DNA from: Hypanus sabinus
Lineage: Eukaryota
Length of the DNA: 64,000 nucleotides
Direction: 5' to 3'
Assembly: GCF_030144855.1 (NCBI RefSeq)
Contig: NC_082714.1
Coordinates: forward strand, 127,596,001 to 127,660,000
The first letter of the stretch is position 1; every line of letters begins with the position of its first letter. Shown piece by piece: positions 1 to 64,000 of this stretch. The notes under the pieces are model-generated. The model worked only from the letters and a program-made list of their open reading frames with translations, did no database searches and was not told the DNA's origin. A program made the position numbers and the translations under genes.

Positions 1-2
1 GG

Positions 3-2000
3 CAGCCGGACCCGTTAAAGATTCGAGCCTTAGTCCAGTGTGGCGACAAGCTGGATGCATGGCTGGGGGATGGGGACATCTGGCTGGATAGTGACGGCGG
101 GGGGGTGCCCGAGGAGCCAAGGTCCCTCAACCACCCTTCCCCCTTCTCACCCGAGCTCCAACATGCCCGACCCGTCACCACGCGGTCCCAGGTTCACCGC
201 AGGGAGGAAGGGAACGAGGGGGAGACGGATGGACCTTCCCCTAGTCACTCTGAGGCCACGGAGACCCAGGACTTCTCCCCCAAGGAGCTGACCCAGTTGG
301 CGGATCGGTACCGCCAACGGCCAGGCGAGCACCTCGCCGCCTAGCTGCTCCGGCTGTGGGACGAGGGGGGGCCCAACCTCAGCCTCTCCCATCAGGAGGC
401 AAGTGCCCTGGGAAGCCTCTCCCATCAGGAGACAAGCGGCCTGGGAAGCCTCTCCCATCAGGAGGCAAGCGGCCTGGGAAGCCTCTCCCATCAGGAGGCA
501 AGCAGCCTGGGAAGCCTCTCCCATCAGGAGGCAAGCGGCCTGGGAAGCCTCTCCCATCAGGAGACAAGTGCCCTGGGAAGCCTCTCCCATCAGGAGACAA
601 GTGGCCTGGGAAGCCTCTCCCATTAGGAGGCAAGCGGCCTGGGAAGCCTCTCCCGTCAGGAGACAAGCGGCCTGGGAAGCCTCTCCCATCAGGAGACAAG
701 CGGCCTGGGAAGCCTCTCCCATCAGGAGGCAAGCGGCCTGGGAAGCCTCTCCCATCAGGAGACAAGCGCCCTGGGAAGCCTCTCCCATCAGGAGGCAAGC
801 GGCCTGGGAAGCCTCTCCCATCAGGAGGCAAGCGCCCTGGGAAGCCTCTCCCATCAGGAGGCAAGCGGCCTGGGAAGCCTCTCCCATCAGGAGGCAAGCG
901 TCCTGGGAAGCCTCTCCCATCAGGAGGCAAGCGGCCTGGGAAGCCTCTCCCATCAGGAGGCAAGCGGCCTGGGAAGCCTCTCCCATCAGGAGACAAGCGG
1001 CCTGGGAAGCCTCTCCCATCAGGAGGCAAGCGGCCTGGGAAGCCTCTCCCATCAGGAGGCAAGCGGCCTGGGAAGCCTCTCCCATCAGGAGGCAAGCGGC
1101 CTGGGAAGCCTCTCCCATCAGGAGGCAAGCGGCCTGGGAAGCCTCTCCCATCAGGAGGCAAGCGGCCTGGGAAGCCTCTCTGAGCAGCAGAGCATAAACA
1201 ATGCGCTGCGGGCACCAGAAGCAGAAATCCGCGACGGCACAACCCTGTGGGATCGGGTAGTGACCACAGTACGAGCTCGCTATCCCACACTTCTGGAGTG
1301 GGATCTATACGGGCGCCCGCAATGGGGTACGGTCAGTGAGGGCACCCGGGTTATCAGGGAATGGGCACTGGTCAACGGCATCTATCAAGGTGGCTGCGTC
1401 CGCAACTTCCTTGAAAACACACGAGTGACCGGTGCCCTAGGAGGATACTTGGTCACTACAGTGCGCCCCGATCTGAAGTCGGTAATCCTGGCCCTCATGG
1501 CACCAGCCAGCGGTAGGATCGTACGGGATGCCATCACCCTCCTGGAGGGATTAGAATATATGCAGAGGGGGGCACCTACGCAGGTCCAGAAGACCGAGTC
1601 AAGGGCCCTAGACACTATCCCTCTCAGATATACACGCAGGCAGCTGTACATGGACCTGCTGCGTGCAGGGGTGGATCATAACCAGATAGATGGCATCCCC
1701 ACCCCCAACCTATATGCCCTGTGGAAGGAGCATTGCAGGGGGAAGATTACTTACAAAAAGACCACCAGACCCGATGCCCACAGCCCCCAGACCGCCAGGC
1801 CAGACCATGCCCACACCGAGCCACCCTCCGCGCCTCCCTTACCTGAAACTGTCTGGAAGGCCCTCGAAGCAGAACTCAGACGGCTCGTCAGGCAGGAAAT
1901 GTCCCACCTCCACCAGCATAGTGCCTCACCCCTGGCGTGGCAGCCCTCTTCCCCCCCTGTCGCATTTGCTCTCTCACCCTTTCCTGCCCGGGGGACCTGA
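3..2000 (+). pseudogene. gag: ERV-L-type gag (stops at 342-344 and ~624, in-frame 33-bp array)
   Basis: One frame reads KIRALV..W..DGDIWLD, DFSPKELTQLADRYRQRPGEHLAA*LLRLWDEGGPNLSL, then runs through the array into ORF 1260-2000. These match HERV-L/MuERV-L Gag motifs as remembered (KVRALIG..W.GDVWED; YRQKPGE..WILRVWDNGG). Confidence 0.85.
381..1180 (+). repeat. 33-bp tandem array, ~24 copies, in gag (SLSHQEASGLG per unit in the gag frame)
   Basis: Unit gcctctcccatcaggaggcaagcggcctgggaa; AGCCTCTC present at both boundaries. Confidence 0.97.
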
Positions 2001-3902
2001 GGCCACATATACCCGTCACAGTACAGTGAGGAAAGGGAAACACACAGAGGTGGACCTGAGGCCACATATACCCGTCACAGTACAGTGAGGAAAGGGAAGC
2101 ACACAGAGGTGGACCTGAGGCCACATATACCCGTCACAGTACATTGGAGAAAGGGAAACAGACAGAGGTGGACCTGAGGCCACATATACCCGTCACAGTA
2201 CATCGGGGAAAGGGAAACACACAGAGGTGGACCTGAGGCCACATGTACCCGTCACAGTACATTGGAGAAAGGGAAACAGACAGAGGTGGACCTGAGGCCA
2301 CATATACCCGTCACAGTACATCGGGGAAAGGGAAACACACAGAGGTGGACCTGAGGCCACATGTACCCGTCACAGTACATTGGGGAAAGGGAAGCACAGA
2401 GGTGGACCTGAGGCCACATATACCCGTCACAGTACACTGGGGAAAGGGAAACACACAGAGGTGGACCTGAGGCCACATATACCCGTCACAGTACATTGGG
2501 GAAAGGGAAACACACAGAGGTGGACCTGAGGCCACATATACCCGTCACAGTACACTGGGGAAAGGGAAACACACAGAGGTGGACGGCGCTTGTCGACACA
2601 GGCACCCAGCACATGATTATCCCAGGCAATCCTGCCTTATGGAGGGGTACGGACATGCAGACAGAGGGACTGGGGGGCTCCCTGTTACCAGCTAGGGAGG
2701 TCACCCTTCGCCTAGCCATAGGCAACCATTCCCCCAGACGTGTACAAGTCCTTATTGCCTCCTCCCCGGAATGTATCCTCAGGATCAATGTTTTAAAGGG
2801 ACAATCACTTGAAACAAACAGGGGCAAGTTCACCTTCGGCATCGCGCGAGCCACTATTGTCGTCGGGGCGGCTAAGTGGGAGCCAATTGCTATTCCCCCC
2901 CTCCAAGATCATCTGTAACAGTCAGTACAGAGTGCCGGGGGGGGGGGGGGCGCCAAGAAATCTCAGACTTCATTCAAGCCCTGTTACGGGAGGGAATTAT
3001 TAGAACCGCTGCCTCGCCTTTCAATAGCCCCATTTGGCCCGTCCGTAAGAGGAACGGCTCCCGGCGGATGACAGTTGATTATAGGCAATTGAACAAGGCT
3101 GCACCCCCCACCTCCGCCACTGTACCTGACGTTGTCACCCTTGTTGCAGACATCGCAGGCCGTCCCCACAAACCCTGGTACGCTGTTGTCGATTTAGCGA
3201 ATGCATTTTTCTCGATTCCCCTGCACTCAGATAGCCAAGACCAGTTTGCCTTTACTTGGGATAGCTGACAATACACATGTAATCGCCTGCCCCATGGCTA
3301 CATTCACAGCCCCACAATTTGCCGTGGCCTTGTCTCCCGCGATTTACACAACATCCAATTCCCGCCGGAGATTTCGATTGCACATTATATAGACGATATT
3401 CTTCTCCAAGGCCCTTCTGAGACCATTGTGTCACATGCTAATCGAATCCCTCAGGGGTCGGGGCTGGGCCATTAATATGGAAAAGATACAGGACCCCAGC
3501 CAAGGTGTCATTTTCCTTGGAGTACAATGGAACTCCAGGCACAGAAGCATACCCGATGCTGCCAAAAATAAAATTTTAAATTTTGCTGTCCCTTCAAATA
3601 AAACTGACACAGAGATTCGTGGGGCTCCTGGGCTATTGGCTGCAGCATATACCCCACTTGACCATGTTTCTCCGTCCACTCTATAGGATCTCCAGGAAAA
3701 AATTCAAATTTCTTTGGGGGCCAGCGGAACAGGCTGCCTTTGATACGGCGAAACTAGCGGTGGAACAAGCCATGCCACTTTCTTCCTGCCTGGCGGGTCT
3801 GCCTTTTGAGTTACAGGTCTCAGCGAGTGAGACGGTTGCCGAGTGGAGCCTCTGGCAGAAGACCCCAGGGCGTAGAGTCCCCCTCGGTTTCTGGACTAAG
3901 TC
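1991..3902 (+). pseudogene. pol: pro-pol: aspartic protease, reverse transcriptase, RNase H start; frameshifted, integrase missing
   Basis: DLRPHIPVTVHWGKGN..ALVDTG (ERV-L-like protease), SPFNSPIWPVRK..RMTVDYRQLN, VDLANAFFSIP, QFAFTW, HYIDDILL (~3381-3404), PFELQV..WSLWQ..PLGFW. Confidence 0.92.
1993..2584 (+). repeat. 59-bp tandem array, 10 copies (one 57 bp), at the protease N-terminus
   Basis: Unit ggacctgaggccacatatacccgtcacagtacattggggaaagggaaacacacagaggt, starting at 1993, 2052, 2111 ... 2522; GGAC at both boundaries. Confidence 0.97.
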
Positions 3903-5888
3903 CCCACCCTCAGAGTTATTCCACAGCCACTGAGTAGACCTAACGAATGCTGGTGCAGACTCCGCAATGTGCACACTTCTAACTTTTCCGTTGGTCACAG
4001 CAACTGTCAGTGAAACTGGTACCTTGGTGCCCCAGTGACCACTGCCGACGATGTCGCCAAGCTGCGAGCTCCCTGGACTCTAAACAGGACCCAGTGGATC
4101 TGCGGCCACCACGCCTACCCGTGGTTCCCCACGAGCTGGTACAGCTGCTGCTTTCCAGCATATGTGGTGCCCTTCATCCACCCTCTGAATGGCCTTGGGG
4201 AGCATCCAGCCTACAGTGGCCACCGGGACAAGAGGGCCATTACAGAGGCAGAGAGGTTCTGGGTGATAGCCGTTCCCAGTTATGGTACGGCCCGGCTGTC
4301 CCTGGAGGTGATCCAGATGACCAGTGTGCTCGAGACTCTGGCCAACGAGACGGCAGTGACACTGCAACACACGGAGGATGGTACGGCCCGGCTGTCCCTG
4401 GAGGTGATCCAGATGACCAGTGTGCTCGAGACTCTGGCCAACGAGATGGCAGTGACACTGCAACACACGGAGGATGGTACGGCCCGGCTGTCCCGGGAGG
4501 TGATCCAGATGACCAGTGTGCTCGAGACTCTGGCCAACGAGACGGCAGTGACACTGCAACACACGGAGGATGGTCCGGCCCGGCTGTCCCGGGAGGTGAT
4601 CCAGATGGCCAGTGTGCTCGAGACTCTGGCCAACGAGACGGCAGTGGCACTGTAACACACGGAGGATGGTCCGGCCCGGCTGTCCCGGGAGGTGATCCAG
4701 ATGGCCAGTGTGCTCGAGACTCTGGCCAACGAGACGGCAGTGACACTACAACACACGGAGGATGGTACGGCCCGGCTGTCCCGGGAGGTGATCCAGATGA
4801 CCAGTGTGCTCGAGACTCTGGCCAACGAGACGGCAGTGACACTGCAACACACGGAGGATGGTACGGCCCGGCTGTCCCGGGAGGTGATCCAGATGACCAG
4901 TGTGCCCGAGACTCTGGCCAACCAGACGGCAGTGACACTGCAACACACGGAGGATGGTCCGGCCCGGCTGTCCCGGGAGGTGATCCAGATGACCAGTGTG
5001 CTCGAGACTCTGGCCAACCAGACGGCAGTGACACTGCAACACACGGAGGATGGTACGGCCCGGCTGTCCCGGGAGGTGATCCAGATGACCAGTGTGCTCG
5101 AGACTCTGGCCAACGAGACGGCAGTGACACTGCAACACACGGAGGATGGTACGGCCCGGCTGTCCCGGGAGGTGATCCAGATGACCAGTGTGCTCGAGAC
5201 TCTGGCCAACGAGACGGCAGTGACACTGCAACACACGGAGGATGGTACGGCCCGGCTGTCCCGGGAGGTGATCCAGATGACCAGTGTGCTCGAGACTCTG
5301 GCCAACGAGACGGCAGTGGCACTGCAACACACGGAGGATGGTACGGCCCGGCTGTCCCGGGAGGTGATCCAGATGACCAGTGTGCTCGAGACTCTGGCCA
5401 ACGAGACGGCAGTGGCCCTACAACACACGGAGGATGGTACGGCCCGGCTGTCCCGGGAGGTGATCCAGATGACCAGTGTGCTCGAGACTCTGGCCAACGA
5501 GACGGCAGTGACACTACAACACACGGAGGATGCCCTCACCCAAACGGCGGCAGAACTGACAGCTGTCAGGATGGTCGCCCTGCAGAACCGAATGGCACTG
5601 GACTACCTACTCGCTGCTGATGGTGGAACGTGGGCAGTGGTTGGTAAGGAATGCTGTACCTTTATCCCTGATGAGTCCAGCAACATCACTCACTTGGCCG
5701 CTCACATTCAGGACTCGGTGGCTAAAATTCAAAAATCAAGGGACCAGCTCCTCCAGCACAACACCTCATGGGGCAATTGGTGGCAGTTTAGGTCCCTAGG
5801 GGGGTGGTGGGAAACTGTCATTCACCGGTCCATCGCACTTATTCTTGTAATCATAGCCATTTCTATACTACGTTGCGCATGCAGCTGA
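3903..5888 (+). pseudogene. env: env: C-terminal SU and TM (gamma-type) with 96-bp array; stops at ~4011 and 4653
   Basis: Furin site RDKR, fusion peptide AITEAERFWVIAVPSYG, ISD LQNRMALDYLLA, degenerate CX6CC (GGTWAVVGKECC), hydrophobic anchor SIALILVIIAISIL. Confidence 0.92.
4282..5532 (+). repeat. 96-bp in-frame tandem array, 13 copies, in env TM heptad region (GTARLSREVIQMTSVLETLANETAVTLQHTED)
   Basis: Units start at 4282, 4378 ... and end at ATG 5530-5532; (5530-4282)/96 = 13. Confidence 0.97.
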
Positions 5889-6000
5889 TTAAGAGTGTCT
5901 GCATTTACTTAGCTGCTCAAAATTGGTTATTTCTGGTATGTGCGATTTTGTTTCACCCTCATGTGTGTTGGCTATGTGGTGCGTCTTCCGAGGAGTGGAG

Positions 6001-6484
6001 TGTATCCAGAGATACTGGCCACGTGACAGATGCACTACCACCTGGCTGGTCGGAGGACACACCACATGCCAATCAACATTTGGTTGCTCCCAACTAATCA
6101 ATGCACACCTAAATTATTGGTCACCTTAATTGGATTATCTCGCCCGGCCCCATGCTATAAAAGGTGAGACTTGTCTCTGGTTTGGTCTCTCTTACAGACC
6201 ACCTCATTGGAGGTAAGTGCATTGATTTATGTTTGGGAAGGTTTATCGTTTGTCCTGGTAAGGGAGCCGCAGCTATCCAAGGTCAAGGGGGATAGCTGTT
6301 GTAGTGCTTTTCCCTTGTTCTTTGTAGGTGTAACCGTACCCTGTCCCCACACCACTTCCTGTGTATTGTAGTTGCTTGTGTTGACCTGACTTCCCCTTTA
6401 ATAATAAATTCCTTATTATTAAAACTGTGTGTGTCCAGGCCTCTACTGTTGAGACTCAAGGAACCAGTTATTTCCATCACAACA
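6001..6484 (+). promoter_or_regulatory. 3' LTR of the ERV
   Basis: Purine tract GAGGAGTGGAG just before TGTA at 6001; CCAAT 6069; TATAAAA 6156; AATAAA 6403; ends ...CACAACA at ~6484 before a (CTAT)n tract. Confidence 0.8.
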
Positions 6485-6499
6485 CTATCTATCTATCTA

Positions 6500-6832
6500 T
6501 TTATTTCCCCTTTTCTCTCTTTTTTCTCTCTCTGTGCCCATCACTCTGCCTGCTCTCCATCTTCCTCTGGTGCTCCCCTCCCCCTTTCTTTCTCCCTAGG
6601 CCTCCCATCCCATGATCCTCTCCCTTCTCCAGCTCTGTATCCCTTTTGCCAATCAACTTTACAGCTCTTAGCTTTGTCCCTCCCCCTCCTGTATTCTTCT
6701 ATAATTTCAGATCTCCCCCTCCCCCTCCCAATTTCAAATCTCTTACTATCTGTTCTTTCAGTTAGTCTTGACAAAGGGTCTCGACCCAAAACACCAACTG
6801 TACTTCTTCCTATAATGCTGCCTGGCCTGTTG
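6500..6832 (+). mobile_element. Penelope-like 3' end/pLTR fragment
   Basis: Pyrimidine-rich tract, degenerate hammerhead-like core (gtcttgacaaagggtctcgacccaaaac) and atgctgcctggcctg tail; same family as 16120-16510 and 21100-21485. Confidence 0.65.
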
Positions 6833-7651
6833 CATTCCAAGGAAAATAATATGGTGACTTCTTGCTGTAGAAAAGCACTAACTGTGAAAAGATATCATTA
6901 AGGTATCTAAAGTAATCATAGGTCTAATATGATTGATAGGCTGTTTATGTTGTACAGATCCAGGTGATAGGAAATGGGCACTAAACTAGTTTGTGGTCTA
7001 GAAATTGTATGTATATAACAATGTGTGCAAGGGGCATTAGACAGATGATCCATGACAATTTTATGCACAGCCTCCCAAAATGGAATATTCATTCCTGTAG
7101 AAGATGCCGGGAATTGCCTGCAGGCCAAACAAAAGCAGTAAAAAAAGTATTTTCTTGTGATCATGATTTTCTTGCATTTCAGAGAGTAGAAATCACTGAA
7201 AATGTGATTTGGAAATAGGATTGTGGATGGGGTGAAGCAAAAAGAGGAGATGATCAGGTAAGGGTGGAAGCAGCTGGAGTTATCAAGGGAAGTTTAGTTC
7301 TGAGGTCTATTGAGTAATGGTTCAGAGAGACAATCAGAGGATGGGGAGATGATTAATGGTTCAGGAGATAATGGCAGAGAGATTAGAGTGATCATCATGA
7401 AACAGTAAAATTGAATTGAGCTGTTTGAGTGAGGCCCATCTATTCGAGAGCCTCATCTGCATGAAATCTGTGCAAATCTGATGAAGACTCAGCTACCCTG
7501 TGCGGTTTCTTTGGCTATCTCAGAGGGGACTTAAGTCAATCATGTGCTGTGGGACTGTAGTCACAAAAGGTGATATTATTATGGTCACCATAACAGCATC
7601 TAGCTTTTTGTTTCATGAATTTGCTAAATTGGATATAAATACCTGAGGTAA

Positions 7652-8190
7652 TATAACCATATAACAATTACAGCACGGAAACAGGCCATCTTGGCCTTTC
7701 CAGTCCGTGCCAAACGCTTACTCTCACCTAGTCCCACTGGCCTGCACTCCGCCCATAACCCTCCATTCCTTTCCTGTCAATGTACCAATCCAATTTTACT
7801 TTAAATGACAATACCAAACCTGCCTCTGCCACTTCTACTGGAAGCTCGTTCCACACAGCTACCACTCTCTGAGTAAAGAAATTTCCCCCTCGTGTTACTC
7901 TTAAACTTTTGCCCCCAACTCTCAACTTATGTCCTCTTGTTTGAATCTCCCCTACACTCAATGGAAAAAGCCAATCCACGTCAACTCTATCTATCCCCCT
8001 CATAATTTTAAATACCTCTATCAAGTCCCCCCTCAATCTCCTACACTCCAAAGAATAAAGACCTGACTTGTTCAGCCTTTCCCTGTAACTTAGGTGCTGA
8101 AACCCAGGTAACATTCTAGTAAATCTTCTCAGTACTGGCTATTTTGTTGACATCTTTCCTATAATTCGGTGACCAGAACTGAACACAATA
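7652..8190 (-). mobile_element. CR1 LINE 3' fragment
   Basis: ORF 7728-8114 (YRERLNK.GLYSLE.RRLRGDLIEVFKI, FFTQRVV..WN.LP). Nearly identical to 46390-46745 plus 51612-51720. Confidence 0.93.
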
Positions 8191-9380
8191 TGAAGAAGTT
8201 CCTTCAGGTTGTCATAGCTGGTGGGGTGGGGGGTGGGGTAGTGGGATTAAGCTCCCACTACATATTAAATGCTCTCAATGCTGTGTATCTCAAACAGCCA
8301 CTGACAACCAAGTCCAGCTCCTGACCTTCATGTATAGCTTAGCTAGGAAGCCTAATGAAACCCTTTCTATTGACAAGAGAAGGGGCAAAGGCTGTTTGCT
8401 GGCGCATTAAAACCAGTCACTCTGGGCTGACAGCTCATCTGGGGTGAGAAGAAGGACTCTGATCGCAAACTTTCGCTGCCTTGTAGCTATACCCGCTCCT
8501 GGGAGAGGCTTCAGGATTAAATCCTGAGGAAATATTCAGAGCTGGAGTCCCCAAGGCAGTCCTATATTGAGTGTAATGCTGACTGGCAACTCCTGTGGTG
8601 CCACTGGTGCAAAACTGTTTTGGTCTCTGTCGTTCCTTTTGATTCATGATTTGTGTGGAGATGGAGGAGCGAGCTAAATGGGCAATAGCTTGCTCACCAT
8701 ATCATACTTCCCTGGCTTACTGTCTAGTCACATATTCGTACTGGCAGTCTACTGGCTAGGCAGCTAGGACGCAACATCCATGGCTAACCCTGACCAATGG
8801 AGGGCCTACTGTAAAAAGAAGTATACTCATGTCTCCGGATCATGAGACCGGACCTCTGGGTTACTGATCAAATGAATTATCTACTGCAAGAAATCTACAT
8901 CATTGAAGTAGAAAGCTCAGCACTATAACTACCTTTTTTCCATATCTCAGTTCAGCAGATGCTGTAAAGTTTCATAATGGAACCATGAAGAAATATCCGA
9001 GCCTGATCATCATCTTCATTAGAAATCCAAAAGCAAGATGTGTCGAACACTTATTTAGATAGTAGTTGAATTGCTGCCTTGTGGTGTAAGCAATTCATTT
9101 TATTCCTTTTCACCTTCGCATGTGGCAGTCTGTCAATCCCTATAGAATCATAGTGCACTCTGAGCATATTTTATAAATTCACCATTATGAAAAGAAATCC
9201 ACATAAATTTCAAGGAAGCTGCCAAATAACAGGAATGCAGTTCCACATGGGTAAATCTCTGTCTGGCAAAATCAGTCTCTAGTTTAATTAATTCTTCCTG
9301 CTACATTCAGAAAGTTTGCAATGATTTGTAAATTAGCCTCCAGAGAAAGGCGAAGCAAGCTGTTCCCTACCTGTCTGGAA

Positions 9381-9408
9381 TGTGTGTGTGTGTGCGTGTG
9401 CGTGTGTG
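9381..9408. repeat. (TG)n microsatellite
   Basis: tgtgtgtgtgtgtgcgtgtgcgtgtgtg. Confidence 0.9.
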
Positions 9409-9914
9409 CACTCACTTGGGGGCTGTTGGTGGAGAGTAGGGGGCATTGAGGTTCTGTGAAGAAGAAATGCAAAAATTTTTAGATTAATTAAGTCTGGCTT
9501 TAATTATACCCTGTGAAATTCAGTAATAGCATGAGGGAAAGAATTGGTTGTGAGCAAAGAAAAAAATGGTCAGACTGAAAGGAAAAGAGATGCTTTAGCA
9601 TTTTATCAATTCATTCCAATACATTATACAAAGTGTAAAGTTTTCCCTACTTCACAATATGGGAACATCAGAACAGCAGAGATAGTCACTTTAAAGTTGA
9701 ACATAGATACCTGAAACATAAAGTGATCATACTGTAGCTGAGAAAAGAAATGTGATATGTGCAATCCAGGCTAGTTGTGGCTACTGCAAAATATGGAGAG
9801 AACAGGTGAAATGTTATTTATCCACATTGAAAAAGATACTACTCCACTCACATATAAGCATCCATTTCCAGGTTCTTTTGGTCAATAGTGTCATTTACTT
9901 TGTTTTTGATAAAG

Positions 9915-10155
9915 AGAGTTTTCTTTAGCCAGAGGGTGGTGAATTTATGGCATTTGTTACCACAGGCAGCTATGGAAGTCAGGTCATTTGGTATACGTAG
10001 GGAGGAGCTTGATAGGGTCTTTATTGAACATGGCATCAAAGGTTACGGGGAGTGGGGCTGAGGAGGGGAAAAAAGGATCAGCCATGATTGAATGGTGGAG
10101 CAGACTGGATGGGCTAAAAGGCTTAATTCTGCTCCTATGTCTTATGGTCTTTTGG
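9915..10155 (+). mobile_element. CR1 3' end fragment
   Basis: ttctttagccagagggtggtgaatttatgg ... aattctgctcctatgtcttatggtct tail. Confidence 0.85.
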
Positions 10156-10414
10156 GGTAGGTGTAAACTCCACACAGACAACACTAGATCACTGGAGCTG
10201 TGCAGCAGTATCTTTACTAGTTAGGCATTTGTGCTGCTCAACAAGGACTGCATCACAAAATAACGTTTCACCTGTGCCATAACTGGAAGGAGTAACAAAT
10301 TATATGTGAATGACATAATTGTGGACATCATATTGCTCTGAACAGACTCAAGATTCAAGACAGCTTGCACTAAAAGCATCAGGAAGATGAAATAAAGTTT
10401 TGGAAGGGAATAAA

Positions 10415-11175
10415 ATAGACACAGCGGTCACTTTATTTGGTGCACCTGTATACCTGCTTGTTAATAGAAAATATCTAATCTCCCAATCATTGGGAAGCAG
10501 CTCAAATCATAAAAGCATGCAGACATGGTCAAGAGGCTCAGTTGTTCAGATCATGCATCAGGATGGGGAAGAAATATGATTTAAGTGATTTTGACTATGG
10601 AAGAAGACTGTAAGACCATAAGACATAGGAGCAAAATTAGGCCATTCACACCATTGATTCTGCTCTGCAATTCCATCATGGGTGATCCCGGATCCCACTC
10701 AACCCCATACGTCTGCCTTCTCGCCATATCCTTTGATGCCCTCACTGATCAGGAAACTATCAACTTTCACCTTAAATACACCCCCAAGCCTGGTCTCCAT
10801 CACAGTCTGTGGCAGAGCATTCCACAGATGTTTTGTTGGTGCCAGACTGGGTGGTTTGAGTATCTCAGAAACTGCTGATCTGAGATTGTCATGCACAACC
10901 GTCTCTCAAGTTTACAGAGAATAATGTGAGAAACAAAAAGGAGCCAGTGAGCAGCAGTTTTTTGCAAGCAAATTCCTTGTTAATGTGAAAGGTCAGAGTA
11001 AAATGGCCAGACTGGTCCAAGCTGACAGGAACTCAAATAACCACGTGTGCAGAAGATTATCTCTGAATGTACAATACATTGAACTTTGAAGTGGATGGGT
11101 AGAAGCCCATGAACATGCAGTCAGTGGCCACTTTATCAGGTATAGTGGTAAACAATAAAGTTGCCATTGAGTGTA
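10415..11175 (+). mobile_element. Non-autonomous Tc1-like element interrupted by a minus-strand CR1 3' fragment (~10605-10830)
   Basis: TIR-like ends cagcggtcactttatt and aataaagttgccattgagtgta; transposase-N-terminus-like remnant gttggtgccagactgggtggtttgagtatctcagaaactgctgatct; CR1 tail agaccataagacataggagc inside. Confidence 0.7.
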
Positions 11176-12474
11176 GGTAGTGGCAAGTTAAATAGACTGC
11201 TTCAGAATCCTTTGCATTTGTGACACAAAAAGAAAATTGGAGAGGGTATGAGAGAGGCAGTCATTTCACAACCGCTGTAAAATATGAAGATTCACCCTCC
11301 ACCTCTTAGCTCCCAGAATATCAGTCAATGTGAAATAAATATGCATATAAATTTCACTCAATCAAATTAAAATATTATAGGTCCTCAGGAAAATTGCTTC
11401 AATGTTTCTACCTCTTACAGAGCAAGAAGTTGTAAGATAAGCATAACATAATTTGAGTGAAAAACTGCAAAGCACATAATAAGGCTGCAAGCCCATTTGT
11501 GCTGTCAATTGGAGGTCAGAACTGACCCAAAATGTGCTTAAAACTAATCGAATTGCCAATATAAACAAAGCGATGTGAGTGCTGAATCAGATCTGGCTGA
11601 GGTTAATCATTCTGAAAGCTATTTAGAGGCAATGCAATCTAAGCAGTCACCAGATTAAAGGTTCCATCTGCTCTCTTGACTTACTGTCCATTCATTTACT
11701 CTTTTCTGTACTCTTAAACAAAGCAAGAAGAAACATATGCATCAGCACTGTTTTCGGAATAATTATACACAATACTATCCCATGGAGAGCTGGCATGGCA
11801 CTTGGAGGAACTGTATTCAATTTATCCCAGATTGATCTTGATCCTGACCTAAGAATGTGGATTGAAATTTAGTGAAAATCTGACCCAATATGTTTCTGTA
11901 CTTTTCCATCAGTGGGACACAATCAGAATTAAGGAATACTTGATCATTTGCAGCCTATTGTCAGACATTTTCTAAATTATTATGCAAACATAGAGCAAAA
12001 TGGATAAGGTAGTCTCCTGAGAAAAATTCCTATTGAAATGTTGAAATCTACTGCCCGTTTAGAGATTCAAAATATAGATTTGATTTCCTTTTACGGTCAT
12101 TAGTACTTTATTAAAGTATTTATGTCCATTAATTATGTTTATAAAAGTTTGGAATTATCAAGTTTAAAATAAATAGCTTCAAATTGTGACCTGTGGTCCA
12201 GGAAAACTGTTCATGTAACAGCATCGTAGTCTGTTCTGGACTATCAAAAATTATTAATACACTATTTTGATTGATTTTAATACTAATTTTAATTTGAATA
12301 TTACACATTCAAACTGGTAAATTTAAAAAGGGTTTCAGGAAACAGAAAGCTATGAGATTCTGCTGATACTGGAAATTTTGAGTTGTACATGTGTCTATGG
12401 AGGGAAATAAGCAGCCAACCAAAAGAACAACTGCTTACTTCATTCAATAGATACTGCTTGACTTTCTAAGTCAG

Positions 12475-13576
12475 TGATGGGAAGTGTATTATTATGCACT
12501 TTGATAGAAGAAATAAAATCATAGACAATTTTCTAAAAGGAGATGAGATTCAAAAATCTAAGTACAAGGGCTGATTGATAAGTTTGTGGCCTAAGGTAGA
12601 AGGAGAAGAGTTATACAGCTCTTGTGACATTCACATGCAGTTCAACTCTTTGAGTGATAATGCAGAAAGTTTGAAGTTAATAACTCATCTCCTTCTACCT
12701 TAGGCTATGGACTTATCAATCACTCCTGCTGTGGACTTTCTGGAGGTCCAAGAGCTATATGCTCCATGACTGCTGGACTAAGTGTGTAAATGTATGAGGG
12801 GACTATGTTGAAAAATATATGTGCTAGGTTTTCTAAAATCGACTCCTTCTACCTTAGGCCACAAACTTTTCAATCACCCCTCATAGCAAAGCGACTTGGG
12901 AGTCCTTGTAAAGTATTCCCTGAAAGATAATATGCAGGATGAGTCGGTGGTGAGGAAGGCAAATGCAATGTTAGCATTCATTTTGAGAAGTCTGGAAAGG
13001 CTTGGATATAATGATGAGGCTTTGTAAGGCATTGGTGAACATCATGTAAACAGTTTTGGGATCCCTATTTAAGCAAGGATATGCTGAGATTGGAGAGGCT
13101 TCAAAGGAGGTTCACGAAAATGATTCCGAGATTGAAAGGCCAACCATATGAGGAGTGATTGATGGCTCTGGGCCTGTTCTCTCTGGAATACAGAAAAATG
13201 AAGGAGGTCTCCTTGAAACCATACATTCAAAGACTTGATAGAGTAGATGTGAAGTGGATGTTTCCAATGCTGAAGGATTCTAAGACCGGAGGATTCAGCC
13301 TCAAAATGGAGGGATGTTCACTTAGAACAGAGATGGAGAGGAATTTCTTCAGCCAGAGTGCAGTGAATCTTTGCAACCTATTACAACAGATAGCTGTGGA
13401 GGCCAAAACATTGGGTATAGTTAAGGCAGAGGTTGATACATTCTAGATTAGTAAGGGCATAAAGGGAGAAGGCAAGAGACTGGGGCTGAGGGGGAAAATG
13501 GTTCAGCCATGATGAAATGGCAGAGAAGACTCAATGGGCCAAATGGTCTAATTCTGCTCCTGTGTCTTATGGTCTA
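12475..13576 (+). mobile_element. CR1 3' fragment, interrupted by a MITE
   Basis: ORF 13159-13446 is a CR1 ORF2 C-terminus; gtcttatggtct tail at ~13570. Confidence 0.88.
12563..12885. mobile_element. Mariner-like MITE
   Basis: ~40-bp TIRs (tacaagggctgattgataagtttgtggcctaaggtagaaggag and ctccttctaccttaggccacaaacttttcaatcacccctcata), TA ends; CR1 sequence resumes on both sides. Confidence 0.8.
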
Positions 13577-16119
13577 AGTTCCTCCAGTACTTTTCCTGTG
13601 CTATAGGAAAAGGAACAGGGTCAGTTTCAACCGAGCAACATGCAATCTGCTGTGGAGACTCAGCAGGTCGGCAAGTTTTACTCCAGTTTCTAGTATCTGC
13701 AGATTCGGTTCAGCACGGCCAAAAAAACAGGTAGGCTTAAAAAAGGCTTGAACTAGGGACAGGAAGGGCTGCGGCCTCATCAAGTGGACAGGGAGTGTGG
13801 GAGCCTTTGTGCTGGCAAGTGAAGAAGGAGTGAGGGAATCATGGCCCTGTTGTAAAAGTGAAGTATCTACCCCCATTTCATCAACCCTGTTACTATTTCA
13901 CCTACTCTTTAATTGATACAAACTAGTCATTAAATTTACTCTGGGATCCTAAGCAGGATGTGTTCAGAAAAGCTTCAATATGGTATGATCAAACGTGACA
14001 CAGTGATTGCATTTGAAGCAGAAATTAAAACTGGTGGATGGAAATTACATTTTCACCAAAATCCATAATAAATTAATGTTGATGTATGCCATCATTGAAA
14101 TGAGTAGCTGTTCTTTCTTATGCTACATGCTCCAAGCTTGTGAGGTAGAATTAAAGATATTAGATTTGGTTTTGGGTAAATCTAAAACATTAGAATTCAT
14201 AGAATGATGTGACATTAAGTGCACTGAGGATGTTTCACAATCAAAGTGTATAATTTAATAAAACAGATGTAGTGGGTCAAGAATTTTTTTATGTTTCATC
14301 AAATTAACCTTTCTGTTGGTTTTAGGGAAATTTTAGCCATTCATATAAAATATGCTTGTTCTGATGTGCAGTTATAACAATGGGAGCAGACCATTGTTAT
14401 GCTGTAATTCAAGATTCATTTATTTTCAGAGAATGTATAAATTATACAATCTTGTGACTTGCTTGCTCAATGGTGGCTACAAATCAAGAAACCCAAAAGA
14501 ACCCAATTATAAGACCAAAAAAAAGATAACATAAAAATGAATTCATGTTGTTTTCTGGTTTTAGTGCCATGCAAAAACCCATAGTCACTTTATATTTTTT
14601 ACTTTCCTTTCAGTAGGGGTGAGAACATATCTACATGGTTATTGAATATTTGATACGTTTTTACTGCTGTTTTACCATCCCTCTCCCAACACGACAAAGG
14701 CAGTAATTTAATGACACCATTACTTAACTACGCTCAGGATTTTTATTACATTTAGTACATATATTTTACTTGTATTCATCAGTTTTTCCCACAGAGTATT
14801 TAATAAAGGAGGAAGCATTTCTGCAGATTTGATGGTCACACAGGGCATTGGTGATTTCTATGTTCCATCAAGACAAAAGCACACTGGTGTATGACAAACC
14901 TGAATGTGAATGGCATAGGCAAAGCTGGTCTGTTGTTACTGTGCTGAGCGTAATAATGTTAAGCAAAATAGAATTCTGGCAACCTGGACAGGAATTCCAT
15001 CTATCAGTGCTAAATTAATGACTGCAACCAAAATCCTGTTCTTTCTTTGTATTGATATTTCTTAATAAATATAGATTATTAACAGGATAATTAACCTATT
15101 ACAGTATTGGAATTGCACTACTTTGTAGAAATCCAAAGATGGCCAATTATCATGATTATGATGACTGCTCATCAATTTTATGCTGGAACAGGTACCTCTG
15201 AGTTGATCAAACTACTTGGCAACTGCTCATGTTTTAATTAGCATGGAATGTTTGTTATAACCAGAATAATGTACAAATGAAGCATTGAAAGCTATATCAT
15301 CTTCAGCCTATTCAGTTAATCTGTTACAATTGCTGCATAATTGTCAGTGTTTCTGTGAGCGCTGTGTGTGTTTGCTTTTGTATGCCATTGCTTCCCTGTT
15401 TGCATCTTTTATAGATATCCAAGAGCGAGTTACACAGTTATAAACTAATGATAATGTTCAGGTACAATATAAATAATGAGACTACAGCTTGTGCAATTAC
15501 AATCTTTTAAACATTGAGATTGGATTATGTTCTAAAATTGCTTGCTAGTATCCAACTATAGTATTAGAACTTGTAATTGTATCTAGAGAGGATTTAATGC
15601 ACTATATCAAACTTACAGAGTGTATATCATATCTTAAGCAACTTACAGTTTTGGAGTATCATTTAGTTCCAAATATATCAAAAATGCAAATACATTTGCA
15701 AGAGGGAAATAAAACAACATAATTAATCTGTTTTACAATTCTGACTCATTTTTATTTTCTTATACAATACCATGGATAATGGGGCTAAGGATGGTGTAAT
15801 TTATAACTATTATTTGAATGTTAAGACAGGATTGTTTCTCTCAAATTGCTCGCTATTATGTAGCTTTGTAATTAAAAGTTTTGATTGAATCTAGAATGGT
15901 TTGATACACAGCATCGTACTTAGAAAACATCCATCACATCTGAGACTGTTACACATCTGTGTCTATCAGTTCCGAAAGTATCAAACATGGATTGACTGAA
16001 TAAGTGAAATAAAGAAACACCATTAGACTGTTTAGCAAGAATAAAGTCTTTTCATTTTATTACACAGTAGAAAAGCTACTGATTAATAATATTGAATTGT
16101 TTTACTGTCTTGCAAACAC

Positions 16120-16510
16120 AACCTCCAACCTGATGGCATGAACATTGATTTCTCAAACTTCTGGTAATGCCCCCCACCCTCCCTTCAACATTTCTCATCT
16201 CCCTGCCCCTCTCTCACCTTGCCTCCTTGTCTGCCTATTGTCTCCCTTTGCTGCTCATCTCCCCTTTTCCTTTCTTCCATGGCCTTCTGTCTCTTTTACC
16301 AAGCAACTTCCCAGCTTTTACTTCATCCCTCCCCTTCCAGGTTTCTCCTATCACCTTGTGTTTCTCTCTCCCCACCCCCAACTTTTAAATCTACTCCTCA
16401 GCTTTTTTTCTCCAGACCTGCCGAAGGGTTTCAGTGTGAAACATCAACTACTTTTTTCCATAGATGTTGCCTGGCCTGCTGAGTTCCTCCAGCATTTTGT
16501 GTGTGTTGCA
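16120..16510 (+). mobile_element. Penelope-like 3' end/pLTR fragment
   Basis: ctccaacctgatggcatgaacattgatttctc (as at 21088), pyrimidine tract, degenerate hammerhead core, gagttcctccagcattttgtgtgt tail. Confidence 0.8.
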
Positions 16511-16535
16511 AACACAAAACAGCTTTATTGTATAT

Positions 16536-17165
16536 TACGAGAGGCGATTGATAAGTTTGTGGCCTGAGGTAGAAGGAGGCTATTTTAGAAAACCTAGAAC
16601 ATTTATTTTTCAATATAGTTTCCTCCCCCCCCCCCCCACATGCACACACTTAGTCCAGCGGTCGTGGAGCATACGGATTGCTTCTTTGTAGAAGTAGTCC
16701 ACAGTAGGGGTGATTGATAAGTTCGTGGCCTTGGGTAGAGAGATGAGCTATAACTACACACTTTCTGCATTATCACTCAGAGTTGAACTACATGTGCACG
16801 TAACAAGAGCGTCTTGGACCTCCAGGTGGTCCACAGCAGGGGTGATTGATAGGTTTGTGGCCTAAGATAGGAGATGAGTTATACAGCTCTCGTTACATGC
16901 ACACGCAGTTCAGCTTTTTGAGTGATTATGCAGAAAGTTTGAAGTTAATAACTCATCTCCTTCTACCTTAAGCCACGAACCTATCAATCACCCCATACTG
17001 TGGACCACTTCTGGGGGTTCAAGACACTGACTTCTACAAAGAAGGGATCTGTATGCTCCACAACCACTGGACTAAGTGTGTAAATGTAGGAAAAATAAAT
17101 GTGCTAGGTTTTCTAAAATTGACTCCTTCTACCATAGGCCACGAATTTATCAATCACCTCTTGCA
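16536..17165. mobile_element. Compound mariner-like MITE with five TIR copies
   Basis: Same TIR as 12563; forward at ~16536, 16707, 16839 and reverse ending at ~16994 and 17160. Confidence 0.8.
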
Positions 17166-17179
17166 CTTCAAGAATAATT

Positions 17180-17260
17180 GAGGGGTTCTCAAACTTTTTT
17201 TATGCCATGGAGCCCACCGTAAACCAGGGGGTCCATGGGACCCAGACTGGAAACCCCTGC
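17180..17260. mobile_element. Small hAT (Charlie/MER5-like) MITE
   Basis: aggggttctcaaac ... actggaaacccctg imperfect TIRs. Confidence 0.55.
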
Positions 17261-17811
17261 TTTAGTGGTATTCAGAATTTTTGTTACCTCTGATGAATCA
17301 TTTCACATTTTTTTTAAGTTTAGTGTGACTGATTCTGAATAAGTTAAAGTATAAAATTTATGAAAATATTTAGCTTTTTGATTCTTGATTTCCATTGTAG
17401 GTTTCTCTCATAGTTTTTTTTTGTCGCAATTTTTGGTTTCCAGCTCAAAGGTACAAGCACATAATATAAAGGAATATATTTCCCTTGGCATTGCTCATTC
17501 AACATTTCATGAATATTTTGAAACATTTCATGAAATTATTTTATTTTACTTTATTGAGTTTCCTGAAGATTTTTCCATTCCTGGCCTCAGTAAATATTTA
17601 TGGCTCATATTGACTTGATCTTTTGATTATTATACTGTATGTTACCTAGTACATCAGAAGGAAACATAATTAAAAAATCAATATGATAACATGTCAATTG
17701 AATCCTCCTTCTGAAATATTGTTTCATTAAATCAAAGGAACCAAGTTTGAAAAAAAGATTTAACACCCACTCCGCAAGACCATAAGACATAGGAGCAGAA
17801 TTAGGCCATCT

Positions 17812-18215
17812 CTGAGGACCAATCCTAAGCCCAACATATTGATGCAGCTACAAAGAAGGTGCAGCAGTGGCTATACTTCATTAGGAGTTTGAGGAGATTC
17901 GGTATGTTACCAAAGACACTTGCAAGTTCCTACAGATGTGCCATAGCTGACTGCATCACCCTCTGATATGGGGGGGGGGGGGGTAGTGGGTGGAGCAACT
18001 GCTGTAGAGAATCAAAGTAAGCTGCAGAGAGTTGTGAACTTAGCTACATCATGGGCACTAGCCTCCATAGTATCCAGGATATTTTCAAGAAGTAATGCCT
18101 CAGAAAGGTGGTGTCGATCATTAAGGATCCCCACCACCCAGGTGATGCCTTGCTTTCATTACTACGATCAGGAAAGAAGTCCAGAAGCCTGAAGGCACAC
18201 ACTCCACTCATGGCT
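17812..18215 (+). mobile_element. Rex1/Babar-like LINE 3' fragment
   Basis: Decayed KK.QQ.LYFIRSLRRFG and IIKDPHHP motifs. Confidence 0.65.
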
Positions 18216-19739
18216 GAATCATTATGAATCAATGCATTGTAGAGAACCAAACATAATCTTTTATTCATAAATCCACAGTAACTAACAGGATTGAAATTGC
18301 ACCAAAACATGTTTTTGAATCATCCTTTAAAGTTTCAAAGTTCAGTTTTATGGAACTTTATTACATGAAGATTGTCAATGTTTTCTATATTTTCATCTGT
18401 TAGTGTTACTTTGAACATCTGTCATTGTTATATGCAAAGGAAGAAGTTTGTTAACTGCTGTATGGAAACCTTTTTGTCTATAATTATATTAATTTGACAG
18501 CTAACAATATTTAACCCATTGCAGGAAATCTGAGTATCACTATTGGATCTCTCGATGTTTTGATAGTCCAAGTTTTCTACATTTTCCAATATGAAATTGC
18601 AACGGTTTTATGTAAATATATTTTGAGTGAAGTCAGAGTGATTTTTGTACAACATAGTGTTTCATAATTCTTCCAAGCTTCATTCCAGCTTCATTGCAGT
18701 CTCATTGAAACCTAAGATCCAGAACACGGGATGTTTATGCCATTTATGGGATTTTTAACTTGCTTCATACATACCAACACTGGACTTCTCATCTGCAATA
18801 TCATCCTCCACCTGTCTGGTTTTTGCAATTTCCTTTCTAGTTGCCTCTGTCTTGCAAATTCCTCCCACCTTTTCAAATGTGCTATAACTAATCTTCACTT
18901 CGATCTGATCCCTCAATCGGTTCCTTAACCTTTACTGAAAGTTCTGTTTGCTGCAGATTTTTCTTTTTTTTTGCAGTAAATCTTCATGTTGATGACAACA
19001 CTATTGGAATAAATGTTGTTGTGTTTTGTATCATCCTTTCTACAATTAAATAGAATGAAGATAGCCATTTATCATAATACTACTATGATTCTTACCTTAT
19101 TAACAATCATAAAGCAATTTGAAAATTCTTGAAATGGTCTGTTTTGTGTTTGCAATGAAGAATCATGGTTTACCAGCATGTAGGTATTTTGATAGAGGCT
19201 AAACACATATTTGTGAAATTTAGTTTGTATTGAAATAGTAATTATTTTCATGTTATTAGGTAGTTATTTCATTATCATTTCCCATCGGTTCATAGATCTG
19301 CTTCAATATTGACTCTACAACACTGGATCATTTAATATATGGTTTGGGCAGGTTTAATTATTGTAGAGGCATAGCTCTAGACATCAGATTCATAGAATAT
19401 TCATTCAGATGTTGTTTCATTAGTACGGGAAACATATTGAAGTTCTCTGCAGCATCGATAGATATCCTAGCCACCTTTCTTATTGCTGAGTGTGATTTAT
19501 GGATTCTGATATTATGACTGTAGCTGGAGACTTAAAAGTTTGTTATTCAGCCTGACAAGCAGTCATTCTGGAAGAAAGAATCTTGGATTGCTCTCACTGC
19601 ACTCAAGTACATCAAAATGTTATACTTTTTAAGCACAGAGAGATCAGCAGGTGATTAAAGCCAGCTTCAACTTCAACATCTTGGGTGCTCCATAGAATTA
19701 TATCTATGACATAATATATCATACCTCAATTCTATTCTG

Positions 19740-21485
19740 TCTGCTTTGGTTCAGTCTTTCCCCATCTACAACCATGGCATTTCTCATGCTCTCGATCTTC
19801 TCAGTAACTTTCATTTCCCTGGCTCTGACCACCTCCTTTTCACCATGGATGTCCAGTCCCTATACACCTCTTCTGCCCATCGAATTGGTTTTATAGCTTT
19901 CTTATTCTTTCTCAATAAAAGAACCAATCAGTTTCCCTCCACCACCACCACCCTCCTTCTGGGAGAATTGGTCCTCATCCTCAACAATTTCTCCTTTGGC
20001 TTCAATGACTTTCTCCAGATTTGAGGGATAGTCATGGGCATCCACACGGGCCCCAGTTATGCCTGCTTTTTTGTTAGCTATATAGAACAGTCCATGTTCC
20101 AAACCTTCACCAGTAATACTCCTCAATTTTTCCTCTGCTACATTGCTGCTGCTTCATGTACCCATGCTGAGCTCTGCAATTCCATCAACTTTGTCTCCAA
20201 CTTCCACCCTACCCTTAAATTCACTTGGTCTTTTTCTGACCCCTCCCGCCTTTTTCGCAATCTCTCTGTCTCCATTTCTGGGGACAAACGGTCAACCGCC
20301 GTTTTAAAAAGCCTACCAATTCCCATAGTTATCTTAACTCTTCCCACTCTGTCTCCTGTAAAAATGCTACTCACTTTTCTCAGTTCCTTTGTCTCCACTG
20401 CATCTGCTGTCAGGATGTGGCTTTCCTTTTCAGGTCATCAGAGATATCCTCCTCCTTCAAAGAATGGGGTTTCCCTTCCTCCATCATTGATGTTGTTCTC
20501 ACCCTACATATCCTTCCTTTCCCAAACATCCAAGCTCACCCCATCTTCGCACCACTGTAACAGTGATACAGCCTCTTATTCCTTACCCCATGACCTCCAC
20601 ATCCAGCACATAGTTCTTTGCAACTTCCACCTTCTCCAAAGGGATTCTACCACCAAACATATATTTACCTCCCTCTGTTCTCCACTTTCTGCAGAGGTTG
20701 CTCCCTCCTTTGTCCCCTTGTCCATTCATTCCTCCTGACTAATCACCCTCCTGGCAATTAACTCTGCAAGTGGCCAACGGCTAAACCATGTGCCCATTCA
20801 CCTCCTCCCTTAGATCCATTACAGGTCCCAAACAGTTCTTCCAGGAGAGCCTCCTGTTTACTGAGTCCAAATATACTCTGAGGTTCACTTCAGACTGCAC
20901 AACACATCATAAATTGGGATCTGCTTCATCAGGGACTTCTGCTCCATTTGCCAAAAGCAGAACTTCATGGTCGTCAACCCTTATAATTGCTATCTCCTTT
21001 CCTGTTCTAACATACCAGTCCATGGCTTCCTCTTGTGCCATGATGAGGGCACACTCAGAGTGGAAGAGCAACATTTTATATTCTAGCCTCCAACCTGATG
21101 GCATGAATATTGATTTCTCCTTCCAGTAAAAAAAATTCTCTCTCCCTCCCCTCTTTTTCTGTTCCCCGCTCTAGCCCCTTATCTCTTCTCACCCGCCAAT
21201 CACCTCTCCCTGGGTCCCCTCCTTGTTCCCCTTCTCCTGTGGTCCCCTTTCCACTCCTATTAGATTCCTTTCTCTCCAGCCCTTTACCTTTCCTACAACC
21301 TGGCTTCTCCTGTCACCGTCTAGCTTTCCTCTTTCCCCTTTCCCCACCTTTTTTTATTCTGTTGGTCTTCCCCCTTCCATTCCTATCCTGAAGAAATGTC
21401 TTGACCTGAAATGATGACTGTTTATTCATTTCCATAGGTGATCTCTGACTTGCTGAGTTCCTCTAGCATTTTGTGTGTTGCTTAG
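19740..21485 (+). mobile_element. Penelope-like element, decayed RT, endonuclease region and pLTR
   Basis: LLFTMDVQSLYTS, ELVLILNNFSF, MG...GPSYACFFVSYIEQ, FHPTLKFT, terminal SLQPDGMNIDFS, then the pLTR tail. Confidence 0.85.
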
Positions 21486-21494
21486 GATTATAAC

Positions 21495-22185
21495 TGTATA
21501 ATAGGAGCAATGTTCAAATGAAGGTACAGCAGGCAGTGAAGAAAGCTAATGGCATGCTGGCCTTTATAACAAGAGGAAATGAGTATAGGAATAGAGGTCC
21601 TTCTGCAGCTGTACAGGGCCCTGGTGAGACCCCACCTGGAGTATTGTGTGCAGTTTTGGTCTCCAAATTTGAGGAAGGACATTCTTGGTATTGAGGGAGT
21701 GCAGCATAGGTCACAAGGTTAATTCCCAGAATGGCGGGACTGTCATATGTTGAAAGATTGGAGCGACTGGGCTTGTATACACTGGAATTTAGAAGGATGA
21801 GAGGGGATCTGATTGAAACATATAAGATTATTAAGGGATTGGACACGCTGGAGGCAGGAAGCATGTTCCCCCTGATGGGTGAGTCCAGAACTAGAGGCCA
21901 CAGTTTAAGAATAAGGGGTAGGCCATTTAGAACAGAGATGCAGAAAAACTTTTTCACCCAGAGAGTGGTGGATACATGGAATGCTCTGCCCCAGAAGGCA
22001 GTGGAGGCTAAGTCTTTGGATGCATTCAAGAGAGAGTTAGATAGAGCTCTTATAGATAGCAGGGTCAAGGAATATGGGGAGAGGGCAGGAACGAGGTACT
22101 GATTGTGTATGATCAGCCATGATCACAGTGAATGGCGGTGCTGGCTAGAAGGGCCAAATGGCCTACTCCTGCACCTATTGTCAAT
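21495..22185 (+). mobile_element. CR1 3' fragment
   Basis: ORF 21731-22102 (LSYVERLERLGLYTLEFRRMRGDLIETYKI), [15 protein letters not shown] upstream. Confidence 0.93.
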
Positions 22186-23611
22186 TGTCTATTTCTGCAT
22201 ATTGAAACACTTATGTTGTGAACTCAGATACCCTAAACAATATTGAGAGGTAGCTCTCTCGACAGATGATGATGCAGCAATTCTTGTTCCGGACTGGTTC
22301 TCATTTGTTTTAAATGGCTGCTCACCCACCTCATATCTCCTGAAAGATACCTCAACAAACCTTAACCAAAGAAAACTCAAGAAAAAATGTGATATTTTCC
22401 TTTGCATCTTGAATATGAAGGCTTAGTGGTTAAAGAAATAAACAAATGGCTCAAATGACATGAGATCAAATCTCACATGGTTTAATTGTGAAACTGTAAT
22501 ATGTGGTCTGACACCTGCAGGGCAAAATAGATATCCCGAAAAACTTGATCGATACACTACCAGCCACCCAAGTGACTGGAAGGTGAGAGCACTCCTTTGC
22601 AAATTTTGCCCATTCCAAGAACAATTTTCCTTTTGCACACTTTCAGATCCTTCACATTTATATTAAAATAATCTGTTTCTGAATTAGATTTGCTTAGTCT
22701 ATACATAATTGTTAAGATTTCTGTGTAGTTCCCTCTATTTAATTTCGCACAAAGCTACTTATTTAAGATTTATGCACAAGATCTTAAGTGCATTTTTTTA
22801 ACCAGGCAAAAACCTACAGTGCATTCCTAGTACTTTATATTTCTATGGCAACTAGAATTACAATTCTGTGGTAGAATATTGTAAATTAAGCGGCAACTTC
22901 AGATCAATGTCTTCTATGTTTGATAAAGAGCCCACATTGGATAATTTCCTTCAAACAGCAATGCCTGGATTATCATTATAGTGTTTTGTTTTATCACCAA
23001 TAGACACATAACCTGGAATAGCTGGGTGGTCATATATTTCTCTATTAACTGGAAATTGCTCAGCGTTTATTTGAAATCAGAGTAGGGGTATGCAAGGAGA
23101 AAACAAATTGAGTTCTTCGTAAAGTTGACAATTGTTATTTCCTCCATTGAGAAAATATTTAATCGGATAATATATTAACATGGTATATTAATATGTAAGC
23201 ATATAAGTAAATTGCTTTGGTATGTCAAATTACAATATTATCATGTGTGGTGTAAATGCATGTTAGTTATTTAAGTCTGAAGTACAGCACACATATTGTT
23301 CCTGGTGCCTCTTAGAGATTATTATCATTAGAACCTACCAGCACTACAAGAACTACCTCAAAGTTTATTGAAAGCAGTTTTCAGAGGCACATTATAATCA
23401 AAGGTATATAAGAGGTAAAAGAAGAGGCACATCAGAGGTATATAATTTCAGGCTAAGAAAACTGAGTTGGAGCTGATCCATTTTCCGGTACAGCACTGGC
23501 ATTTTGAAAAATAAAACAGACAGGTAAATTGTTATATTTATTTGATTTTATTTAGGGATACAGCATGGAACCGGCTCTGACGGCTCTTTGAGGTGCACTG
23601 CCCCAGCAATC

Positions 23612-23760
23612 CTACTAGGTATGTCTTTGGTCTGCGGGAAGAAACTGGAGTACTCGGGAAACCCACAGGGAGGATGTAGAGGAGCTCCTTCCAGAGCATG
23701 CCGGAATTGAACTCCATACTCTGATACCCCGAGCTGTAATAGCATCGCACTAACATGTAC
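23612..23760 (-). mobile_element. tRNA-derived SINE (V-SINE/HE1-like)
   Basis: Minus strand has B-box-like ggagttcaattcc and V-domain-like gggtttcccgagtactccagtttcttcccgcagaccaaagac. Confidence 0.6.
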
Positions 23761-26209
23761 TGAAGTACAGTGGAAAATTCTGTTTTGCATGCCATCTATG
23801 TAGATGATTTCATCACACCAGTGAATTGACATAGTACAGGGGAGAACAATAATAGAATGCAGAACAAGGTGTTAAATAAAGGTCAAGGAATTATAATTAT
23901 AATCATGATTTCTTTTGTTGCACTGTATGCCAGTGACATTCACTATGTCAGATATGACAAGATTATTCCAGATACTATTGCTACCAGAGGAACTGAAGCC
24001 TATAATAGCAATAGGCTTTAAAGTCAGCTTCTAATAACTGAATATCATCAATAGTGGGAAGTAGTCGGCACCCACTGATGAATCGATAATTTCCCTCCTG
24101 ATCCAGCTCCCAGATGATTTCATCTGGTTGCACTGTGTTCCTTTCTCCCAATAATACTTGTATCATATTGGAAAATTTGATCCTTTCTCAGGTCTTTTTC
24201 CGAAGGAGGACATTTTAAGGTTCCCTCAGTACTAATTTTTTTTAGCTTATCCCGAATTGTTTTAGACATATATAAACTGGACAAATAAAAAAATAATTTT
24301 AAAAATTAAAATTAAAATTGGAATTGTTGACAATGAACTTTCATCTACTGTGATCATATGAAAGTGTATTTTTAAATCTGTGGAGAGTATTTTGTCAAAC
24401 TACTAAGATATATATTACAAACCATTTTATGATAAATGTTTGATTCACTGCCCATGTCCAGACAGTCATCTCTTTGAGAATCTGCTGTCTGTCAGGCTGG
24501 AACTACCTTCATAAAGTATTGTTTTCATGAACAACAGTACTCAGAGCCTTAATGCTTTGCTTTTGAAGTCAGCTGTAAACAAAGGAGCCAGCCATTTATC
24601 ATACTTATATTTGACCCACAGGTCTTCTGTGAGTTCTACATTGGAACAGCAAGTGACTAGAACACTTCATAGACTGACAAAAATATTCCACAGATCTGAA
24701 ACTTCTGTGAGGAGAGGTTGTATCCACTCATCCCCATAACAAATCAGATTGTGCAATTCAGATTCTGTAGCAGGAAATGCATATTAGAATTGTTGATTCA
24801 ATATTACATCATGAACAATAGAAAATGAAATAATAACATGGAAGAAAGATTGAATAAAGCAATAGGTAGAAGAAGTGGAAACAAATTGTTCTTTTATATA
24901 TATATCTGACAATAACTAAAAACTAAAAGAATGAGAAGGCGCAGGTAAAAGGAAATTTTGAAAGCCTGTTAAAGATTCATTGTTATTTTAACCATATACA
25001 AAGTTAATAAATAGAAACAGATATTTTGTAGCATATTTAGAGAATGTTTCACTGTACATTCTGTACTCACTAAGACTGTTGATCTAATATTATTGTAATT
25101 AAAACAATATCGTGTACTTATCATACAATAGAATTAGGATCAGGAATATGCCACTTGGAACTCAGCCCTGTTCCAGCATTTAATGAAACCATGACTAACC
25201 TAACTGCAGATTCAATTCTGCATTTAGTGGCTTTTCAGTCACTTGCTTATCTAGTATCTATCTACCTCTGCTTCAACAATATTCAAATGCTTTTATTCCA
25301 CCATCCTTTGAAGTAGAATTCCAAAGACCTTTAGAGGAAAAAAATGTCTTGTCTAAGATCAATGTCTTTTTATTTTTAAATAGAGACCATCATTTAAGTT
25401 CTCACACATCCTCTTTATATCAAAACTATGAAGACTTCTCAAGTCACCTCATTTTCTGATTTGGCATATTGCAGCTTTCAGGAGTTAACAATGAATTGAA
25501 CTATTTTTATAATCGGTTATTACGACCTTATATCACACATTTCTAACACTCTGTTGCTCCCTCTCTTCTCCTTCAGGTTTCAAATGCTATGATGGTGTTA
25601 CAATGGCATGAAGGAATAGATATTTCACATTTCACTCCTCGTTAAGAATCAGGTGTGAGAATTGCTTCCTAACCATGGTGAGATGGCCTACTGTTGAGAG
25701 CTCTTTTTTCCTCTGCCTCCTTTGAACAGCTTGACTTGCTCTAGTTGCTCCCAGCTCATTTCCCATTAGGAATCCACTCTCTATATACCCCAGAATTTCA
25801 ATAATCCTTAAAACTGTTACTGTATATTTACTAGTGGACATTGAATTTGCTGATACAGATAGAGATCTTTTTCAATCTGAAGGAAAACGAGCAATAACGA
25901 TTGTTGAGACAGTGTGCACGTTCATGCAAGAGAGAAGACATGTCAGAAAAAACTCCCCAAGCTTCCCTCATTTATTCCACTATTTCGCAGCATTATCAAA
26001 ACAGATATATTTGTTAAATGTTCTGATTAACCTTCCTATTGTCTTCAGATTAAAACACATAACAATAGAATAAACAGAATATAAATGGTAAGTTTTGCAT
26101 TAAAGAATTTTCTTAACTGTAGGTATAAATATAAAAATATCATTGGTTAATAATGGGAAAACTAGCTTAAAATGTTAACACCAGTGAATCTGCAGATGCA
26201 GGAAATAAA

Positions 26210-26436
26210 TAAAAACACAAAATGCTGGCAGAACTCAGCAGGCCAGACAGCATCTATGGGAGGAGGTAGTGACGACGTTTCGGGCCGAAACCCTTCATCA
26301 GGAGTGAAGTAGCTTGGTTACTCGGTAACTTGGTTACTTCACTCCTGATGAAGGGTTTCGGCCCGAAACGTCATCACTACCTCCTTCCATAGATGCTGTC
26401 TGGCCTGCTGAGTTCTGCCAGCATTTTGTGTTTTTA
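26210..26436. repeat. ~102-bp inverted repeat of a Penelope-like pLTR segment with hammerhead-ribozyme cores
   Basis: 26210-26311 is the reverse complement of 26335-26436 with 2 mismatches; CTGATGA-AGGGTTTCGGCCC-GAAACGTC at 26345-26372. Confidence 0.9.
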
Positions 26437-27899
26437 GCTTCAAAATGTTTATATTTTCCATTTATTTGAAAAGTCTTAAAAATATTTATGTTTGTAATAT
26501 TTTTAGCTCTTAGTTAGTAAGTGAAAGACTTTAGCCCAGGGACTTTAGTACCCTTAAAGGAGTATAGATGTAGTCAGGCATCAGCTGTTTTCATAATTGG
26601 TCTGTGGCCGTAAAGACCGAGAGGAGGAGAAATTTCCTCAGTCATAAGGTGGCGAATTTTCTAACGTATTAGTCTTTGGGGGCCATATTCTCGATGTTTA
26701 ATAGCAAAGTAGATAGACTTCCACACATGAAAGTTACCGTGGGGTACAGGAGAGATTATCCACTGTAATTACATTGAGTGGCAAGGTGGGCACAAAGGGC
26801 TGAATGGCCAACTCTTGCTGCCACTTTTGAATGTTTATGTTTCATCCCATGGCACCTAATGTGGAATTGTATTGGACGGTAAGGGAACAACTATCTGGTC
26901 AAATTTTCTCAATGATACAAACCAACCCAGAAATCATAGTTGTGATGTTAGACTCTTGAAAACATCTATTTTAAAATAAATGATGCTGAGAAGAATGTGC
27001 CATATAATTGAATTTCTAGGTATTTATTTTACAACTTATTTTGCATGCCACACTATGTGTCGATGCATTGGAGCTATTGATTGAATTTATTTTTGTTTCT
27101 GATTCTCTTTGTTCTTTGAGTCTATAGTGCTTTACCTTCTCCTTTACTACTTCAAGCTGCATTAATATTGAGTTATTATTCCACTCTAATCTAAGGAAGT
27201 GCAAAGTTTTTTTCCCAGTGAATATGAGAAGAATACTTGAAGTCCTGTGTTGCACAGCCTACCCTTGAAAACAATGATTTTCTACAACTTTGACAGAGGT
27301 GGGAGATAATGACTAAGTCATTGGCAAACAAATGGGAAATGGTGGTCCATCTATTCTATGGCCCAGAATTTAAAGGAGTTCTGGTGTTTACGAATAACTT
27401 GGAAATAAATGTGGCGTATGTTATGTTGCAATGGGAAGCAACTCTCTCGATTCAGACATCTGCCTTTAACCAAAGGCAGGAGCAGAAATCTACCAATTCC
27501 AATATAGATAGTTTGTTAACCATAACAAAAATGCTGTTAGTATCACAGACTTCTTGAGGTATTAAGATTGTGCCCATGAAAGCAAGGAAGGAATACAGTG
27601 GATTTGAGAAGCTGAAGGACCGGCAAACGTCAATCGAGTCATCAATTTCACAACGATTTTCTTGTTTAACTCCATAAAAGGCTTTCTTCATAGAAAGCCT
27701 CTTGGAAAACTTTGAGGCAAAACTAGAAGCGAATTTAAGTTTTAAAATGTTCTGATGTGGAGATGGCTACTTATGAATTGTAATTTGCATCTCTCTCTAG
27801 GACTACATTCACAAGGAGGCTGCTTCATCTGCAGTGGATGGGTATGATAACTATCAGAAGCCACAGGAAGATGAAGAGTTGTGTCACAGTCATAGACTC

Positions 27900-30495
27900 T
27901 GCCATGGGGTCTGCGTGCCCTCACAGGTAGGCTGTGGAACAATCACGTTTGTGAGTATGCATGTTCCAGCCGATTAGTGTTTCATTGTGGTAGTATTTAA
28001 CTCCCTTCTACTTGTTTCATTCTTCTCGAGACTTAATCGAAAGCACAGCAACATCAACACTCCCTGCATATCATTATCCTGCTTGCAGGAGAGGAAAATA
28101 CCATTTATACTGACATTGTTAAGGAGTGATATTTAGTTAGCATTAATCTACTATTGCCAAGCCATTGCTTTGGCATTAGCTTTAGTTTGAAAGTTTTAGC
28201 TAATGGGCCAGTTGGTGTAATGCTTATTGATTTTCTATTATTCCTGCACAGTTCCTATCAAAGGTCAGTGAAGTGTTGATCTACTTCAGTGTCTCTCTCT
28301 CAGCGCTGTGTTATAACTGTAACCCCTGGTGGCAAGCCTTGATCAAAGAAAATAGACCCAGCAGAGATAGAACAGCTGTCCTTGGTCCTGACATTCATTA
28401 GGCAGATAGGAGATAAGTTAGAGTCGGCTGAAGCTGTGTTGGCAGAGGTGACTGTAGCAGTTCAACATGTCTGAACAGAATGCCGATCCTAAGCTGATAC
28501 TTTCTCATTTCTGTTCTGCTGCTCTGGCAATTTGTGGAATAGAGACAAAGGTGAGAAATGCCCAACAGTCAAATCCAGGCCCAGGTGGTGGAACTCCCAA
28601 CCACTTGCTTATTCCTGCAATGGGGCACCTCAAAGTGTTGGAATGGGGTCACTCCTCCCATCTGGTTGGCCATCCAGGAATTCAGTGTCCTCTGGAAATT
28701 ATCAAGACACAATTTTGAAGGACATCTATGTCCCTGATGTCCACAACTCTGGCTCTGCCTGTCCCAATTGTGCCCAGAACAAGATAGCACCTCAGAACTC
28801 TGCTGGTCTGCTCTGCCTGATGCCAGTACCCCACTACCCCTGATCCCACCTCTGTGGATTTCATCAGTATGTGCCCTTGTTTGATGGAAAGACTACCATT
28901 CCGGTAGTTGTGGACCAATTTTCTTAGGGTGCTCAGTTCATTACCCTCAATCTCCTGTCAGCTTGTGAGACTGTAGCCTCATGATTCAGCACATGTTTAG
29001 GCTGCATAGCTTCCCTCAAGGTATAGTGTCTGATCAAGGGCTACAATTCACATCCCATCTTTGGAAGGCCTTCTGTTCTCTTATGGGAGCCACAGCCATC
29101 CTCTCACCCGGTTTCCATACCCAATCCAGCAGTAAGACTGAGAGACTGAATCTGGAGCAGGAGACAACCCTACACCATCTTTGTCTCTTCTAATGCCATG
29201 TCCTTGAGCTCCCAGTAGGTTTGATCAGAGATTGCCCACAATAACCTCCAGTCATCCTCCACTGGCATGTTTAACATTGAGTTTCAGAGGAATTCCAGCC
29301 ACTTTCTTCCCTGACCATGAGATTGACTTGGGGTTTCCTGCTGCTGAACAGTTCCAACTGCACGTGGAGATGGTCCAAGGCTTCCTTGCTCTGTGCTCAG
29401 AAACAACATGCCCAGCAGGCTGATTGGCATCATTGACAGGTGAGGACTCTCAAAGCAGGGGAGAAAGTGTGGTCGGCATCTAGGGATCTTCCCTTGACCG
29501 CTGAGAGCTGCAAGTTTGCTCCATGCCATGAGGGACCGTTTCTAGTGGAGAAGGCTATCAATAAGGTCTCATATAGATTGTGCCTACCATCATCAATGAA
29601 GATTCACCCAGTGTTCCTTGTTTCCCATCTCAAGCCAGTGACTACTTCCACCTTTGCTCTAATCACCCTTACCCCTCATTCGCTCTTGGTGGATGGGTCC
29701 CTGATCTATTCTGTACAGTGGCTCCTGCCATCTCACCAGGTGTGGGGCGGGCTCCAGTATCTCATGGATTAGGAGGGGTATGGCCCTGAGGAATGTTCTT
29801 GGATTTCAGCCCATGATGTCCTGGACAAATCTCTCAACTGGGACTACTAGCAGGCACAGGTCTCTGATATCTTGGGAGGTGCACCCAGGGAGGGGTCCCC
29901 CTCACAGTCGAGGACTTTGCTATGGCGGCTGTGGAATGGGTTTGGCAATCACAGTCATGAGTTTGCATGTTCCAGCCAATTGGAGTTTCATGGTGGTGGT
30001 ATTCCACTCCCTAATGCCCTTCGCTTGGACAACAGTGGTAGCATGGAGAGGGGAGACTTGCAGCTTGGGCAGCTGCCGATCTTCCATTAAAAAAAAACCT
30101 TGCCCAGGCTTGAGCCCTGGAAACTTTCCAAGGTGAAAATCCATGGTCTATCGAGACTAACGGAGGCCTACATCTCACTCCATTCTTCTCATTCCACTCT
30201 TGTCAAGACTTGACCAGAAGAAGAGCAACATCAACTTTCCCTCCTTCACGTTGTCTTGGTTCCAGGAGAGAAGGCTACTGTTTCGGCTGACACTGCTAAA
30301 GAGTGGGATTTATTTAGTATTAAGCTATTACGTCTGAGCCACCGTATCAGTGTTAGCTTTAGTTTGGACGTTTTAATTAGTGGCCCTGTTGCCTCGCATT
30401 TATTGCTTTTCTTTTATTTCTACACAGTTCCTAGTAAAAGTCAGTGAGTGGTTGAGCTGCTTCATCTTGTCTCTTTCTCAGCATTTAGGCTTAAC
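27900..30495 (+). mobile_element. Old, internally deleted Gypsy (chromovirus) element with diverged LTR pair
   Basis: Integrase remnants (H..GHPG, CPNC, FRLHSFPQGIVSDQGLQFTS, GPF..KIHPVF) and chromodomain remnant (LQYLMD*EGYGPEECSW). ~27900-28320 aligns by eye with ~29917-30495. Confidence 0.8.
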
Positions 30496-30519
30496 CGCAC
30501 ATCTCCATCAGTTATTGCT

Positions 30520-31155
30520 TTTGTGGATTGTGTAGAAAGTTGCCGTAGGTTACAGTGGGATATAAACAGGATGCAGAGCTCTGCTGAGAAGTGGCAGATG
30601 GAGTTCAATCTGGAAAAGTGTGAACTGATGCACCTTGAATGGTTGAACCTGAAGACAGAATACAGTGTGGAGGAACAGAAAGATCTTGGGATGCAAGTCT
30701 ACAGATCCTTTAAAGTTGTTATGCAAGTTGTTAGGAAGGCACATTGAGTTTGAGAGCTGTGAGGTAATCTTACAACTCTATAAAATTCTGTACAGACCAC
30801 ACTTGGAGTTCTGCATTCAGTACTGATTGCCTCATTACTGTTAAGGATGTGGAAACATTGCGGAAGATACAGAGAGCTGTCTGGATTAGAGAGCATGTCT
30901 TATGAGGAAGCATTAATGGGTAGTTAAGGGGGATGAGAGGTCATTTGATAGCAATATGTGAGGTAATATCAGGTATAGATAAAGTGGACAGCCAGCACAT
31001 TTTCCCAAGGCAGCAATAGCTAATTCCAGAGGATGCCATTTTGAGGTGAGTGGAGGAAAGTTTAGAGAAGATGCAATGGATAGGTTTGTTACACAGAGTA
31101 GACATCTGGAAAGCACTGCTGGGGATGTGGTGGAGGCTGATACGTTAGGGGATTA
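30520..31155 (+). mobile_element. Decayed CR1 3' fragment
   Basis: AEKWQMEFNLEKCELMH, EKDLG-like motifs. Confidence 0.8.
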
Positions 31156-34100
31156 AGAGATACTTCTCTTTAACTGAGTACTCCTGAAGGCAGAATTAAG
31201 CCTTCACTTCTGTTGAACTCAATGGTCAGTAAAACAAGGGCAAAAAATGAACTGCAGAATATTTCACATGCTACTAGCTTGACTTACCTGATCCCTACAT
31301 GTTAAAATTCTCCTCAATTTTTGCCTTGCTGCTTTTTTTATTTGTTATTATCTACAAGGACTCTATCAACTTGTTATCATCATTTGTAATCACTAGGCTA
31401 AATAGCTTTGGTGGAGAATGAAAGACAAATTTCATTTACACAGAATGAAAAATTCTGACCTCATCTGGCATTAGTCTAACTCTTCTTTATCTAGAGATGT
31501 GAAAGGATCAATGACTAGAGATCAGAAGTAAGACAGAAAAATCAAAGGTAAAGGATGCAATGTGGAAGTAAGAGATCAGGGCGGGAGATGGGAACGAGGC
31601 CTGAGAAAAGCAACAGTGAAATAATCCTGGATCAGAGCTTTGGGAGTAGTGAATGAACGCGATGGAGAGCAAGAGGAATTGAAGGCTGAGACCTGTAAAT
31701 GGGAAAGCAACAAGATTAATTTAGCCTTTTTTTAAATTAGTTGAGCTTATGATGAAACTCCAATTATACAAAGATTAAATGTTGATAAAATGGAAGATGC
31801 TCAATCTTGGTTCATTTAATAATTCATATTTTAATCATTTTTGGGGTGACTTGTAGATTCACCCTTCTGAATATTTAAAAGGTGCATCCTGAGTGAGATT
31901 GAATAATCAAATGGGCCAGATAGCATTTGCAAATTATTCAGTATACCTATTGGACTGAGTAGTGCTGAATAGATGGTTAACATTAAAATTTAGAATATAG
32001 TGCCTCTGTAAATGACCGGGATTTTCTCCTTGTTGTATAGGATCATGTGCAATTGTGCTACTGATTTCATAGCGTTGTAGCACACGAAGAGGCCAGTCAG
32101 CCCATGAAACTACTCTAAAAGAAAGTGGTGTTATAAGCACATTGCCTGGACTTTCTAGCATTGCCATTACACTTACCACTGTCCTGGAAAAAAAATATTC
32201 ATTAAGGCCTATCTGAATCCGATCATAGACTTTCTGCTTATCACTGTTGGTTGGTGCTGGACTTCACTTTTTGGGGAGGCAGTGATCAGTGATGCCTCCA
32301 AGCCACCTGAGTTATCCACCTTGAAGAATTCTCACAGAAAGCATAGACCATAAACCATAATCAAAATATTAACCATTTTACAGAGAGCTGTAATGAAGAA
32401 AATGTGTACAGAAAATGAAAATGAATGATGAAATACAGTCAGGCCCAGGTTAACCAGCAAGAAATGAACCAGCTCCTTCATCTGGTTGGTGATCTGGCTG
32501 CTAACCCTGTACTTATCTTGAGTAAATCCCTCAGCAAAAACTGCCTGACTGAAGAGGGTTTAAGCCTGTGCAGTGTATTCCGGTTTTAGATCTCAGAGAT
32601 GTCCTGGCGTCTGGTTAAGCCGCATCTAAGGCTAATTGGCTGTCAAAGCTATCATTGTGTCTTTGAAACTCAAATAGATAACTAATATTGTTAAGATTAG
32701 GTATCTATTTAAAAATGTTTTGTACAAATAAAAAACATCACGTACAAGAATATGTGGACTTACAAATATTTATAATCTCTCGCTTTTCTTAAGAAAATGA
32801 ATAAATTGCCTGAAACCTGCGGATTGTGAGTATATGAAATGAACTATCAGATGAAGTGATAAAGGTGGGTACTATTACATCTAATAGGCTTTTGGATAGT
32901 TATATTGACTGTAAAGTTAGACTGATATGGGCCAAGCGCAGGCAAATGGGACTAGTTGATGAGTAGAATGACCTGTTTTCATGTCGTATAGCTCTATGAC
33001 TCTTATCATTCAGAAGAATGGAGAAAAATATAAAGCTTAATATGTGAGAAGGTATGATGTAGCTTTCTCACCAGTTTTCTTGGAAAGGAGTTATCATTCC
33101 CTTCTACATGACCCTGGCATCATGCAGAACCTTGTTGATCATGTCCAGAAGAGTTACATCTAAGTTTCTTCATAAATGTGTACAAGGTAAGAATGGAGCA
33201 GTTGCGTAGCTCAGTGATGTGTGCAGACAATGTGCCATATCATTTAGTGCAGTCCATGGCAAGAAGACTCTGCAGACTGTTCCCAATGGCATACACTGAG
33301 ACATAATCAGTACTGCTGGAAGATCATTCATTCAGTGAAAAATGCCAGAGAATTGATCTTCCGCAACAACGAGATGTCTGCAAATGAATGTTGCTGCCTG
33401 GCACATCTCCGGCCAATAGAGTGTGTGCTCAGGGACGCATTGATTGCTTGGTGCTGCCAACGCAAGCACTTTGTGAGAATGGACTGAAATCTAAGATCAT
33501 GCTGTTGCAGAGGGATGGGGTTCTGTGTAACAGTCCTTCAAACATTTGAAGTGCATGTTGTTCAAAGAGGTCACATCAGTGGCATGGTGACTTCTTTGTA
33601 TAATATCCTATCTTGATGACTCTAAGTACAGACTATGCATGTACAAGTGGGATAACATTATAATTGTAAAGAAAGACATAAATTTCTTGTGTATATTTTA
33701 ATAACTTATAACATTAAAAAATTAAAAATGCTATAAATTAACTACCTTACTGTTTTAATATAGATTATTTGAATTATTTTAATAGAATTATAATTCCCAC
33801 TGAGTAAGTTAGCACTTTGGTGCTCGAGAGGTTGTACAGCAATAATTATGACTTTATGATCTGGTAAAGCCTCAGGTTATACCCAATGCAATAACTATAA
33901 TGTCTTGAGTGTATTTTGCAGAAAGAATGGTTTGTGAAGACTAGAAATTCTCTTCAAATCCCTGCTTTCTGAAGGTCATGCTGAAGAATGCCATAAAGTA
34001 ACTCACTAGGTATAAGGGCAATAAACTGGCGACAAGATAATTGGGAAACTGACACAGGGTGGAGGGGAGAGGAGGGTAGATAGCAATTTCAGGATATTAG

Positions 34101-34667
34101 TGTGTGCATTCTTGTAAATTACAAAGTTATGTTTGTTTCACAGTATCATAACTGTATACTATACCATTTTTGATACATCATTACAAAATCTGGACCATTG
34201 GTGCCTTGAACTAGTCTATTTACATCAGCTGTTAAGTAACTGGCCATTATTTCAGTTTTTCTAAAAATATCCTGAAAGTACAGCAATATCACAAGATCAT
34301 TGCTTGTAAATAGTAAAGCTGATTGTTGAAAAGTTGTTTAGGCAATGTGCAATGCAATCAGAATTGGAACCAGGTTTATTATCACCGGCATACTGTATGC
34401 CATGAAATGTGTTGTTATGTAGCAGCAGTGCAATGCAAAACATACAAATATACTAAAAGTTGGAAATTCCAAAAAATAAATAAATAAAGAGTGCTAAGGA
34501 GGAATAGTGAGGTAATGTTCAGAATCAGAATCAGGTTTGGTATCGTGAAATTTGTTAACTTCGCAGCAGCAGTACAATGCAATACATGATAATAGAGGGA
34601 AAAAAGAAAACTGTGAATTACATTAAAGGATGTCTCCTTTTTGAGTCACTGCCTCTTGGAAAAAGTC

Positions 34668-35337
34668 CATAAGACCATAGGACCATAAGACATAGGAGCA
34701 GAATTAGGCCATTTGGCCCATCGAGTCTGCACCGTAATTCAATCATGGCTGATCTGCTATCCTCTCCACAGCTCCATTATCCGGCCTTCTCCCTGTAACC
34801 TTTGATGCCGTGTCCAATCAACCTCCTCCTTAAATACACTGAACGACCTGGCCTCCACAGTTGTCTGTGATATCAAATACCACAAATTCACCACCTTCTG
34901 GCTAAAGAAATTTCTCCATATCTTTGTTTTAAATGGACACCCCTCTATCCTGAGGCTGTGCCCTCTCAACCTAGACTCCCCCACCATGGGAAACAACCTT
35001 TCCACATCTACTCTGTCTTGGCCTTCCAACATTTGAATGATTTCAATGAGATCACCCCCCATCCTTCTACAAACGTAGATTCCAGTGAGTATGGACCCAA
35101 AGTCATCAAACGTTCCTCATATGATAATCCTTTCATTCCTGGAATCATCCTTGTGAACCTCCTCTGAACCCTCTCCAATGCCAGTACATTGTTTCTTTGA
35201 TGTGGAGCCCAAAACTGTTCACAATAATCAAGGTAAGGCTTCACCAGTGCCCTATAAAGCCTCAGCATCAGATCCATGCTTTTGTTTTCTAGTCCTTTTG
35301 AAATGAATGCCAGCATTGCATTAGCCTTCTTCACCAT
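34668..35337 (-). mobile_element. CR1 3' fragment
   Basis: ORFs 35008-35337 and 34757-35062; (agaccata) tail repeats. Confidence 0.9.
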
Positions 35338-38084
35338 TGTCCCAGCTGATGGGGAGAGTTGTGCCAGTCATGGGGCTAGTTGGGTCAACAATCCTCTGCA
35401 GCCTCTTTCAATCCTGCATATTGGAGTCACCACACCAGGTACTGATGCAAACACATAACTGTACCTTGTGTAAATCTGCTGATCCATAAAAAGCTCTGAG
35501 CAATATTATCCTCAAAACTAGGCCTTTGACAATGGATTTTTTTTTTCACTGCAATTCACTAGGGTGCTTTTCCAAAAAAAAAAGAAATATTCAAAGAATG
35601 CCAAATATGGATGCTAAAACCTATAATCAATATTTAATTTTATGCCTTTTGTGAAAATCTGTGAAAGGGTTTAAGAATTGTAAAAGATGTCAAAGTCTGT
35701 TATCAATGATTGATGGGCATGATGTGTAAAATACTTATAAACTGATCACAATGTAAATAACTGTCATCTTTGTCAAGGATTTGCAAGACATCCCCAAAGA
35801 AGGTTGGACTCCCTATCTATCAGATGCCATAGGAAACAAAGAAATTGCAGCAAAATAAAAGAAGCATTCTATCAAATGACACGTTCCCAATGCACAAAAA
35901 CATGCTTTAGCTCAGAGACGCCTTCGAGAATATATATGCTTGGGAAAAAAAAGCATTGAAAAGCTGAAACAAAACTTCCAAGTCTGTAAAATAAAACTTA
36001 TCCCGGGAGACATTCTGTCAGTACTGAGCTGAAAATTGGCACATTGAAATTCAGTTTGTTGATGGAAGTTGCCATTTTCTCCCAGTGTTATATTGCTAAT
36101 TAAATATCAGCATGGAAATCTCCTTTCAAGCTTTGACTGCAAATTGGTACAATCATCTCTCCCTCTGGTAAAAGAATTGGTGCAATTGTTGGCTCAGCTG
36201 TAAGTCGGTGCCAGAGGTGACTGTGCTTTGAGAGCTAGGCTAACAATCAACATTTCCCTGCAGGCACTGGGAACTGCTCCCATGACTTCATGCTTTCCTC
36301 TGTCATTCCTGAGATCTCCTGTTAGCAAAGAGAGATGAAATTTCATCATTCAATACATCCTTCAGTTGCTGACATTGATTATTGTATATATGACAAGACA
36401 TTTATTTTTAACATTAAAGGGTTCCAAAACAATCATTGTGGATGTTTCTGTTAGATATGTACGGAGTTCTTAGGTCATAATAAGTGGAAACATTTCTTGT
36501 ATTCTCAGTAAAATTCTCCTGACAGATGCCTGGGAATAATCTTAAGAAATGCAGAATTGTCTGACGTTAGGAAGAAAATTCTGATGGGACTCCCAACTTG
36601 CCAAAGGTGCTCCAGAATTTTTCATTAATTTTGTGTGGATACTCAGAGAGCAGAACTGGCCCCAGTTCCACTTCTAACATCTAACTGGATATGCTCTCTA
36701 AAGGAAAACAAAGTAGTGTGTTTGTAACCCATACAAATACAGAAAAAGGTGCTCACAAGTATTTTGATCTTCAAATAGAAGGTTCTTTTGGAGGGCATAT
36801 GTAACTCATACTCATATATAATCCCTAGTTGTTACAACTTAAAATTAGATATTGGACGGTGTGTTCAGGTGCTTGAACTTAGGAAGTGCAGACCTTTTAC
36901 CACCAAGATTCAAAACATTTTACACAAGATGTACACAACAGGTCCATCAATCCATTTTCATGCTCCATAAGTCACAATTTTGTTAAGGAAGGAGAAAAAC
37001 AGTTCTGGTGCTGGGACAAACTGAGGACAAAGAAAACAGATATTCAATTTTTTGAAAAAAATGCAATACAAACATAAAGCATTTTTTACCTATTTTTTTC
37101 TGCAAATGTATCCATCTGTTCTCAACTTGAACATTTTTTTGACATGTTCATTTGTAGTATCTTGCTGTTTAATGAATAATAACTTACCTTCTCTGAAAAA
37201 AAAATGACATACTTCATTATTTTGAAAGGGACACTGACCCAGAATAAAATTGGCATCTGTCAGTTTGAATATTTACTGGTCTCTTTTTTTAAAAAATTTG
37301 CAGTTGTCTTCTCAGTAATCCTTCTGACTGCATAATAACATTTCCAGAACTATAGTTTAATAAACTTGAATACATACCTGCAATATTTACAGTACTACTT
37401 TGGAAAATAGTGTTTTGCTGGTATCATAGTACTTCAGACTAGTTTTAATGCTGACAGTTCATTAGAACTGAAATGATTTATATAGTCAGCAGTGCTGTTA
37501 CTAATACTACCGTGAAATGCAAAATGCTCTTTCATTTAAAATAAAGATATACTGTTATCTTATAAGCAATAAATCACTGGTATCTTCAGGAAACCATGTA
37601 TTTACTTACAAATTACAAAGGAAAGACAAGTCAGCACAACCTTGTTTATGAATTTGTACTGAGCAGCAACATCTTTGCCCTCCAGAGGATTGAGTGCACA
37701 CACATAGTAAATTGCTATTTTTATTAAAAACCTCCGTTACTTACCCGCAAATGGTTTCCTTTCCTCCATTTGCAATTCTTCAGATTGTATCAGTGCTATT
37801 GTCATCACAATAAAATATAATTTGCAATGTTCCAAATGGACAAAGAAGAGTTAATTTTCTCTTATAAAGCCAATTCTTCTTAGCTGTACCCTGACAATAG
37901 ATCCTGTCAAAAATGAAGGCTCATTTATACAGGACATCAAAAATCTCAAAGCATTTTGTCGACAATTAATTAATTTTGAAATGTAGGAACTGTGATTATA
38001 AGAGCAAGTATGGCAATCACTTCACTGAAATAACTGAAACAAAAAACAATGTGAACCTACATTTAACAGGATTGAATGAGGGGC

Positions 38085-39655
38085 ATACTGTGCCTTGAAA
38101 ATATATTCAACCCCCTCAACTGTTTTCACATTTTACTGTTTCATTTTCTAGTCAGAAGATACTGGGTATTGAAGTAGGATTTTTGAGCTAATTTGCAGAA
38201 CATTATGCATATCAAATCAAAAGAAAAATTCCAAGACCTGTTGAAAAATTTAATCAAAATGACAAAATCAAAATTGTGAGTCTGAAAAAGTATTCATCTC
38301 CTTTGTAGTTACTATACTAACTTACCTCAGAAGCAATGTTGTATATTACCTTACCAAGTCACCCAATTTGTTGATGTAGAAAATTGGAGGATCATCTGTT
38401 TTCAGTTAATTTTTAAGAATAAATGCCTCCTCTCTCTGTAAGATCCAACAGTACAGTAGATTTTCAACAGAACAATCCTAAATGAAGACAAAAGAAGGCA
38501 AGTCAGGGATTTGATAATAGAGAAGCACAAATGTGGGTAAGAGACTGAACGTATCTCAGTGATCAGTGCAGCCCATCGTGAAACCACAACCATACTGCCT
38601 AAGTCAGACTGCCCCTCTAAACTGAGTCGCACAAAGAAGAATAGCACTTATTAGAAAGGCTACTGTGATGCCAACAGTCACTCTGAGGGAGCTGCACAAG
38701 TCAGTGGCTGCAACTGAAGATGAAGTTCAAGGCTCCACAATCTCTACAGCCTTGCACAAAAAGGGTATCTATGGAAGAGTCGCAAGGTAGGATCTCTGGC
38801 TAAAAAAAAGCATATCCTTGTCTGTAAAGACGGCAAAACATCACTTAGAAGATACTGTAAAGATGTAGAAGAAGGTCTTGTGGTTGAATGAGACTAAAAT
38901 GGAACATTTTGGCCTCAACGCTAAGTGGTATATGTGGTGTATATCTAATATTGAACAACAGCCAAGTGACACCATCCCTGCTGTAAAGTGTGATAGAGGT
39001 AGCACCATACTATGGGGATGCTTTTCAGCAGCAGGGACATGAAATCAAGTAAGGATTGATGAATGCTGCAAAATACAGAAAGATGCTGGATAAAAACCTG
39101 CTTTCCTCTCCCAGAAAGCTTAAACTGGGGAGGAGGCTTGTCTTTCAGCAGGACAGTGACCAAATGCACACTGCCAGAGCAACCATGGAGTGGCTTCATA
39201 TAAAGAAAATTGATATCCTTGAGTGGTCCAGCCAGAGTCCTGACCTTAACCCAATCAAGCATATCTGGCAAGACCTCATGATGGCTGTCCACCGCTGCTC
39301 CCCAACAAACCTGGTATAGCTTGAGCAATTTTGCAAGGAGGAACGGGCAAACCTTGCTCCATCACATGGTGCAAAGATAATAGAGACTTTTCCAAAAAGA
39401 CTACTGGCCATAACAGCTGCGAGAGGTGGTTCAAATAAATACTGAGCAAAGGAAGATGAATATTTTTGAACTGCTGATATTTCAATTTTTTAATTTTTAA
39501 TTTTTCATGCTTTACAATTTCCCTGTTTTTGGGCTCTACTGTGAAAAAAGAGCATGTGATTCACAAATAATTCTCAGTTAAATTGATCAAAATCCCTGGT
39601 TGGAATATTCATTTATGTGAACTAATGGTTAGGGCCTGACTACTTTTACAAGGAT
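38085..39655 (+). mobile_element. Decayed Tc1 transposon, IR/DR type
   Basis: FQQDSD..HTA and W.SQSPDLNPIKHIW (DD34E region). Outer ends tactgtgccttgaaaatatattc and gactacttttacaagg; inner repeats at ~38282 and ~39450. Confidence 0.88.
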
Positions 39656-40049
39656 CATATTTTGAATAGGGAAATCCAAACTCCTTTTTTTATGATTATC
39701 CTGAGCAAGCAGAAGAATTTCATTTTAACATACCATCAGTAAATCCTGACAAAGCAGTAACACGATTTTAAAACTGTTAACTTGCGATGGATATGCACTT
39801 CTTGGGTCAGGAAGTCTCGTATTTTGCCAATCTCGCTTTCTAAACACAGCTGCTGCCACTCGATCAAACAGACGTAAGTAAATTCAGCAGTCTGAACCAA
39901 CCACTTCAGAATTCCTTTGGCATTAATTAGAGCACGGCTCATTCTGCCTATAAACTCTGAATAATTAAAGGTCCAAGAACTTGATGAAAATTTGTACTGG
40001 GGAAGCTGCAGCGGTTCTTTATAAAGAAACCTGTCCAAGTTTTCTTCCT

Positions 40050-40485
40050 TTACTGGCTACAGCCAATCGTTTTTATTAATTCCAGTGCATGAAACCAAGT
40101 GTCTGTCCTATGGACTTTGTTAATACCTCTAAGCTTTACAGGTGTGGGTGCTACTTCCTATGCGCCTGGAAGGAATACACGATATCCCCATCCATTGGAA
40201 TTAATATATTGGTCACCAGGTTCTGTCACACAAACGTGTGGTCCCCACCTGGGAGCTTGGTTTCCATCTAGAAAAAGGCCTATTTGTTGTCTCCAGGCAT
40301 GAATTATTGCCATATTGTTGGGATCTGGTACAAATTGTGCAGGTCGTACAGCAGGGTTGGGTCTGTCTAATCTGCATCTTACCCTATGTTCAATCCCTTC
40401 ATGGTTCCAATCTCTGACTTGAAGAGTAAGAGATTCATCATGTTCATTTTGATGAGTAATCAGGGCATTTTCCCAGATTTCTGTT
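40050..40485 (-). pseudogene. Putative foamy-virus-like Gag N-terminal domain remnant
   Basis: Manual translation: EIWENALITHQNEHDESLTLQVRDWNHEGIEHRVRCRLDRPNPAVRPAQFVPDPNNMAIIHAWRQQIGLFLDGNQAPRWGPHVCVTEPGDQYINSNGWGYRVFLPGA*. Motifs are collinear with spumavirus Gag as remembered. Confidence 0.6.
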
Positions 40486-41169
40486 TAACACATTCATAAT
40501 ATCAACCAGCAGCTGCCTGCCCCACTACTGTAAGCTAGGAAGTGCTAGCTGGGATGCTGTAGCATTTGTTGAGAGTCATCTAAGTTGGACTACTGCTAAA
40601 TAATAATTCTTACTAAGATAATACTTTTGGTATAACTTGACTACATGAGATAGGAACTGTAATGGTATTGGGTTTGCTGACCATGAAGTTCTAAACTGAA
40701 ACAAAAGCATTAAACCGTATTGGATATCAATAGCCTCGAGCACTTTCACTAAAGGGAGAATGTATTGTAACTACCCAATCTTCAAAGACCAGTTTACTTC
40801 CTTGTTTATTCTTCATAGTGAGTTTTGCAGCCAATACCCGTTAAATAACCCTTTGTCTTATACTGCTCCTCTTGAGCAGTAAGAGAGGATTCTATGAATA
40901 GAGCATACTACAAACCTGTGTGTTTAACTTCCAGCTGATTACAACGTTCCAGTTTCATTTCATGAACTGAAGATTGGATTCTGTTTATGATCAGAAGCTA
41001 CACAATGCTAGTTGGAAGTTTGCTTGCATCTGTTTGATCTTCACAAGGTGCAGCTGTTGTGTTTAGAAAGGCATGATAGCACTAGGCCGTGGAAAGGCCT
41101 ATTGTCAGAAGCTATTGTTTATAGTTAGGTTCTGGATTTGGCCATGAGCACACACCGTCTGCTTCATAG

Positions 41170-41742
41170 TTGAGAGTATCATTAACTGGGCGCTGGTGTT
41201 CTGTACTGGATGTCAGATGTGGGATGTTCGGGAGACTCCCAGCCTCCTGGATAGACACATCTGTGTCAGGTGCATCGAGCTACATCTCCATAGGGACTGG
41301 GTTAGGGAATTGGAGAGGCAGTTTGATGACCTTCGTCTGGTCAGGGAAAGTGAGGAGGTGATAGAAAGGAGCTATAGGCAGATAGTCACACCAGGGCCTC
41401 AGGAGACAGATAAGTGGGTAACAGTCAGGAGAGGGAAGGGCAAGAGTCAGATACTAGAGAGTACTCCTGTGGCTGTCACTCTTAGCAATAAATACTCCTG
41501 TTTGAGTACTGTTGGGGGCAACGACCTACCTGGGGGGAAGCAACAGTGGCTGTGCCTCTGGCACGGTCTGGCCCTGTGTCTCAGAAGGGTAGGGAAAGGA
41601 AGAGGATGGCAGCAGTGATAGGGGACTCTATAGTTAGGGGGTCAGACAGGCGATTCTGTGGATGCAGGAAAGAAACACAGACGGTAGTTTGCCTGCCAGG
41701 TGCCAGGGTCCAGAATGTTTCTGATCATGTCCAAGGTATCCT
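41170..41742 (+). mobile_element. Outer CR1, ORF1 5' part (Cys finger plus SGNH esterase start)
   Basis: CTGC...CVRC, VIGDSIVRG, VVCLPGARV; broken after DHVQGIL. Confidence 0.85.
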
Positions 41743-42785
41743 GATATGACTACTCCTGCCAAAGGTGCATCCAGTGCAGCACCTGAGAAACTTGTTAGGG
41801 AGCTGGAGCTGGATGAACTTCGGATCATTTGGGAGGCAGAGGCAGAAATAGGCAGGAGTTTCAGGGAGATAGTCACCCCTAGGAGTCAGGAGACAGGTAG
41901 TTGCGTGACTGTCAGGAGAGGGAAGGGGAATAGACAGGAAGAGCAGAGCACCCCTGTGGCCATTCCCATCAACAAGTATACCATTTTGGATACTGTTGGT
42001 GGGGACGACCTACCAGGGACAAGTTGCAGTGGTTGCGTCTCTGGCACCGAGACTGGACCCTCTGCTCAGAAGGGAAGGAGGGAAAAGAGGAGAGCAGTAG
42101 TGATAGGGGATTCGATAGTTAGGGGGACAGATAGGAGGTCCTGTGGAAGATATTGAGAATCCCGGATGGTCTGTTGCCTCCCTGGTGCCAGGGTCCCCGA
42201 TATCTTGGATCGAGTTCTCAGTATTCTCAAGAGGGAGGGTGAGCAGAGGGATGTCATGGTCCATGTAGGGACCAATGACGTGGGTAGGAAGAGTGAGGGG
42301 ATCCTGAAAGGTGAGTTTAGGGAGCTAGGTGCCAAGTTAAAGGGCAGGACCTCCAGGATAGCAATCTCAGGATCGCTACCAGTGCCACGTGCAGGTGGGT
42401 TTAGAAATAGTAAGATAGTGCAGATCAACACATGGCTGAAGACATGGTGCAGGAGGGAGGGCTTCAGATTTATAGATAATTGGGCAGTTTTCTAGGGCAG
42501 TTGGGACCTGTTCCGGCGGGATGGTTTACATCTGAACTGGAGGGGGACAAATATTATTGCAGGTAGGTTTGCTAGAGAGGCTCCAGTGGATTTAAACTAG
42601 ATATGGGGGGGGGGGGGGGGGGAGGGAACCAGAGTGTAGAACAGATGTTCGGGAGAAGGAGGAAAAAGAAGACAGTAAAGTTCTTTATGCTGTTAGAGAT
42701 AAACAGAGAGCAAGAGGTGGAGAATTTCTTAAATGCATTTATTTTAATGCTAGGAGCATTGTAAGAAAGATGGATGAGCTTAGAG

Positions 42786-44035
42786 CAGGGGTGGGCAAAC
42801 TTTTTGACTTGTGGGTCACAAAGGGTTCTAAAATTTGACAGGGGGGGCCGGAGCAGGAGCAGATGGACGGAGTGTTTTGGTAATACACCTCATAAGAGAA
42901 AATAAAATATCATGGGATATGTAGAAAACATGTGCTTTAATTTCAATTGAAAATGAACAAATGCATTACAACAAAATATCTGTCTTTGAAGTCCCATGGT
43001 ATTTAGCTATTTATTGAAATGTCTTTTAAAACACTGAAAATTAAATTAATAAAATACAGCTTTTTTTAATAGTAACAGTTATTATTTTAAAGCACTGAAA
43101 ATTCTGTTATCCTTCAAGATATTATCATCATCACTCTCATCCTGACTGTCTTTATTTCAAAAACGGTAGGAGATGCAGGTCTACTTGTCCTGCTCCTTCT
43201 TATTCAATTGTCCCCTGTGCCAAAACTCAACAATGACCAGCACAAAGACAGAACAGTGGCCAGTATGCGGAGCGCGTTATTTGATCTGGAGCGCATTTTT
43301 TATTTTGAGAACGTATGTGCACCTGCGCACTACTCATGTCCATCACTTAACAGAAATGACATGTAACATGTAAGGCTTATTGAAAAAAAAATTTTCAAAT
43401 GCATTTTTTACATAACACAACGAAGAAACTTATTTTTAATTTCAGTGGGAACAGTGTTGTTGGTCTCCCTTTTTAGCCAGCGCATCAAAGACTGGATTTA
43501 GTTTTGTTGTGGCGATTCTCAGGATGGATCTGAGGTGTTGGTCAGTTAACTTGGATCTGTGGCTGGCTTTGTTGATGTTCATGACGCTGAACGCCTGTTA
43601 ACACAAATAGTGAAGCGCAAATGTGGAGTAATACGCTGCACCTCAACAAAGGTCAATGTGTAGCGGTGTGCTACATGCAGCGCTAAAATTACGACACGGA
43701 GTCAGTAACTGCAGTCGAAGAAAAAAACTTTATTCGAAATCCCCAGCCTCACTTTTAAGCCTCCCTCAACCTGCCCCCCTGGGCAGAGGCTCCAAAGCTC
43801 TGTGCTCGCAAATCCCCGCAGGCTACCTCCCTTAGCCAGAACGCTGGCTAATTGTGAGCCGGTTCGGATGTGCCAGGAAATGGGTCGCCACAAATGTATA
43901 TAGAGTGCGTCATCTATTGGGAAAACGCCAGAATTGCGGGGAAAAAACGTTAACAAGGTTTATTAATATAATTTCATCAAGTTCTGCGGGCCGGATTAAA
44001 AAGCTTAACGGGCCGCATATGTTTGCCCATGCCTG
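42786..44035 (-). mobile_element. Non-autonomous hAT (Buster/SPIN/Charlie type)
   Basis: TIRs caggggtgggcaaac and gtttgcccatgcctg; 8-bp TSD GCTTAGAG (42778-42785, 44036-44043); minus-strand transposase C-terminus YLC*QAFSVMNINKASHRSKLTDQHLRSILRIATT..QQHCSH at 43442-43610. Confidence 0.92.
43659..43892 (-). mobile_element. Solo LTR inside the hAT element
   Basis: TGTAGCG...CGCCACA ends, 4-bp TSD AATG on both sides, minus-strand AATAAA at ~43730. Confidence 0.75.
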
Positions 44036-46746
44036 GCTTAGAGCATGGACTGATACCTGGAAATATGATGTTGTAGCAATTAGTGAAACATGGTTGCAGG
44101 AGGGGTGTGATTGGCAACTAAATATTCTTGGATTTCATTGCTTCAGGTGTGATAGAATCAGAGGGACTAGAGGGGGAGGTGTTGAGTTGCTTGTCAGAGA
44201 AAATATTACAGCGGTGCTCTGGCAGGATAGATTTGAGGGCTTATCTAGGGAGGCTATTTGGGTGGAATTGAGGAATGGGAAATGTGTAGTAACACTTATA
44301 GGGGTGTATTATAGACCACCTAATGGGGAGCAAGAATTGGAGGAGCAAATTTGCAAGGAGATAGCAGATATTTGTAGTAAGCACAGGGTTGTGATTGTGG
44401 GAGATTAATTTTCCACATATAGACTGGGAAGCCCATACTGTAAAAGGTTTGGATGGTTTGGAGTTTGTAAAATGTATGCAGGATAGTTTTTTGCAGCAAT
44501 ACGTAGAGGTACCAACTAGAGAAGGGGAAGTGTTGGACCTTCTGTTAGGGAATGAAATAGGTCAGGTGACAAAGGTATGTGTTGGGGAACACTTCGGGTC
44601 CAGTGATCACAATACCATTAATTTCAATATAATTATGAAGAAGGATAGGACTGGACCCAGGGTTGAGATTTTTAATTGGAGAAAGGCTAACTTTGAAGTG
44701 ATACGAAAGAATCTAGAAGGAGTGGATTGGGACAATTTGTTTTATGGGAAGGATGTAATAGAGAAATGGCGGTCATTTAAAGGTAAAATTTTGAGGGTAC
44801 AGAATCTTTATGTTCCTGTTAGTTAGAAAGGAAAGGTTAAAAGTTTGAGAGAGCCATGGTTTCAAGGGATATTGGAAACTTGGTTAGGAGAAAGAGATAT
44901 CTACAATAAATATAGGCAGCATGGAGTAAATGAGGTGCTCGAGGAATATAAAGAATGTAAGAAGAATCTTAAGAAAGAAATTAGAAAAGCTAAAAGAAGA
45001 TACGAGGTTGCTTTGGCAAGTAAGGTGAAAATAAGTTCAAAGGGTTTCTACAATTATATTAATAGCAAAAGGATAATGAGGGATATAATTGGTCCATTAG
45101 AGAATCAGAGTGGACAGCTATGTGTGGAGCCAAAAGAGATGGGGGAGATTTTGAACAATTTCTTTTCTTTGGTATTCATTAAGGAGAAGGATATTAAATT
45201 GTGTAAGGTAAGAGAAACAAGTAGGGAAGTTATGGAAAATATGACAATTGAAGAGGAGGAAGTACTGGGGCTTGTAAGGAATATAAAAGTGGATAAATCT
45301 CTGGGTCCTGACAGGATATTCCCTAGGAACTTGAGAGAGGTTAGTGTAGAAATAGCAGGGGCTCTGACAGAAATACTTCAAATGTCATTAGAAATGGGGA
45401 TGGTGCCGGAGGATTGGTGCATTGCTCATTTGGTTCCATTGTTTAAAAAGGGTTCTAAGAGTTAACCTAGCAATTATAGGCCTGTCAGTTTGACGTCAGT
45501 GGTGGGTAAATTAATAGAAAGTATTCTTAGAGATGGTACATATAATTATCTGGATAAACAGGGTCTGATTAGGAATAGTCGGCATGGATTTGTGCATGAA
45601 AGGTCATGTTTGACAAATCTTATTGAAGTTTTTGAAGAGATTACGAGGAAAGTTGATGAGGGTAAAGCAGTGGATGTTGTCTATATGGACTTTAGTAGGG
45701 CCTTTGACAAGGTTCTGCACAGAAGGTTAGTTAGGAAGGTTCAATCATTAGGTATTAATATTGAAGTAGTAAAATGGATTCAACAGTGGCTGGATGGGAG
45801 ATGCCAGAGAGTAGTGGTGGATAACTGTTTGTCAGGTTGGAGGCTGGTGACTAGTGGTGTGCCTCAGGGATCTGTACTGGGTCCATTGTTGTTTGTCATA
45901 TACATTAATGATCTGGATGATGGCATGGTAAATTGGATTAGTACCTATGCAGATGTTATTAGGGTAGGTGGCGTTGTGGATAATGAAGTAGGTTTTCAAA
46001 CTTTACAGAGTGATTTAGGCCAGTTAGAAGAGTGGGCTGAAAGATGGCAGATGGAGTTTAATGCTGATAAGTGTGAGGTGCTAAATTTTGGTAGGAATAA
46101 TCTAAATAGGACATACATGGTAAATGGTAGGGCATTGAAGAATGCAGTAGAACAGAGTGATCTAGGAATAATGGTGCATAGTTCCCTGAAGGTGGAATCT
46201 CATGTGGATAGGGTGGTGAAGAAAGCTTTTGGTATGTTGGTCTTTATGAATCAGAGCATTGAGTATAGGACTCGGGATGTAAAAATTGTACAAGGTATTG
46301 ATAAGGCCGAATTTGGAGTATTGGGTACAGTTCTGGTCACCGAATTATAGGAAAGATGTCAACAAAATAGAGAGAGTACAGAGAAGATTTACTAGAATGT
46401 TACCTGGGTTTCAGCACCTAAGTTACAGGGAAAGATTGAATAAGTTAGTTCTTTATTCTTTGGAGTGCAGAAGGTCGAGGGGGGACTTGATAGAGGTATT
46501 TAAAATTATGAGGGGGATAGAGAGTTGACGTGGATAGGCTTTTTCCATTGAGTGTAGGGGAGATTCAAACAAGAGGACATGAGTTGAAACTTAGGGGGCA
46601 GAAGTTTAAGGCTAACATGAGGGGGAATTTCTTTACTCAGAGAGTGGTAGCTGTGTGGAATGAGCTTCCAGTAGAAGTGGTAGAGGCAGGTTTGGTATTG
46701 TCATTTAAAGCAAAATTGGATAGGTATATGGACAGGAAAGGAATGG

Positions 46747-49700
46747 TGTTACAAGGATGAGGCAGGAAGAATGAACCCAAGTGCAGGACTCTGACACGGA
46801 GGCAGAATCTCCATAGCGAGCGCAGATTCGGGACCAGGCTGAGTCAGGACTAGGGAGGCTTGATTCACGAAGAGATACAGGATTGAAGACTTGGAGCAAG
46901 GTTCCTCTCTTTCTGAGAGTCGACCAACAATCTGGCAAGGGCTGACCGGAGCTGTCGGGGTCTTATCCTCCAGTGGCTAATGGAAACCAGGTGCTGGTGA
47001 TTGAGAGGAATTGGGAAAGATTGGGAATCAAGTGTGGAGATTAAGGACCAATTAGGGAAGAAAGGGAAAAGGTGGGAAATGCCAGCCAGGACCATGAGAG
47101 TAACCCTCCTCAAAGGGAACCTCCCGGCGACTTTCCCGGCTTGTCGGGATGGTTCCTGGATGAGGGAAGGGAGCATGGAACCCAGAAACGCTCTTCTGGC
47201 CCGTACCCTTCCCAATCCACCAAGTGCTGGAATCCTTTGCCCCTTCGTCGTACATCCAATAGTCGTCGGACGATGAAGGCTGGATGGTTGTCAATGATTC
47301 AGGTTGGTGGGGGAGTATCGGGTGGTGGACACAAGGGGCTGGTCGAGACTTGTTTAACTTGGGAAACGTGGAAGGTAGGGTGGATGGGTAGGGAACTTGG
47401 TATCTTCAGTCAGACCGCTGTAGGATTGATAACCCGTTCGACCGTGAGCGGACCTAGGAAGCAAGGAGTGAGTTTTCTATGCTCATTCTTGAGCAGAATG
47501 TCTTTGGAGGAGAGCCATACCAAATGCCCAGGTTGGTACTCCGGTGCTGGGGTCCTGTGTTGGTCGGCTGTCTCCTTGAAGCGATCTGCTGAATGGGCTA
47601 GGGCCGTGCGTGTCTCCTCCCAGATCCTGCGGCACTGGTCAATATGATCGCGGACAGATGGTACAGCAATCTCTGCTTCCTGCACGGGAAACAACGGGGA
47701 CTGGTACCCCAGTGAGCACTCGAATGGGGATTTTCCTATGGCTGAACTCATAAGGGAGTTCTGGGCATACTCGACCCATGGGAGTTGGTCACTCCAGCTG
47801 GCTGGGTTGTTTTTGGTCACACAACGCAACGTCGCTTCCAGGTTTTGGTTAGCCCGCTCCATCTGTCCATTAGTCTGGGGGTGGAAGCCGGATGATAGAC
47901 TGACTTATGCACCCAAGGCTTGGCAGAATGCTCTCCACACCTTGGAGACGAACTGGGGACCTCGGTCCGAGTCGATGTCGGCGGGGATTCTGTGGAGGCG
48001 GAAGACGTGGCAGACAAGGAGGTCAGCGGTCTCTTGGGCCAAGGGGAGTTTAGGTAGGCCTACAGAATGCACAGCCTTAGAAAATCTGTCCACCAAGGTG
48101 AGGATGGTTGTATTCCCTAAGGATTTGGGCAGACCTGTAACAAAGTCCAGGACGATGTGCCACCATGGGCGGCCAGGAACAGGCAGGGGCCGAAGCAATC
48201 CCGCAGGCGGCCAATGCGAGGCCTTTCCCCGGGCACAAGTGGGGCAGGCCACGACGTAGGAGCGGGTGTCTGCCTCCATGGAGGGCCACCAAAAATGTCT
48301 TCTCAGGAGTGCTAGGGTTCGATTAGTTCAGGTGTGGCAGGCAAATCGAGACGTATGCCCCCACTGGAGGACCTGAGATCGGACGCGTTCAGGCACATAG
48401 GGGTGGTCGTTGGGTCCCTTACCTGGGTCTGGGTCATCTCACTGGGTTTCTTTTACCACGGACTCGATCTCCCAGGTGAGGGAAGCCACCACACAGGATG
48501 GGGTGGGGATGGTCATTTCTGGACTGGAGGTGTCCTCCCTGGAGTCATATTGGTGGGAGAGCGCGTCTGGCTTTCCGTTCTTGGACCCGGGGCGGTAAAA
48601 TTGAATCGCCCAAAGAATAATGCCCAACGGGCCTGGCGGGAGTTCAGGTGCTTGGCGGTTTGAATGTACCCCAGGTTCTTGTGATCTGTCCAGACAATGA
48701 ATGGGTGCTTTGCCCCCTCCAGCCAGTGCCTCCATTCTTCCAATGCCAGTTTGACCGCCAATAGTTCACGATTTCCCATGTCATAATTTTGTTCCGCGGG
48801 GAACAATCGGCGGGAAACGAAAGCACAGGTGTGAACCTTTCCGTCTGTACCCGACTGTTGGGACAGGACTGCTCCTACTCTGAAGTGTCCACCTCCACGA
48901 TGAATTGTCGGGACGGGTCCGGATGGATCAGGTGGTGAAGCGTCTCTTTAAGTTAGTGAATGCTGCTTCCGCTTCAGCGTCCCAAGAAAAGGGTGTGGAG
49001 GGCGAGGTAAGCCGGGTGAGGGGGGCGGCCACCCGACTGTGGTCCCTGATAAAACAGCAGTAGAAGTTTGTGAACCCCAGGAACCACTGGAGTTGCTTGC
49101 GGGTCGTGGGCCTAGGCCATTTCTCCACCACACGGATCTTCTCAGGGCCTGCTCTCACCTGCCCGCCTAGAAAGCTGACCGAAGGGACATGAAACTCACA
49201 TTCCTCCGCCCTCACAAACAGTTGGTTTTCCCACAGCCTCTGAAGGACTCTACGGACATGACGAACATGTTCTTGCAGGCTGAGGGAGAAAAAAAAAGTC
49301 AGATTGTCGTCTAGATAGACGAACACAAAATGGTTAATGAAGTTCCTTAACACATCGTTAATGAAGGCCTGGAAAATGGCGGGGGCATTCGTAAGGCCAA
49401 ATGGCATAACAATATATTCAAAATGGCCCAGAGGGGTGTTAAAGGCTGTCTTCCACTCATCCCCTTCTCGTATCCTAACAGGGTGGTAGGCATTCCGTAG
49501 GTCCAGCTTGGAAAAGATGGTCATTCCGTGTAGCGGGTCAAAAGCTGAACTAATGAGAGGTAAGGGGTTCTAGTTCTTAACTGTGATATTGTTCAAGCCT
49601 CGATAATCGACGCAGGGGTAACGCGATCCAACTTTCTTCTCCACAAAGAAGAACCCGGCGGCCACAGGGGAGGAAGAGAGGAGCTTCGAGGGACTCGCCC

Positions 49701-51606
49701 AGGTATTTCTCCATGGCCTCCCTTTCTGGTCGCGATAAATTATAGAGGCAACTGGCGGGCAGCGGGGCCCCAGGGAGGTCATCGGTGGCACAGTCATAAG
49801 GGCGGTGCGGAGGCAGGGCAAGTGCTCGTTGTTTGCTGAACACCTGTCCCAGGTCGTGGTATTCAGCAGGTACCCGGGAGAGGTCAAAGTCTTCAGAGAC
49901 CGATAGAGTCACCGGAGCCTCCCTGGGAGGTGGGGCCGACCGCAGACAGTGGGAGTGACATGCCAGACCACCTGGCCATCCTCCCGGTGGTCTAGTCGAT
50001 CTGGGGATTGTGGTGAACCAGCCTTGGGTATCCTAGTACCACCGGGGCTCGAGGCGAGTGGATTTGATTGAATCTAGACTTCTCTTGGTGGTTACCAGAC
50101 AGGACTAGTGTTAAGGGTAGAGTGGGGTGGGTTACCCCAGCCAGCAGCCTACCGTCCAGACCCCGGGCCTCCACGGGGGTGGTGAGTGGTTCTCGAGGGA
50201 TTCCGGCCCGGGCGGCTACGTCTTCATCTGTCAGATCCCCCTCAGCACCGGAGTCTATCAAGGTAGCCAAGGACAGGGACTGTTGGTTGTAAGTTACCGT
50301 AGCTGGGATCTGCATCCGGGCTTGGGGAACTGAAGGGAGTGTCGTCTGATTCACCAGAACCGTTGAAGTGGGGGCAACACTAAGAGTGGACGGGGAGGAG
50401 AGGCTTGGCTGAAGATGGTAAGGTGGGCCGTAGGATGCCCCGAGGGGCGGGCCAACCGGCCTTCTAGAAGTCGGTTATCTAACCGGGTGGCTAGAGTGAT
50501 CAAAGTGTCCATGCCGTTCGCGTCATCCCTGGTTGCTAATTCATCTTTTACCTTGTCGGAGAGACCCCGTCAAAACACTTCCTGTAGTGCTTCGTCCTTC
50601 CACCCAGAGTCGGCTGCTAAAGTTCGGAACTCTACGGAGTATTTTGCTACGCTTCGCGAGCCCTGACGGAGAGTCAGAAGGTGCCTAGTGGCGTCCTTCC
50701 CACGAATGGGCTGTTCAAAGACCTTCCTCATTTCGGAGATGAAGGTAGAGAAGGAGGAACAGATCTCTAGCCTGTTGTCCCAGATTGCGGTGGCCCATGA
50801 TAAGGTATCCCCTCGTAACAGCCCTATGATGTACGCAATCTTTGATCTGTCCAAGCAGTACGTACGTGGCTGTTGCTCAAAAACCAGAGAGAACTGCAGT
50901 AAGAAAGCCCGGCACTTCCCTAGGTCCACGGTGTAGGGTTCTGGTTTGGGGACATACAGCTCTCGAGGGGGTCTTGTTCACGGTTCCAGGGGCACAGACA
51001 GTCCAGGTTGCCCGGATGGGTCGGCCGGAGTTCTCGGGGGTTGAGGCGGACCAAGGAAGACGGATAGCCAGTCCACCCACTCACTGACCTTCCCCACACT
51101 TGTGCTCAGCGTATGGAGGTGTTCCATAACTTCCCAGGAGAAATCAGTTGCGGGTGCCCAGCAACTGGTCCTGGCTGACGAGGGCCTGTTGCATGGGATC
51201 CGAGTCCACTCTGTTCATGGTTGGCTAGATTGTTCTGTTACCGGGACGTGGCAGGAAGAATGAACTCAAGTGCAGGACTCTGAGAGGATCCTGAGGCAGG
51301 ATCAGGAGGCAGAATCTCCGTAGCGAGCGCAGATTCGGGACTAGGCTGAGTCAGGACTAGGGAGGCTTGATTCACGAAGAGATACAGGGTTGAAGACTTG
51401 GAGCAAGGCTCCTCTCTTTCTGAGAGTCGACCAACAATCTGGCAAAGGCTGACCGGAGCTGTCGGGGTCTTATCCTCCGGTGGCTAATGGAAACCACGTG
51501 CTGGTGATTGAGAGGAATTGGGAAAGATTGGGAATCAAGTGTAGGGATTAAGGACCAATTAGGGAGGAAAGGAAAAAGGTGGGAAATGCCAGCCAGGACC
51601 ATGACA
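46747..51606 (-). mobile_element. Full-length decayed Gypsy LTR retrotransposon, Tf1/sushi chromovirus group
   Basis: LTRs 46747-47099 and 51236-51606; TSD AATGG. Gag (IAYIIGLLRG..LSWATAIW), protease LIDSGA, RT YLDD, RNase [13 protein letters not shown], integrase, chromodomain [15 protein letters not shown] at ~47175-47230. Confidence 0.96.
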
Positions 51607-51720
51607 AATGGAGGGTTATGGGCTGAGTGCGGGTCAGTGGGATTAGGTGAGAGTAAGCGTTCGGCACGGACTAGAAGGGCTGAGATGGCTTGTATTCGTG
51701 CTGTAATTGTTATATGGTTA

Positions 51721-52660
51721 TTAGTGGGAAGGAGAACAGCCAGAGGTCCTGGTACCAACAACTTATGTAGGAAAAGGGAGGAGGTCCTGAAAGAAGACTG
51801 TAGGGAGTTAGGAAGGAAGTTGAGAAGCAGGACCACAAAGGTAGTATTCTTGGGATTACTGCCTGTGCCATGTTACTGTGAGTATAGGAATAGAGTGAGG
51901 TGGAGGATAAATGCATGGCTGAGAGACTGGAGCAGGGGGCAAGGATTCAGATTTGTGGATCATTGGGACCTCTTTTGGGCCAGGCGTGACCTGTACAATA
52001 AGGATGGGTTGCACTTGAATCTGAGGGGACCAATATCCTAGCAGGGAGGTTTTCTATGAGTATTGGGGAGTGTTTAAACCAAAATTACTAGGGGGTGGGA
52101 ACCTAATGGAAGAAACAGAGGAAGAGGCACTTGGCTTACAAATAGAGAAAGCTTTTTGGCAGTGTGAGGAGGGGATAGCAGGTGATAAAGAAGGGATGCG
52201 CTCAGATTGATGGTTTGAGATGCATCTATTTTAATGCAAGGAATAACATGAACAAAGTTGATGAGCTTAGAACGTGGATCAATACTTGGAGCTATGATGC
52301 TGTGGCAATTGCTGAAAATTGGATGGTGCAGGGGCAGGAATGTCTACTTAGTATGCCAGGCCTTAGGCTTTAGATGTTTCAGAAAGGACAAAGAGGGGGT
52401 CAAAAGAGATGGGGGCATGGCACTGCTGATTAGAGATAGTGTCACAGCTGCAGAAAAGGGGGAAGTCATGGATGAATAGTCTACTGATTCTCTGTGGATG
52501 GAAGTTAGAAACAAGAAGGGGTCAATAACTCCTTCTAAAGATGGGGTGTTTCTTTATAGACCATCCAATAGTAATAGGGACATCAAGGAGCAGATAGGAA
52601 GACAGATTCTGGAACAGTGCAATAATAACAGGATTGTTGTGATGGGAGATTTTAATTCCC
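51721..52660 (+). mobile_element. Outer CR1 continued (ORF1 3' part, ORF2 endonuclease start)
   Basis: WEGEQPEV continues the ORF1 broken at 41742; DGLHLN; CIYFNARN..KVDEL; YRP; VVMGDFN. Confidence 0.85.
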
Positions 52661-52664
52661 TAAC

Positions 52665-53110
52665 CCAGCCCCTAAGGCACTTGCCTTATGAGAATAGGTT
52701 GAGTGAACTTGGCCTTTTCTCCTCGGAGGGACGGAGGATGAGAGGTGAGCTGATAGAGCTGTATAAGATGATGAGAGGCATTGATCGTGTGGATAGTCAG
52801 AGGCTTCTCTCCAGGCCTGAAATGACTAACACAAGAGGGCAGAGTTTTAAGGTGCTTGGGAGTAGGTACAGAGGAGATGTCAGGGTAAATTTTTTACGCA
52901 GAGAGTGGTGAGTGTGTGGAATGTACTGCCAGCGATGGTGGTGGAGCCGTATGCAATAGGGTCTTTAACAAGATGGTTGGATTGGTACATCGAGCTTAGG
53001 AAAATAGGGGGATATGGGTAACTGAGTAATTTCTAAAGTAAGTACATGTTCGGCACAGCATTGTGGGCCGAAGGACCTGCATTGTGCTGTAGGTTTTCTA
53101 TGCTTCTATT
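52665..53110 (+). mobile_element. CR1 3' fragment
   Basis: YENRLSELGLFS...RMRGELIELYK; (ttctatg) tail. Confidence 0.88.
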
Positions 53111-54349
53111 ACGCATTCAAACTTCAGCTAAAGAGTACATCAGTAGAAGGTCTTTATTGAACTGAACCATACCAGGGAATGCATGCAGCTTAGCGCAAAA
53201 CTGCAGGCATCAGAAGTTTATAACTAACATGCAGCTCAAAGTTTGCTGCTGAGCTCCAAAATGATTTTGCAGCTGCACTTTGATGTTGAGCTTCACATGG
53301 AAACCGATGATGTAGTACTAATTTGCTAAGTTCCCCCAGCATTTGCTTTGCAGAATTGAATCTTCTCACTAAATCTGATAAAATTTTGCTCAGAAATAGT
53401 AAATACATTCAATTGGATAGAGATAAATGGCTGGAAGGGAGGGGAGAGTAAATTTACCCAGGTAAAGTTTTCAATTTGTTGAATTTGTTTTAATAATATT
53501 AATTGGTAAAAAGTGATGCTTCATTTTAAGTGCTTTTAAGATGTTTCAATTGCTTTTAATTTGATTTATATTTTTAATATTTTCAAATGTCAGGGCATTC
53601 ACAACTATTCAAAGCATCCTGACATATTTCAAATTCTGAGGACCATTGCTGTTATCTTTAATCAGGTGTTTAATGGATGTGACTTGTTTCGGATAGATAC
53701 TGATTTTCAAGGCCCTCTCATTGTGCATGGCTCATTAATGAGAAGTGAAACAGTAAACGTCAACAACTCAGCACTTAGAGACCTGCAAAAGATAAGTCTT
53801 TACTCTTTCCATGTGCAAGTGGAAAAGCAGGTATCTCATTAAAGGGAGAAGTGAGACCAAGAGATACGTATTTTCCTGAGGAACTCCACAAGTCAGTTAA
53901 GAATGAACAGTCGCTGGGAGACCTGAATGAAGACTTTCAGCCCGAAACTTTGACTGTTCATTCTTTCCATAGATGCTGTGTTTCTTCAGCATTTAGTGTA
54001 TGTTCATCTGGATTTCCAGCAACCACAGAATCTCTTGTATACATATTTCCCTGAGTTTTTTATTCTTAAAAATATTAATTTCTTGAACTTTGGATATACA
54101 GTAAACTCAAAAACAAAAGCACTGATTGGCATTTCTGGGTCCTTATTGTACGAATTGTCAATGATAGTGTTTATTTTTCTGCCCATAAACAAGAACAGAA
54201 GTATTGCTTTGGCAAAAAGTACTGAGTATTGCCTCTGATTTCAAACTTTTGTAGCCCTTGTGTCAAAGTATTGATTGCAACACTGGTATCTCATTGCCTT
54301 TCTCTACATCTCTAGAAACTCAATTGTTGTTGAATCCCTCATCCTTTGT

Positions 54350-54995
54350 GTTGTCTCTTCCTGACTGGACATTTCCAGTGTTACCTGACTGTTAGAGTAA
54401 TGCAGTGATCCATCAGATAAATTGATAAAGTTTGAGGGTGATACCACTGTCTTTGCACTAATCATCAGAGGTGACAAATCCAAGTCCCGCCAGGAAGTAA
54501 ACAAGACAGAGTTGTGGTGCAATCACAAGATCTTGGAGCTGAGCTACCTCAAAACCATGGAAATTCATGTTGACTTCAGGAAAAATGAGTCTCCTCTCCA
54601 CCCCCATTGATTATCAACAACTCAACAGTTCAGCATTTCAGCATTCAGGTTCCCGGGCATCACTATTTCACAGAACTCCCTGTGGGAGAATCATATCTTC
54701 TTCATTCACTAGAAAGCTTGGCAGAGGAAGTACTCTTTGTGGCAGTTAGTAGATTTCCATCTTCCCAGGTACATACTGAGCAGTTCTACACTCCCATCAT
54801 AGAGATCATCCTCATATCCACCATTACTGTCTGGTTTGGTGCAACATATGTGAAAGCTACACTGAGCTCCCAGGACAGCAAAAAAGATAATTCCACCATC
54901 TCTGCAGAACTTCGATCTGTCTAGAGCAAAGAAACAGGCAGAAAAAATTAATTGCAGACGCTATTCATCCTGCTAACGCCATTTTCCAAAAAGGT
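54350..54995 (+). mobile_element. Decayed Rex1/L2-like RT fragment
   Basis: IKFEGDTTV (KFADDTT-like), KTMEIHVDFRK, FY..IIE.IL...ITVWFG. Confidence 0.7.
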
Positions 54996-55024
54996 GTAAT
55001 ATCACTCTAGTCATATCAAAGAGG

Positions 55025-57045
55025 CCTAAATCACTGGGGATGAGGGTTGATGTGGGGAGGAAGCTGCAGTTCCCAGAGGCGGTGCAAACCACACTTCAAG
55101 CAGACATCGTACTGTGGTCCGCTGGAGATAAGAAAGTCATCCTGGTGGAGTTCACAGTACCATGAGAGGAAGGATGCGAGGAGGCTCACAAGAGGAAGGC
55201 CCTGAAGTACCAGTCCTTTAGCCAGGAGTGCAGGGACAGCGTTGGAGCCTGGTGTCTAACAACTGGCAATGTGGGGGTTCATGGATGACATCACAGTTAC
55301 CATTGTAACTCATATCCAGCAAGATAGGTACTGGAAACCCTGGACAATATAGCTGCCTGGGGTAGGATGATCTTCAAACCATGGTGATCAATGAGGGTTA
55401 GGCTACCAGCAAGTTCAATCTTCAAGTACAGGAAAAGTCACTCCATTCCCAGAGGACAACCCAGTAGGGTGTCTTGGAAAGTGGTTTAATGCAGCAATGA
55501 CCCACACTGCTAACATCACCGACACAGTAAAGCAGACTGAAGAGTGGCTGAAGAAGATTACTGGACTCTCTGATAAATTTAAGACATGACTGTAGCAACA
55601 TAGTCTTCTACCAAGGTTGCTTTGGCTTTTCACAATGTATGAGGCCCCCCATGGCCACTGTAGAAGGCATTGAGAGGAAAGTCAACAAGGACCTGCAGAG
55701 GTAGCTGGGGATTCCCCCAAGTTTTTCTTCAGTGGGGTTCTACATAAGATCAGGCCAGCTACAGCTCATATTGTCATCGGTAGTGGAGTATTTTGAGGTG
55801 ATAAAGGGTAGAGTTGGTTTAACACAGAGGGGCTCCAATGACATGCTAATAAACTGGCAGGAGTCACAACAAGATCAGACTGAAAGTGAGACGCCAGCTC
55901 TGCCATAGACCTGGCAGTGAGCTCCCTGTAACTGAGAGACGTCATCAACAACCCATGCCTGGAACGGCAAGGCCCCAGCTCCGCACACTTCCAATGATGG
56001 GGGAGTGCCAGTTCAAGGGATAGGTGAGACATGGTCCTAGCAGAGGTATGGAACCACAAGGTGGGTATCGAAGCCAATGGAGTTGGGGTCACAGGGTGCC
56101 TGGATGAAATGGGATCTTTCCAAGTGCAAGATCACTTGGGCAGAGATTTGAAGACATGAGCCCTTCCACATTTCTTTCCTCCTGCGGTCCGTGTATGGCA
56201 CTCTCCCTGCACCATCACATCTGCACACATGAGGGCTGAGAAAGGACCCTAACTGCAAGCTTTGTGGTCAGTGCAGTTCACTGGCACACATACAGTTAGC
56301 ATAGAAATCAGCTTCAACCCAAGGATGGTGTAGGTGGTCTATGAAAAGGTCCTGCTGTCCCTTGCTGATACACTGGAGTGGGAGAGGTGTAAGAAGAGAC
56401 TAGTTGGCTGAAAGGCAAACAGGGCAGTTACTTTCAAAAAGGAGAAAGCCATGCCAGTCATATCCAATCTGCTGTAAACAGCCAAATCATGGGAGATGAG
56501 GGTCGATGTGGGGAGGAAGCTGCAGTTCTCAGAGGTGGCACAAACCACACTTTGACCAACATCATACAGTGGTCCAGCAAAAACAGAGAAGTCAACCTGG
56601 TGGAGCTCACAGTACTATGGGAGGGAAGATGCAAGAAGGCTCACGAGAGAAAGGCCCTGTAGTAACAGTCTTTAGTCCAGGAGTGCAGAGACAAAGGATG
56701 ACAGACTTAGCTATTCCCCATAGAGATCTGATGTAGAGGGTTCCCAGCAGGATCAGCATGGAGGTTGCTGTCTGTGCTGGACCTTGATGAAAAGAGCAAG
56801 AACCAAGCAGCTCACAGGATGGGTGAGGAAGCAGAAAGAGCCTCTTGCAGGATGTAGAGCAGGTGAGACGAGTTGATCTGGATGTCAGGAGCAGATGATC
56901 AGTGACTTGGCCACCACTGCTGACCCGCCAACTGGAGAGTGTAGTGGTTAAAGGTCAAAAGGTTGGGCCCCACCTGGCAACATCTGCTTCTGGCCAAAGA
57001 CTAAAGTTACCTCATCAGGTAATTGAAGAGAGCACCCCAGTGTAT
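55025..57045 (+). mobile_element. HERO/R2-like (restriction-like endonuclease) non-LTR retrotransposon fragments
   Basis: GFMDDIT (~55275), SFLLRSVYGTLP.PS.L, CKLC...LAH zinc knuckle, DIVLWS..KVILVEFTVP.EE..EEAH.RK..KY. Confidence 0.8.
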
Positions 57046-58444
57046 GATGCAAGTTAATTCTGTATTTGTTATAAATTTTGAATGTTGTTTTTATTGCATG
57101 TTGCACCCTGAAAAATGCAGCAAATTGCTAATACATGCAAATGTATATGGTGAATAAAGTTCATCCTTGATCCTTGATGTTTGATGTCTTTCTTGACCTT
57201 TTATATTCTTAAACCCAACCTAAATTATTTCTAATATGCTACTGTTTATTTTCCCCTTGCCATATTTCTCACTGATATTTAGCAACTCTAATTGAATAAT
57301 TCTAATTTAAAATAGGCATTCTCGTTTTCAAACCCCTCATGGTCTCATCCATTTCTATCCTTGCAATTCTCTGAACTGTTTTCTACCCCTGTCCAAACAT
57401 TTCCATTCTAGCCCTTTCGCCCATCAATTCATGGGTAGCCGATGCCCACTATTACTTCATTTACAGTGTCAGACCCCTTTTCAATGTCCTTGTCATGGTT
57501 CATCTGTGATGTATAATATATATTTGAACAGTGATATACTTAGTAAAAAAACTTTGCTCGGCTCCTCCTGTCTCATAGGCCCTTTTAGGCTTTTATCCAG
57601 CTGTTGATGTCACATGAAAGGAAACAAAAATCTGGTCCCCTGGATCCAGAATGTTCGACAAAAGGTTTTTGATAGTGAAAATAAAAAAGGTCTTCTGACT
57701 GAATCTAGAATGAAATGATGATGTTGGAGCCTTAAATGTCAAGAAGCAGTTACCTTGGATCACCTCAAATGAATTCTAACTTTAATTTTTGTTTAGGCCT
57801 ACAAAGCAAATGCAGCGACTTCAAGGACGTCAACTGCACATCATTGGTATGGCAGACAAAATGCAATTTCCTTGAATGTAGTAGTTGAGTGATACATCTT
57901 ATAAAGCAGTTTTTGGATGCTTTGCACAAAAACAACTGTGATCACTTGCATTACCATAATAGTAAAAAGTTTCCCTTTTAGTTTTAAAGATATCATGAAT
58001 ACCTCAAAGTCATCTGCTGTCGATCTTCATTTTGGTAGACAAACTTAGCTTTCCACAACCTCTCCTTGTATCTTAGATACATTTGACCTTTCATTAAATT
58101 ATGTTCATCCAATAACAGTAAATAGATTTGAATACAGCTTAGTTTATCATTTCATAGACCAATTTCAATGCAATTTAGAGACTTCCATGTGGTATATGAG
58201 GTATTTTTATTTAATGCTAACAGAGCTTGAACTGTTTGACAATGTGCATATTGCAATGATTCTGGTTTAGAATATTATCAAATTAAATGGGTGCTATGAA
58301 TTGAATGAAGGTATGTTAAACAGGACCCATGGGATTTCTGAAAAACAGCTTGTATAGCCTGAGAAAGTGGAAGGACAAAACACAAATAGAATCATTAAAA
58401 ATCTACATTGTCCATTTCTAATGTACTAATAAGGCCAGAAATTA

Positions 58445-58985
58445 AATCAGAATCAGGTTTATTATCACCAGCAGGTGACGTGAAATTTGTTAACTAATTC
58501 AGCAGCAGTTCAATGTAATACATAATCTAGCAGAGAGACAAAGATAATAATAAATAAAATAAAACATAATAATAAAAACAAATAAATCAATTATGTATAT
58601 TGAATAGATTATTTAAAAATGTGCAGAAACAGAAATACAGTATTTTAAAAAAAATTGAGGTAGCGTCCAAAGCTTTAAAGTCCATTTACGAATTGGATGG
58701 CAGAAGTTAAGAAGCTGAGTGTGCCTTCAGGCTTCTATATCTCCTACAGTGAGAAAAGGTCATTTTGTCAGTGCTGGAGGTCTTTAATAATGGATACTGC
58801 CTTTCTAAGACAGGGCTCCCTAAAGATGTCCTGGGTACTTTGTAGGCTAGTGCCCAAGCAGAACCTTCGGCAGCTTCTTTTGATTCTGTGCAGTAGACCA
58901 CCGCCTGTGCCCCCCCCCCCCCCCCACCACCACTTATCAGACAGTAATGCAGCCTGGCAGAATGTTAATGTTCTCCATGGTACAA
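58445..58985 (-). mobile_element. Rex1-like LINE 3' fragment
   Basis: (ATTCTG)-type tail aatcagaatcagg; CLRKAVSIIKD motif. Related tails at 34355-34630 and 63775-63960. Confidence 0.65.
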
Positions 58986-61643
58986 CACCCAAATCTACCA
59001 AATCACCACAGATTATGGTCATATAAGATACCAAGCAATAAGAATGTGTCAACTTAAAGTTGAGTTTTCTGTCTTCTGTAACCATAAGCTCAGGTATCTT
59101 CAAAACCTTCATTCAAATCAGCAACTCTGCTCAGGAGTCAGGTACTCCCAAACTTCATGGTTCAATCCCATTTTATTAACACTCTTTGCAGCTCATTAAA
59201 TGTTAGTTGAATTCTTCAAGATCAGAGTGAGCAAAATGTTCTCACTATTTCTGTCTGGCATATCTATATCCATACTAATTTACTCAACAAATAACTTCTG
59301 TCTATTAATTCATAAATGTGCATGAACACAATAACAAAATATGGGAATCAATTTTGCACATCAAAACTATGGCACCCACACAGTACAGTTTTGTGATTGA
59401 AGAACATTTTTTCAGTTTTGGATAACTCAGCCTCTGACATTTAGTTTTGTAATATTTGGATTCTGTTTCTTCAGATATAAGACATTTAAAAGCATTTCTT
59501 TATGCAAACAATTGCCCAGTTAATTTTAAACATATGCTTCCTCTCATAACCTGTATTTTCCATCAATTTTGTAAGTAGCTACAGAACAAAGTAATACCTA
59601 AGGCTTCCTATGATAGCATCAAGTTAACATATAAAATAAAAAATGGAGTAGCACACATCATACTCAAGGGCACATCTTAATTGAAAGCTATGTTTTATAT
59701 TTGTTCCTGATTCTTTAATTTTGCCTGGTAGGTCATAAGGAATTGTACAAGCATCATTTACTTTACAGCTACTGAATATGGAATCTTGCTCTATAACAAA
59801 CATAAAAAACTGTGTAGTTTATTGCAAAACATTTTAATTTCCTTGCTTTAATAAATTATTATATATTTTGCATATCTTTTGAGGATCAAATGGACATTTA
59901 AACATAAGCATTAAGAATAAAAGACCTGTTCTAAATTCCTAAAAGAAGGAATGCATCATTGTCCTGTGAACCTCCTCAATCTGGCTTCAGAGAAATTAGT
60001 TTCTTAGCACTGTAGAAGAAAGTGGGATTTATTTTATAAGCAGAAGATTTCTGTTCATACTTGAAGTGTCTTCATTTAGATTCCACTGTTGTAGCTTAAT
60101 TGTTCTTTAAATTCTCACATTTATCTCAGCTGCCAGCAGAGCCAGCCACCGTTTGGAATAAACATTGTGCCAAACAGTTTTCAAGAGAATTCATCAGTAA
60201 ATAGTAATTATCATCCAATCTGTCTTAAACGGTATGATGAATCATTGTAGTTGTTTTTCATTTGGTAAAGATAATTGCAGCCTTGGAATAAAAGCTGGTG
60301 TCAGGACTTGGCCACGGATTGCAGATGCAGAGAATATATTGCAAGAAGAAATTAGTATAAAGAATTAAAAATATCTGTTACTGCTGACAATAACAATTGG
60401 CTGATGTGGACTTCTCAGGATTAATACAATTTAAGAAGTGTAACAGATTTCCTTAATTATGTACAATATTGGGTTAATGTTTGCATCGTAATAAGAAGTA
60501 CAGGCCAGTGTTTCAATAGTCTATTCCAATAACTTGAAAAGCACCAACACAAAAGAATGACTCAGAGTATTTGCAGTGTGGATATGGGAGAGGAAACAAC
60601 TGGACCATCTTTAGGTAGAGACCTCTGCAAGTTCATATATATGCCAGTAAGCATCCATTTTTGATTTATTTCTTTTGCTCTGCAGACTGTTGATATCATT
60701 CAGAGAAATTGATTGCCCATTGCTCTCAATAAATGCAAAGCAGTGTGAAGTCTTTTTTTCTTCTCACAAATGACAGCTCCTCATCTAACAGTGATTAATT
60801 TTTCAGACAAAATCTGTAATAAATGGAAAGGAGGGAGACCAGTAAAACAAATCAATAATATGTATTGCTCTTCCAGTGCAGAAATCCTTGTCCTCTGATT
60901 GGTTGATGGGTTTCATTAATTTTTGAGGAATTCAATGGTTTAAGGTCTCCCTATGCAAATCCAGAGACACTAAGTTATGGCACTGTGCAGATATTAGAGC
61001 AAAACATTATCACATATTATCAATGATCTTCATATAAAAAATTACTGTCCATCTACCCAAACATTTCCCTGACAATCATCTTCTAGTTTTATAAGACTCC
61101 TCTGTCATAACACAATACGTGATTATACTCAAACTATAATTGAATGACAATTACAAATGTTTACTGGTGCTGCAAATCTTCCTCCTCAATTAAGCAACTT
61201 GGCCTTGAATAAAATTTACATAGCTCCCACATTCCCATTTTGGGCTTGTTACAAATTTGATTAATACTTTACTTCTTGGATCTTATCAACATTACAATTT
61301 TTTTACATTTAGAAAATCACTCAAACCCCGTCGTGGGTGCAACTACAGATTTAATTCAATAAATGGACCGTGAAAATGACTCCACTGAATTTGTATGATG
61401 ATGGAGGACTTTGTTACCATACAGAATACATGCTGTGAGACAGCTGGATATGCATGCATTAAAAACTACTTGTTTTTTTTTTAATGTGCAGCATTTCACT
61501 TTAAGTTAATCTGATTTTGTTTAGTTTTGATGGAAAACCCAAACACTAGGAATCTCTTGGAGATTTGAATATTAAGTCTTTTTTTTTGCATCTTCTATAT
61601 CCTATGTCTCAGCAATAAAAATACACAAGCTCAGCCTTTAGAA

Positions 61644-61860
61644 ACACACACAGAATACTGGAGAAACTCAGCAAATCAGGTAGCATCTATGGAGGGGAAT
61701 AATTTTTCAACATTTAGGGTCAAGACTGTTCATCAAGTCTCAGCCCAAAAAAAATTGACTGTTTATTCCCCTCCATAGATGCTGTTTGGCTTTTAGAATT
61801 CCTCCAGCATTTTGTGTGCAGGTTGTTCAAAATTTCCAGCATCTGTAGAATCTCTTGTGT
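61644..61860. repeat. Degenerate Penelope-pLTR-derived palindrome
   Basis: agcatctatggaggggaataa and ttattcccctccatagatgct arms, plus cacacagaatactggag and ctccagcattttgtgtg. Confidence 0.8.
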
Positions 61861-62796
61861 TTATATTCAGCATTTAGAAGTTGGCTTGTCAGAAGCATGT
61901 TGAAGTTTTGAGTTTTGGTTATAAACATTGATTTTCTTTTTGTCACATCTTAGCTACTGGTACATGCATTTAATTACTGCTTTATTTTCTACTGCGATAT
62001 AATTAACATTCTTTCGCCTACATAAACTTTGCTGACAACTGCAATTTCACAAAAACTCAGATGTAAAAGCATTTTCTCACTTCGAAGGACTTTACCAGAA
62101 ATGATGTTAAGAACATCAATGATACTTGAGCTGATGCAAGATAGAGTGGAACAAAAAGTTTAGGCTATCTGTCACAGCGATAACTGCTAGAAATTTAACT
62201 GCTTATTGTACTTCTCCACTTTTGATAAACTTTATCTTGTATTTCTATAATTGCTTGAAGAAAGAAAGTATTCAAAAAGGATTCAGAGGACAATTGACCA
62301 TAGAGTGATGCATTAAGAGGGATAGTCTTAAATGAAGACAGTGACATGGATAGGGAAAGGAACTGAAGCAAGGATATTCCAGCTGTGAAACTGAGGCAGT
62401 TGATATTTCAGTCAATGATGGTAGCCAAAAGGCAAATAAATAAAGTCAGTGTCCAATTGGACATTATGAAACTTTAATAAATAGTACCGTATAATAGTGC
62501 GACAGAGGACACTCAGTAAATGCCCTTCTTACATGTTTATTTACACACACAATAACATTGCCACCCTTCTGCTGTTGTTGCGTGGAGTGTACGCACTTTA
62601 TATGTTCTCAAGATGGGTCCTAAGCCAAGCTTAATCGCTTGGGTTAGCTTTATGGTGCCTTTCCTGTCATATACAATGGAATATTCCATTTCTTCAAACA
62701 TGGGGATGTGTAAATGTGTATATTTTGTTTGTATACTGTATTTAAGGTAGATAATTCTGTTTATTTTGTAATATGATTGTAATTTCATTGTTGGGA

Positions 62797-63110
62797 TAGA
62801 AACATAGAAAACCTACAACATAATACAGGTCCTTCAGCCCACAAAGTTGTGTTGAACATGTCCTTACCTAAGAACTACTAAGGCTTACCCATAGCCCCCT
62901 ATTATTCTAAGCTCCATGTACCTATCCAGGAGTCTCTTAAAAGACCCTATCGTTTCCGTCTCCACCACTGTCGCCAGCAGCCCATTCCACACACTCACCA
63001 CTCTCTGTGTAAATAACTAACTCCTGACATCTCCTCTGTACCTGTTTCCAAGCACCTTAAAACAATGCCCTCGTGCTAGCCATTGCAGCCCTGGGAAAGA
63101 GCCTCTGACA
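62797..63110 (-). mobile_element. CR1 3' fragment
   Basis: atagaaacatagaaaacctac tail; reverse complement of the family at 52800-53110. Confidence 0.85.
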
Positions 63111-63559
63111 TGTCTGAAGTTAATTTTGTCGGTAATTACAGATGGTATGTCCTAGTCCCTAGCTGGGGGAGAAAGTTCAGGGTTGCCAGGAGTTCACACT
63201 GACCAAGTATAAGTATGGAACTATCATTGTGTTATCTTTTTGTAAATATTGGCAGTTTTTTTTCCAATTTTCACTAATTTTTGTAAGTTAGGTTTTTGAT
63301 GCACCTAATAAACACTGTAGTAATAAAGAGCTAACCAACCACAGTGAATTTTCCTTTGGCCATAACCCATATATCTAACAAATAGATATTTAAAACTTTC
63401 ATCTTAGAACCCAAAACACTGTTTATTTATTCCTATTGATGCTGTCTGACCTGCTGATTTCCTCCAGCATTTTGTGTGTGTTGCTTTAGATTTCGAGCAT
63501 CTTCAGAATTTCTTGTGTGTATTATTTTAGAGAAGTTGACACTTACATTCTCATATCTT

Positions 63560-63765
63560 GTTACATCATTGGAACCTGTGCGACAACCTGCTGCATCTGG
63601 TGACCTTGTGATCTCCATCTCAGAAGCCAATGTCAGAACATCTTTTAAGAGGATGAACCCTCGCCAGGCATCAGGCCCTGATGGTGTATCTGATAGAACA
63701 CTGAAAACTAGTGCCAACCAATTGGGAGGAGTGCACAAGGACATCTTCAATCTCAGTGCTGTAGT
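63560..63765 (+). mobile_element. Rex1/L2-like ORF2 fragment
   Basis: ISEANVRTSFKRMNPRQASGPDGVSDRTLK..ANQL..V.KDIFNLS. Confidence 0.75.
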
Positions 63766-64000
63766 GGGAGGTTCAGGATCAGAATCAGGTTTAATATCAT
63801 CGGCATATGTTGTGAAATTTGTTAACTTAGTTGCAGCAATACAATGGAATACATGATAATATAGGGTAAAAATATATTGGTGTATTAAATAGTTAAATTG
63901 AAAACAGAGCAAAAACAGAAAGTTAGGTGGTGTTCATGGATTCAATAACCATTCAGTAGGTTCATATCTGTTTCAAAAGGATGACAATCACACCAGTGCC

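Follow-up and report, generated by a model that had tools for sequence, protein, structure and literature searches.

The window, by which we mean the whole 64,000-nucleotide stretch of Hypanus sabinus DNA that was analysed, opens inside a damaged provirus that contains three tandem arrays made of its own coding sequence. Because the left edge of the window cuts the provirus, neither a 5′ LTR nor a PBS is visible and its length of 6.5 kb is a minimum. A complete Gypsy LTR element, 40 kb away and outside the feature, served as a control. The features are as follows:

1..380, + strand: 5′ part of gag, in the frame of the downstream gag, with a stop at 342–344; clipped by the window edge
381..1180, + strand: gag array, 24.2 units of 33 bp, in frame (11-aa unit), with a stop in unit 8
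1181..2000, + strand: 3′ part of gag with a PSAP late motif (1824) and a stop at 1998–2000, identified by motifs and relatives
1993..2584, + strand: array of the gag stop and protease N-terminus, 10.1 units of 59 bp, one unit being 57 bp (TRF)
2585..2918, + strand: protease core with a DTG motif (Pfam RVP, E = 0.0015, under the curated cut-off)
2876..3899, + strand: RT and the start of an RNase H-like region, in pieces (Pfam RVT_1, RT_RNaseH_2)
3897..3902, + strand: pol–env deletion junction (Amblyraja Env P0004 aligns from its residue 128 at 3900)
3900..4281, + strand: C-terminal SU with a stop at 4011, then a furin site at 4224 and the beginning of TM
4282..5532, + strand: env array, 13.0 units of 96 bp, in frame (32-aa unit), with a stop in unit 4
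5533..5888, + strand: remaining gamma-type TM with ISD (5580) and membrane span (Pfam TLV_coat, E = 3.6e-11)
5990..6000, + strand: polypurine tract, read from the sequence
6001..6484, + strand: 3′ LTR, TGT...ACA, with TATAAA at 6156 and AATAAA at 6403, followed by (CTAT)5
46747..51606, − strand: complete Gypsy LTR element (control); its two LTRs differ by 4.6% and AATGG flanks it on either side

Outside the arrays, the provirus is interrupted by stops at positions 342 and 4011. The pol pieces, which carry YIDD at 3386 and a run of 14 G at 2937, contain a further stop and change frame several times, and a deletion at approximately 3899 has removed the remaining pol, including integrase, and approximately the first 127 aa of Env. 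No Pfam match was found for the 5′ part of gag (1..380), nor any to integrase in the 10 ORF pieces scanned. The CX6CC region of TM is not intact in this copy.

Class and relatives of the provirus

Judged by its sequence motifs, the provirus is a defective class III element (ERV-L/S-like gag-pol) with a gamma-type env. The RT motif is YIDD, Gag lacks CX2CX4HX4C in every forward frame and has the PSAP motif, and the LTR begins with TGT (6001–6003) and ends with ACA (6482–6484). The RT piece, whose top PDB matches are MLV and then foamy RT, does not itself place the provirus in class III. A strict ERV-L was rejected because of the gamma-type TM, ERV-L having been described without env (PMC8278194). 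The original label ERV-L does not apply in the strict sense, as env is present, and the provirus is broken outside the arrays too. XtERV-S of Xenopus (PMC8278194) combines class III gag-pol with a class I env and has in common with the ray provirus YIDD, DTG, PSAP, the absence of a Cys–His box, LTR ends of TGT...ACA, and a gamma-type TM with ISD and a glycan site in the N-heptad. Of the env features looked for in an XtERV-S-like element, the furin site, an NxT within the repeated unit and the ISD are present, CX6CC is not intact and the SU CXXC region is deleted. Unlike XtERV-S, the ray copy is defective and deleted, and its protease and gag lie in different frames; the deletion also takes in the place behind integrase where a class III dUTPase would be expected.

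The 3′ part of gag shows 88% and 81% aa identity to pieces of H. sabinus P0001 and Hemitrygon akajei P0002, respectively, and P0001 is 78–88% identical over its three matched parts. These two ray proteins were among the 17 matches of a profile-free Gag search, and the tail of H. sabinus P0003 contains a translation of the U3 part of the 3′ LTR. Protease relatives were found neither among 254 candidates nor in PDB, and an Atlas search with Gag gave no usable match. The segment forming the env array is single-copy in P0001 and Amblyraja Env P0004, and none of the three protein matches to the array-bearing Env query carried the segment in repeated form. Since the env unit holds an in-register AG/GT, the gene model of P0001 could in principle skip whole env units.

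Three arrays and the variation among their units

As originally noted, the three arrays are real: TRF scored the 33-bp array at 1474, the 59-bp array at 1058 and the 96-bp array at 2369, and together they take up 2,643 bp of the 6,484 bp of provirus in view. Nothing comparable lies in the other 57.5 kb; the remaining three of the six TRF rows scored 55–73 with approximately two copies, and lowering the score to 30 gave 55 rows, of which the 52 besides the arrays had periods of at most 22 bp. The unit-bounding repeats, AGCCTCTC in gag, GGAC in pro and ATG in env, are exactly those claimed, with lengths of 8, 4 and 3 bp, the gag repeat extending to an imperfect 14/18 match. Compared with random duplication breakpoints in the nonarray provirus, these end microhomologies exceed chance (P(≥8) = 1.6e-4, P(≥4) = 0.020, P(≥3) = 0.058, P(sum ≥15) = 5e-6). 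The 96-bp unit encodes the end of the fusion peptide and the N-heptad with an NxT stutter glycan site. The pro unit does contain the protease N-terminus, the Pfam RVP match starting within the last 59-bp unit, but it also straddles the gag stop, and this array is not frame-preserving. The reduction of each array to a single-unit gene is borne out by relatives for env, and is read from the Pfam alignment for protease and from the reading frame for gag. The units are near-identical as described, but their retention of CpGs is not special to them, the RT region and the Gypsy element also having an observed/expected ratio of ~0.6.

Mean pairwise difference between units was 3.8% in gag (24 of 24 units), 4.5% in pro (9 of 10, with the 57-bp unit excluded) and 2.7% in env (13 of 13). 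Many variants are shared: 7 distinct variants account for 18 instances in gag, 10 for 19 in env and 8 for 14 in pro, and sharing at this level was reached in only 132, 69 and 2051 of 200,000 trials (gag, env and pro, respectively) under identical units and independent mutation. Four-gamete conflicts affect three pairs in gag, six in env and none in pro. Block duplications are seen in pro (C-D-E-D, G-H-G), which has higher-order 118-bp blocks, and in gag (I-C-J-C-K-C), and neighbouring units are more alike than permuted ones in env (P = 0.005), but not in gag or pro. The variants comprise 17 transitions, 8 transversions and one 2-bp deletion. By coding effect, 3 variants are synonymous, 12 are missense and 2 create stops, whereas ~30% synonymous would be expected under neutrality; they are neutral-like and show no coding constraint. 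As variants are shared hierarchically, higher-order blocks are present and coding constraint is absent, the arrays grew in many steps. All three have the same 5′-to-3′ polarity, following the orientation of the element, and their singleton densities are alike (0.32–0.51%).

The distance of the units from the source they have in common is 1.4–2.3%. In 115 TM columns, 5–7 aa changes are private to the provirus lineage, corresponding to ~2–3% neutral DNA change by our own conversion from amino acids. Resting on small counts, these rough ages agree with array growth after integration. CpG transitions are enriched 3.1-fold among unit variants (5/22 versus 12/166), no higher than the local calibration of 5.6-fold, from which this does not differ significantly; in env, one event on 14 CpG sites is fewer than a methylated chromosomal history predicts.

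Origin of the arrays

The clustering of the three arrays has a P value of 2.8e-4 against the whole window, ~0.012 for any location and ~0.04 within GC-rich DNA, and is thus only moderately significant once confined to the latter. With the upper 95% array rate from the flanks, P(≥3) is at most 0.0013. Because the flanks are AT-rich (GC 0.31–0.46 over 6.5–28 kb) and contain no arrays, no regional hotspot is visible; Pfam searches of 72 of the 102 flanking ORFs of at least 85 aa found transposon domains only. The Gypsy element resembles the provirus in size, age, GC (~0.55) and CpG and is array-free. It carries 2.2 eight-bp seeds per kb versus 1.6 in the provirus, which we treated as equal, and microhomology density is the same in provirus, Gypsy and host DNA, so that it was rejected as a cause. 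G-quadruplex and hairpin seeds were discarded as well: the arrays score below the rest of the provirus in G4Hunter, and the fold energies of the units lie at the 10th, 94th and 13th percentiles of the background. The predicted locus- or element-specific process is supported by this matched Gypsy element without an array and by all three duplications having reached at least 10 units; elsewhere in the provirus there are no two-copy duplications.

The arrays probably stem from microhomology-seeded duplications that expanded in host DNA after integration under a locus-level driver. Of the two origins originally proposed, expansion after integration is the one that fits best, but the GC-rich island to which it was ascribed is not a sufficient cause, since the Gypsy element is equally rich in GC, CpG and microhomology seeds. 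The defective class III provirus would thus be a local minisatellite nursery. First, misalignment at short direct repeats would have turned three coding segments of 33–96 bp into dimers. RT may have done this in an error-prone event, one to which the pol–env deletion possibly also goes back, or the replication or repair machinery of the host may have done so shortly after integration. The dimers then grew in multiple steps, in what we infer to be a chromosomal setting, as units that already carried mutations were repeatedly duplicated out of register and exchanged sequence with one another; this would explain why variants are shared, blocks are duplicated and units are mosaic, and why the units at the 3′ end are newer and more uniform. 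Finally, a property of the locus may raise the expansion rate of all three arrays at once, most likely germline break and repair or fork stalling centred on the GC-rich insertion. A DNA-level setting has a parallel in the VNTRs of SVA/LAVA, which are remodelled by microhomology at the DNA level and not in reverse transcription (PMC4432496). Some observations count against the host-DNA reading: polarity along the element is also expected from an element-borne process, and there is no regional hotspot, no common G4 or hairpin property and little CpG decay in env.

The same polarity and the low env decay favour a third, family-borne origin, possible if rather unlikely, in which the seeds or arrays came from the parent copy of an internally deleted, nonautonomous subfamily and were retrotransposed, with copy number varying among loci. 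The large internal deletion fits this, P0001 resuming in env at the same residue, and so do two published cases: among 150 HERV rows (PMC3389668), several internal repeats of HERV-H, unrelated to one another and each multi-locus, are 37–93 bp long and present in 2 to 9.6 copies, and at least six human loci have two close arrays in one element; arrays of the plant element Retand differ among copies of one cluster (PMC11963269). P0001, however, has the env unit once, and the protein searches yielded nothing with an array, though annotation may be lacking for this host; near-identical repeats would be prone to removal by RT, and most growth would still fall in the chromosomal parent copy. That one reverse-transcription event made the full arrays before integration, with RT jumping repeatedly along a single RNA or between two co-packaged templates, is barely credible. 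HIV-1 RT does duplicate at three-base microhomologies (PMC12115494), a provirus with three duplications and a deletion looks like the product of an error-prone event, and leftover dimers are absent. However, such an event predicts singleton variants, and one round of jumping is rejected because variant sharing far exceeds independent mutation. A two-template mosaic would need at least 16, 8 and 27 switches, at least 51 in 2.6 kb, in comparison with 3–12 per whole HIV genome; position 33 of pro has three shared alleles; and in a direct-repeat assay 41% of single RT cycles lost a 110-bp repeat (PMC3187697). The repeated jumping originally envisaged is not supported as one event before integration, and RT jumping survives only as a seeding step.

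Coincidence is very unlikely: on this reading the arrays are ordinary minisatellites that happen to share a young GC-rich insertion in a genome full of tandem repeats, and stood out because many windows were scanned. The weak clustering within GC-rich DNA speaks for it, as do the many tandem-repeat-dominated regions of stingray genomes, tied to high GC and chromosome ends in a preprint (bioRxiv 10.1101/2025.06.08.657570); the flank-derived rate, the likeness of the arrays in polarity and singleton age, and the lack of dimers, which dominate human TE-derived repeats in the rows covered (PMC3389668), speak against it. The neutral-like variants, the stops inside the gag and env arrays and the truncated env led us to reject an adaptive repeat protein, syncytin-like or a restriction factor, and the arrays have no evident host function. 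An assembly or sequencing artefact is also very unlikely: near-identical arrays are prone to copy-number mis-assembly, but assemblers usually collapse arrays rather than invent them, the variants are almost all substitutions shared in ordered patterns, the single gag CpG carries changes on both strands and the window contains no N.

Beyond the expansion in host DNA, we consider it conceivable, though doubtful, that the provirus carries, or created where it inserted, a cis-acting driver, such as germline transcription from its LTR or, on a GC-rich insert free of methylation, a hotspot of recombination, which would turn any internal microhomology-seeded duplication into a long one-directional array.

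Known systems and meaning for minisatellite birth

Minisatellites of the Haber and Louis type (Ahmed and Liang 2012, PMC3389668; review PMC6947457) likewise have units made of retroelement pieces bounded by a short direct repeat and local stepwise growth, their expansion being described as usually polar. The ray arrays consist of head-to-tail units within that model's 10–100 bp and grew stepwise with variant units; the 8-bp gag repeat fits its 5–10 bp bounding repeat, whereas those of pro and env fall short of it, though jointly above chance. Unlike those cases, one element has three arrays, all of at least 10 units and all from gag, pro and env coding sequence. In the rows covered of supplementary table 3 of PMC3389668, HERV-H is a single ERV family with several unrelated internal repeats and locus-variable copy number, two arrays per provirus at several loci and one 62 bp × 23 array; its repeats are multi-locus and mostly of 2–4 copies. 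Among 150 of the 322 HERV rows, no human locus has three long arrays and a single HERV-internal repeat reaches 10 copies, versus three of three ray arrays. SVA/LAVA (PMC4432496) and Retand (PMC11963269) also have arrays within a retroelement that vary among copies, remodelled at microhomologies in DNA in SVA/LAVA; those are a fixed, largely noncoding domain of an active family, whereas the ray arrays disrupt coding genes. The HIV-1 motif duplications (PMC12115494) involve a short coding motif bounded by a three-base repeat, as in the ray env, but in the examples considered gain one copy and are tied to a fitness gain, while the ray arrays have 10–24 unselected copies. ERV-derived minisatellites are thus already known, and what is unusual is that all three arrays have at least 10 units and a common 5′-to-3′ polarity; no earlier description of a provirus with three long arrays derived from coding sequence was found in a search with most subscription papers outside it.

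An open question in the field is how minisatellites begin, and why few dimers grow and most stay at two copies (PMC3389668); one human survey could explain their birth for ~6% of TE-derived cases. The value of this locus is that relatives can reveal the state before expansion, that three arrays of different unit length lie within 5.2 kb and that a matched, array-free retroelement lies 40 kb away. Should paralogues lack the arrays, the locus would separate the sequence seed from the chromosomal context; should they share them, it would be an HERV-H-like case in a cartilaginous fish, of modest interest. With a cis-acting driver, array-free paralogues of identical sequence would be built-in controls and minisatellite birth would become testable across the loci of one ERV family. 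Three pieces of a dead ray retrovirus's own genes were probably copied head-to-tail 10–24 times, stepwise in the host chromosome, and the provirus is an unusually concentrated natural example of minisatellite birth.

A defective provirus with three arrays

The window starts within gag, leaving the 3' 6,484 bp of the provirus visible. The three arrays of the original prediction were confirmed by TRF with scores of 1058–2369, the remaining three of six rows scoring at most 73; the combined array length is 2,643 bp.

Features of the window
381–1180: gag array, 24 units of 33 bp
1993–2584: pro array, 10 units of 59 bp (one of 57 bp)
4282–5532: env array, 13 units of 96 bp
Provirus layout, in order: gag, protease, RT, start of the RNase H-like region, deletion junction (~3899), C-terminal SU, TM, polypurine tract, 3' LTR
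29437: Gypsy SH3 fragment
39053: DDE_3 transposase fragment
41100–46750 and 51607–53100: CR1/L2-type LINE pieces (GDSL-like ORF1, endonuclease, RT) flanking the Gypsy element
46747–51606 (−): Gypsy LTR element, complete but frameshifted, with gag, protease, RT, RNase H, integrase and SH3; AATGG on both sides

The closest named proteins come from stingrays, P0001 and P0003 from Hypanus sabinus and P0002 from Hemitrygon akajei. P0001 agrees with the provirus at 88% in both its gag and its TM match and at 78% in the SU match, while the skate Env P0004 (Amblyraja radiata) is a more distant relative (49% in TM). The motifs (YIDD, DTG, PSAP, no Cys-His box, and a gamma-type TM with an ISD and an N-heptad glycan site) agree with XtERV-S, which combines class III gag-pol with class I env (PMC8278194, in excerpt). 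ERV-L lacks env according to the same excerpt, and the env-bearing provirus is thus, on its motifs, best classified as ERV-L-like and not as ERV-L proper. Stops at 342 and 4011 lie outside the arrays, pol has one stop and several frame changes, and integrase and ~127 aa of Env are lost: the provirus is dead independently of the arrays. A G14 run (2937–2950) at the start of RT coincides with a frame change, but runs of 13–18 G or C at 16625, 17970, 42605 and 58910 make it nothing special. The 3' LTR (484 bp, bounded by TGT and ACA) is directly adjoined by a (CTAT)5 run (6485–6504).

The gag and env units preserve the reading frame; the 59-bp unit, spanning the gag stop and protease N-terminus, does not. 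Collapsing each array to one unit had been predicted to restore canonical genes. For env, the left flank with unit 1 and the final unit with the right flank, each as they naturally occur, both align to P0001, overlapping by exactly one unit (residues 200–231), and P0004 shows the same pattern, which suggests that these relatives carry the segment once; the P0001 gene model could, however, skip whole units. For protease, the prediction is backed by the Pfam RVP alignment beginning within the last 59-bp unit, and for gag by the reading frame only. Pro (2048–2584) and env (4306–5532) units contain an in-register AG/GT, through which entire units could be left out of transcripts or gene models.

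Growth history of the arrays

Unit variants are extensively shared, with 7 distinct variants in 18 instances in gag, 10 in 19 in env and 8 in 14 in pro (counted on 9 of the 10 units). Under a model of identical units and independent mutation, with CpG sites weighted tenfold, as few distinct variants appeared in 132 (gag), 69 (env) and 2051 (pro) of 200,000 draws. Sharing so far beyond independent mutation contradicts one of the two mechanisms originally offered, repeated RT jumping in one pre-integration event. Block repeats (C-D-E-D and G-H-G in pro, I-C-J-C-K-C in gag), together with the four-gamete conflicts seen for gag and for env, point to growth by out-of-register duplication and exchange among already mutated units. 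At position 77 of the env unit, the residue common to the two H. sabinus proteins is encoded by units 4, 11 and 12 but not by the remaining 10; the commoner state may thus be one that spread once the array already existed.

Mean unit distance is 2.7–4.5% across the arrays and singleton density 0.32–0.51% in all three, while the provirus lineage has 5–7 private changes in 115 TM columns, by our own conversion roughly 2–3% neutral DNA change. These rough figures fit arrays that began around the time of integration and kept turning over until recently. The unit variants (3 synonymous, 12 missense, 2 stop) are without coding constraint. In each array diversity is higher in the 5' than the 3' half (P = 0.003, 0.035 and 0.26; combined P = 0.002 one-sided, 0.009 two-sided), a pattern noticed post hoc.

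Seeds and controls

The end repeats of 8, 4 and 3 bp jointly lie far above the random-breakpoint expectation (P ~5e-6), and each array was therefore probably begun by misalignment at microhomology. As eight-bp seed pairs are no denser in the provirus (1.6 per kb) than in the Gypsy element (2.2) or host DNA (3.0), seeds account for where units begin and not for why arrays arose in the provirus. All three provirus duplications reached at least 10 units, and the repeat finder found no two-copy duplications elsewhere in the provirus; a degenerate two-copy motif of ~20 bp, seen by eye at the proline-rich gag end (1766–1820), lies under its threshold. Among 150 of the 322 HERV rows in a table of human TE-derived repeats (supplementary table 3 of PMC3389668) (rows 1–90, 151–180 and 241–270), one has at least 10 copies and two more have 9.6–10.

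No array is present in the Gypsy element, which is 4.9 kb long, lies 40 kb from the provirus and has a GC of ~0.55, a CpG o/e of ~0.6 and LTRs that differ by 4.6%; as a single control it makes a weak comparison. Both its sides pair with one LINE piece at 7650–8200, indicating insertion into a LINE 3' end. The DNA flanking the provirus is AT-rich and carries no arrays, giving no sign of a regional hotspot; stingray genomes have GC-rich, tandem-repeat-rich regions in other places (bioRxiv 10.1101/2025.06.08.657570, in part). No G4 or hairpin property common to the three units was found. Elsewhere, 26210–26436 holds a near-perfect inverted pair (112-bp arms, 95%, 3 bp between) overlapping dispersed repeat family D5, and no host gene domain was found among 72 of the 102 ORFs scanned.

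Origin of the arrays

We consider it most likely, with moderate confidence, that a duplication seeded at microhomology started each array and that growth then proceeded stepwise in host DNA under a putative locus-level driver. Such DNA-level growth has been shown for SVA/LAVA VNTRs (extract of PMC4432496), and the same mode is proposed here. CpG transitions among unit variants may count against this chromosomal growth, being 3.1-fold enriched versus 5.6-fold in local calibration pairs (difference not significant), with only one event on 14 CpG sites in env; the array-free flanks and the lack of a common G4 or hairpin property also speak against the proposed reading. Growth in a single round of RT jumping is the least credible origin: with two co-packaged RNAs as templates, no fewer than 51 switches would be required within 2.6 kb, and pro position 33, with its three alleles shared among units, could not arise at all, whereas HIV-1 makes 3–12 switches per genome and SNV loses a 110-bp repeat in 41% of single cycles (PMC3187697, in extract). 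Array growth in one RT event is thereby excluded, although such an event may have supplied the first dimers (PMC12115494).

Seeds or arrays borne by the provirus family rank second and are rather unlikely. HERV-H is one ERV family with several internal repeats at many loci, two arrays occurring in one element at at least six loci among the rows covered (PMC3389668), and our env resumes after its deletion (3897–3902) at the residue where the P0001 gene model joins gag to env, an agreement that might reflect a common deleted subfamily, an orthologous insertion or just a splice prediction. Coincidence is improbable; in its favour, the clustering within the window gives P of only ~0.04 if limited to GC-rich DNA, in a window taken from a scan; an assembly artefact is slightly more improbable still. 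None of the papers listed by our literature searches reports matching arrays in one provirus. The component processes are already known (PMC6947457 and PMC11963269, both in part); the concentration, length and shared polarity of the arrays are unusual.
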